Assembly (NCBI GenBank): GCA_024679065.1
Contig: JAGIQG010000004.1
Location: forward strand, 33,232,001 to 33,296,000
Origin: Sphyrna mokarran
Lineage: Eukaryota
Direction: 5' to 3'
Length of the DNA: 64,000 nucleotides
In this document: one piece after another, positions 1 to 64,000 of the stretch
Position numbering within the stretch: position 1 is the first letter of the stretch
Layout of the letters: each line of letters begins with the position of its first letter
Notes under the pieces: generated by a model
The model's database searches: none
Seen by the model: only the letters and a program-made list of their open reading frames with translations
What the model was told of the DNA's origin: nothing
Position numbers and translations under genes: made by a program

Positions 1-1597
1 CATATCTCAAGGCGGTTATAGGTTGTTGTAGGTAATGTAGATACATTAATTAGTTTGCAGCACAAACCTGTAAATCCAATGAGTACATAAGAGATGGCCT
101 TCACGGATAGGTACATACCTCTTGTTTGCCACTCAAATGAAGAAGAATTTTGGTTACCCCTTTGCTCGAGTGTAAGGATGATTGGATAGTTTAATACCTC
201 TGTTGATGTATAAGATGCTGCACCCTAAGCTTGATTGACCATAGCCTGAACTTCCATCTAAATTGTCACCACAAGTTCAATAACTTAATGCCGTGTGCAT
301 AAAGATGATCACATGCTTCATATTGACTGCAATGCTTTGTTATCATATGCAAAGAGTGCACCTGAATCAGAGATGGATGACTCAAATTCCCAGGTAGACA
401 GTTCAATCATCGATTCATTGCTGATTCATAGCTATTTGTCTCTTACAGTCCTAGCTCTGGAAAAATGTATCTGTGCTGTTTGTCCCAGTCACAAGACATG
501 AGCATCCCTCACCCTTGCTGCTATGGACTTGTGCTCAATGATTTTCCCAGTCATTGACTTATAGATTAGTGGCAGTTTAAGGCAGCACCAGGTTCCTTTG
601 AATGTGAGGGAGGAGGTTCAGTGAAAAGTGAAAATAAGTGACAGACAAGTAGATCATATTCCCCAGTCTTGCCACTTACAAATGTTTGGTTTGGAGCGAA
701 GTGAGTTAGCACATGACCTTTTGAACGTGTGTTGGGGCATATAGGTTGCATGCTGCTTAAAAAAAATAGCAAAAAGGGGGAATAATTCTGAGAAGATGCA
801 GAACATGCAAATGGTAGCAGAAAGAGAGTCAATGCAGTGTGCTACTGTGATTGGAAGAGAGTGCTGGGGCTATAGATGATGCATAGCTAAGTGAGAGCAG
901 ATAGGTGGGTTTAGCTATCTTTGGCAGCTCTGGTAAAATCATTGATTTTCTGATGGCATTGTTTTGGGGTTCTCAATGCAATGTTGAGCACATGCAGCCA
1001 CCTCGACCCAACATTCTGGGTTATTCACGTGGTACTACACTCCCCTCATTGAAAAACAGAGTTTGTTTCTTTTCCCTCCTTTCTGAGGACTCCAGTTAAT
1101 TTTGATGCCCTAGGAGTCCACATTGAAAATATATTTACCAAGATTAAGCTCAACCATGTGATGAAGATGTGCAGGATGCCTTTAATTTTCATTACTGTGG
1201 CATAAATTCATTCTCTACTAAATTCATTCACTACAAAGTTTGTGTACGTAGGCCAGTCCATCATGCAAACCAGCTCCCATCCATTGACTCCATTTACATG
1301 TCCCGATGCTTTGGAAAAGCAGCTAATATATGTAATAAAAGGACCCCATGAACACCGGACACACTCCTTTCCACTTTCTGGAAGGAAAATGATACAAAAA
1401 CCTGAGAACATATACCAACCGACTTAAGAACATCTTCTTCCCTGCTGCATCAGGATAGACCTATCATATACTGAGCTGGTCTTTCTCTACACCCTAGCTA
1501 TGACAGTAACACTATATTCTGCACCCTCTCATTTCTTTTTCCCCTATGTACTCTATGAATGGTATGTTTTGTCTGTAGACAACACAGGGATCAATAC

Positions 1598-2285
1598 ATC
1601 ATAGAATCTTACAATGCAGAAGGAGGCCATTTGAACCATCGAGACTGCACTGACCACAATCCCACCCAGGCCCTTTTCCCACAACCATGCACTTTTCCTA
1701 AGCAGACCCATGACACTAAGAGACAATTTAGCATGGCCAATCCACCCTAACTCACACATCTTTGGACTGTGGGAGGAAACTGTAGCACTCAGAGGAAACC
1801 CATGCAACACCATAATCCCATGCATTTACCATAGCTAGTCCCCCTAATACTAAGGGCCAATTTAGCATTGCCAATCCATCTAAAGATTGCAGAATGCACA
1901 TCTTTAGACTGTGGGAAGAAACCAGAGCACCCAGCAGAAACCCACACAAGCACGGGGAGAACTTACAAACTCCGCTTAGACAGTGACCCAAGCCAGGAAT
2001 TGAACCCGGATCCCAGGTGTTGTGAAGCAGCAATGCTAACCACTGTGCTACCGAGTTGCTCCAAGTACAAAGAACAAAGAACAACACAGCACGGGAAACA
2101 GGCCCTTCGGCCCAATGAGCCCGCGCCGCCATCCTAACGTCTTAATGACATATAGAGACCAATATAGGGACAATTTGTTACCCAATCAGCCTAAGAGCAC
2201 ATTTTTGGGATGTGGGAGGAAACCGGAGCACCCGGAGAAAACCCACGCAACCACGGGGAGAACGCGCAAACTCCCGCAGACACAG
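1598..2285 (-). mobile_element. Cluster of HE1-like SINEs and LINE-derived tails
   Basis: Repeated cacatctttggactgtgggaggaaac cores; head gcagcaatgctaaccactgtgc near 2027-2050. Confidence 0.7.
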
Positions 2286-2744
2286 GCCCAAATCCATGTG
2301 TCTGCACAGCAACAGCGATAGTCTCTGAGCTGTCATGTTGCCCATCTGATGGTCCTTTTCAGTGTGTTCCAATATGTGACAATTATAATCAAAATCAAAT
2401 CCCTGCCATCATCTCCCTTTCCCTTGCCCCACACCAGTTCCACCAAGATGCCAACAACCAGTGTGGGTGCATCCAGGGAAATGAGGCACAAACCTGAAAT
2501 GGTCAATACTTATCACCCACATCATGATTGGGCACTGCAGATGCCCTACCCACTTTTCATCATTTTGGGATTAAAATCAGACTTCCTCTCCCACCTCCTT
2601 GAACGGTCAAGATTGCATCGAATGTTGGAAAATTAACTCCCATTTGTCAAAAAAAAAATGTAATGGAAACATTACATTTTATGAAGAAAATGAAATTCTC
2701 AACAGTATGCACAGGAAGAAATGATTTTACATTTTAACAAGCTT

Positions 2745-2799
2745 TTTATTTGACCTGGCAAATACACAATCCCGTGAGCTCACTAATGGTAATTTTATT
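2745..2799 (-). terminator. Candidate NETO2 polyadenylation signals (AATAAA x2)
   Basis: tttatt on + at 2745-2750 and 2794-2799, at the end of a repeat-free AT-rich stretch downstream of the stop codon. Confidence 0.4.
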
Positions 2800-3342
2800 C
2801 ATGTTGATGACCTGATCGAAATAATGTGTTCAATTAGCATGTAAAAAAACAGGCCATCACAAGTAGAAAATATTGCCATCCAAAACCATAGCCTAGCAGG
2901 GTCTAAAAATTAATACTTCTTTTTAAGTAAAAAAAAGATTCTTGAAAGGACTTTTGATGCAATTCTGCGTCTTTTCATTTTTTTTGTACTTCAGTTGAAA
3001 AGCTTCTTTCCAATGGACTGGAACAATTAGTGGGATAAACAGCAGGAAACCAAAGAATTAAACCTCTTAGCATATTTACAGTAAGGAATTACCACCCGAT
3101 AATACAATATTAGCAAGTTTCAGAACACAGAGCCTGGTATTAAGAACTGTTATGGACGGTTTGTCTCGCAGGAATAGTCAACCAGAAGGGTCAAGGAAAA
3201 GTGACCCAGTTCCACTTATTTTGTTACTGATTATTGGGTATATTAAAATGCCAAACGAAATTTCAAAGTGACAAAGCAGCATTTGCAAGAGGAAAAAAAG
3301 AGACTAAAAGATGGTGCTCAGTAATAGCACCACATTTCCATT

Positions 3343-3926
3343 TCAGAAGTCAATGGACATTGAACGCTGGACAGTGTCATTTCTGCCACGTACGTAGATT
3401 TCAGGAGGGATCTCCTCCATCACTCTGTCTTCAATGACTCTTTCTGGACTGTCTTGCGAATGCTTCAACGTGTAGCAGCTTTTCTTGAAGGTGCTATTAA
3501 ATGTTTTCATTGGCTGTGGCTGGGAGAAATCATTTCGAAACGGGAGATCCATTGTGCTTAAATTAGTCCTGCTCTGCTTCATGCTCGGCGGCTGAGAGCC
3601 ACAGTGGTGGTCGTGGATGCACCGGGAGGCATTGGATGAGGAGCGCCTGAGTTTATGGTAGTTCTCAAAGTCTTCAGACAAATCAGCCAAATCTGCCGTT
3701 ATTTCTTTATCTCGGAGAGAAAACAGCTCATAGTGGGGAGGGTCAAATACTTCTTGAAACCCCGATTTGTTAAAGGCTGCTTTGCGGGCCAAAACCTTTT
3801 TGCGAGGTTGTTTTACCTGCACGAGTACAGAAATGACAAGAAGAACCAGAACAATTCCTGAAGAAATACCAATGATTGTTCCGTGAGTTTTGGTAATCTG
3901 GTGAAAGAGACCGGGCTTTTTCTTTT
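3343..3926 (-). CDS. NETO2: NETO2 last coding exon: transmembrane helix and cytoplasmic tail
   Basis: Acceptor ttttttgcAG at 3928-3927, phase 1. Translates (E)[43 protein letters not shown]...[19 protein letters not shown]...SMSIDF*, recognisably NETO2 (mammalian end SISIDF). Stop TGA at 3345-3343. Confidence 0.96.
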
Positions 3927-4104
3927 CTGCAAAAAATAATAATACAAATACCCAAAGTGTAAACATCATCGATTTAAAAGAACATTCACACTAGTCCGCA
4001 GTTGGAACTTGTAAAGAATTAGACCAGGTGTTCAGGGCTGAATCCATAAATTAGCATTTGGCTGTTTATTTTTTGAAATAGGCTTACATCAACACTGCAT
4101 TGAA

Positions 4105-4374
4105 GTTACTATGAAAATTCCCTAGCCGCCACAGCCCCGCGCTGGTACATTGAGGGAGAATTTAATGTGACTAATATACCTAACCAGCATGTCTTTTGGA
4201 CTGTGGGAGAAACCCAGAGCACCCAGAAACCCACATGGACAAGGGGAGAATGTGCAAACGCCACACAGATAGTGATTCAAGCTGTGAATGGAACCCAGGT
4301 CCCTGGCACTGTTCATAGAACCCTACAGTGCAGAAGGAGGCCATTCAATCCATCAAGTCTGCATCAACTACAAT
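4105..4374 (-). mobile_element. Nested SINE halves left of the PLE palindrome (continue at 8028-8163)
   Basis: SINE body ...ccaggtccctggcactgt resumes as ctgtaaggcagcagtgctgaccactgtgcc at ~8135. The inner SINE tail 4312-4374 resumes at 8041. Confidence 0.7.
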
Positions 4375-4435
4375 TCAGTAAGAATTTAGCAACACCAATT
4401 ATTAATCCAACCGATTTATTTGATAGTAAAATAGC

Positions 4436-4465
4436 GAGCTTTCAACACTCCCGTGTCTTCATCAG
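4436..4465 (-). ncRNA. Mirror-copy hammerhead motif, sense to NETO2 pre-mRNA
   Basis: Exact reverse complement of 7895-7924. Confidence 0.8.
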
Positions 4466-4682
4466 GCAAGTGCAGTGTTCTGGTCTGCAATAGCACACAT
4501 CAGCACAGACAGTCAGAGATTGCTGATTAGAATGCGAATCCTTACATCTAACCTGCTATTCAAGTGTTAAAGTGGCTAACAATGTGTGTGAAGGGGATCC
4601 TGAGCATTGTTAGAGAATTGTGTATTTTCTCCAGACAGCACAGTAAGTGAGGTTTTTTGCTAACCCAGGCAAGTTACGGGGG

Positions 4683-6047
4683 TTACAGATAGTGTGTCAT
4701 GAAGCCAAGATCCCTGTTAAGACCGTCCTCATGTGTGCGGAGCTTGGCTATCAGTCTCTGTCAGCGACTCTGCGCTGTCGTGTATCACGAAAGCCCCCTT
4801 GAAGAACATTTACCCGCAGGTCGGAGGCCGAATGCCCATGACTGCTGAAGTGTTCGCCCACAGGAAGGGAACTGTTTTGCCTGGTGATTGTTGAGCGATG
4901 CTCATTCATCCGCTGTCGTAGTGTCTGCATGGTCTCCCCAATATACCATGCTTCGGGACATCCTTTCTTGCAACGTATTAGGTAGACAACGTTGGCCGAG
5001 TTGCAAGAGTATGTACCGTGCATCTGGTGAATGGTATCCTCACGTTTGATGATGTCGTCCATGTCTATGATCCGGCATGTCTTGCAGAGGTTGCTGTGGC
5101 AGGGTTGTGTGGTATTGTGGTCACTGTTCTCCTGAAGGTTGGGTAGTTTGCTGCGAACAATGATCTGTTTGAGGTTGTGCGGTTGTCTGAAAGCAAGAAG
5201 TGGGGGGGTGGGGATGGCCCTAGCGAGATGTTCATCGTCATCAATGATATGTTGAAGACTCCGGAGAAGATGTCGTAGCTTCTCCGCTCCGGGGAAGTAC
5301 TGGACAACAAAGGGTACTCTGTCCACCGTGTCCCGTGTTCGTCTTCTGAGGAGATCAGTGCGGTTTATCGTTGTGGCACGTTGGAACTGTCGATCGATGA
5401 GTCGAGCGCCATATCCTGTTCTCACGAGTGCATCCTTCAGTGTCTGGAGGTGTCTGTCACGATCCTCCTCATCTGAGCAAATTCTGTGTATACGGAGGGC
5501 TTGTCCATAGGGAATGGCTTCTTTAACGTGTCTAGGGTGGAAGCTGGAGAAGTGGAGCATTGTGAGGTTGTCTGTCGGTTTGCGGTACAGTGAGGTGCTG
5601 AGGTGACCGTCCTTGATGGAGATGCGTGTGTCCAAGAATGCAACTGATTCTGGAGAATAGTCCATGGTGAGTCTGATGGTGGGATGGAACTTGTTGATAT
5701 CATCATACAGTTGTTTCAATGATTGTTCACCATGAGTCCAAAGGAAAAAGATGTCATCAATGTATCTAGTATATAACCTTGGTTGGAGATCTCGTGTGGT
5801 GAAGAAGTCTTGTTCGAACCTGTGCATGAAGATGTTGGCATACTGAGGTGCGAATTTGGTCCCCATGGCTGTTCCGTGTGTCTGGATGAAAAGCTGATTG
5901 TTGAAGGTGAAGACATTGTGGTCCAAGATGAAGCGGATGAGTTGTAAAATTGCATCTGGAAACTGGCAGTTGTTGGCATTGAGTACTGAGGCAGTTGCAG
6001 CAATACCATCGTCGTGGGGGATGTTGGTGTAGAGCGCCGAGACATCC
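4683..6047 (-). pseudogene. Inverted second copy of the PLE RT/GIY-YIG ORF, truncated at DVSALY
   Basis: Same protein from DVSALYTNIP onward with two amino-acid differences (R/Q, M/V); a 1 bp deletion near 4760 ends the ORF at RRVADRD*. Confidence 0.92.
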
Positions 6048-6057
6048 TCATTCTCGT

Positions 6058-7677
6058 TCTCGTGGCTCTCATTCCATGTACTCCCCGCATTGGAGATCTC
6101 TACTGCCTTCCAAAGATACACAAGGCAAACATACCCGGCCGTCCCATCGTATCGGGCAATGGGACCCTCTGTGAGAACCTCTCTGGCTATATCGAGGGCA
6201 TCCTGAAACCCATCGTACAAAGAACCCCCAGCTTTTGTCTTGACACTACGGACTTCCTACAGAAACTCAGCACACATGGAGCAGTGGAAACAGGGACACT
6301 CCTTGTCACAATGGATGTCTCGGCGCTCTACACCAACATCCCCCACGACGATGGTATTGCTGCAACTGCCTCAGTACTCAATGCCAACAACTGCCAGTTT
6401 CCGGATGCAATTTTACAACTCATCCGCTTCATCTTGGACCACAATGTCTTCACCTTCAACAATCAGCTTTTCATCCAGACACACGGAACAGCCATGGGGA
6501 CCAAATTCGCACCTCAGTATGCCAACATCTTCATGCACAGGTTCGAACAAGACTTCTTCACCACACAAGATCTCCAACCAAGGTTATATACTAGATACAT
6601 TGATGACATCTTTTTCCTTTGGACTCATGGTGAACAATCATTGAAACAACTGTATGATGATATCAACAAGTTCCATCCCACCATCAGACTCACCATGGAC
6701 TATTCTCCAGAATCAGTTGCATTCTTGGACACACGCATCTCCATCAAGGACGGTCACCTCAGCACCTCACTGTACCGCAAACCGACAGACAACCTCACAA
6801 TGCTCCACTTCTCCAGCTTCCACCCTAGACACGTTAAAGAAGCCATTCCCTATGGACAAGCCCTCCGTATACACAGAATTTGCTCAGATGAGGAGGATCG
6901 TGACAGACACCTCCAGACACTGAAGGATGCACTCGTGAGAACAGGATATGGCGCTCGACTCATCGATCGACAGTTCCAACGTGCCACAACGATAAACCGC
7001 ACTGATCTCCTCAGAAGACGAACACGGGACACGGTGGACAGAGTACCCTTTGTTGTCCAGTACTTCCCCGGAGCGGAGAAGCTACGACATCTTCTCCGGA
7101 GTCTTCAACATATCATTGATGACGATGAACATCTCGCTAGGGCCATCCCCACCCCCCCACTTCTTGCTTTCAGACAACCGCACAACCTCAAACAGATCAT
7201 TGTTCGCAGCAAACTACCCAACCTTCAGGAGAACAGTGACCACAATACCACACAACCCTGCCACAGCAACCTCTGCAAGACATGCCGGATCATAGACATG
7301 GACGACATCATCAAACGTGAGGATACCATTCACCAGGTGCACGGTACATACTCTTGCAACTCGGCCAACGTTGTCTACCTAATACGTTGCAAGAAAGGAT
7401 GTCCCGAAGCATGGTATATTGGGGAGACCATGCAAACACTACGACAGCGGATGAATGAGCATCGCTCAACAATCACCAGGCAAAACAGTTCCCTTCCTGT
7501 GGGCGAACACTTCAGCAGTCATGGGCATTCGGCCTCCGACCTGCGGGTAAATGTTCTTCAAGGGGGCTTTCGTGATACACGACAGCGCAGAGTCGCTGAA
7601 CAGAGACTGATAGCCAAGCTCCGACACATGAGGACGGTCTTAACAGGGATCTTGGCTTCATGACACACTATCTGTAA
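6058..7677 (+). pseudogene. 5'-truncated PLE ORF: reverse transcriptase plus C-terminal GIY-YIG endonuclease
   Basis: RT motifs LPKIHK, PGRPIV, DVSALYTNIP, GTAMGTKFAPQYANIFM, YTRYIDDIF, FLD. Cys linker PCHSNLCKTC. GIY-YIG NVVYLIRCKKGC...YIGET...RMNEHR...VGEHF. A 1 bp deletion near 7623 shifts the last codons. Confidence 0.92.
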
Positions 7678-7894
7678 CCCCCGTAACTTGCCTGGGTTAG
7701 CAAAAAACCTCACTTACTGTGCTGTCTGGAGAAAATACACAACTCTCTAACAATGCTCAGGATCCCCTTCACACACATTGTTAGCCACTTTAACACTTGA
7801 ATAGCAGGTTAGATGTAAGGATTCGCATTCTAATCAGCAATCTCTGACTGTCTGTGCTGATGTGTGCTATTGCAGACCAGAACACTGCACTTGC

Positions 7895-7924
7895 CTGATG
7901 AAGACACGGGAGTGTTGAAAGCTC
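7895..7924 (+). ncRNA. Minimal hammerhead ribozyme motif in the PLE 3' terminal repeat
   Basis: CUGAUGA-A-[GACAC-GGGA-GUGUU]-GAAA-GC-UC: intact core boxes, 5 bp stem II with GNRA loop, minimal stem III. Such motifs are known from PLE pseudo-LTRs. Confidence 0.8.
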
Positions 7925-9965
7925 GCTATTTTACTATCAAATAAATCGGTTGGATTAATAATTGGTGTTGCTAAATTCTTACTGAGTTCTTACCACTCCA
8001 ATCCAACGCCGGCATCTTTACATCATGTCAACTACAATTCCCATAACCCCAGGCATTTACCCTAGCGCTAGTTCCCCTGACACTATGGGACAATTTATCA
8101 GGGCCAATCCACCTAACTCACACATCTTTGGATCTGTAAGGCAGCAGTGCTGACCACTGTGCCAGTAGTGTGTCATTACAGGCTCTTTGAGCTTGCTGGA
8201 AATTTCACATGAATTCTGCTGAGCTTATAAATTCATCAGACCCAATAATCATTCTATTTCAAAGTAATGGGCCATTATTCATTATTTTCAAATTTACTTC
8301 ATTTGTGGCCCCAAAAGTAACATCAATGTAAACAGATGATCCCTTTGGGGATGTGGAGAAACATGATTATTTTTTATGAAAATATGTCTATAATTATTTT
8401 ATAAACTGAAAAAATCCTGATTAAATGATATGATGATGAAACATCGGAACTCAACAGGAATTCTAAAATCTGCCATAATCTTTAAATCGAGATTTGTAAC
8501 AATTCCACAGTAATGTTTAAGGATCTTTAATGTGAAGCACGTTTTCAATGAAACCCACAAATCCAGATTTAACTTGAGACATACATTGAATGTGTCAGGT
8601 TAGGAGCACGAAGTGAGGGAGGGAAAGAGGGCAATGAAAGGGAATGACAGGCCCTGATGCCAGCGTTTTGTTCTCTTCACATCACAACCACAATCCACAA
8701 TCAAAAGAAAGTTATTTACCCAGGGAATACAAAGAACAAAGAAAATTATAGCTCATGAACAGGCCCTTTGGCTCTCCAAGCCTGCACTGACCATGCTGCC
8801 CAATTGGACTAAAACCCTCTACTCTTCTGGGAATCATAACACTCTATTCCCATCCTATTCATGTATTTTTTCAGACACCGCTTAAAAGTCAATATCATTA
8901 GGATGTAGAACTCATATCAATAAGGACCATTCGAGGTGATTAACACTGATGTATTTAAAGGGAAGTTAGAGAAAAACACGAGGGAGAATGGAATAGATGT
9001 AAAGTCCTTGGCCTCATTTTAACATAACTTAATCACTGTTCAGATTATCTCAGGGAAATAGGTAGCCTGCTCATTTTCATGGGGAAATTTCCTGTGGCGT
9101 GCCAATTTAAAGCATGAATACATCTCCCAAAGTGAAGATTTTGTGGTACTGGAATAGAAATATCCAATGTTCATTCTCTTTGCGTTCCCCCCACATCTTG
9201 TGTCCCTATTCTATCCCATTCGATGCATGCCTTGGGTTAAGATTAACCAGGCCTGTGATTAAGAGAATAAATTATAGGGTCCTTCCCATATTATCTGATG
9301 TTTGTGGGGGAATTCAGAGAAAGGAGAGAGGTATTTTTCGCTATTATTTCTGGAAGCATAACCAAAGTGACCTCCAAGAAGGCTAGACACGGTGGCAGAG
9401 AGGGTCAATACAAGCAGCATTGTCCCCAGGACCTGAGTTCAGTGTTGGAAGGAATTCAATGACTTCACAAGAGCAGCATGCGTGTCATTTTGATTTCTTC
9501 ACCTCTGTGTCTGTGAAACAATTAACAATGCACAAGTTCTCACCTGACTTTTGCCAAACCAGAAGTGATGGAAGATTTAATTATTGCAACATTCTTCACC
9601 CCTCAGCATCACTTTTTACAGTTCATCACTCCAACATATGATTCAGAATACAATCACAAGGACTTGCTGCAAAATCTCTCTTTCTCATTCCAGATGCACT
9701 TACCTCTTTGTTCCCTTTGTCCACCGCATTCACAATACACAATAAGGAATTCAAAATAAACATCTTTACCCAGAGAGGAGTCAGGATGTGGAACTTGCAT
9801 CCATAAAGGCCAATCAAGGTGATTAGCACTGATGAATTTAAGGGATAAACACATGAAACAGAAGGATGTATTGATAGAATTAGACGAATAAGGATGGGAG
9901 AAGGTTCATGTAGAATATAAACACTGGCATGGGCCTGTTATGCCAAAAGAGCTGTTTTTCTAATA

Positions 9966-10096
9966 AAATCAAAATACTGCTGATGCTGGAGATCTGAAAT
10001 AAAAACAAACTGCTGCATAAACTCAACAGGTCTGCAGTATCTGTGGAGAGAGAAACAGAATTAACATTTCGAGTCCAATATGATTCTTCTTCAGAA
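9966..10096 (-). mobile_element. PLE 3' terminal fragment (second family) with hammerhead remnant
   Basis: Minus strand reads CTGAAGA-AGAATCATATTGGACTC-GAAA-TGTT, followed by tctctctccacagatactgcagacctgttgag. Confidence 0.65.
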
Positions 10097-10379
10097 TAAA
10101 GCATAGTTTTTAAGTGGGTTTAATTTAGTCATAGAGTCATAGAATCATAGAACCCTTACAGAGCAGAGCAGAGCAGAGCTTGCACCAACACAATTCCATC
10201 CAGGCCCTATTCCCCATAACCCACATATTTACCCTGCTAACGCTCTTGACATTAAGGGACAACTAACCATGGCCAATCCACCTAACCTGCACATCTTTGG
10301 AAAGTAGGAGGAAACTGGAATACAGACACAAACAGTTACCCGAGGCTAGAATTAAACCCATGTCTCTGCCGTTATGATA

Positions 10380-10515
10380 GTAATAAGTCTTATCATACCA
10401 AGTTAAAGTCTAACAGGTTTATTTGGCACCAAATAAACCTGTTGGACTTTAACCTGATATCGAAAGACTTCTTACTGTATTTACGCCAGTCCAATGCCAG
10501 CATCTCTATATCATG
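10380..10515. mobile_element. Miniature PLE-terminus palindrome with 3' tail
   Basis: Arms gtaataagtct...tttgg / ccaaa...gacttcttac, centre near 10427, tail ending ...tcatg. Degenerate TSD ctgccgttatga (10366-10377) / ctgccgctgtga (10517-10528); interrupts a SINE. Confidence 0.75.
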
Positions 10516-13500
10516 CCTGCCGCTGTGAGGCAGCAGTGCTAACCACTGTGCCTCCATGCTGTCCAAAAATGATTCTGTGTGAAGAAGAGTAAAATCTACA
10601 GTTAAATTCATGCTGTACAAAAGTGGTTGTATGTGTGGGGTTTTGTTCAGTTCTTACTGTGCTACTATTATGCTTAGGGTGGGTTGCGGTGTGAACAGTA
10701 AATACAGGCTGGCAGTAGCAGCTGTTGCTTAGCAACTGAGGACTTCTTAATGTAGGAAGGCTTTTTGTTCTTAGTTTAATTGGAAGCCAGGGCAGTTGGA
10801 GATATGACAGTGGAAAGTGAACATCTCTCAACTTTGCCAAGAGAAGCTGAACAGGTCAAGGGAGCTAGAAAGAGGCAGACTTTTCAAAGAATCAGATACA
10901 GGCCAGATAACCAGGGAATTGGGATATAACAAATATCTTAAAAAGGCTGAAAAGAGACCAAGGTATTGTTCAGGAGAATTCAAGGGAAAAGTAAACAAAG
11001 TGTTCTGAGTTAAAGAAAAAGTTGTGCCGAGATTCTCCCAAAACAATCCTAAGTATTGAATTCGCATGAAAACTGGAGTAAATTACACTTTTTTCTCAGG
11101 GGAGTTTCAAAAACAATCTCCCACATTCTGTGCACCGCTGAGTGCTTCAGCATGAATCAGGCTGAAATTCAATGGGTGGGGACTATCCCTTTGGAAGAGG
11201 CTGGCAGCCTAGTGATGAGTGGGTCACTGTGCATGCGTTGATCTAACAGCACCAATATTGGCATGTGCACAATGGCCCTGCACTGCTGCCTCTCAATTTC
11301 TGGCCAGATTGATCATTGGCCACCCCACAATCCTTACAATGCTGCCCTACCAAGCCCCCATGGCCTGATTGCTACCCCCCCATGCATACCTGGGGCCTGC
11401 CTCAATCTGCCCCCCACAGCCCCAATCTCCCGCCGCCCTGACAGTGCAGGATCACACATAGTGCTAGTCCCTCCTGCAGTGCCAGCCACCCTAGCAGGCT
11501 GCCACCCGTCACCACCCCAATGGCCCACCCCGATTGCTGGCTTTCCTTTCATCACCACCAAACCCAACAGCAGAGTGGCACTCAGACCCCCATTCCCACC
11601 GATCGCCCTCAGAGACCACACGTTATTGGGTTATTCCCCCTGTTAGGCCCCACTCCCTTGGTACTGCCCCGTGCCCTGGATGGGCAGTGCCAAGATACCC
11701 CTGGGCATTGGCACTTTGCCTCTTGGGCAGTATGATGGGGCAGAGGCTAGCAATGCCATGGTAACAACGCCCAGGGGACACCCCAGCACCTGGCCCTCTG
11801 GAGAACCAAATGAGCCCCCTTCACTCCAGCAGGGTCAGGCTCCCAGCTTCCTGAAAGGGTGGAGTAACTGTAAACCCCACTGTAGTGAAATTCTCCTGGC
11901 AGGTGGGTGGGGAAGAGGCTAGTAGGCATGGAGACTTCAGTCTTGGGCCTGCTAATTCTATTTAAATTGTATTTAAATGGTAATTTGCATTATTAATACG
12001 GCTCCCCACTGATTTCCAACACAGGTGTGACACTGCTGGATATCCGACGCTGGGAGACGCTATCTAGGCAAAATGCCCAGCATGGATCCTGTGCATCGGG
12101 TGCCACTTGAATCGCTGGCCTCCTGTGCTAAAAAAATTAGCGCAGCAGAACGGGAATACTTGCCTTCCCCGCCCAGTTTTAAAGTGGGAAAGTAGACTTC
12201 AGAGATAAATCAAAAGTTTAATTCCATTTCCATAAAGTCTGGGAATTAAAGCAATTGTGAACAGTTTGTCCAACAGTCAGGAGCAGGAGTTGAGATTGTT
12301 GTTAAAAGTGGAGTGGAAAAGTCATTTGGGAAATTTGGACTGGATTTCTGAAGGGAAATCCTCTGATGGAAAGCATTGTTGTGAAAGAAGATTTTAAAGT
12401 ATATTTTTTGGGAATGAAGTTTAAAAACTTCCCTGTGACTATCATCTGGGAGGATTCTGAAAAGAAATCCACATACATTCATTTGGGATTCAGAGTGGCC
12501 AATATACTTGATCATAGCCATCTTGTGTGTTTAAAGGGATGTTGTGATACTAAGACTGTTGTAGCTTAAGATAATCTTTATAAGTCACATTAATCTCAAA
12601 ATCTGTGTATATTTGTTAAGACAAGGGGGAGCAATGGAGTACTGTATCATCATCCAATTTTTTGTGTTTAATAAATGTTTCCTTTCTTATTAAAACTAAT
12701 TAGCAGTCCCGTGTCTCTGTTCCTCCGCATTTTAAAAAAAAAGTAAAAGTTATGAGGTCAAATTCTCCAATCTCACCAGGAGTTGGGATGCTCCAGCCTT
12801 GCTGCAGTGTATGGAGATTTGGCTGAGCACCATATTTTCCATTCTGGCTGGCAGCAGTGGCAGGACATGAATAGCTGAGAATTCTGGCTATGGTTTCATT
12901 CTGAGATTCATTTATAACTGGGATTGTAACACAAAGAAGAGTCACTTTGGATTCAAAGTTTGCCTCTCTCTTCACAGATGCTATCAGTCCTGGCACTTTG
13001 TAAATCCTCTGTAATGCTAAGTAACAGCATTTCCCCTTGCATCTTCATTCCTTATAAACACACTGCATTCAAAATGGATCAGAAAAGCTTGCAACAAATA
13101 CATGATTGAGTGCTTCAAGTATCATCCACAGTGGGAATCAGAACCAGAGAGGTTGATTATAATCTTAATAACCTCAATAGAAAATCTAGTGGGAGAATAC
13201 ACTCGGGGAATAGACTAGACCTGACTTTGCTTCAGCCTAAATAGCTGGAAGGAAAATGTGTCAAATTCTTTAAAAGGCCTGGCATACATACATCCTGCTT
13301 GATTTTTCCCCTTTACCTTGCCATGGCAATACTTATTACACAAGCTATAAAGATTAAAAATTTATTCCGATGCCTTGGTACTACTGTGTCAGTGACAATT
13401 CTTTGTAAATTTTACTATCAGATGTGACAACTGAAATGTAATGGTGAAATGAAATCGAGGTCACAATATGCAATCAGAATATTTTACATTTTTAGCTTAA

Positions 13501-14414
13501 GGAGTTCATCAATGTACCAAGAAAGAGTGTAATGTTCTTCATAGTTCATCAATAAGTTGAGGAGGAAAATGTATGCAGTTTTAAGTGATCTCCCTGCTTG
13601 TCCTTAATTGTATATGAGGATTCTTAACTGATACAAAATTCAACTCCATTAGTCATTTTAGGTTTTATGAATCAACCATAAAATTATACAAGGAGCAGAA
13701 TGTGTGAAATGATGGAAAATAATTATCACCCTTCGGAAACAAATTGCATCCATTATTGGGAAAACCAAAGAAAGTAATTCATCCTGACACACTTACAGCT
13801 ATACGGCTCCAGTTTTGAAAAAAGTCTTTGAGAAATCAAAGTAATGAAGAATAATGGAGTTTGTATGCTTGGAAATACATTACCTGCACTCTCCCCAAAT
13901 TATCAGATGTTAAATGTTCAGAGAGTTTCTCACAGTGATTTTAACAGGTGGCCAATTCTTTCAGCATAAATCACACAAAGTCTTCCCTCAGTGTATATTT
14001 TTAAAAATTGTTTTGTGGGATGTGAGTATCGCTGGCAAGGCTAGTATTTGTTATCCATCCCAAATTTCCATTGAACTGAATGTCTTGCCACTCTATTTCA
14101 AAAAACCATTCAGAGTCAACGACGTTGCTGTGGGTCTGGAGTTAATGTTGGCTAAACCAGGTAAGGGCAGCAGATTTCATTCCCTAAAGGACATTAGTGA
14201 AGCAGGTGAACTTTTAGAACAATTGACAACGGTCACAGTCACTATTATTGAGATGAGCTTTTGAGTTTCAGATTATTATTTGCATTTAAATTCCACCAGC
14301 TGCCATGGTCACAAAGGCACAATGAACACTCTGTGCACGGTAGTTTAGTATACAGACTGGATATACTTTGACAATACAACTATCTTTAAGACATGATATA
14401 ACATGGAGACAATA

Positions 14415-16330
14415 ATCACGATTCTGCGGGTTCATTAACATTGGTTCAAATCCCATCATGACCACAAAATATCAGAAGAGGCCAAAAATGGGCTTTGTGC
14501 CGGTGAGATTTCCAATCACAATTTTCCTGGGCCCTCCCCAATGTCCCAATCAGGAAAGGCAAAAACTTGATTTGAATGAATTTGAATGTACTTTAATTAG
14601 CGAGTTTAAAGTTGAACCTTCAGTACTCGCTGAGTGCTCCCACCCACCAGTGTGATATCACAAGACTGCAAATTACTGCTGGTTTTTAAAAATGGGCACC
14701 ATGATCCCTGAAAGGGAGAAAGGAGGTGAGCAGCCCTCTCCACTTTGCCCCAGGATGTACAAGGGGACAGTTTCCATAGCCAGCTCCAGAGTGGTTCAAG
14801 GGTGTTAGGGAAGGGGTTTAGGGGTAGGGGGTTTGGGGAGAAGGTTGGAGGTTGGCAGGGGGAGCAGTGCGGTGGATATCAGGGACCATCTCCAGGATGG
14901 CGTCATGGCTGGTGTTTGTTGTCCTGAAAGCTGCAGCCTTCGTACAGTGCATTTTAAAAAGTTTTCAGAGTGCTCTGCCTATCTGCAGGTTGTGTTGTCA
15001 GGAAATCACGATGAGCACCAAATTACTCAGTTGTTACTGTGTCCAGATGGGGTGAAGGCCTATCCAGTGGAAGGATAGAGAATGAGACCTTAGGGTTATG
15101 AACAAGAAGTTTTAATAAGGTGACAAGTGCATTTGTGACATTTCATCATGACTCCTCACTACCAATACCTAACTTCATCTGTGCCTGCTCTGTGACCCTC
15201 CAACTCCTTACCCCTGTGAATCCTCCCACCACATTTTGGTGTACTTCCAGGATGCACAGAAGTGAATGCAACCTTCTACTTTGCACAGTTGTCTGTTGTC
15301 TGAAATGGCCTAATGGGTATTCTCTGGAGGCTTGGCATCTGGAGGGCCTTAGTCTACTTTCAGATGGCACTCATGCTGCAGTGTCACACTGTTCTGATTT
15401 CTGCCCTCTATCTCTGAGAAGCACCTGTATTAGGAAGAGGGATTCAGAAGGGTTAGTACTCCAACAATCTCCTGAGTAAGAAAGGGTGCAGGTAGGAGTG
15501 TTGGGGGAGGAGAGCAACCTTGCTCTGTGCAGGCCCGTTTCTGCTCCTCCCCTGTGAGCTCCATGCTTTCTCCTCAAATGAGTTTGGTCATGCCACCTCT
15601 CTGTAATCGTAGACAACCTTCTACTGCAGGGTCACAAAAGGGGCTAATGTGAGTCGGCGCCTATCAGACCAGAGATCAAGTTCAAATGGCATGTGTGGGC
15701 ATGTGCTTTAGCAGGGATGGGTACTGATGAGGATTGGGTTTGAAGATGAGGCCGAGAGTCAGGTGCTGGAAATCTGCAAGGTGGAACCATGTGGGTTCAA
15801 AGTCAACTTCGGCGGGTTGGCAGAAGGGTGAAGTTCCAAGGGGAGGCAGGGGCACTTACCTTGAAGATTACAGTAAGTCATTCATTTTCTTCGTACATTG
15901 AACCCCTTTCCTCCTGATCAGGCTGCTGACACTGACCGGAGCTGCCATCGTTTCCTAGGCAGGATTGGATTGCTGGAGAGCCTCCTGCTAAACCATGGGT
16001 AATTTGTGGCCCATCTCTCCTGCACAGCAATTGAGTGAGAGCCATGTCTGAGAATCAGGGAGCTAGCCTTCACTGCCATCGTCCTGGTCTGAATCAGATC
16101 AAATGTTGTGGAGCCGTTTAAATGCAGTATCCAATTTCATTGAAGTGCTCAGACGACCCCCGGTATTGATAAATCAGATGCTTTGTGCCTCAGGTGCGGC
16201 ATTTTTCACATGAGGTAAATTCTCTGAGTGGCTAATGATTGCAATCTGAACTGTGTGGGGGGGGGGGGGGGGGGGGGGGGGGTGGTGGGATTCGCACTGA
16301 TTTGGTAAAATCGACAAACTTATAATCCAT
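14415..16330 (-). mobile_element. Degenerate PIF/Harbinger-type element with Myb/SANT-like pseudogene
   Basis: 15860-16079(-) reads AP*FSDMAL...PA*ETMAAPVSVSSLIRRKGVQCTKKMNDLL*, then a GTaag donor; resembles the Myb/SANT DNA-binding protein of Harbinger elements. Boundaries approximate. Confidence 0.55.
16257..16282. repeat. poly-G tract
   Basis: Run of about 26 G. Confidence 0.9.
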
Positions 16331-19300
16331 GTCCTACCAGAACACATGAAAATATTCTGTGCTGGCGTTAGTTATTGAGGTAAAATGCACTCGTTCTAAT
16401 TTCCTTTCATTCATCCACGCAATATGTTAAAAAGCACATTACATTAAAAGCTATCTCTGCTGCATGCTTTGACATTTCCTTCAATGTGCTCCTAGCTAAT
16501 GATTTCTCCTCGCTGCAGCTGAAAGCACTTGACCATGTATTTAGACTGGTCATGGCATAATGGATGACAGATGGCTATTAAATATTGGATGTTCCTTTGT
16601 TGGGTATAAAAGTATTAAAATGTTCTCTAATATACTTTTCTTTGAAACAGAGGTCACTCAGAGTACATAAGACCAGCAGACATTTTATCCACTGAGCTAG
16701 CATATGAAATATTTACTTCACTGATATATCATTAATAAAACAAAGAGAAGGCTCAGATGAATAGATAGAAAAAATACTTGTTACACAGAGTTTACATCAT
16801 CTGATTATGGATCAGAATGATCTGGAAATGGCAACATATGGGACACGTTCTTAGTGCTATTAAAATAAAATTAGAGTACTGATTCTGGTTTTAGGCTCCA
16901 TAATCACAGGCAGTAAGAGGGTACAATTCAGCTTCAATAGGATGCTGTTTGTGTTGAAGAAATATGAACATGAATAAAAACCAGCAAAACCAGGATTATT
17001 TTTGTTAGGACAGAGAACTCAATAGAATTGTCTAAAATTATAAAGGGGCAGGAGTAGGGAGATAGAGATGGACTATTCCAGTGATTGAGTGATATAGAAC
17101 AAGAGAACATAGATACAGATCTGATGAAACAAATGTGATTTAGAATAGGGAATAATCACAAGGACGATACCACAAATGCATGGCACAAATATTAGGAATG
17201 GATGAACAGGCTGGATCTCTTTTCTCTTGAAATAAAAGCCTGAGAGGGTGGTCTCATATAGTACTTTGAATTATGAGAGGAATTGATAAGGTGGATACTG
17301 AGAGAGTGGGGAAGAGCATAATGAGAAGACATCAATATATGATGTTCATCAATAATTTCAGAATAAACTTTTTCTGCACTAAGTGATAATATGGAACTCA
17401 CTTCCCATGGGAGTGGTTGAAGTGAATAGTATAAATGTGTTTAAGGGGAAACTAGGCAAACATGAGGGATAAGAGAACACATGATGTTAGATAATAGGAA
17501 GAGTTTAAGTAAGATGTATTTATATTTTGTGGGCATTAGAAATAATACATGGCTTAAGGTTTGAAATTAAATTTATAGTTTTGCATTTGAGCATTAGAAG
17601 AACATTGGAAGGAGAGGTTAAAACCTTGGAGGTGAATCCTTGCTGAAGATATCTAAGAGAAAACATTTTTTGGGAGAAGATTTCAAAGTGTGTTCTTTGA
17701 AAGCAGAAATGAAAAACTCTTGTGTGAAAGATAGAAGGTAGAATTTTATGAGAGTGATTCTAAGTGTCCAGCTAGCATGAAAATGGGAGTGTTCCTGATC
17801 CTTTTTTTGGGCAACTTTTCATACCCAATCCTATGGACTTAGACATTGAAAATATAAGCTAGACCAATTCCAGCTGCTGCAAGCAGTGGGCTAGGCTCAA
17901 TTTGCCAGCTACACTGCAAAGGGAGCTACTGCGCATGCACAGACCTGTGTCTGCACATGCACAATTACAATTGTAGAGGGAACTGATGCACATGTGCAGA
18001 CCTCTGATTCTGCACATGAACAATTGCAACAGCAGGGATCTGACAGAGAGACAACTGTCAGGCCTTGGATGTTGCAGGCAGCCTGAACACAACCATGCCC
18101 CCACAATCATGGGGCCCATGGCTGACTGTAAGACCCCTCCCCCCACACACAATGCACAGAAATGTAGTCTCCGCCATCCCCCCCACACAGACCAATTGCA
18201 CCCCTCCCCAGTCTGATCTTGGTACAGAGTGGCAGCTGGGACCCTTCCCCCCCAATGCGATTGTGATGCAGAACGACAGTGGGTACTCCTCCGTCTGTAA
18301 TCAGGCTGTCCCTTCAAGCCTCATCCCCTCAGATTCCACCCCTGTAAATTATGCCTCTTCAGATCTTACCCGATAGGCTCCCCATATGCCCTGCCCCCGT
18401 GGACTCCACCGCAATACTGCCTAGTGGGCATTACCAAGATGCCAATCTGGCAGTGCCAAAGTGGCACTGCCCAAGCAGCAACCCCTTTGCCCTCAGCTAC
18501 CCAAAAGACCTTAATGGCCTCCGGTTCTGCCAATGAGGCCAACATGACTGTTCTCTGTTTGGGGGGTGGGGGGGGGGGCAGGTGTTTTCTTGCTGAGAGA
18601 ACCTCTCCTGGCGAGGCCATAAAGGCAAGCAAGCCTGGAAGATAGAGCACCAGTCTCACTAAACACATGCAAATCAACATTATAATGAATTATTATAATT
18701 TATTTAGCCTCTCACCCATTCCGGGCAGGAGGCTACCCTCGCCAGAAATCTGGCTCTCATAAAATCGTGAGGGCCAAGAAAATGGGTGCAATCCTGATTT
18801 CTTGGCTTTCTCTCATTTTTAAAATCCCAGCCAGAGTTCCAGTGAGACCAGTTGTCTCATAGTGTGACATCACCTGAGAGGAATTAATGATAAACCTGTA
18901 GAATTGTTTTCAATGGCACCTATCCCTTAATTTCAGAATATGAAGTGTCTGCACATAGTTGCCTACTGTTTTACATAGACTGTGTACTTACTGTGAACAT
19001 TAAAATATAAGATAGAATTTGTAACTTGTGTTATCCTTTCAAATCTATATATATCTGTAAAGTATAGTGAGATGAAAAAATATTGTATTAAAGTTAATCT
19101 TTTCTTGTTTAATAAATACTTTCATTCTTTTGTTAAAAGTTGATCTGCAATCTTTCTGGCTCTGTTCAGTAGTTGCCCTCCACCTTTTTCAATAAAGAAT
19201 ACATAAGATAAGAGCAGGGGTTGGCCATCTGGCCTCTCAAACCTGCTCCAGCATTCAATATCATGGCTGATCTTTTCATGGACTCAACTCCACTTACCCA

Positions 19301-20019
19301 CCCACCCACCATAACCCTTAATTCCTTTACTGTTCAGAAGTACGTCTATCCTTGCCTTAAAAACATTCAATGAGGAAACCTCAACAGCTTCACTGCAACG
19401 AATTCCATAGATTCACAACCAAATTCCACAGATTCACAGCATATATAAGTTAGGATCTAATGAAGCCAGTGATTTGTCTTATCCAGCAGTATTAGCTGAC
19501 ATTGTAATAAAAGTTACAATGATAGATATAGATAAGGAAAAATGGACAGGGGCATGAGTGGCACATGTTTTGGTGGCATTGACTATCTGATCCAAATAGC
19601 CTGTTTCTGTTTCCTATATCCTATATAATGCCAGCATTAGGGAGGTAATTGAAGGAAAAGGGAACAAATAGATTTGAGAACTGACATGGATGCAACCTCT
19701 TGGGTGGAGAAAGGGGAAGAACTAGAAATTAAGAAAAATGTTATTTATTACTCTTTCTCTCTATTCTCATGTTGCCTTGTTCCTGACAGGCTCATTGATA
19801 CCATTCTGATACCTCACATAAATGGCTCCGAAAGATAGACAAAACTGGGATCTATGATGTCAGGTCTTAGTTCTCTTTATGCTGCCATGGGATTTTTCTC
19901 CCCGTCAAATGGGGTGAAGTGTTTACAGGTGCAAAGAAAGCCATGTGTTAAGATAAGGAAGATAAATAAAGATTTCTTAGTACATGGAAATGAGGTGAAT
20001 TGGGTTACCACAATTTATT

Positions 20020-20480
20020 TTCCTCCAGACTCACTGAAAAACAGAAGAAAGGGGGCTTTAAGATGCAGGAGAAAGGTCAAAACCTAAAGATGCCAAACTC
20101 AACATTGAGTCCTGAGGGCTGCAATGTGCCTGATTGGAAGATGAGATGCTGCTCTTGCAGATTGCACCAGGCTTCACTGGAACATTACAGCAGGCCAAGA
20201 ACAAATGTGGGTCTTTTCTCCTCCTGTTTAATAATGTTCTATACATGTATTGCCTCGATGCGAAACACCTTTCCCTCTTTCACACTGTTTGTTCTTAAAG
20301 TTGCTGCTTTTTATTGCAGTTTTTTTTTGCTCTAATGCATACTCCCTCCTTTCCATTCTAATGAAGGGTTTGTAACTCAAAATGTTAACTCTGTTTCTCA
20401 TCTATTAGATGCTGGCAGACCTGCTGAGTTTTTTTAGTGTCCACTGTTCTGATTCAGATTCCAGCATCTATAGTACTTTG
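20020..20480. mobile_element. Old PLE remnant with inverted parts
   Basis: Minus strand ~20100-20200 translates ...EQHLIFQSGTLQPSGLNVE (GIY-YIG C-terminus), followed by a + strand 3' terminus with decayed hammerhead (ctaatgaagggtttgtaactcaaaatgtt). Confidence 0.6.
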
Positions 20481-21129
20481 ATACTGTTGATGCTGAGCTT
20501 TGCTCCTACCTCCCATATTACACGGGCAGCAAGATCAGGAGGCATAGAAAGATAAGTGAAAACTTTCATTTTAGCTTCCTAGATACTTTCCACCTGGACA
20601 CCTTTTGGCTGCAGTTTTTGGAGAACAGCTTGAAAAGCTGGATATCAATGGCCATTCCTGCTGCTGTAAAACTCTCAGTTTTGCAGAAATGTCTACATTT
20701 TTAGGCCATTTCAAGGTGCAATCTCCTGCTAGGTGGCAGATCTGTAATGGATGCATGATAATGACCTGAACTAGCAAATTCAAAGATGTTCAGGTAATTG
20801 TAAGTGAGCTCACTTTGAAAATACTACATCTTTCTGGTGCTCAGATGAACAGAGGGCAAGAAAATCAGCCCTACCTCATTTATGAAAAGTCCAGCATTCA
20901 AAACAGAAATAAATGCTGTATCTCCAGTATTAGATACAACTGGCAAAATGTTGATATCGCTGAGCAATCTTGTATATAAACAAGACACCTTTATTAGGCT
21001 GAATCATGTCTTTAAAACAAAATAAATTGTTTATTTCAACAATTTGTTTAATCTTTCAATGAAATTAAATGATTGTTCAAAATTTGTATGAGCCAGTAAT
21101 AATTCCATGTGCATGTTTATATAAGGAAA

Positions 21130-21411
21130 TACTGATACAGAAATAATTCTCTACGAACGTTAGTGTGAGGCAGTATTGATATAACAATAATTCTGAATAT
21201 ATGTTTGAGTGAGGCAGCATTAATACAGCTATAATTCTGAACGTATGTCTGAGTGAGACATTATTGATCCAGCAATAGTTCTGAATGTATGTTTGAGTGA
21301 GGCAGCATTGATACAGCAATAATCTGAATATATATTTGAATGAGGCAGTATTGATACAGCAATAATTCTGAATATATATTTGAGTGAGGCAGCATTGATA
21401 CAGCAATAATT
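21130..21411. repeat. 44 bp minisatellite, about 6.4 copies
   Basis: Unit ctgaatatatrtttgagtgaggcagcattgatacagcaataatt starting at 21149, 21193, 21237, 21281, 21324, 21368. Confidence 0.92.
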
Positions 21412-23012
21412 CCTTACATGGAATGAATAAACATGTTTCCTGGGCATTTAGGACAGATCATGCAAAAGGCACCTGACAACATTCAAAAGCATCATCTAGA
21501 CAAACTGATCAGGAGGACAGTCCTGGCAATTTGTAGTGAAAATGATCAAGCACTGGATCCAGTCTTTCACATCAATTTACTTTTCACTGTTGTGCATCTT
21601 AGTGTAAATTAGTTAATTTTAACAGCTTTATTTCAAAGAGATTTCAATCTATTTCCTGTGTATTATAAGCTCTCAACATGAACTGCTAGTACAAAATTAT
21701 CAGGCTCCTTCTTCCTCAAGTGGGCAGTATCGTACTTATCATTAGCTGTGTTAATGAAAAAACAACTGCGATTAGTTGACTCCGGTCAATTTGTGCCTGT
21801 GATAACTGCTGTGATTGGAACTACCTTTCAATATTTAAAAGCTGGATGTATATGTGTTCTAACATTATTGGAAGGATATTGTTTATCTGTTGCTTCAGTG
21901 CTAATAGGGCCATGCTGTTATCTGATTTTTTTATAATCTTGTTAGGCATCAGAATATTGCCAGCCAAAGCACTTTAATCTGCAACTAGGTTGACAATGTA
22001 TCCTTGAAACTGACACACGCAGTCCAGGGTTCCCTAATTATTTCCAGTGATCTCAAATGCAAAAGAATGGAGTTTTTACTAGATGAAGACATGATCAAGA
22101 TCCAGTTTCTCTTTTGATGCACTGCCAAAACCCCACTTTTTCTTCAACTCTGGTCGCTTGAATAAGAACAGAAAATGCTGGAAAAATCCAGCAGGTCTGG
22201 CAGCATATGTAGAGAGTGAAAGAGAGTTAACAGCTGGAACTTTCTCGTATGATCTTCTGATCTGCTGATTGCAACACCCTGCCACAGATTCCCTGAAGGT
22301 TGGGGGTAAAATCAGTGGGAAACTCTCTTAACCATGGAGGGACTGGAAGCCAATGACAGGCCACCTTCGCCACAGTGAACAACATCCATCATTTTGAGGT
22401 CATGTGACCCTTCTTCAGAGCCCTTAGACCTTCTATTTGTCATTCGTAGCTCTGACAAAGAAAGGAACAGTCCCATAGCAGGACAGACTTCCAAGCGTCC
22501 AACTGTTGTGGTTAACCAAAGATGATCGAGTACAGGGGAAAACTGATTATCTTCACTGTTATCCCAGACTTAAAATCAATTTAACTAGCAGTCCCACCAC
22601 TAGCAACCATCATGGGGAGGAGGTGGAATCAAATAGCAAGAAACAAACAACAATGGAATATTATCCAACACATTTGAAACACCAGCCTCAATAAACCAAA
22701 AAATAATATCCATCTTCAATGTAGTGACTTATCTTCATTTCATAACAAGGAACTGGACCTCTCAGATTTTATTAGGGAATGAAATGAGCTGTTTGGTATT
22801 AAATCAGATTTCCATGCACTCGCTGTGGAAATGTCAAAACTAGTTAAGATCTGTTAGTCTCTGTAAACCACAGCTTAATGCGAACTTTGACTGAGATAAA
22901 CGTATTGATTTAACCCATAAATACAGCTGTCGGGGAGAAATGGCCTTTGTCAAGTCCGATGAAGTAAAGGACATTGTTTTCTCACAAATGCTTTTACAGA
23001 TCACACTTTTAC

Positions 23013-23126
23013 CTTTACAATGATTTTCATCCCATGGGTACACACAGTTCTGGACTCCATTACAGACCAAAGAATTGTTGATGCACATGTCGCTGTGACA
23101 AAAGAATGTGTTGTCCTGGCAGGGAG
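23013..23126 (-). CDS. NETO2: NETO2 exon encoding the LDL-receptor class A domain (114 bp)
   Basis: gcAG|CT CCC TGC CAG GAC... gives (P)[37 protein letters not shown]; donor G|GTaaaa; phases 1/1. Confidence 0.95.
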
Positions 23127-24193
23127 CTGCGAGACAAAGGTTAGTGTCACCATAAATTATAGAACATGTATTTCAAAAGCTTTTACAAGATGTGATGTAG
23201 TACTGTGTATGGCCATTCAACCATGAGTAAGAAAACACAGTAAATGGGCACTTTGTAAAGGTCATGTCTTTGTTAGTTCAGATTTGTCAGTTAGATAAAT
23301 TGGTCATAGCTTCATTATTCACAATAAAAGCATCAATTGAATCTCCCACACAAAATTAATGAATTTGCTTAATCTTGTTGGATTTATTGACTGTTAACTG
23401 ACATGAATTTATAGCATGTTAACATGGTTCAATCATTGGCTTTGGAAACTGGATAAGTGTGGACCAGATTGTATGGCTGGTTAATAACATTCTGAAATAA
23501 AGCAATGGACCTGAAAGTAAGAGAAGGAATAAAAGTGACCTATTTCTTTGGATGACATCTAACATTTTGTAAGTTGTGATCCAATTTTTCATAGGGATTC
23601 TTTAGGAATTTTTGTGGATCAACTATATGGATTTGAAACTCTTAAGGGACAAGTCACAGGATGTGTCACACTATCAATATCTGGAGGTGTTGCTTATTCT
23701 GCAAGTGGTGAGTTGAAAGCTAAAAATGTGTATACGAGTGACAAGTGGTATCTTCATCTGAGTGCCATCTGCTATGAATAATTTGTGACTGCAGCTCTCC
23801 AAAGGTCTGTTTTAAAAATACAAACTATGAACATTACTTTAAAGGATTTTTAGACGTGCTCTTCATATTTAATGGGACATGCATTTTTCCTAATTCAGAA
23901 GTGATTCAGATAAGTGAGTTGAAAAAAGGAGGCGTTGTGGGAAATAAATCAATTAATAAGCAGACAAGCGTAACTTGCATCAACATACACAAATTATTAA
24001 GACTGGCAGAATTCTTACTGATACACACTGAATGGATAATTTTATCTTGACTTTAATTACTAGCTGGAGTCCATTTCCCAATGGACTCCAAGTCAATTCA
24101 TAGATACCATCCTGAAATCACTATAAGTTCAGCTATCTTTATTCCAAAAGAAAATCACACCAGAAAATATATACTTGTGTACATATTTTCAAG

Positions 24194-24520
24194 GGGCAGC
24201 ACAATGGCACAGTGGTGAGCACTGCTGCCTCAGAGCACCAGGGACCTGAGTTCAACTCTGGCCTTGAGTGATTGTGCAAACTCTATACAGACATTCTCCC
24301 CATATCTGCATGGGTTTCCTCTAGGTGCTCCAGTTTCTTCCCACAGTCTACATATATGCAGATTGGCCATGGTAAATTGTCCCTTAGTATCCATAGGTTA
24401 GATGGATTAGTCATGGTAAATGTGCAGGGTTGTAACAGTAGGGAAGGAGGAGGAGTGGCCTGGATAAGATGCTCTTTTGGAGAATTGGTGCAGATTGGCC
24501 CCCTTTTCACAGTTCTGTGA
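24194..24520 (+). mobile_element. tRNA-derived shark SINE (HE1-like)
   Basis: Head ggcagcacaatggcacagtggtgagcactgctgcctc...gagttcaactct (A/B boxes); core gggtttcctctaggtgctccagtttcttcccacagtc. Confidence 0.75.
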
Positions 24521-24733
24521 AGTGTTGTGCAGAAGCCATTAAAATGAACTAACTTCTAAAATTTAAAATGAGAGTCCTAGTTGCAACGCATCCATTATCA
24601 CAAACTATCTAAGATTCCTTTCTGCTGCTGTCTAATGGGGATAGGGCCTGGATGGAATTGTGGTTGGTGCAGACTTGATGGGTCGAAAGGCATCCTTCTG
24701 TACTGTAGGGATTCTATGATTCTGCAAAGTATG

Positions 24734-24979
24734 GTAAGAAGTCTCACAACATCAGATTAAAGTCCAACAGATTTATTTGGTAGCAAATGCCACTAGCTTG
24801 CGGAGCACTGCTCCTTCAACAGGTGAGTGGGGGTCAGAACTCCCCACTCACCTGACGAAGGAGCAGCACTCCAAAAGCTGAGGGTGTTTGCTACCAAATA
24901 AACCTGTTGGACTTTAACCTGGTGTTGTGAGACTTCTTACTGTGTTTACCCCAATCCAACCTGGCATCCTCACATCATG
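24734..24979. mobile_element. Miniature PLE-terminus palindrome with decayed hammerheads in both arms
   Basis: About 100 bp arms centred near 24835; ctgacgaaggagcagcactccaaaagct at 24852; tail ...ccaatccaacctggcatcctcacatcatg homologous to 7986-8027. Confidence 0.8.
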
Positions 24980-25584
24980 TCTATGAAATATACCAGAGGA
25001 ATGGTATTGTTTTTTAGTACAGCGTTAATTTACTTCCTGATGGCAAACTTAAATGATTTTTATTGCAAATAATTCTTTCAAAATTTTTGCAAAGGGAAAA
25101 AAATCTGTTATAATCATTTGTCAACCTTTGCAATACTCCTATTTTTACATTCCTATAAGTTTCTAAAAACATATTTTAGAAAGGATAATTAACAAAGTCT
25201 ACAGGATAAAATTGAATAATATTGGCAATTAAGAACAAACCTTTTAACAGTTTATTGGCAATTTTCCAAAAGAATATGTTCCCCCCCGCCCCCCCACACA
25301 CAATTAATCTGACTGCTTGGACACATGTTTCTATTCATGAGGGGATGTACAGCTACATTGCTTCCAAACCTCTGCCAACCCATCCACTATTATAATCTTA
25401 TATAGCATAATTTCCAAGCCTACATTTTTGACTATGAGCAATAAAATTCTTTGGCTGCGTTGCAATATTGTTTCCACCTTTAACAAATACTGTCTTCTGA
25501 AGTAATCTATCACAAAGTAAAATAGGCTAGCAACAAATTAAATGTTACTGGTGAATAAAATGTTTATAAGCTTTGGTTACTTAC

Positions 25585-25813
25585 GATCTACAAATGAAGT
25601 AAATAGCATTCGGAATCTGCTGAGCCTGCTGCCCTCATCAGCCCACATACGAACCACTCCAACTCCAGTTTGTAGCATTACATCATTAGCTACTGTGCTA
25701 CAAAACTTTGCCTTTAGGTTTTCAATAGCACTGCTCCCATCATATACGGCAACAAAGTTCCTCTTGCATTCATTGGAGTGATCCATTTGATAGTCCAGAA
25801 AGCGTAAATAAAT
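25585..25813 (-). CDS. NETO2: NETO2 exon, second part of CUB2 (229 bp)
   Basis: atAG|[76 protein letters not shown]; donor C|GTaagt. Confidence 0.95.
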
Positions 25814-26304
25814 CTATCAAAGAAAAATACATTGAGGTACAATGACAGCGTGCACACATATGTTTGTTTATTCTTTACAGGAAAAGGCTATTGCTACATT
25901 TCTTTTCATTTAAAGAGAAAGAAGATCAAGAAAGTGCATTTTTTTGTGTTTAAAAACATTAGAATTGAATCTCCCAGAAAAACTGCAGTTTTTATTTCTT
26001 GATCATCATCATCTTTTCGCTCTAATTTTTTAAATTGTTTTCTCTTATTTTATTTTTGAATGGCAGGAGGAGGAGTTAATATTCCTCAACTTGAGCATGT
26101 TGGAGGTGGAGGTGGACAACCCTTTCAATATAGTATCAGTTATGGTACATCCCATGAGTCATAAAGCTCCCTCCATTTTTATATATCTTTGGAGAACAAT
26201 CCTTGCCCCTGCAATTTACCAATTTTCCAAAACAACTACCCTTATTCTCTTTAGATGGCCTATTATGCTGAAACTTTTGCAGCTATCACGCTGAAACATT
26301 TAGG

Positions 26305-26705
26305 AACATTATAACAAGAGTAGGCCATTCAGCCCCTTGGGCCTGCTATGCCATTCAATTAAATCATGATTGATCATGCACCTCAACACTGCTTTCCCAT
26401 ACTATCTCCATATCCCCTGTTATAATTACTCTCCAGAAATATATTGATTTTTGATTTGAACATGATCAATGATAGAGCTTCCAAAGCCCTCTAGGGTAGA
26501 GAAAGATTCACTCCTTCTGAGTGAAGATATTCCTCCTTCTCAGTCTTAAATGAACCATCCTTCATCCTGAAATTATGTCTTCTGGTTTTAAACTTACCAA
26601 CCAGGGAGAAAACCTTACCTACAACGACCCTGTTGTGCCGTGAGAGAATGTAATAAATTTCATTGAGGTCACCTCTCATTCTTGGGGAGTACTGACCTAG
26701 TCTCC
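26305..26705 (-). mobile_element. CR1 LINE 3' fragment
   Basis: RMRGDLNEIY...TRRHNFRM; similar to 31170-31560. Confidence 0.7.
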
Positions 26706-28316
26706 CATTTATAAAGATAATCAAAAATTACAGTGTTTAACCTGAACTGAAGGATTGATCTTGATTAGAACAATAAGTCTACCTTTCAGATGGTGAACTT
26801 AGATTGACCAATCTATATATCATTTACCAGATAAACACAATGAACATTTTCACATTGCCCAATATACACAGCCATTAACTACATTACTGTCTGGATAAAG
26901 TGCTTCAGTATACTAATATTAGATGAAACTCCTTCCCAGATGTGGCAACAGGAGCATTTTTATAAGGCTGTTAAAAGAAAGCTATTCAACATAGTTCATT
27001 TTCTATAGTTTCTCAGTCTTAAGCTAGATGCATTCAATTAATGCCATTGCATATTCTGTATGTGTCTAAAGCCAGATTGTGAGATAATGCTCTGCAATGA
27101 ACATCTGTTTTGTTGTCAATATAGGTGATTAGTTAATCCTTGTCAGTTCACATGTGCATTTTTTGACAAGAGCTGTAGAATGATTGACCCAAAAATGATC
27201 CACATCTATAACTATAAATGGTGAACAACCTGTATAGCAACATTTCAATATAGTCCATTACAAAGGAAGTTTGAATGCAAATCTCAAAAGATAAAAGAAT
27301 GGTCCTCCTCCGTACTGAAGTCTCCAGCTTTTGACAAAACATTTGTTAGAAAAATCACAGAATCATTGTTCCCAAGTTCCATAATTACTTGTAACAAAAA
27401 CTGTACGCGATCGGCTTTGATTTCAAGCACCATGTTTTAATAAGACTGCACTATTGAAGAGAGCACCAGGTATATTTTTTCTGTAAAACCTTACCAGTGA
27501 GTGGAACAAAACACAACAAAGCTGTGTTGAAAACAAATTTATCTCTGTTCCAATTCTGTAGTTCACAAAGTGCAGGGATGCAGTATCACAATTACCTTTT
27601 TTCAGTACTAATTGGGGAACATTATGTAAAGAGCCACTCTCTTTGAGCCTTACCTGATATTAATCTGCATAATAATGATTCCATTAACCAGTATTGACTC
27701 AGTGATATTGTTAAATGTTCAATACCAAGGTTGAATTAAATATTTTGTGGTCTTAAGATCACGGTTGCACTGGGTAGCAAATTGAATTTTATTTATCACA
27801 TATTATGGTACTAGCATGCATAGTATAAAATAGTTTAAAATAGAGCATGACCCAATAGTAATTGAAAGTGCTTCTTAATGCTTTGTTCAAAATATAAATG
27901 TTATTGATATGAATTATTTTATACAGCAGGATATGATCGACATATTTGAAGGACATTTTGAAAGGCAATTTGGCAAACAAGTCATGAAAAGAAAATAAGT
28001 TGAACATCATTTTTAATCACTTATGTATAAAGTGGTTAAATGTCAAGTGGCAGTTTACTTGTAGATTTCAATCTCAGTGCCTTCAGCAGCAATTCATATT
28101 AATCAGAATTCAAAGAAAATAAATGGCATTTGGCAGAGAAGAAGAATTGGCATCTTTAAACCCTCTGCACATTGACATCACAGGTGTTTGGTTGCTAATG
28201 GAAATAACTCAAGTGACAATTTTTCTCTCTAAATCATTATCCGCAATGTTAGTTATATCCCACCAACCTTAATACTATTTTTTGTCTGGCTTTAAGGCTG
28301 TAATATACTGTTACTG

Positions 28317-28377
28317 TTATTAACATTCTTAAAGTTAAGACAACATTATTAACATTCTTAAAGTTAATCTAACATTA
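28317..28377. repeat. 29 bp tandem duplication
   Basis: ttattaacattcttaaagttaa(ga/tc).aaca at 28317 and 28346. Confidence 0.8.
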
Positions 28378-28429
28378 GACAGCCCATTACATTCCAGCTC
28401 GTACAATTTAAAGAAAAAAATCATTTTAT

Positions 28430-29410
28430 AGGAAGTGGGCATCACTGGCTAGGCCAGCATTAATTGTCCTTCTTTATTTGATTTTCAGAAGGTGGTGGTG
28501 AGCTGCCTTCTTGAACACTGCAGTTTTTGAGGTGAAGGCAGATCCACAGTTCTGTCAGGGAGGGAATGGCAGGATTTTGACCAAATGACAGTGAAGGAAG
28601 AGTGATATATTTCCAAGTCAGAATAGTGAATGAGTTGGAGGAGAAATACAGGTGGTGGCATTCCCCTGCACCTACTGCCCTTGTTGATGGTGTTCCCAGG
28701 TATCTGCTGCTCTTGTTCTTCTAGATGGCGAGTTCTTGCAGTGCATGATTTAGACGGTATACATAGCTGCCACTGTTCGTCAGTGGTTAAGGGATTGAAT
28801 GTTTGTGGAAGCAGTAACAATCAAGCGGGCTGCTTTGTCTTGGATGGTGACAGGCTTCTTGACTGTTATTGGGGTTGTATTCATCCAAGTAAATGGAGAT
28901 ATTCCATCAAGCTCCTGGCTTGTGCTTTGTAAATGGTGGACAGGCTTTGGGGACTCAGGCAGTGAGTTACTTTCCACAGGCTACCTAGACTTTGACATAT
29001 CTAGTAGCAACATTATTTATATGGCTAGTCCAGTTCAATTCCTGGTCAATGGTAACCGGAATGATGTTGATAGCGGGGGATTCAATGATGATAATCCTAT
29101 TGAATGACATGTGTAATGGCTGGATCCTCTCTTGTTGGAGATGATCATTGCCTGGCACTTGTGTGCATGAATGTTACTTGCCATTTGTCAGCCCAAGCCT
29201 GGATAGCATCCAGGTCTTGCTGCATTTGGACATGAACTGCTTCAGTATCTAAGGAATCATGAATGGTGCTGAACACTGTGCAATCATCAGCAAACATTCC
29301 CACTTCTGATGATGATCAGATATGATGAAAAGGAGGTTGATGATAAAGCAGCTGAAGATAGTTGGATTTAAAACACAACTCTGAGGAACTTCTGCAATGA
29401 TGTCCTGGGT
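28430..29410 (-). mobile_element. L2/CR1-group LINE 3' fragment
   Basis: SPFTWM, IQDKAARLI, IQSLNH remnants. Relatives at ~33350-34200(+), ~53640-54130(+), ~14010-14310. Confidence 0.6.
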
Positions 29411-31169
29411 TAATATAGTAAAACATATAGCTATATCTGCATCTGTGAAATAAATAATTCATTTGCATGGTTTCATTAAATATGATCATTAACTGGAATG
29501 TTCACAAATACTTTTAATATTATAGTATAAGTAATAAAAGTTAATTAAAATTAATTCAAAATGCACAACATCAGACATGCATTGATCATGAGAATACTTC
29601 AGAAATACCATACAACTACATTATTACACTAGGAATGTGGTCGTTTGGTGGCCATTTCAGGTTTTTGAAAATTATCAACCAAGTACCAAATTAAATTGCA
29701 ACAGTTATTTCCTTAAAAATGCAGTTTGCCATCAGTATGTTTGTGTTGCTTTGAATGTGAGACTTTATAAGATGATTACATTTTAAACTGTCATCTTTAA
29801 TTCAAGGTGAAAGAGAGTAATTTGGAGAGTGAGATAGGACTTGATGCAGGATTGACCTGCAAATAAACCCATGTGATCTGTTTGCCATGGAATCTGGAGT
29901 CCAGATCAAATCCTATTAGAAGTAAGGTGCAAACTTTAACACCTGGACACAAAGCAAGTAGCAGCTGGCTTTACTGCTATCCAGACACAACTATTCTTGG
30001 AGCTGTCAGACTGAAATGTTTGGGGAAGGAGATCCACAATAGGTGCTGCCATACCAGGCAGAAGAAAAGGACTACTTTTGAATTATGCACCAAGCTGAGG
30101 GCTGCTGAGAATCCATGTTTGACAAAACAAGAACTATGAAGAGATAAAGATCATGGAATCACAAGGGGTATCTTACAATGGGAAGCCTATTTGATTATGC
30201 GCAAATGGTTGAGTGAAGCAGTCTTTGTTTAAAAGGACATTGGAAGATCATCCTGGTGAAGCTAAGGGAAGAGATCTTATTTGAGCTGAGAGAAGTTTTG
30301 AACTCTAGACACAAGGATACATCTTTGCACAGAGTACGTCATAATATATAAACAAGCTGTGGGATTTTTGATTCTGCCAATAAGTTACCAGGGAATAACA
30401 TTTTCTGTAATTTAGAGTATTAGTTGCCTGCTAAATAATGTTAAGTCTATGTTGATTTTAATGTGCTTGTTGCAGCAAGAGTCTTAAACTTGGAATCTTG
30501 CTGTGTGAGTTAATTATTTAGAAATTCATGGCTGGGATCTTCTGGTCGTTCACACACTTCCACCACTGCAAGCGCTCAGCCAAATCTTTGTTCACAGTAG
30601 CGGGACCAGAGAATCCCACTGGCATGAATGGCCAAAAAATTATGGCCTTTATCTATTGCTAATGCATGGTATCATTCTCTATGGGGACCACTATTAAAAA
30701 TGTAACTGTTATGGAGAATTGTAAATATTCCCTTACATTCATCTATTTCTATTTTTAATAAATTTATTGGCCAGAGAAAGTTTATTGAAGTTTTTTTTTC
30801 ACATGGATTGTTAGCACAGCTTGAGATTATTGCCAAGAAAGATTGAAGGGAAAGTAAAAATGTCCTTGCTATCGATTTTCAATCCTTTGAGATTTAAATT
30901 TATTGTGGTTCTCAGCTAAAGTGGAAAAATCAACAACAATTTAAGTTCAATCTGTACCTTGTGTCCACAAACTAGGATGACGACCAATAAATGTTCTCCA
31001 GGAAGCCACTTACCGAACAATGTTCTTTTTTGCCTATCCACTCTTCATTTCTCTGTGCCACTATTCTGAAACTGCCAAGTGTTTCAGTTTGAACATAATG
31101 CTAAAAATGAACTATCGTACAAAGCTCTAGATAGGAACCTCAATTAAAGGTTCTCTCTGTGCACTGCCT

Positions 31170-31952
31170 TCTAAGAACATAATATAAGAAGTAGGAGCAG
31201 GAGTAGGCCAACTAACCCCTCGAGCCTGCCCCACCATTCAATAAGATCATGGCTGATCTGAAGTTCCACTTATCCACCTGTTCCCCATAACTCTTAATTC
31301 CCTTATCGATCAGGAACTTAGACATATTCAATGAGTAGCCTCCACCACTTCAATGGGCAGAGAATTCCAGAGATTCACTACCCTCTGAGAGAAGAAGTTC
31401 CTCCTCAACTCTGTTCTAAACAGACCCCCCTTATTTTGAGGCTGTGCCCTCTAGTTCTGGTTTCCTTCCTAAGTGGAAAGAATCTTTCTACCGCTACCCT
31501 ATCTTGTCCCTTCATTATCTTATATGTTTCTATAAGATCCCCCCTCAGCTTCTAAACTCCAACGAGTACAGGTGCAATCTACTCAATCTCTCCTCATAAG
31601 CTAACCCCTCATCTCCAGTATCAGTCTAGTGAACCTTCTCTGTACTCTCTCCAAGGCCAATATATCCTTTCACAAATAAGGGGACCAAAACTGCACACAG
31701 TACTCTAGTTGCAGTCCCACCAGTGCCCTGTATAGTTGCAGCAAGACCTCCTGTTTTATATTCTATCCCCCTCACTATAAAGGCCAACATTCCATTTGCC
31801 TTCTTGATCACCTGCTGCATCTGCAGACTGGGTTTTTGCAATTCATGCACAAGGACCCCCAGGTCTCACTGCACAGTAGCATGCTGCAGCTTTTCACCAT
31901 TAAATAATATTCCATTTTACTATTGTTTCTTCCAAAGTGGATCATCTCACAT
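31170..31952 (-). mobile_element. CR1 LINE 3' fragment
   Basis: QQVIKKANGMLAFIVRGIEYK and a typical CR1 3' UTR; frameshifted. Confidence 0.85.
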
Positions 31953-31973
31953 CTACAAAGTATAAACACATAC

Positions 31974-32101
31974 CTTAGCTCTTGGCGGGGCTCTTATTGT
32001 CCAAATGCAATCAATAGCTTCTCCAGGCTTGATTTTCTCTTCCTGTTCGACTTGCCGAGAGTGGATGATCCCATCAGGCCCTGATAGCTCAAACTGGCAA
32101 T
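31974..32101 (-). CDS. NETO2: NETO2 exon, first part of CUB2 (128 bp)
   Basis: ctAG|(D)[42 protein letters not shown]|GTatgt; phase 1 in, phase 0 out. Confidence 0.94.
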
Positions 32102-33119
32102 CTAGATAGGCAAAATATTAATATTACTGGAAAATAAACAAGGAAATATTAACATTTTAACCTAAAATAGCATCAAAAATCTACCTTGAACATATAGAGA
32201 GGGAATTTTACCAAAATGTCTTTGTGTGTCAGGCTCAGACTGAAAACTGGTATGAAGTTCTCCAGCTCCACTGGTCAGTTTTCTTTCCAGATTCTGAGCC
32301 TCTTAGTCAAAGATAATGAGTGGACATGGGTTATCCATCACTCTGATGAGCTGGAGCCTCATAGAGCCAACAAGACCCATTTCACTGAGAATGGGGATGC
32401 CATTTTTAAAGAATGTCCCTGATTAGAACAAAAAGTCACACATGGTCATACATACCATCACCATTCCCATTCCCATCCATGCAATCTTCCCCAGCATTCC
32501 CATTCCCACTCACACAATCATCGCTAGCATTCCTGTTCCTCCTGTTTTATTATTGCCAGCATCCCATTTGCAATCCCAACATCTGTATAATCATTGTTGG
32601 CATTCCCATTTTCCCTTCAGTGCCCATTCCCCCCCTCCCACCACACATAAATGAACTCTCCCCATGAAGCTGCCACTATGGTCCACCCCAGCACTGCTCC
32701 TTGGTACAGGTGGAATTTCTGGTTGGCACTGCCAATGGACAGTAGACGGCTATGTCCCTCTCCTCCCAGGGGCTATACTTAATTTTGTGCCTCCAAAGGG
32801 ATCCCCTGGACAGTTTCTCATTTGGCCAAACACCATTGGCGAGGCATGAATATTTAACGTGGGGGATCATGTGGCGGGAGGTTCATTAATAATATTTAAA
32901 TTCATTAAAATGTATTTAAATGGAGTTCCTGCCCCAATGTCACAAAAGGTGTAAACCTCATGACATTGTTGGGAAGAGGCAGACAAAATCAGGAGACACA
33001 ATTTCTCCAGGAAGAATCGTGTTTCTCCGATTCTTTCCATGTTTTTCACCCTTGCTGGCAATTGCAGACAGAGAGAGTGCGGGTTCAAAACTACCCCCCT
33101 CCCAAAATATTAATCATAC

Positions 33120-33164
33120 CTGGAATGGGGTTCAAGATTCCACCAAGGTAGATAAAATCAGGAT
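33120..33164 (-). CDS. NETO2: NETO2 45 bp inter-CUB linker exon
   Basis: atAG|(D)PDFIYLGGILNPIP(D)|GTatga; matches the NETO2 linker DPDFTYLGGILNPIPD. Confidence 0.92.
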
Positions 33165-34468
33165 CTATAAAAGTAGAAAATTGTGATCATATTTTCAATG
33201 TAAATGACATGTTAAACCATGCAACATTTGATAAACACATCTAAAAAGCTTGTCTTTTGAAGGAACATGGTACAAAGGAAAGTTGTCATGGTTACTGAAG
33301 GCTAATCATCACATCGCTAGGATACTGCTGCAGGAGTTTCTCAGCAAAATAATGTTCAGGAGCATTTGGCCAGATCTAGGCTCATCTGTTAAGCGACAAG
33401 TAAGAATTATGCCATGTAGTTATCATGTAACAGCCATCTCCTAGAAGGGAAAATTAGCTTCAATAGCCAAAATGGAGTCCTCAACCATTAACATCTTAAA
33501 GATCAACTTTGCCAGGAGAATTAACTGGACCAGTCATATTAACTCTATATCAATAACAGTGGGCAGAGGCTGGTAATGGGGACAGTGTGTGTTAAAGGCA
33601 TTGAAGTATCCAATCAAACATGATTATATTGAATGGGAGAACAGGCTCAATAGGCTAAACAGCTTATTCCAACTCCTATGCTCCCAAACTCTGACAAATG
33701 GTTCATCTCATGATTCCTCAAAGACTTCTTCCCACTTATAAAACTAAAGTCAGCAATTCCCACTTTTCTGGATAGGCACTACAGCAAGCATCTTGACAAC
33801 ATGCAGGACAGAGCATCAACCGTCATGAATCAGCACTGATAATCTGCCTTCAATATTCATCTGCCTGCATTGTGGTTATTGTATGCCCAACTTGTAGGGT
33901 CCACTGCACCAATTCACGAAGACTCATTCAAAAGCATCTCCTTCCCCATGGACCTGAAAGGTCTCCTTCATGGATATGGAGGACTGCAGTACAAGTGTCA
34001 TAGGAACGTTATTGACTTCTCATTTTCCATAAATCATACAGCATCCTGGTTTGTGAATATATTCCCATTCCTTCACTGTCATTGGTTAGAAGACTGAAAT
34101 TTCTTAAAACCATTATGGAGGCATTATCATTACATGACAGTTCAAAGAGAAGACTCTCTATTACTGCTGTTGAAACAAGAATGGATGTGTAGTAAATGCA
34201 TCTAATTTTCTTTTCAAATGAAACATGATTGAAGCTTTCAAACCATTTGGTTCCCTTAAATGAAATGCTGGATGCATTTGAACAAAATGTTCAACTTCGG
34301 TAGGAGCCTAAGTGGACAGTGACAGATCAGCCTTCCATAGAACTGTAATAAGATGGGGTGAAGAATGTATAGCCTAATTGCCAGTTCTTGTATTAAGCCC
34401 TTATAACTGTTAATAGTATACTCAGTGAAAAAATATAAAGTTCCTTTTAATAATAATAAATTAGTTAC

Positions 34469-34717
34469 CTGGTACAAAAGAGTATTTCGCTCGAAATCCA
34501 AAGCCTTCTAACTCCTCATCTGAAGTAAACTTTATCCATAAGAATCTTCCAGATGATTTAATGAGCGATGGACTATTTTGGCCACAAAAGCGGTTTATCA
34601 CACGGGAGAATCCAAATGGTCCATCTCTGACTTCCAAATGATCAAATCTACAATCCCATGAAGGTTCAATGCTGTAAGGTTCGTCAAAAGTGAGTTCAAT
34701 TCGCTGGCGGGGAGCAG
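34469..34717 (-). CDS. NETO2: NETO2 exon, main part of CUB1 (249 bp)
   Basis: gcAG|(A)[12 protein letters not shown]...[14 protein letters not shown]...[10 protein letters not shown]|GTaact; phases 1/1. Confidence 0.95.
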
Positions 34718-34810
34718 CTGCAAATACAGCAAAATGATAACAAGTTCCTGCAGGTCAAGGCGTACATCCAGGTTCAAAGTGTATTCAGTTACCAAAGAAA
34801 TGTACTCATT

Positions 34811-34937
34811 GGGTGGGATTTTATGGCCTCGTTTGTCCCGAAAGTGTAAAATCTCACCCAAGGTCAGTCGACCTTTCCATGGTCCACCCCTTGCCTGCTC
34901 CAATTCCTGTGGCAGGTGGGCCGGTAAGATTCTGGCC
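34811..34937. mobile_element. Short MITE (Harbinger-like) with 3 bp TSD
   Basis: gggtgggattttat...gtaagattctggcc flanked by att/att; close relative at 43709-43830. Confidence 0.7.
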
Positions 34938-35152
34938 ATTATCTCTGAGAACATTTCAAGTAGGCTGGTTACAACTGCGTTGTTTTATGACAGGCTTCTA
35001 GCTGAGTAATTTTGACATATTATAAAACATCATCATTCCAGCAACTGCTGTAGATGATCCATAATAATAAACATGGACAGATCTTTGTTGAGAATTGATA
35101 TGGGCTCCAACTAGCACCATAGAGTTAGACGCAAATGAATAAATCACATTAC

Positions 35153-35293
35153 CTTCCAGTATGTAGATACATTCTCTATTAGGGGGGTAGACATTCGGGT
35201 AATTTGGTGAAGCAAAATATCCACCGTTTTCATTCCGAACCCAAACTCCACATTGCTTTCCTGATTTGTGATGTGGTATGGCATTCTGTAACT
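35153..35293 (-). CDS. NETO2: NETO2 exon, start of CUB1 (141 bp)
   Basis: acAG|(E)[46 protein letters not shown]|GTaatg. Confidence 0.94.
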
Positions 35294-36929
35294 CTGTAAA
35301 ATGAAATAATTCTGCTTATTGAGATTTATGTTTTACAGAGCGGATAGAATGTTGATATATATAGCTGGTAGGTATGTGCCTAGGACAGGTCTGGTGCTAA
35401 ACAAGCTATAATTTTTAATAGAGATCATGATGATTTGGAACCAAATACCTCTCTCCTAGCTATAAAGTAGGTCAACTCTATACTCTGCTCAAGAACAATC
35501 ATTTTTTGGAGTGTGTACGTGCAAGAAAAGGTAAGAAGACCAGATTCTGAACCTACTCAACGTGAGGGTCGCCACCTAATGTTAAAATATTGATGTGGTT
35601 TAGACTTGAATGGCTAGAAGCAGATTTCAGACAGATTCAATTGGAAGTACATAATTTTCACCCAGCTTTCTGAGGATTACTTATTGGCATTGCGTGTAAA
35701 GGGAGATTGCTAGCTGTAGAAAAGACAAACCACATGTAAGTGAAAGTTAAGATGAAAACAATTCAACTGGAGGATTACCATTGGCTGAAAAGGTTCCAGA
35801 AAGCCTTTGGGAAAGCTTGTCAACTCTCTTGTCAAGGTTGAAGGGGTACGGGAGTAAGAAAATTACAAGAAAAAGTGATGCAAAAAAAAGCCAAGGTGCA
35901 TTTATGAGTAGGTGGGCAAAGGACAGAAAGTCCCTTTGTGCTATTCAACAGCACTTACCCCAAAATCCCCACCCACCGATCACCTCTGAAATATGTCTGT
36001 GAGGAGATGCAGCTAACTTTCAGACTGCAGCTTACCATTATTGTCACTGGATATGCCATCTCTATGTGCATGGACGGCATAGTTCTGCAGTTGATTCTCT
36101 GATGACCTGGACCCTGTGAAGATAAGTCACCATTGGTCATTGCCAGTTAGATATGCCAGGGTTTCACTTATATTTGGTAGTACCTTAATGGATACAGCCA
36201 ATCAGGTTATGTTGAACGTGGTATACCTTATCCCATTCAGCCTTGCTTACGGCATAGGATATTATGGATGGGCTGTTTCTGGTAAAGTATCCTCTATTTT
36301 GGTTAGTTGGGCATTCATAGGCACATACTGGTACCAATGCAATCAAAATTTTAATACAGCACAGAAGGAGACCTTACAGCCTGGCTTACCTGTGCTGGAA
36401 TTTTGAATGAATTTTTAAAATTAATCCTATGCCCCTGCTCTTTCCCAGAGTCCTGCAAACTTTTCAATTTCATCCAATTCCCTCTTGAAGGTTATTATTG
36501 AATCTGCTTCCACCACTCAACTGAGTCAGGTGAGTCAGGAGGTAAAGAAGCATGAGTAATAGAGAGAGATAAAACAACCAATGTGTCATTAGATAATGGA
36601 AGAAGCTAACTAGTGTTGGCTGTTGAACTTCTTTATCCTGATTAGGAACAAGACTTGTTTATTTCTGCTAAGTTTAAGTAATAGTCTTGTCAATGGATGC
36701 ATGGCAAGGAACCTCTGCTAAGTCAAGTGCACATCCTGTATTATGTGGGAACTCCAGGTTACTTTTCAAGTCACCAATAACCACACATTGAGGAAGTATT
36801 GTCACCCTACAGTTTCAAAGTGTGCAGGCAGAGATTGAATGACTGGCTATCAGAGAAACAGAGAGGGCCAAGCACATAGTTCAGGAACCCTGTGAGTGCA
36901 TCTTGCCCTTTGATTAGTATTCTATTCCT

Positions 36930-37545
36930 AAAAATAGTGAAACAATTATTCCTTCAGGGAGTGCAGCCAGAGTCAAATACTTTGCATCATGGGTGGCATA
37001 GCTGTAGGGTGGAAGATTGGGGATGATTGAGGAGAAAGTTTAGAAAACCAATTTATATGTCATATGGATCCAATACTTTGGGGATCAGATAGGCAGTTCC
37101 TTGTCTACAGACATGATTCAAGGATCCTATGTTGCCTCCTTGGATCATGCATGAGACTGAGTGGCTGAAGAATGTTCTGAGGGTGCAGAAGAACTGTCAG
37201 AGATTGTGGTGCTTATTGGTACCAATGAGATAAGTAGAGAAGAAGAGATGAGGTCATGGCGGATGACGTGGATTTTAGGGATTTGGAAATAAATTAATAA
37301 GCAGAACCTCAAAAGTAGTAATCACTGGTTTATTCCCGGTGCCGTGCACTAGTGAGTATAGAACAAGAAGGATGGGTGCAGATGAATGTTTAGTTGGAGT
37401 GATGGTGTATGAGGGAGAGTTTTAAATTTCTGGGACATTGGGACCTGAACAAGCTAAGCAGATTGCACCCAAATAGGGTCAAGACAAGCATCGTGGTGGG
37501 AAGGTTTGCTGGTGCTATTGGGAATAGTTTAAATTAACTGGGTAG
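36930..37545 (+). mobile_element. Decayed CR1 ORF1 (esterase-like) fragment
   Basis: Remnants of xCCLPG and EIVVLIGTN motifs with stops and frameshifts. Confidence 0.5.
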
Positions 37546-40500
37546 GGACATAAAAAAATAAGCATAGGTTTAAGAGGTAGAGAAGCAAAGCTGGAAATAG
37601 AAGGCAGAAAATTAGTAAGCAAGCAAGGAAAATAGAGGAAACAAAAGACTAGAAAATAAACAAAGCAGTTTGTGAGTTGCTTGATCACCCGGGGGAAAGC
37701 ATAAGGCTAAATATCCCAATTTACCGAATGATCCCCGAATAAAGAAATGACCAACAAGGATTCACTTTTTGTAACATTTGCTTTAACACGAATCAGAACC
37801 AAAGTAAACTAACATGAATTAGCAGGCAAATGATATTTTAAATGAAGAGGTAAACTTTTCATTTAACAGTTGTTACAACAAAAACATGTCTAGCACAAGC
37901 ACCAACACCCATATCACTCCCCACACAAGTGTGGCTTATGTAGCTACACAGTTACACAACATGCTGCCCTTCATTCATGCAGGGTTATGAAACTTATCCA
38001 AAAAGAACTTGTGCCTTTGAGTTTCTTGGGCCTGATTATTATCAGCAAAGCATGCTTTGACAAACCTTCTCTCTTTTGGGTCATGGCTGTTGTGATGGTG
38101 TAGCTTTCCAGAGTTCAGCTTCAACTGATTAACCAGTGACACCACAGTTCATAGTTGGCCACTTTGAGAGAACACCTACCTTTTTAAAATCTCTGACCTT
38201 TTCACAGAGCTTTCCAGATTTTACACCATTTCAGCCAGGTCACATAATCCCTTCCAAGACTCCTGTATCCTTTTTTGTCAAACTGAAAAAACTGATCTCT
38301 TCCTGAGAGAGATTTGGTACTTTTCCACCAAAGAATTTGGTGTCTTTCTTTTTCTGTCTAGGTCTGTTTTCTGTTTGTGTCTCCACTGTGTCATGACATT
38401 CAGCCTCCCCTCCCCTCCTGCCTTCATCCTCTTTACAACAGTAATTTCCTTGTCCATCTTCTCTCTATGCCTGACCACACACCCTTTTGCATCTCAATTT
38501 CCTTCCCATTATGACAACTTCCAGGTCAAGAGTTACCAAGTCATATGAAAATTCCAATTGATCCTTTTACCATTGATGCAAACTCTTCCATGTCCTGCTG
38601 AAATGTTCTTTAAAAATAACTATAGATTCCACAAGTATTTTAAACAGATTATTTATTTTCCTTACTATACTGCTTTTGGGGGTCAAAGGTTGTTATACAG
38701 TAAGTAGTGTATACTTGAAGGGATTTAATACGTAAGGTAGTTAAACTGAGGGCAGAAGAGGGTGCTTAAAAATATATCTTAAATATGACTGAAACATGGC
38801 TTAGTAAGTGGCGGGAATAGCAACCACATTCCGAGTTATAGGGTTTTCAGATCCAGCCAGTTCTGATGCAGAATTACCAACAATCCACCCCCTATTTTCC
38901 CTTTGGAGTTCGTGGGTGATTTATTTTAGCGCACAGTCCTTTTAAATTTATTGCATAGCATGTGCCTAGCAACTTAAATGGGGCAACTTGTGTGGCCTGC
39001 ACTGAATGTATCCATTTGCTGCACTGTCACAGAGCTAACAGGGAACAGTGATTGCTGACCTGAAATGTTAACTCTGTTCTTCCATACTTGCCACAGACTT
39101 GCTGAATACATTCACCATTTTCTGCTTTTGTTTTAGATTTGCAAACCACATTTCTCTTGTATACGTGAAGGGAAAGGTCAAGTTTTAATTTTTTTAGAAT
39201 GAAACTAGACAGGTGAAAATGTTATTCAGCAGGACAGATTTTGATGACTGTTCCAGACATGGGAGGGATGTGGGATACTTTCTCCTTTTTCCCACCATTT
39301 GACTCACTGTATCAAGATACATGTGTTTTTCAGAAGTAGTATTTTACCCGCTTTGTTTAATTTCAAAATTCAAGACACTAAGCAGGATTCTCCAGCCATT
39401 CATACCAATGGCATTTTCCTGTCCCGCTGCAGTGGACGGAGATTTTGCTGCATGCTAAATTTTGCATCCTCTCTCCCAGTGAATGGCTGGAAAATTCCAG
39501 CCATTGAGTCTGAGGTGACCATTGAATTGGCATTTCTGTATATGTCCTGAAAAAAGTAACAGTTAATTCCAGTGATGATTTACTGAATTCTGATGTCTCT
39601 TCAATGGAAGTTCCTCCAAGAAGACATTTACATTTTAATTTCCAAAGGCATGTCCAGCCGTACGTTAATCTCTGTCTGTACAGGGACCACAAAGTAAATC
39701 ACCTGACCTCCTGCCAGAAAGGATGGAGAATTTGCCGGATAACCTTTCTCCTATTTTCTAAATGTCCAGCACAACTTCTGCACTTTTGTGGAGTGTGCAT
39801 TTTTATGTAAAGCCAAGGACCCCATATGTCCTTCGATAAATCTTTTCAACTTATCCTGTCATTCTCAAAGATTTGCTTTTGCACATTCCCAGATCACTGT
39901 ATTCCTATTAATCCCTTTAAAATTGTATAATCTAATTCACATTACTCTTCCTACTCACTTTTCCTACCAAAACTATTCATTTCTCCTTTGTTAAATTTCA
40001 TCTGTTGTGTCTCTGCCAATTTCGTCAAGATATCTATGTCCTCCTGAAGTCTGTTACTAAATGCTAAATAAGTCTCTGAATTTATGGGCAGATTTTTATG
40101 TCCCCTCTAACTGGTGGGATTATCCGATCTGGCCAAAGTCGGTGGAGTTTTGACAAGCCCACCTTATTTTACAGTCCCACCTCCAGTGCACAGCTCTTAT
40201 GGCAGAGCCATAAAATTCCCCCCAGTGACTCCCAAAGTACATCCATGTCTCAGCATATCAGGCCAGAACCTCCACAATTACCATCCTTACTTCCCTCAGC
40301 AATCTGGCATATGTTCCTTCTGGATTGCATGACTTTCTACCACAATGCTGCCAGTTTTGTAAGCACCCACTCATTATTTGTTTTTAGCTAATCCAATTTC
40401 TCTATCTGCTCTCCTTTCTGGAATAGGAGCCTCCGGAGTCATGAATTGTCTGCCAAAGTAATGTTAACTCTGTTCTTCCACGCTTGTCACTTCTGTCTGC

Positions 40501-43139
40501 CTGCAAGCATGGGGGTAAGTAATGACAGTAGGGTGCAGAGGATCTCTCATGCAACCCAACCTTCCTGACATTCCCTGTTGATCCTCTTTTTATTGCAAAC
40601 TCTTTGGATACAGAATTTTCACTGGAAAGCCATCAATAACAGTAGGTGCAAAAATTTACAACAATTATCACAGTGGTTCATGAGAATCTAAGGGCAGCAG
40701 TTAAGAAATAGCTAAATATATTGGCTGTACATGTCTTTACATAGTAACCTTGTAAATCTATTTCATATGAGCATCACTACAAATTGGTGTCTCACACACT
40801 TCCATATCATAAAATGGTGTGTCTCGTTTCCAGGCTCCAAGGTTATTATCTAAATGAAGCTTTGTGACAGAGATAAAATGCAGGGAAGACAAAAAAAAAT
40901 TGTCTGATCAGATTTTCTCAATTTATTCCTGTAAATTGGATGGAAGCTATCAGAAAAAATCCAAACTCTCATTGCAAAATATCAGGAATGTTTAAAACTG
41001 CTGTTCAAGAATTAAAATCTCTGCATCAAAAGTGGCATGTCTTAAAATGAAACCTAGATGATATTTGGAAGGAGTTTATACAAAGATAGATGCATATCTA
41101 TCTACAAGTTTCTAGCTACACGTTTCAGATGATTGATAAGACACTTTAGCATATGTCATGTGTTTCTGTGGAATATGGTGAGTGATCAAAATACAGAACA
41201 TTTTAGAGAATTAAAATTTAAGCGTAGTAACAAAATTAATGCATTCGTAAATGTGTTCAGAACAGCGAAACAGCTCAGTATTTATTATACAACAATTGCC
41301 AAACTCCAAAGATGTGCAGGTTAGGTTGATTGGCCATGCTAAAGTTTCCCTAGTGTCAGGAGGATTAGCAGAGTAAACATGTGATATTATAGGAATAATG
41401 CGAGGGTGGGATTGCAGGCAGTACAGACTCGATGGGCCAATTGGCTTCTGTACTGTAGGGATTCTATGGATTTTAACTTGCAATTTTGGTGAATCAATTT
41501 GATTTGATTTATTATTAATCACATGTATTAGTATACTGTGAAAAGTATTGTCTCTCGCCCGCAATACAGATAAAGTATGCCATACATAGAGAAGGAAGGG
41601 GGGCAAAATGAAATGTTACAGGCAAAGCTAGAGTGTAGAGAAAGATCAACTTGATATGAGGTAGGTCAAAGTAGCTGATTTGTAATACAAATTGCATTTG
41701 AAATTTGGACAGAGACCAACAAGAGCACTGATATTCAATCTTACAACGTAAATGTGTTAAGAACAGCAAAATAGCTCAATATTGATCAGATTGCCCACAG
41801 AGTTTGGCAAATGGAGATTCTTAAGATGTTTTTAATTATACAATCATGGAATGTGGGTGCTACAAGCAAGACAGGCATTTATTGACTGTAAAATTAGGCA
41901 AATTAAAATCTAAATTGACTTGAGATGAATCAACCAACAACCTATTGTGCAAGAGAAACATACCAACAACCGTGTTCAAAGATTATAATAGGCAGTAAAT
42001 TATTGCCAAAATGCCCATAATTTCCCAGTTTGTGAAACTAGGTTACCCTGCACCAGAACATATTTTGAAGACTTCTCTTCAATGTCCGCCTCTCGCATAG
42101 GTGTATAAGTGCAATTTAAAGTAATGATGCCAACTCTACAACAAAGAGGCAGGAAAAATGAAACTGCAAATTGTGTAAGTAGAACAATACTGTAAGTTGC
42201 TGTAAATTGCTGTAAGCTATAACTATAAGTTGCAACACTGGAGACTCTGGAAACATCTACTTCAAGTGTGACAATGTCAGCCAATACCAGCGTAGATTTA
42301 AAATTTCAGCTGTTGTACAACTACTTGACATCTACTCCCGAACAAAAATATTGCATTTGCCACGAGGAATTCAGATTATCTTTATCTCCAGGGGAATAAG
42401 GCAAAGCTAAAACTGCATGTTAGATGTGTGATAGATTGAAAATGCAAATACAAACTAACATGCGCTAGGGAAGCAATTATACCCGATCTTGAACTCCACA
42501 TTGGAAAAATTTATACCACTACCTACAATTCTATGATTATTGCAGGGTGCATAAATATGCCAAGAATTAAAATTACTGAAATCTTTGGTAGCTGTTACAC
42601 CATGTCAATATGTAAAAACTTCACAAAAACTACTGACTCAAGAAGTCACAAATGTATGCAGTGATGCCTTGTAAACACTGAGCTGTCTCCAGGAAATAGA
42701 AAACTGTGTAAAAATTGGCAATGAAATTATCCATACAAATTTGCTACAGAGCTGAAACAGAAGGTAATTGATTAACATATTTGAACTACAGTTGCTTGCT
42801 CCCATTAGTAAACCCACAGGTTAGATACCAAATATAATGACAAATTGTTAAGACAAAAAAAACTGACAATTTACAATTTTACAATTAAACTGAATCAATT
42901 ATGTAGTCTTAAACCTTAGTTGAATAGATTGCCTCAGAATTCACAAATCCCGAATTACTCTTTGCCCACCTTGCCAGATGGGTCCTGGCAATGTAGACAG
43001 AAGATGAAATGAATTAATGATTTTCTATTTGATAAATTTCAGAGGCATTGCATGATGTTTCACGTTGTATCATTCCAGAATGTGTATGCATGGAAGTTTC
43101 TAAGAGTAGAATTAACTACAGTTGTCATTTTGAATTTGT

Positions 43140-44340
43140 AGAATCACAGAATACAGGAGGAGGCCATTCAATCAATCACATATCTGCAAGAACAACTCAG
43201 CTTGTCCCACTTCCCTACCTTTTCCTCATGATCTCTTCAGACAATTCTCTTGTGAAAACCAAGATTGAATCTGCTTCCACCACACTGTCAGGCAGTGAAT
43301 TTTAACTCCTGACTACTTGCCGTGTAAAATATGTAATTTTTTTTATCTTGTCTTTGGTCCTTTTGCCACTTGGCTTAAATCAGCATCCTCTGATTCATGA
43401 TCCTTCTGCATCATTCATTACAGTTTCTCCATCTCCACTCTGTTCGAATGTCTCATGATTTTGAACATCTCTATCAATCTCCTCTCAACCTCTTCTCCAA
43501 GGGGAACAGCCCCAGCTTCACTAATCTATTTATGCAACTGAATTTCCTTATCTCTGGAACAATTCTCATAAATCTTTTCTGCAACTCCCTAATGCCTTTA
43601 CACCCTCCTGAAAGTGCAGTATCCAGAATGGGATGCAATACTCCAATTGATACCAATCCAATGTTTTAAAATGGTTTTTCAGATGTTCTTTGTTTTTGTT
43701 CTCTATATGTGGGATTTTATGGCCTCATTCATTCTGAAACTGTAAAATCTCGCCCAAGGTCAATGGACCATGGTCCAACTCCCCTACCCGTTCCGATTCC
43801 TGTGGCAGGTGGGACGGTAAAATTCTGGCCTATGCCTCTATTTATAAAGCCTAACATCCTACATGCTTTTTAAATCTGCTTTCTCAAGCTACTCAACCAC
43901 TTACAATGATTTATGTACATATACCCCAGGTCTCTCTGCTCCTGCAGCCCCTTTAGAATTCCATTCTTTATTTTATGTTTCCTTTACTAGTTCTTCCTAT
44001 CAAAATATATCACTTCACTTTTATTTGCATTAAACTTCATCTGAGGAGTATCAGAGGATTTGATGAGGTACTAGGGAGTGTTAATAAGGGTAATGCAGTT
44101 GATCTGGTGTTTATGGATCCAAAAGGCATTTGATAAACTGCCACACAAAATGTTCCTGTGCTGCGCTTTGTTCATTGTTCTTATACTGAAAGCACTGGAT
44201 AAAGTGGACATGGAGAAGATGTTTCCATTAGTAGGAGAAACTAAGATCTGAGAACACAACCTCAAAGTAAAGGGACGACTTTTAGAACCAAGATGAGGAA
44301 GAATCCCTTTAGCCAGAAGGTGGTGAATCTGTGGAATTTA
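43140..44340. mobile_element. CR1 fragments (minus ~43140-44040, plus ~44045-44340)
   Basis: QKRFMRIVPE...RLVKLGLFPLEKRLRGD on minus; DxxKAFDK-like and ORF2-end remnants on plus. Confidence 0.7.
43709..43830. mobile_element. Short MITE (Harbinger-like) inserted into a CR1 fragment
   Basis: Same family as 34811-34937; flanked by tat/tat; the host CR1 sequence resumes across it. Confidence 0.7.
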
Positions 44341-45272
44341 TTTTGATGTGGCTTCAGTTATAAATGGGAATAACTATATAAGCTATGTACTTTAATAATT
44401 TCTTATAACTGAAGTCACATCAAAATAAAAACCATTGCTATTCACCTTAAGTTCATCATCTGTTCACTTAAGTACCCTACTGTAGTCATCTATCCTCTAC
44501 CTTTCTGCCACATTTGTTGAACCATTTAAATTTATGGAAGATCAAAACAGGGAATGGCAGCAATTAAAGATCCATGACTAATCTACAAGTGAGGCTGAAT
44601 CATTTAGTTCATAGGTAATATAATTTGAAGAATTGGGAATGTTCCAGTGTCTTACAAAAGCATTAGATCTGTCGCTTTGATGTAGAGAGTCTGTGGAATA
44701 TACACAAGAGTAGAAGACAAATAGCTATAAATGAAAAGAGGATGCCTGCCTTAATAAATCAGATGACTGAATTGACCACAGTACATAGAACAGAGGTGAG
44801 ACTTGCTGTAAGCTCATAGGCAGTATTATTCCCTGTTACCAAATGACTACAAAGAATGGTGTATCCTCTGGAATACAAATTCTATCTTAAGAAGCTTGTC
44901 CTTCTGTGGAAAACAATGCAGCAAAATCACCAGGTTCAATTGCACACCGACCAGTACTTCAAATAAGAAAGAGATCATCAAGAAGCTGACAAATCAAACA
45001 TCTCGTGAATTTGAAGGTGCAACTTCTAAAATGTGATCTATTGCAAGTGAATAATTGTGGGATGATCCTAAACATTTGCAAGGACATTGTCTGCTCAAAT
45101 CCAAATTGCTCAGAGCGCGAAAGTGTTTGTTTGGAAAGAAATGTCAATATAGCAGTGTTGGTCTGATTGGATCAAAAGGTTGATTACATAGCACTGTGTT
45201 CTGGAATAGTTATGTACTGTCTAATTAGAAAATGTCACCCACAGCTGCTTTTAAATATAACCACATTTTTGC

Positions 45273-45480
45273 CTCAGCCTTTTGGCTAATGAGATCAAGA
45301 TGGGGTGCAATGTCTTTTCTTATCAGTTTGGATCTTGTATGTTTCCCCTGCAGGAACTGTTAATTGGATTCAATTCGTACTTGGTTTTTGGAGCAAGCAA
45401 GGAGATGGGTTTGGGTCTGCCCAGTCCATTCTGCACATTGGCTCTGTAACTTTAAGAATGCAGTAAATTTTAAAAAAAGC
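45273..45480 (+). pseudogene. U2 snRNA-derived retroposon with A-rich tail and TSD
   Basis: Collinear U2 blocks ctcagccttttggctaa..gatcaag, ttcttatcagttt, ggtttttggagca..ggagatgg, gtccattctgcacattg. Tail ttttaaaaaaagc. Flanked by aaccacatttttgc (45259-45272) and aaccacctttttgc (45481-45494). Confidence 0.8.
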
Positions 45481-45488
45481 AACCACCT

Positions 45489-46751
45489 TTTTGCTAATGC
45501 TGAAGTCAATGTCTAATTTGTGTGTATTTCTAAGAAGGTGAAACTCTCAGTAGCAAAGAATCTACTAACTTGGAGCTTTGTAATATTGGGTATATGAATA
45601 TTCAGAAATGAGTATGTCTTATACTTTATAAAGCCCAAAGGAGCAGGTGTTGGGGATCCTTTAAACTTGCTCAGAATATGTGATTAGCAAAGCTTCCTTT
45701 ATAAATTATTCAGATCTGAGGTGCAAGTACTCAAGAATGATACTACTTGAACTGATTGAGATGTGGTGTTATAGTCCCTAAGACATTGCTAAACAATAAT
45801 GAACACAGGCATTTATCTACACTTAAAATCAGTTCACAAGGAGTCATTCAGTCCATCTAGTCCAGGCTAGCTCCCTGTGAAGCAATTCACTTAATTCCAT
45901 TCCTCCATTCTATCCCTGTAGTCCTGCAAGCTTATTTCCCTCAAGTGCCTTTCCAGTTTCATAGTCTCTGCTTGTACTGCCCTTCTAAACAAATTCAAGT
46001 GTCATGCCCATGTCATATTCGTAATGTTAAACATTCACTGTGTTCATAAAGAAGCTTCTGGAACTGCCTTTGTTTATTTAAAAATATGGACATTGATGAA
46101 CTATTAAGATGACAGCCAAGGGGGTCAGGTGACCATTGCAACTTCAACCCCGACCATCAAGCTTCTGGAAAGTTCTGAATTGAATCATACTGGGTAGGGG
46201 GTCTACCTCTTTCATTGTCATGCCTGGACTATACATCTTTGTAAAATTCATGCCTGACATTTTTGAAGCACAGTGTCCATAAACTAGACTTTACATCTCC
46301 AAGTTTACAATGCAACAAAGTAAAATTGAGGAGACTATTTAGATACAAATTAAGTGTGAAAGACCTTTGCGAGGATTACACTTAAAAGACTCCAGTACCT
46401 GCAGAGTGTGTGTATTCAGAAGCACAGTGTGGTTTTCCATGCTGATATGGTCTTCTCCATTGGCCAAGTACATGAGAAGTTTCGGGAACTCTACACTTTA
46501 CTTTTGTAGATCTCACTACAGCATTCAATATCACAAGCAAGATAAGACTCAATAAGATTTGAGGGGAAATTTACAGTCCACCAAAGCTTTGCTCCTACTC
46601 CTTTGGGCTTTATAAAGTATAAGACATACTCATTTCTGAATATTCATATACCCAATATTACAAAGCTCCAGTTAGTAGATTCTTTGCTACTGAGAGTTTC
46701 ACCTTCTTAGAAATGCACAGAAATTAGACATTGACTTCAGCATTAGCAAAA
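45489..46751. repeat. 158-159 bp inverted repeat pair separated by ~946 bp
   Basis: 45489-45647 is the reverse complement of 46594-46751, with about 3 substitutions and 1 indel by eye. Confidence 0.9.
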
Positions 46752-48659
46752 CTGAAACCTTTGTTCCAGTTGTGTCCCTTGTGGCCAGTTAAGGGCGGCT
46801 TCCTACCTCCCATTTTGATGCCAGACATTGGTTGAAAAAATGGTCATCACCTCCCCTCATTGGCACCTTTTCCAACAGGGTGCCCACTGCCAATGCTCCT
46901 TCCTGCCCTGGCCTTTGTATTAAGATTCCCATGAATTTCTCCCCCCAAAACCCCCAATGTTAATAATCTATTGTTGATGTAGAACTCCATACACAAATAG
47001 GAAAAGCAGTAACCATCTTTGGCTAATTCAATGTATATGGAATAACATCAGGATGATTCTTGGACCGACACACCAATTTATGAGTGTCGTGTTCTTAGCA
47101 CCTTAGAAAGGATGTTACTGCAATCAAGAAAGGAAGTGTAACAACATCCACCTTTGCTGTTTGTGCTACAGTCTGGACATGTTATTGTGGCAGTCCTCTG
47201 ATGTCAGTGCTTATGGAGCTGAGCAAAGTTAACTTGCTCAGGCAGGTTTTCACATGATCACATACCCAAGGGTTTTCTAAACAGTGAGGTAGCTGGTGTC
47301 AGCCGGCCAGGAGGTGCTTCAAGGATACTTGCATGTATGACTGATGAGCCCAAATATTGACTCTTGCGCTCAGGAAGCACTAGCTGAGGACATACTTGTA
47401 AGCTGTTAAGCCCCACCATCAGCATCAGCGGCAACAATAGCCTGATAATAGGCACCAACACAGAAAATAACAGCTCACAAAGAGACCTGACAGCCATTTC
47501 CTATGACATTGGTGACAGAACCTGCTTCCTGCTGTTCAGCTTTCAACAGCAGTTCACCAGGCTCTGGGTTGGCTGCAGCTCCATGGCTGAATGGAATTGA
47601 GGAGGACACTGCAATGTGGTTTCATCTGAAAAGATCTGGAATCCTTCATGCACTTATTAATTGAAAACTGGAAGTAATTTGTTGCCTCTTCTTTGAAAGA
47701 AGGCCTGGGGGAGTGGGCACCAGGCGAGATTGTTGGTTTAATTGCCCGAGTAGCAGCAACCTCTCTTTTACTCGGAGAACGCATTTTATATTTAATTGCA
47801 TGTGGGAGATTTCAACTCAATTTTACCTCCGATTTGCTATGGTGGAATTTTCTAAAATAGTTAAACTATTTTTGTCTTTAATTTAAACATGTATTAAAGA
47901 ATATTGTCAAAGAACATCTTCTGATCCTTACTGAGGATATTTGAATAGATCTAATTGGCTTTTTGTATTTCAGCTTAGGCAACTGAAAGTTCATCACCGT
48001 GAAAGGGGAACAATTTGCATTAGCAGGAGGCCAGCCTCCTCCTCTGGTCACACAGCATCAGCCCTGCTACTATTAGACATCGGGTCAGGGTCACGGGTTG
48101 GATGGGTCAAGTCATCAGAGCGCTGGACAGCAGTTCAGGAAGATCTGACCTATTCTACCCGCAGGTACCCCTTTGTGGTTCTGTAAAATCTAACTGCGGT
48201 CCTGACACCATTACAGCTGCTACATTTCCCTAAATGGCCAGTGATCAAGTAATGCGTGGATCGTTAGTGGTCAATACGCTTATAATAAAACACTAGCAAG
48301 TAGCTCCAGCTGCCTGCACACAATTATTGAACAACTGCAATTGTCCTAGTTCCCTTTCTGAATCTCTTAGGGTGGACCTGCGGGAGCGATGACCGATTAA
48401 CATAATCGCCCGTAAGATGGAAGATCGAAACAAGATGGTTTAGCCAGCGTTGTTAAGAGTGGTGATATATCTGAGGCAGCTCCAGCCAAGGCATTGTGTT
48501 CTCTGACTAAGACAAAATGAGCTGCAGTACATTCTACACTTACAATGGGCACGCTGGCTGATAGGATCTTGCTTTGTTTTACAAATCAATACCGAAACAT
48601 TTCTAATACCATTCAATACGACCAACTTAACAGGCAGCAGTGAAAAACTACAGACGCAC

Positions 48660-48713
48660 CTTGTGCCTTTTGTATGGAGGCGATTCCCCCAGTCAGAACA
48701 ATGATGGACCACA
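48660..48713 (-). CDS. NETO2: NETO2 exon 2, signal-peptide region (54 bp)
   Basis: ttccAG|TG TGG TCC ATC... gives xWSIIVLTGGIASIQKAQ|GTgcgt; resembles mammalian VLVVEGIAVAQKTQ; phases 1/1 fit the next exon. Confidence 0.85.
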
Positions 48714-49984
48714 CTGGAAAAGAAAATGAGGTTTCAGTGTCTGGCTGCTGAGGTAACATTGCTTCAGGCATCACATAAAACTGGGTAGCATTCGACAGAA
48801 ATTCGGAATTTCAGAATTTACAACGTTTTGTCTATGAAAATCCAAGATAAATATATACACATACCTACATGTAGACAACATGGTAAGATATTCCCAAATA
48901 ACTGACCTTAATCGAATGGGAAATCAAACAGACAAGAATTGTTTTCTAGTTACACGGTAAAGTCCATCTTCATATCCCGTGGATAAGCGGTTTCCCGGGG
49001 ATTTTATTTAAAGGAGTTCGCTCCTCAAGAGTTCAGGTGGTCGGAGACATTTGCTGCCTTCTCTCCGCAATATTGATTTCCTGGTGAGAAAGGCACTAAC
49101 TGCGGGGTACTGGCATTAACATTTCCCTACACTTCATTGCACGCACCATGCACTTTCGGGGAAGCTATTAATTTTAAACAGACAGCGAACGAGTCAAGTT
49201 AAACATAGCAAGTCCATCTACCGATCGAAAGGTAGTTCCAGCAGAGAGTTCCTGCTAGGGGTCTCACATTGTTTTAAGGTTTGGGCTGAGTCAGGGAGAA
49301 GCAGCACCTCGACCCCGAGCCCACCCTGCAACGTGATGCATTTCGCAATCAAATGAATGCCCGTACCCCGCAACTTTCTCTATGAAAAGATTGGGATTAT
49401 CGGGGAAAACTAAATGCGGTACATCATGGATTTTCAAACTAATGTCAAAACAAATCTCCCCAACAATAAGAATAAAGGCCCAAACATTCTTGGTGCAGCT
49501 GGGTATTAGTTTTTGCAGTTTACAATATCTAACATATAATGTAGCTAAAGACACCTCAGGAATCCCAAATCTTTGCAATTTGACGGTCCATTTTAATCTG
49601 AACCTGTATCTCAAATCTTATCTTAAAGCATTGCGACTTTTCCAAAAACTATATGTGATATTTTAATGTTAAAATTTGGTGTCTAGGATTTTATAAGATT
49701 CTTTATATTTCCTTACTCTTACATGAACGGGGTCAATGGTCCATCGGGGTCTTCTGACATCACAAACCCTCAGAAGTTCTGGTAACTTACAATTATCTTA
49801 TTTCACAAGGGATTAGGGCTCTGAATCCACTCATCTCAATTATATCAAAAGAACATTTCCTGGTGTTTGAGGAGTTGTGTTCGGACCAATCTCTGCAAGG
49901 GTTGCACTGGAGCTTGCAACTGAAAATACTTTCTGTGCAGATGCATCATTACCGCATATTGAGTGACCACCACTAGAATGACCC

Positions 49985-50175
49985 AAAAGAGAAAATGCTG
50001 GAAAATCTCAGCAGGTTTGGCAGCATCTGTAAGGAGAGACAACTTTGACAAAGGGTCATCTGGACTCGAAACATCAGCTCTTCTCTCTCCTTACAGATGC
50101 TGCCAGGCCTGATGAGATTTTCCAGCATTTTCGCTTCTGGTTTCAGAGTCCAGCATCCGCAGTAATTTGCTTTTA
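49985..50175. mobile_element. Miniature palindrome of a second PLE family
   Basis: Arms ~49991-50039 and ~50084-50132; decayed hammerhead (ttgacaaagggtcatctggactcgaaacatc) in the loop; ~40 nt 3' tail. Related ends at ~9966-10096(-), ~20356-20480(+), ~22165-22235(-), ~39055-39140(+), ~62245-62362(+). Confidence 0.7.
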
Positions 50176-52306
50176 GCCAGAAATAATACCATATGGAGAG
50201 ATTATTGAAAGATAAAGTTAAAATTATCAATGTAAGTTAGCCTTGAGAGATGGTGGAACAAGAATGAATTGTTAGACGGACACAATTTTGCAACTAAGTT
50301 GGAAGGTTATGAGGAAGGCAGGATAATGTACAATGAATACACTCCCCTGAAACTCTGTGTAGTGGAAACTCTTTGGTTTTTCTTACACTCACTCATGTGA
50401 TGTGCATTAAAAGTTTTCGCCCATTCCGTTGGATAGACAGTTCAGAGTCTGCTCTGGTACAAATTTCTCAGCCGTGCGGGCGGGGAGATCGCGAACAAAC
50501 TGGGAAACAGGGAAAACCCGCTCTCTGTATATACATATTCCGATATTATTGTGGAAACCAGAGCCAATGTACAAACCCAGCCTTGCGCTTCAAGACCAGA
50601 GATCGACTGCCTTGTGCGAGCGAATCCCAAATTCTCATTGTTGTTTCTGACTGAAACCAGGACGCGGAATTTTATGAAATATAATTCGTTGAGGGTGGGG
50701 TGGGATTCAGAATCCCGTTTTTTAAAGATCAGCTCGATTTTTCACGTTTTGATATAAACCTCCTTCATAATTTCGGATCAATCTAAGTGGTCATTTGAAA
50801 CAAGCCTATTTTTATTGTGTTTGTACCCCCAATTTGAGATGAATCAGCACGTTTGGCTTGTGAAGCAGGAATGGCATTTCCAATCAGTAGTTCATGCTGT
50901 GAAATTCTGAAGTGCTTTTAGTTTGCATGTTTTAATTTTTTTAAATTTGTATGAAAATACACGGGCTTTATACAACTTCCACGCAAGCGGATTAGTAATA
51001 TTTCCGTAGTTTCTGTTGGGCCATGTACTCAATTCAACATGTTAATGGAACTGGTAAATGGGATTGTAGCAATGTGATGGTCTGGGTGAATAACTCCAAC
51101 CTCTTCAGCTTTTCCGACATTTTGTTGTCAAAGATTGCCAGTTAAGAATAAAAATCATAGTGTGATTTTCAGCAATATTCGCTCAGAAGCTCGATTCATC
51201 TCATCCAATTTAATGACTTTGCCGAAGATTTGGCCCCGCTAGTGTTTGAATGGGTTCAGAGACTGGCCTCTCAATATTGCCTAAAGCGGAACCTTTAAGC
51301 CTGTGTAAAAATAGAAATAGGGAGAGAAATCTGTAGGTGGGGAGTGGGAGGAGGTGGGATTGAATGTTGAGAAATGTTCTTCAATGCTGCTCGGACAACA
51401 TGAACTCAACACCACGTGGAGCTGTTCTTTCAGCACTTTTCGTTACCAAGACTGGGACACTTGCCGACACACCAGCGCCGTCCCCCCCGTAGCCGGAGAC
51501 GAGGAAACAGAACATTTCATTGCTCTTTCCTCGCCGGTAGGATTAATTTCACTCTGCTGCCTTTTCGTGCGGATTGATTGCTGAGGCTGTAGGTTCGGAG
51601 CTCCGGCAGATTGGAGCCACTGGAACTGAACCTGCTCACTGAGTGGGGCAGCTACATTTTTCACTTTCTCTGTACTGGAGACTGTTCTAACCCAGTGAAC
51701 CTGATATGTTTGTGCAAACTTTTTTGTGGCTTAAAATTGATGTGGGAACAACAAAGAAAAAGTTACAGCGTGAAACAAGAAATATATCAGTTAGTTCTAA
51801 ATACCTGCTCATTTTAAAATGGAAACAAGCAAAAACAAAGGAATTTTTTAAAAAATCAGTTCGCGCGTTAAGAATATGTTAGCCCCGTAAAATAAACCCT
51901 GGCAAAGTAATTTTTGCCACAAAGCCAAAAGCATTTTAAAGTAGTAAGAAAGGCAAGCATGTTTAAGAACAATTGTTTTTGGACAAAAAGATTCGCTATT
52001 TTACAAGGCACAGCAGCTTCCTGTAGATGGCGACGTCATTTTATCTTTCATTACAACTCACCTTTGAACATGAAGAAACACCGTCTTTCTAGCACCATTC
52101 TTTCGGTTAGGAAGGTGTCTGCTTTCTCCCCTCCTCGAGCACCTCTTCCGATGTATTGAGAGCACTCAGAGTCTGCAGTGCTGACGGCGCACGGATAGAT
52201 ACTGAGCACTTCCCAGAGCTTGTCAAGTGAAACAAAGAATCCACGCTGCTCCAACCAAACCACGGAGCCTTGCTTGCATTCGGCAGCTATTCTCCCCGAT
52301 ACCTAC

Positions 52307-52316
52307 CTACACTCAT
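52307..52316 (-). CDS. NETO2: Candidate NETO2 coding exon 1 (ATG AGT GTA G|gtaggt)
   Basis: ATG plus a phase-1 donor in the CpG-rich 5' region; would give MSVVWSIIVLTGG... and a 517 aa protein. Two other candidates exist (see findings). Confidence 0.35.
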
Positions 52317-55012
52317 AGATCAGGTCCATAATCCAATTTTCTGATACTCTAATTCTGCTCAAAATGCAAGCCATGCCTTCACCCTACACCAGAGCTTCTT
52401 AGAAGGCAAACTTTCCGCGTTGGGTTAATCCCATCTTTTGTCAGACCTATCCCTTGGGTATTTCCTCCACAAAGATCGTGCCAGCCGTCCAAGAACGTTC
52501 AGTGATGGTAGATCTTTTGGAAATGACTTTTCACTTGACAGACATGGAAATGGGAACTACCGGAGAATCATAGTCCCGAAGCTACCTGAATCCCCCACAG
52601 CGTGCAGAAGCGGCCAGCAAGGGACTGTCGCTCTTGAGGAACAGCCAAAGCCACTCCAGCTCCCAGCTGGATGAAGTACAGTACAGTACAGCGAATGAAT
52701 GAAGCTTACTTTCACAGCGACGTGCTGTGCTTCAATGAGCAGCTTGTACGCATGCACCCACTCCACAGAAGACACCAAGCTGCAGCCTGCTGTTTCCAAT
52801 TCCACACACACACCTTCTGACACAACGGCACTGACCAAAGGCTGATCATTTACAAACCTTTTTTGAAAAAAAAAGTTTTCCATTTCTTGAAGGGATTGGT
52901 GCATACCACACTATTCTAAATATCGCGCAGATTCTAAACTCTTAACATCATTTGGTAGTTATCGTAGAATAAGTAAAAGAAAAAGATTTTAAATACACTC
53001 TTTCGGTTTCTTTCTGGTTTATATCACATTGAGTTCTCGGAATGCACACAGCATAAAATAGGATATAAGATTTGGATTTTCATTAATTGTTTATATATCG
53101 TTTTAATTTGTGGCGACAAATAAAACAAAACCTTTTCGACCTTTCAAAAACATTAGGGATTTAGAACAATGCATTACTATTGACAGAAAAGAATTTTCTG
53201 TCACTGCATAAGTCAGTGGTAGAAAATGCAGCAGACGAGATTAGTTTCCAAATGTATGGGCCTCTCTATCTTCATTTGTAGTTTCAGCGTATCTGATAAT
53301 CCACACAGTCTAAACATAAGAGGAACTGTTCCCTTAAACAACGGTGTATAAGATGAAGACAGGTCCACACGTTTTGTGTAAACCGCTGGTCAAAGGGATC
53401 GTAAAATCGATGAAGAATGGATGCATCCCCAAGCTCCAGGGGAAATATTTTTTATAAAACAAATCCAAATAGAAATTGGTGAGCAGGTACTAAAAGTTAC
53501 ACTCTGTGGTGTAAATTTTGATGCATGACAGGACGCCCAACACAATGTTCACTACAACCTCTATTTATATAGCACCTTTAACGCTATATAATTGACTTTT
53601 CAGGAGCAGACGGATCAGAAATGGGGTATTTTCTGACGAAGTACTCATCTCCCACTGCCGTTCTAACACCTACATAACAGAAGTCAGAAGGAATACTTTC
53701 TACTTGCTTGGATGAGGGCAGTTCCAAGGACACTCTCCACGTTCCACACCATCCAGAACAAAACATCCCACTTGATTGGCACTCAACCACCACTTTAAAA
53801 CACTTACTCTCTGCCAGTAATTCATTATGGCTGCAGTGTGCACTATAGACAGTACCTTCACCACTTAGAAGAAAAAGGACAGCGACCACACGGAACCACC
53901 ACTAGCGCTAAGTTCCCCTCCAAGTCATTACATCCTGCCTAGGAAATATGTCATGATATGGAGAAGTCACCATCTATTGGGTAAAAATGCTGGCTCTTCC
54001 TTCCTAATAGGACTGTTGGAGTGTCTTCACAACGTGAATTGCTGCAGTTTAAGAAAACGGCTCACCACTACTTTCTCAAGGGTGATTTGACTTGGGCAAT
54101 ACATGCTGGTCCACATCCTGTGAATAAGTAAATAGAAACTGATACCAAGTCACACAGACATAAGATTAGGCGAATGAGATAGGTTATAAGGAGCATGTTA
54201 AAGGATGACAGCAACAGAGATAGAGGCAAAGAGGTTTAAACAAGAAACCTAGCACCTAAATATTGTTTCCCCTGGTGAGACAAGAAAATTGGGGTGCACA
54301 GAAGGTTAAAAATTAAATAAACACAGATTTCTGGAAAGGTTGTAGGGATAGGAGAAAATATAGAGATAGGGAGGGGTGAGGCAACACAATGATTTAGGTA
54401 AATTATTCAAACACTATAATTGGCCTTTTAGGGGCCTCAATAGGCCCACTGTTCCCTCTTGACTCTCCTTCCCCCGAATAATTCCAACAGGTCAGAAAGC
54501 AGTGGCAAGACTACAAGAAGACCATCCTCTGAATTTTATGTGCAGCCATCTCGAAACCTGCTGAAATAAAAAGTTCAGCCCTAGAAGTTATAAGGTCAAT
54601 CTTTCAGTTACAACACTGTGAAAGGTCATGCACAACTCCTCTCATACAACAATCTATATGTTGTTAAACTAGCCAGTTCTATGAATATTAAAATATTTAT
54701 AAAGTTTAAGAAAGTGCACACATGGAAGCAATTCAAAACACTGCCTTGAACTGAAGGCTCAATGTGTGTTCTGGGCAATCCATACCCAAATTACATCTTT
54801 TACATTGACACAACACTATTGACATAGAAGCAGTGTTGGAAATTTGACCCAGTTGAGATGCTCTAATTTCACACTGTACTTGCTTTTAATTTTACCATCT
54901 GTGCAAGGACAAAATAAAAAAGTTTGCTGCTGTTGTTAAATTCCTAAATGAGACCGTAATGCAGAACCGAAATCTGATACCTTCCACGTGCTTTGAGTAG
55001 CAATAAAACTAA

Positions 55013-55273
55013 ACATAGCTTTAAATTAAGGGGTGGTAGTTATAGGACGGATGTCAGAGGTAGGTTCTTTACCCAGAGGGTGGTAAGGGTATGGAATGCC
55101 CTGCCTGCTGCAGTTGTAGATGCGCCAAGTTTGGTGGCGTTTAAGAGGTTAGTAGATAAGTTTATGGAAGATAAGGGAATGGTTTAGGTTAGAGGGTCAT
55201 TGCTTTTTCTTAATTGGTCGGCGCAACATCGAAGGCCGAAGGGCCTGTTCTGCGCTGTAATGTTCTATGTTCT
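55013..55273 (+). mobile_element. CR1 3' fragment, near-identical to 60435-60695
   Basis: Same sequence and tail with few differences. Confidence 0.9.
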
Positions 55274-56292
55274 AAACCGTACCCATATGCCTTCGAAGCA
55301 GTTAAAATCATTTAAAATTTCAGACACCCAATTCAAATGAACTGCATCTCTGGTATCTATTCTACATGAAACAAGCTTCTCTCCTTTTTACATGAGTTGA
55401 GAATAGAAGTGGCAATGTGTAGCTCATCTAGCAGGTTCAATTTATGAATATATGGCAGAGAAATTCCTCAGCAAAAAGTGAAGTGAGTAACCAAAATAAA
55501 TTTCTAGTCAACTTTCAGTAAAATTATGAGGAAGAATTTATCCCCATATGTTCTGATCAAGCAGGTCAACACTCCTCAGCCATTAGAATATATTTTTCAA
55601 AGGAACTGTTAAGACGTTCTGAAGCCTAATACATTCGGCATGTTTATCAGTCAAATCACTCTACTATCCATGTATTGCTAAAAGTACCATTACTGGCAAT
55701 TCAGTTACATGCTTAAGCTATGCACCTGCTTATTAACACAAATTAATTTGCGCTGTTGGGATTTAAATACTGAACTGCCACAGACATTTAGTCTCGTAAT
55801 TGGATGTCAATCTAAGTACTGTCTGACAGCTAAAACAATAAAATCTCACAGTAGTATGAAAAGTAGAATTTGAAACAGATTATATGTTTTAAATCATTAA
55901 AAATTTAATACAGTACAGTATCATTCATTTTGACCCACCAGAAATATTAAGTATGTTCTTCCACAGAGACAATTTATTTTAAATAGACTTTTCAGGTTAT
56001 GAGCCACATTAATAATATCAGGAATAAACACCATGTTTTACAGAATATACATTTTGGAAACACATGCAGGGACACAATGAAATACATAATTTATTTTTCA
56101 ATGATTCTTAACACCCCAAAATATACAGCTTAAGTTATTTGCAGCCACTGTCCAGAAACCATAAATTAAATATTTCAAAGAAACCCAGGAAGCAGTTAGA
56201 TTATGTACAATTCAACATTGAACATTCTTCATTTGCTAAAAGTAATATTTTAGATTGAACAGTTAGCATTTGTCTCTTAGAAAAATTGCATT

Positions 56293-56352
56293 TCACATGG
56301 CATCAAAATGAAATCTGTGTGCTTCCTGGCGCTTCTCCCGGTCATCTGCTTT
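56293..56352 (-). CDS. ITFG1: ITFG1 (integrin alpha FG-GAP repeat containing 1 / LINKIN) last coding exon
   Basis: tttcAG|AAA GCA GAT GAC... gives KADDREKRQEAHRFHFDAM*, the highly conserved ITFG1 C-terminus. ITFG1 is also the upstream same-strand neighbour of NETO2 in human. An AT-rich putative 3' UTR follows. Confidence 0.93.
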   Translation of the reverse strand, partial: KADDREKRQEAHRFHFDAM

Positions 56353-57076
56353 CTGAAATTAAAGTAAAAAGAAAGTCATTAGAAATAAACATACCTGTAT
56401 TATTGAGTGAACAGCATGACAGGAACAGAACTTCTTGGCCCAAATTACTCTTTTTAAAAAATCTTACTTTGAACTTTCTCTGTAAATGTTTTAACCAGGT
56501 GGAAATTGTGTTGTTAACCAAATATCATTTAGTTATAAATAACAATAATATCCTAATCATGGGAAAGGAAGTGGATTTCACAGCTATCTTATATAGTCTT
56601 TACCATCCATATTAAGTTAAACATAGACCTACATTTACATCATTTCTTTTACATAATACCTCCAATTTTCCAATGACTAGCAAAGACAGATGTCTGCATT
56701 TACACTCTCCTTCTCTGTCCTGTACGCAAGGTTTTACTGGCAGGCTGACAATGTGAGAGCCCAGTGCAGTATTTTCGCTGAGGCCATGGCAGGAATGCAA
56801 ATGGATTCACTGAAAAGACTCATCAGTGGCTTGTGGTCTGAACGTGGTGAATGAACAACCTAAAGGTACTGATGAAACTGCTTCACAGCATCGATGATAC
56901 TTGGACCTTCTTCGTCTAACTGCTAATATCCCTTCTCAGTTGGTGTCAGCTTCTGTGATGCAAAATAAATGGCTTTTACTGACCCGTCCTCCATCAGATG
57001 AGACGATACTGCCCCAACACTGGATGGTGAGGCATGCAATGATAGAATGATTTCTCTGTCTTGATCAAAGTAAGTC

Positions 57077-57187
57077 AACACAGTAAGAAGTCTCACAATA
57101 CCAGGTTAAAGTCCAACAGGTATATCTGGTAGCAAATAAACCTGTTGGACTTTAACCTGGTGTTGTGAGACTTCTTACTGTGTTTAC
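57077..57187. mobile_element. Miniature PLE-terminus palindrome (tail lost)
   Basis: aacacagtaagaagtctcacaataccaggttaaagtccaacagg ... cctgttggactttaacctggtgttgtgagacttcttactgtgtt. Confidence 0.75.
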
Positions 57188-58238
57188 AGGTATAGTGATA
57201 ACAGGTATAGTGATGCCAGCACTGCTGAAAGGCCTGACAGGAACTTCTCATTCACAGAAATGACCTGAGCTTGGATACACCAAGCTCATTTTGTATCTTT
57301 CTTGATAGCTCTGACTCTCTCTTCTGCTGGACTGTGATTTTGTGATCCAAATATTCTGCACTCTGTGCCTGGAAGATTCACTTGTTAAGCTTCAGGCACA
57401 GCCCTGTCCCTGAAAATCTTGATAACACTTGAACCAGCTGGCTGAGGTGCTCCTTTTCAGTTTTCCTTGTAGTCAGAATATCAACCAAGTAAAATGCTAC
57501 ATGAGGAATCCCCCTACAACAGCTTGTCCATTGTCCTCTGAAAAATTGGTGGACTGGAGGAAACTTTAAAAACCAGACAGTTGTGTTTGAACAAACCCTT
57601 CTGAGTGTTGATCGCGACATAATGTTTTGAGTTCTAATCTATCAAAAGTTGTTGACAGGAATGACTCATGTCAAGTTTTGAAAACTATCTAGCCTAGGGT
57701 TTTCTACTCGTGGCAATGGGTAAACATCTAAACTGGAGGTGTGATAAATGGCAAGTTTGTGATTCCTGCATATGTGCACAGTACCATCACTTTAGAGAAC
57801 AGGAACAATTGGAGCTGTAATAACTGAATGGGCTCAATGATTCCAAACCTTTGCAACCACTCCAACTCCTTCTCCATTTTGTCTTACATGGTGTAAGGCA
57901 CTATTTTGGGCTGGAAAAAGTAAGGACTGGCCTGAAGATCTATGAACAATTTAATTGTAGTGCCATGCAATGTACCAGTTCATCTCTGAAAACCTCAGGA
58001 TATTTCTGAATTACATCCTCTATCATCCATGTGTGCTTAATTTCACTCCAGTTCAACAGAATTTTACTGAACCAGTCGTACCCTGGTAAACCAGGCCTTT
58101 ACTCTTCTACCATCAGGAGCTGTGCTCTTTGTTCTTGACCGTTTTCCTGAATTTGCCTGCTCAGCCTTCAACTTGCTCTAACACACCTGTATTTCATAGC
58201 TAAATGATTTGATGTATTAGTACACAGTGAAAAATACT

Positions 58239-58852
58239 GGGGTGATTCTCCCATCACAGCCTACAAATTTTATAGGCAATGCTAGCCTATGCTCCCTGAG
58301 TCTGCCCAAGAGGCAAAGTGCCTATGTCCAGGGAGCACTTAGCATTAGAGAAGGGGAGGAGATTGCTCTGCCTCCTGTGGGGCAGGGGGTCTGCTGTGGT
58401 GGAGAGAGGGGTGGGGTGATTGCCACTATTGTGGTGATGGGGGTGAAGTGGGCTAGACATTGGGGCACTCCTGGAGAGAGGTGGTTGAGCTGGCCCAGGA
58501 GGGAATTGTTGTGAGGGCACGATTGGGCTGTGTGTGTGTGTGGGGGGGTGGGGGTGGGGAAGGAGCTGGAGGGGCAGTAGTGCAGAGGTCCCGGGCTGGC
58601 CAGTGATTGAGCTGGCCAGCAAATGGGGAGACTGTCGGAGATTGGGGCCACTGCGCATGCAGAGAGTTCTGGAACTGTCAGCCTTTGCTGTGAACAGATC
58701 ACACTCACCCCCGCACCTGTTTTAATGATATTCACGACTGTGACCTCTGCAGGTGTAGAGTGGGGAGATTCAGGTCTGAAGCTGCACTGAAAAAACAGTC
58801 GTGATCTAAACCAGTTTTCCCGCCAATTCAGCAGTTTTGGGAGAATTGCTCT
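58239..58852. mobile_element. GC-rich non-autonomous DNA element with imperfect TIRs
   Basis: ggggtgattctccca ... tgggagaattgctc. Similar GC-rich elements at ~11110-12170, ~17755-18840, ~32200-33070. Confidence 0.5.
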
Positions 58853-58854
58853 CA

Positions 58855-60960
58855 TTGTTTCTTGTGCACTATACAGACAAAGCATATTGCTCATAGAGAA
58901 GGAAAAGAGAGAGTGCACAATGTTATGTTACAGTCATAGCTAGGGTGTGAAGAAAGGTTAACTTAGTGCCACCCACGTTCACTCAAAAGTCTGACGGCAG
59001 CACAGAAGAAACTGTTCTTGAGTCGATTGGTATGTAATCTCAGACTTTTGTATCTTTTTCCCGAAGGAAGGTGATGGAAGAAAGTATGTTTGGGGTCCTT
59101 AATCATGCTGGCTGCTTTGCCAAAGTAGTGGGAAGTGCAGACGAGTCAATGGATGGTGGGTTGATTTGCGATGGATTGGGCTACATTCACAACCTTTTGT
59201 AGTTTCTTGCAGTCTTGGGCAGAGCAGGAGCCATACGAAGTCATGGTACAACTGGAAGGAATGCTTTCTATGGTGCATCTGTAAAAGTTGATGAGAATCA
59301 TAGCTGACATGCCAAAATTCCTTAGCCTTCTGAGAAAGTAGAGGTGTTGGTGGGCTTTCTCAACTATAATGTTGGCATGGGGGAACCAGGTAATGTGGAA
59401 ACCTAAAAACCTGAAGCTCTCGACCCTTTCTACTTTGTCCCCATTGATAGAGACAGGGGCATCTTCTCCTATACCTCAAGTCGATGGCAATCTCCTTCAT
59501 TTTGTTGACATTGAGGGAGAGATTATTATTGCTGTACCAGTTCACTGTTTGAGATCCCACCCACTACTGCGATATTGTCAGCAAACTTGAAAATCGAATT
59601 GGAAGGAAATTTGGCTGCACCATCATAGGTTCAAAAGGCGTATATTAGGGAGCTGAGAACATAGCATTTAGGGCACCAGTGTTGAGAATGATTGTGGAGG
59701 TGGTGTTGTTATCTATCTTTACTGATTGTAGTCTGTGAGTTAGGAAGTTCAGGATCCAGTTGTAAAGGGAGGTACCGAGACCCAGGCCATGCAGTTTGGA
59801 GATGAATTTTGTGGGAATAATAGTATTGAAGGCTGAGCTATAGTTAATAAATAGAAGTCTGACACAGATGTCCTTGTTATCTGGTGTTCCAGAGAAATGG
59901 CATCTGCTTTGGACCTGTTGTAGCGGTAGGCAAACCATAATGGATCTAGATAGTCCAGGAGGCTGAAACTGATTCATGCCATGACTAACCTTTCGAAACA
60001 CTTCATAATGATGGATGTCAGAGCCATTGGCTGACAGTCATTAAAGGCACTCTGCTTGGTTTTCTTAGGCACTGGGATGATGGTTATCTTCTAGCTTTTA
60101 TTGGTAGGGGGATTGAATTTCGGAGCCGCAACGTCATGTTGCAACTGTACAAAACTCTAGTGCGGCCGCACTTGGAGTATTGTGTGCAGTTCTGGTCCCC
60201 GCATTATAAGAAAGATGTGGAGGCATTGGAGAGGGTACAGAGGAGGTTTACCAGGATGTTGCCTGGTATGGAGGGCAGGTCTTATGAAGAGAGGCTGAGG
60301 GATTTGAGGTTGTTTTCGTTAGAAAGGAGGCGGCTAAGAGGGGACCTAATCGAAACATATAAGATGATTAGAGGTTTAGATAGGGTGGACAGTGATAGCC
60401 TTTTTCCTAGGATGGAGAAAGCTAGCACGAGGGGACATAGCTTTAAATTAAGGGGTGGTAGTTATAGGACGGATGTCAGAGGTAGGTTCTTTACCCAGAG
60501 GGTGGTAAGGGTATGGAATGCCCTGCCTGCTGCAGTTGTAGATGCGCCAAGTTTGGTGGCGTTTAAGAGGTTAGTAGATAAGTTTATGGATGAAAAGGGA
60601 ATGGTTTAGGTTAGAGGGTCATTGCTTGTTCCTAATTGGTCGACGCAACATCGAAGGCCGAAGAGCCTGTTCTGCGCTGTAATGTTCTATGTTCTTGAAG
60701 CAGATAGAAAGCTCAGATTGTTGTAAAGAGAAGTTGAAGATGCCTCCGAATACCCCTGCCAGCTGATGCGTGAAGGATCTGAGTGCTGTCCGAGTACCCA
60801 TCCAGGCCAGTTGCTTTCCGTGGATTGACCTTCGAGAAGGCTGCTCTGACATCTGCAATGGTGACCCCAGATACAGGTTCACCCAAGGCTTCTGGTGTGG
60901 AGGACATGCTCTTGCTAATCTCTTGCTCAAAACAAGCATAGAATGCATTGACACCTTTTG
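58855..60960 (-). mobile_element. Rex1/Babar-like LINE remnant, split by CR1
   Basis: VRLLFINYSSAFNTIIP, WILNFLT, KVNPRKATGLDG; [12 protein letters not shown] rejoins across the CR1 insertion. Related 3' ends at ~1215-1590(+) and ~41505-41670(-). Confidence 0.75.
60093..60695 (+). mobile_element. Young 5'-truncated CR1 LINE
   Basis: Open ORF2 end MLQLYKTLVRPHLEYCVQFWSPHYKKDVEALERVQRRFTRM...FFTQRVVRVWNALP; 3' tail atgttctatgttct; interrupts a Rex1-like element. Confidence 0.92.
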
Positions 60961-61675
60961 TTGCAACGATGACAAACAGCATGCATAAATTTGCAATGAT
61001 TCACGTAGTGTGTCCCTCCATACCTGAAACATTTCATTACCTTTTTGTTTGCAGCCTCTTTCTTTACTTGGTGCATAGCACTACCATTGGTCCTACAAAT
61101 ACCTTTCGTATTTCTGGCAGCCATTTCCATGCCCTGAAAAATGTTTCGAGCCTTCTTGAAAGACAATGTGGCATTTCCCAACAAATAATGCTGAATGCTA
61201 TTCTCATTAATGCCACAGATTAGTCTGCCTGGAGCACGTCCCCTGATATTGCTTCAAACTCTCAATGTTTAAAGAGCTGTCTTAATTCAACAACAAAGTT
61301 AACTACAGATGGTTCCACCTTATGAAAATTACTATGGAACTTGAAATGCTGGACAATCACTGAGGGCTTAAGATTGGGGATTCTGAATGAGTCCAATAAA
61401 TCCAAATGAAATGACATCCATCACTGTGCTGTTACTAAATTCCTCACTAACTTATAAGCCTTTGCCTCTCACAAAGTCATGAGAATTCAACTCTTTTTAT
61501 CCTCACCTGTAATTCCATTTGCCAAGAAAAGGTGTTCCAACCTTTTCGTATTTCCCCATTTTCTTCTATAAACTCATTTATAGTCCCGAATATAGTCATG
61601 ATTGCTAACCTGTCTTTTGTTGGTAAACTTATGCTGAGCCTTTTATTTTGCCATTTTCTTTTTGTTGCCAAAAAT
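60960..61675 (-). mobile_element. Ty3/Gypsy-like gag remnant
   Basis: PBS-like ttttggcaacaa; N-terminus IFGTINEF; decayed zinc knuckles CFRYGGTHYVNHCKFMHAVCHRCNK. Confidence 0.55.
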
Positions 61676-64000
61676 ATTTGGTAACTTGGTCAACAATGGT
61701 AGTCAAACATGTTACGATATTCAATCTTCTTTCCTTATATCGAAATACAGTGCAGCATGGATGGAGAACAGGAGGCAGCTAGTTACATAGATCTCTTTTG
61801 GTAAGGCTAAACCTGTAAAAATCCATGTTGCTAATGACCTCACTTGCACGTGCTCATACCCAATAATGACAAAAGAATATGCATTTAAATTGGAAGATGC
61901 TTCCTATAACAATATAATAAAGCCAATTACAATTGCCAGAGAAAATCATTATCAAACTGTGTTAGGTTCAAATCCAAGTATTAGAGGCAGAGAGAGCTTG
62001 CGGTGAGAAGAACGCTTGACAAATTCCTGCATTTTCATGCAAAAGCTATAGATTTGCTGAAAGCTCTGTGTGCAATGCCCCCAAAAAACTATAGCACTCG
62101 ATGATACACTTGTGGAACTGCTCTTTCAAAAGTTGGACTAAAGAAATGACAACGAAGAGCATCCTTTGCACAAGAATAACATCCTGGCTGAGCAAGAGGA
62201 GGTGATTCAAAACAGAAGCAGATGAGAAGACAAAAACAAAGCAAGGTCATCTAGACTTGAAATGTTGGCTCTATTCTCCACAGATGCTGTCAGACCTACT
62301 GAGATTTTCCAGCATTTTCTATTTTTGTTTCAGATTCTAGTATCTGCAGTATTTTGCTTTTACCTCAGATGAGAAGACATTTGCCAGCCTTCCAAAACCT
62401 CAAACCTATTGGTAATACAAACCAATGCACAACAGAATCAGGACATCCAGACAGGAAGGAGGCTTGGGAACTTTCTTCCTCGAAGTATTTTTGAGGAGGC
62501 CACACTGGAAAGTCTGCACCTTGAGAATATAGGAGGAATGGGGCAAATTGAATTCAAAGGGCTTCTCTATTTTCAGCAAGGATATTTTCACAATCCTTTT
62601 CCTGTCCTTTTTCTCTCTACTTATTCATTTATGCAGACATACTCAATCATCATATCATGACATGAGATATAACATAATATTAAGGAGAACTTTACAGCTA
62701 GTATGCCAAAGAACGTTCCTCTTCAACTGCCTTAAAAGACCTTAGAAGAAGCCATCTATCTTCACTTATTGCTTTATTTGTCTAAAAAAGTAGTATGTTC
62801 ATTCAATGGGATTTAGATTGTCAGTTTGAGGAGACAGAAATATGCATTAATGGTAGTGAAGGACTAGCAGTTGCTGCAGGTTTCCATCACCATAAGTCTG
62901 CATCACTTCAAGTGGAAGTTGGTATTGGAATACAACCAATATTGTCAATCATCTTATGCATAGCATGCAGCAACTAAAATGATCTTGGAGACTACAACCA
63001 TATTATACACCTTGATCTGTCCAAGCGTTAGAAGTACTGCTGAAAAACATCTGCTGCATGCTCAATAAATTTTTTTTTAAATTTAGTCAAGGAATGTCAG
63101 CATTTTTACTCAATGGAGCAGGCGAGATGCAGACAATGCAAATATCTATTGACATTAAGCCGATTTTCCAGTTTTGAGTTGAGCGAGGCCATAAAATCCC
63201 GTCCAATATCTCCATTCACTTGTTGGTTCTTGTTATCACAGTGCTGTAATGGGATGGTCTTCCTGTCTGTCTTCATTATTAAGCAAAGCAGATACACAGA
63301 ATCATGTCATAATGAAAGAATCATAAGTATTATCTCCTATGAATGGATATTCACCTGTATTCCATTAACTGGCACAAATAACCTAGATGGTTATTTGGCT
63401 GCCATTAAGACAATCCAGACTTTGGAGGATCCAGTGATACAGGAAAATTGTAGCATTCTCAATAAGCTTGCACTTTCCTTTGGTGAAAGTAATGATACTG
63501 AACAATAATATAGTGAATTACTCATGTATCTTTGGATTGTGGTGTGTTACAATATTGAAATAAACCTGAAGCAAAGCACTGCCTTGTGGTAAAAGTTGTT
63601 TGCAGAATAGATTTGAGGAGATGCACAACTCTGCTTTTGCTTTGATGGTAAAGTAAAACCTCCAAAGATACTCTGGATCTGTAAGCGCGGGTGAGGATGG
63701 ATACAGGCTCTTGGAACTCTCATGCAGGCAAACTTTTTTCTGCCTTCAGATAAATTCATGGCATATTACTGAATGGAATATTTATTCTAAGAGTTTAGGT
63801 CGCAGAAGTGAAAATGCCAGCAGTACAGCTTCAAGAAACCACTCTCAGAATAGCTGGGAACAAACTTTTATTCATTGCCCATTTTACATATGCAAACTGA
63901 GCTCATGAATATGAGACAGCACTTTAGGCTGGTTGGAAGATTAAGCACTGCATGATTTGGGTGGAGAAGTGGAAATATAGATCACTGGCTGATCTGCCAG

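Follow-up and report, generated by a model that had tools for sequence, protein, structure and literature searches.

The 64-kb stretch of Sphyrna mokarran DNA analysed here (hereafter, the window) contains two dead copies of a Penelope element (PLE), filed as Neptune-type, that are joined head to head. We lean towards an origin in a single event in which both target strands were cut and each of them primed one cDNA.

The two arms of the unit, at 4377-6047 and 6313-7983, are inverted relative to each other and are 1,671 bp long each, as found by a repeat finder and by local alignment (6047->4377 against 6313->7983). Paired coordinates sum to 12360 except over the 24 bp between the two indels. 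The arms differ by five substitutions, all of them transitions (5957/6403, 5793/6567, 5023/7337, 4925/7435 and 4617/7743), and by two one-base indels, at 7599 and 4737; a chance origin of the match is excluded (BLAST E=0). The match also extends for two further bases into the left flanking repeat. With the 265-bp spacer between the arms (6048-6312), the complete unit spans 4377-8027 (3,651 bp). Its left arm is a tail-less, 5'-truncated copy on the minus strand that runs from the first catalytic aspartate of the reverse transcriptase (RT; motif DVS) through the thumb, linker, GIY-YIG domain and 3' region (tblastn aa 80-528). The other copy reads on the plus strand and consists of RT sequence unique to it (6065-6312, the remaining ~248 bp of the spacer, by alignment and homologs), the part that pairs with the left arm (6313-7985), and a 42-nt tail that is present on this side only (7986-8027, by alignment and end-point comparison). 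Compared with full-length relatives of ~880 aa, this tailed copy is without roughly the first 350 aa. A preliminary description of the locus had reported two near-identical inverted arms with about five substitutions and two indels, a one-sided tail of 42 nt, and a 265-bp spacer of extra RT sequence. Alignment bears out the arms, the tail and the length of the spacer, but up to 17 nt of the spacer appear to be non-native filler.

Comparison with homologs revealed that each arm has a private one-base deletion: the left (inverted) arm near 4761, in AEQ codons, and the right (tailed) arm at 7623/7624, in RTHEDG codons. The C-terminal end of the endonuclease is thus frameshifted, and neither arm holds an intact endonuclease. 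Both copies are dead, since each has lost its 5' part and has a separate frameshift close to the C-terminus, and we rejected an active element for this reason. A DNA transposon with long terminal inverted repeats, or a foldback element, would have symmetric terminal repeats that reach the TSD and a transposase or non-coding interior. This reading was likewise rejected, because the 42-nt tail makes the two ends unequal and RT and GIY-YIG domains are encoded in the arms.

A plus-strand frame at 6077-7663 (P0001) matches Pfam RVT_1 (E 2.8e-10) and the GIY-YIG family PF01541 (E 2.2e-4; its 21.9 bits fall slightly short of the cut-off, 22.6), with the endonuclease core at 7370-7490 on the plus strand (aa 432-471 of P0001, by the PF01541 match and by motif). 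Two marks of EN+ PLEs are thus found here: one ORF with RT followed by a C-terminal GIY-YIG domain, and an inverted 5'-truncated copy together with a one-sided tail (42 nt) and a target site duplication (TSD). Between RT and endonuclease lies a CX4CxxC zinc-finger-like linker (CHSNLCKTC, aa 395-403 of P0001, 7259-7285, plus strand), a motif shared by 88 of those listed homologs in which YIGxT occurs (91 out of a set of 120). In the available text of PMC8557442, a CX2-5CxxC linker in this position marks Neptune and Nematis; the presence of the motif does not fit Penelope/Poseidon, in which the zinc-finger linker is absent. Because a survey of sampled vertebrates lists solely Neptune and Poseidon (bioRxiv 10.64898/2026.07.22.740005, in its available part), we preferred Neptune over Nematis. 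We thus file the element as a Neptune-type PLE, in agreement with the preliminary description, by linker motif and vertebrate survey. Among the best of 2,913 homologs, the closest relatives are shark proteins with 84-88% identity, which in itself points to a shark host. Full-length homologs (~880 aa) have an N-terminal DKG, and both copies here are truncated downstream of DKG and of the direct pLTR.

In EN+ PLEs, a minimal hammerhead would be expected in the pLTR. A pattern search predicted a motif resembling one (a core, an unpaired A, a stem II of 5 bp and GAAA) at 7894-7928 on the plus strand, with a mirror copy that begins at 4466 on the minus strand. These two are the sole pattern matches in the window, and their layout agrees with the description given in the accessible portion of PMC4209133. 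An Rfam search of 4200-11000 gave no hammerhead match; its one hit was a chance match of a microRNA model to a short palindrome. When the 3' region was folded, the z-scores were 0.59, 0.15, -1.40 and -0.95, none of them significant.

The unit is flanked by an exact direct repeat of 13 bp (4364-4376 and 8028-8040, plus strand), and a search of both strands found this 13-mer at these two positions and nowhere else in the 64 kb. About 3,600 position pairs were searched, for which ~5e-5 chance matches are expected. The last two bases of the left copy also continue the end of the element, so the length of the repeat is 11-13 bp. Flank alignments revealed that the insertion splits an older interspersed host repeat (4313-8137, plus strand; its halves are 4313-4376 and 8041-8137). 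Within the window, the motif is single in all four paralogous host repeats that align across it, each flank being aligned separately; a fifth paralog covers the right flank only and is outside this count. Furthermore, the two 13-mer copies are identical here even at bases unlike those of the paralogs, which indicates that this locus was the template for the right copy. The single motif in the paralogs makes the 13-bp repeat very likely a TSD around the whole unit, as had been proposed at 11-13 bp. About 16 bp that follow the motif in three of the four paralogs are absent beside the right TSD, and the fourth paralog has a 200-bp insert at this position. The absent piece sits between two ATTC repeats, and an earlier slippage deletion by way of these repeats would be the simplest account of the loss.

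Two other palindromes in the window have the same ends. A sister family, 76% identical to the long unit at the 3' end, is represented by three short palindromes. Two of these (10379-10515 and 24733-24979) have their tail-less and tailed ends at the long unit's positions, and in the third (57074-57187) the full tail is absent. The two matching insertions are older and 140-250 bp long, and their flanking repeats have decayed to 10/14 and 8/12 matches. Recurrence of the same two end positions in two of three older palindromes indicates that both ends are fixed sites of the element. A second short family has one palindrome in the window, at 49983 (49983-50185). An exact 11-mer search found no inverted partner for four other copies of this family (one isolated seed in one of the four), which suggests that one-sided copies occur too. 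In metagenomes, a scan picked up distant relatives at 61 loci, all of them on short contigs. At one of them (L032), an inverted arm of 65 nt is separated by 2.3 kb from its counterpart, and a 7-bp repeat is a candidate flanking duplication. A comparable long coding palindrome was not found in the 61 loci; as such short contigs would probably break at one, this absence carries no information. Loci L010-L012 (59-nt arms) were rejected as a clean example, the apparent flanking repeat being an internal palindrome of the element. Arm length varies widely, and the unit at 4377-8027 is near the long end of those seen.

Because one TSD surrounds the unit and both of its ends are at the family's fixed end-points, placement by a single insertion event is well supported, and the one integration of the preliminary description is upheld. 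It is improbable that the unit arose in two steps (i.e., insertion of a single copy, then a second 5' insertion or a repair-driven inverted duplication, possibly gene-converted). PLE enzymes are able to cut their own sequence, according to the accessible part of PMC11167929, and two steps could accommodate the seven differences between the arms and the ~16 bp of host repeat absent beside the right TSD. However, an internal TSD is absent, and the left end coincides to the base with the canonical end-point of tail-less copies, a position that a random duplication would have no reason to pick. The arms also share no stop codons and retain CpG (observed/expected 0.64 in the element vs 0.25 in window positions 8100-64000), which argues against an old converted pair.

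We consider it very improbable that the palindrome is an assembly or library artefact, produced by chimeric reads that fold back or by wrong joining of a repeat. Of the two indels, one shortens a homopolymer, which is the kind of error made by long-read consensus. However, the flanks rejoin one host repeat around the 13-bp duplication, the ends coincide with the biological end-points of older copies, and the differences between the arms include five transitions out of five substitutions, two of them at CpG, with derived states in both arms. One of 24 sequencing runs contained more than half of the sampled words (share 0.90); the window itself may derive from this run, and the junctions are outside the scope of that count. 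The smaller shares of the other runs (0.06-0.32) were left out of account, as they could stem from the flanks or from the element family. Judged from the assembled sequence, the unit is very probably real.

Read inward from the flanks, both arms show cDNA polarity, which is expected if the 3' overhang on each side of a staggered cut served as a primer. In the two-strand account, nicks staggered by 11-13 bp, as the TSD suggests, would leave a 3' overhang on each side. The bottom-strand end would prime RT at an outer start site to make the tailed copy (~1.96 kb), and the top-strand end, perhaps helped by 2 nt of pairing, would prime at an inner site 42 nt further in to make the tail-less 1.67-kb copy. 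Both cDNAs would end early within RT and would then be joined end to end with no more than 17 nt of locally re-copied filler. We infer every one of these enzymatic steps, whereas the anatomy, the single motif in the paralogs and the common end-points are observed. A purified PLE of anole cleaves and extends both target strands with no strand difference, starts RT at two internal sites that bracket and define the tail, and is a dimer by prediction, according to the available text of PMC11167929. The available text of PMC8557442 reports tails of insertion units at either end.

The central junction bears on how the two copies were joined. Immediately ahead of the point at which the window reads ILVLVALIP, homologs read xRALIP, which suggests that native sequence resumes at ~6058-6065 and that the filler is up to 17 nt long (6048-6064, no strand assigned). 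The stretch 6068-6074 recurs in this region as a 7-nt copy, and a tandem repeat of 7 nt is also present; matches this short weakly suggest a filler derived from local re-copying. By our reading of the alignment, the inverted match that could be used for snap-back at the junction is ~4 nt.

The two start sites seen in vitro would directly account for the fixed inner end-point, and the untidy junction suits the joining of two ends; we favour two-strand priming for these two reasons. It is also consistent with the lack of a clean snap-back match at the junction and with the private derived changes in each arm. The preliminary description had likewise inferred two cDNAs on opposite strands. That claim is plausible and in line with what a related PLE does in vitro (PMC11167929, in part), but those data are from the Poseidon clade and not from Neptune, and the same DNA would be produced by fold-back, which is possible though on the unlikely side. 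Here, a cDNA primed at the tail end would stall near 6065, snap back at 6313 and copy itself, and the hairpin would then be resolved at a fixed site 42 nt from the end. Consistent with fold-back, the spacer is on the tailed (longer) arm in all three informative cases (4377-8027, 49983-50185 and L032), which are too few to decide. Arm lengths are also concordant in five window insertions (r 0.99, 1/120 permutations), a correlation we do not accept as decisive because the insertions were chosen by hand among those recognised as palindromes, without the asymmetric L032. Furthermore, the hinge of two short copies is a quasi-palindrome native to the element, an arrangement read as self-priming in the available part of PMC3846280, and resolution of the tail by the endonuclease is proposed in that of PMC8557442. 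Against fold-back, the ~4-nt inverted match is accompanied by filler, the second start site explains the inner end-point directly, and the private deletion of the tailed arm would have to postdate insertion.

A further step, that one dimeric enzyme copied the arms from two RNA molecules and that some of the seven differences are source-copy variants, is doubtful. At 5793/6567 the left arm encodes Arg. Of the 23 close homologs that cover this site, 22 have Gln and one has Arg, namely the Mustelus protein that is closest by identity. This residue may be a hint of two templates; a CpG flip explains it equally well.

The arms have diverged by 0.30% (95% Poisson 0.10-0.70%), and two of the five substitutions are at CpG sites (P about 0.05). 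The element frame is stop-free over 528 codons, which, together with the retained CpG, suggests that the source element was recently active, in relative terms. At a shark mutation rate of 7e-10 per base per generation (95% CI 1.4-14.1e-10; PMC10587355, in its available part), the insertion would be about 2 million shark generations old (range 0.3-25 million) if the arms began identical and have been unconverted. The unit had been called very young, which is apt in relative terms only. The same source reports a diversity of 0.002 for the shark it studied, similar to the arm divergence, and an empty allele could therefore either still segregate in the species or have been lost.

The layout itself is already known for PLEs. 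Units often have an inverted 5'-truncated copy at the 5' end and a 30-40-bp tail that is often one-sided (PMC8557442, available text), and such a unit is described for Pen2a_Av of Adineta vaga, with a 9-bp TSD and a 31-bp tail, in a paper that names head-to-head as the most frequent arrangement (PMC3846280, available text). Like the canonical EN+ PLE unit and Pen2a_Av, the unit here has an inverted 5'-truncated copy, head-to-head orientation, a one-sided tail and a single TSD. Unlike them, its inverted copy is 1.67 kb (vs 181 bp), the direct pLTR and full-length ORF of the canonical unit are absent, and its tail of 42 nt is slightly longer than 30-40. In transformed Drosophila melanogaster, rearranged Penelope copies have long inverted repeats inside the body, as here, although these belong to the Penelope/Poseidon clade and to a fly; there the inverted repeats are a source of siRNAs, which match the inverted regions (PMC3681739, available text). 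The preliminary description took the long inverted arm as unusual in kind, a view that is not supported, given the norm in PMC8557442 and the long body inverted repeats in PMC3681739. In PAc, the Poseidon of Anolis carolinensis, two RT starts that bracket the tail and extension of both strands would give the geometry seen here; however, PAc is not Neptune, and the accessible text of PMC11167929 describes parts of the reaction in vitro without full integration or inverted products. The shark RT/GIY-YIG proteins P0002-P0005 (Heptranchias, Scyliorhinus and Mustelus) are 84-88% identical over 84-98% of the query and have the linker and endonuclease motifs found here, and they are known at the protein level, with annotation as uncharacterized proteins. 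In LINE-1 twin priming, both target strands prime in one insertion and a non-overlapping 5' segment is inverted. The unit here resembles this in that both target strands would prime, but differs in that each arm begins from the 3' end, so that one sequence is present twice. No shark-specific or twin-priming description on point was found in the literature searched, which was largely without subscription papers and older papers on Penelope structure, and the available text of PMC8969392 and PMC12910113 holds nothing specific to this layout. The unit is a clean but ordinary example in which arm length alone stands out.

A minus-strand exon at 34480-34730 has NETO2 as its best match (E 1.9e-44), an exon of LDL-receptor type is located around 23026-23121, and a splice acceptor is found at 3927. 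Together, these suggest that a NETO2-like gene likely carries the insertion in its last intron, with the next exon ~440 nt away on the downstream side. The pre-mRNA of this gene would be predicted to contain a near-perfect RNA hairpin of 1.67 kb, which could be edited or diced. As a dead copy with a layout already described for PLEs, this single locus has little weight, and its worth is as material. The origin of the head-to-head arrangement of PLEs is unsettled between self-priming (PMC3846280, in part) and two-strand cutting and extension (PMC11167929, in part), and arms as long as these offer sufficient sites for examining whether a single template gave rise to the pair. If the arms were copied from two RNA templates, long-armed shark palindromes would be a genomic read-out that settles two-strand priming versus fold-back for PLEs. 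Finally, if the differences between the arms reflect age, the locus shows that a shark genome is able to retain a palindrome of this length around a spacer of 265 bp.

Three short palindromic insertions in the window (10379-10515, 24733-24979 and 57074-57187) belong to a sister Neptune-like family. Two of them (10379-10515 and 24733-24979) have the same end-points as the long unit, the head-to-head pair of 5'-truncated Neptune-type Penelope-like (PLE) copies at 4377-8027. Furthermore, we found that one native quasi-palindrome serves as the hinge in two of the three.

A second short repeat family is represented by five copies, one of which (49983-50185) is palindromic: a 38-nt spacer separates its 60-nt arms, and on one side only it extends for a further ~35 nt. 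No inverted partner was seen for the remaining copies (9964-10054, 20383-20480, 22159-22232 and 62275-62362). Elsewhere in the window, a 159-bp inverted repeat with 97% identity (45489-45647 and 46594-46751) encloses ~950 bp of non-coding sequence and lacks a long ORF or an obvious TSD, and a decayed, AT-rich palindrome of ~125 bp lies at 44322-44446, its arms being 72% identical. Among distant metagenome loci, L032 (1057-3523) holds a PLE-like unit that has short arms and a candidate TSD of 7 bp, L049 (377-4169) a 1-kb inverted repeat at 84% identity, and L056 (1427-2227) a decayed 800-bp palindrome.

The window also contains a tandem array with a period of ~44 bp (21104-21409) and a 261-bp direct repeat whose copies (55013-55273 and 60435-60695) are 98% identical. 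The second copy forms the end of an open frame that resembles the C-terminus of a CR1-type LINE; the two copies are thus probably young LINE 3' ends.

Within the long unit, each arm carries a single private one-base deletion (4737-4761 and 7599-7624). These lie 24 bp apart in arm coordinates, a closeness that may reflect chance or an error in the consensus. Immediately past the right TSD, at 8040/8041, ~16 bp present in three paralogs of the split host repeat are absent between ATTC repeats. Minus-strand exons of a NETO2-like gene encode a CUB domain (34480-35210) and an LDL-receptor class A domain (23026-23121), and a likely last exon has its acceptor at 3927. The long unit was therefore likely inserted into the last intron of this gene.
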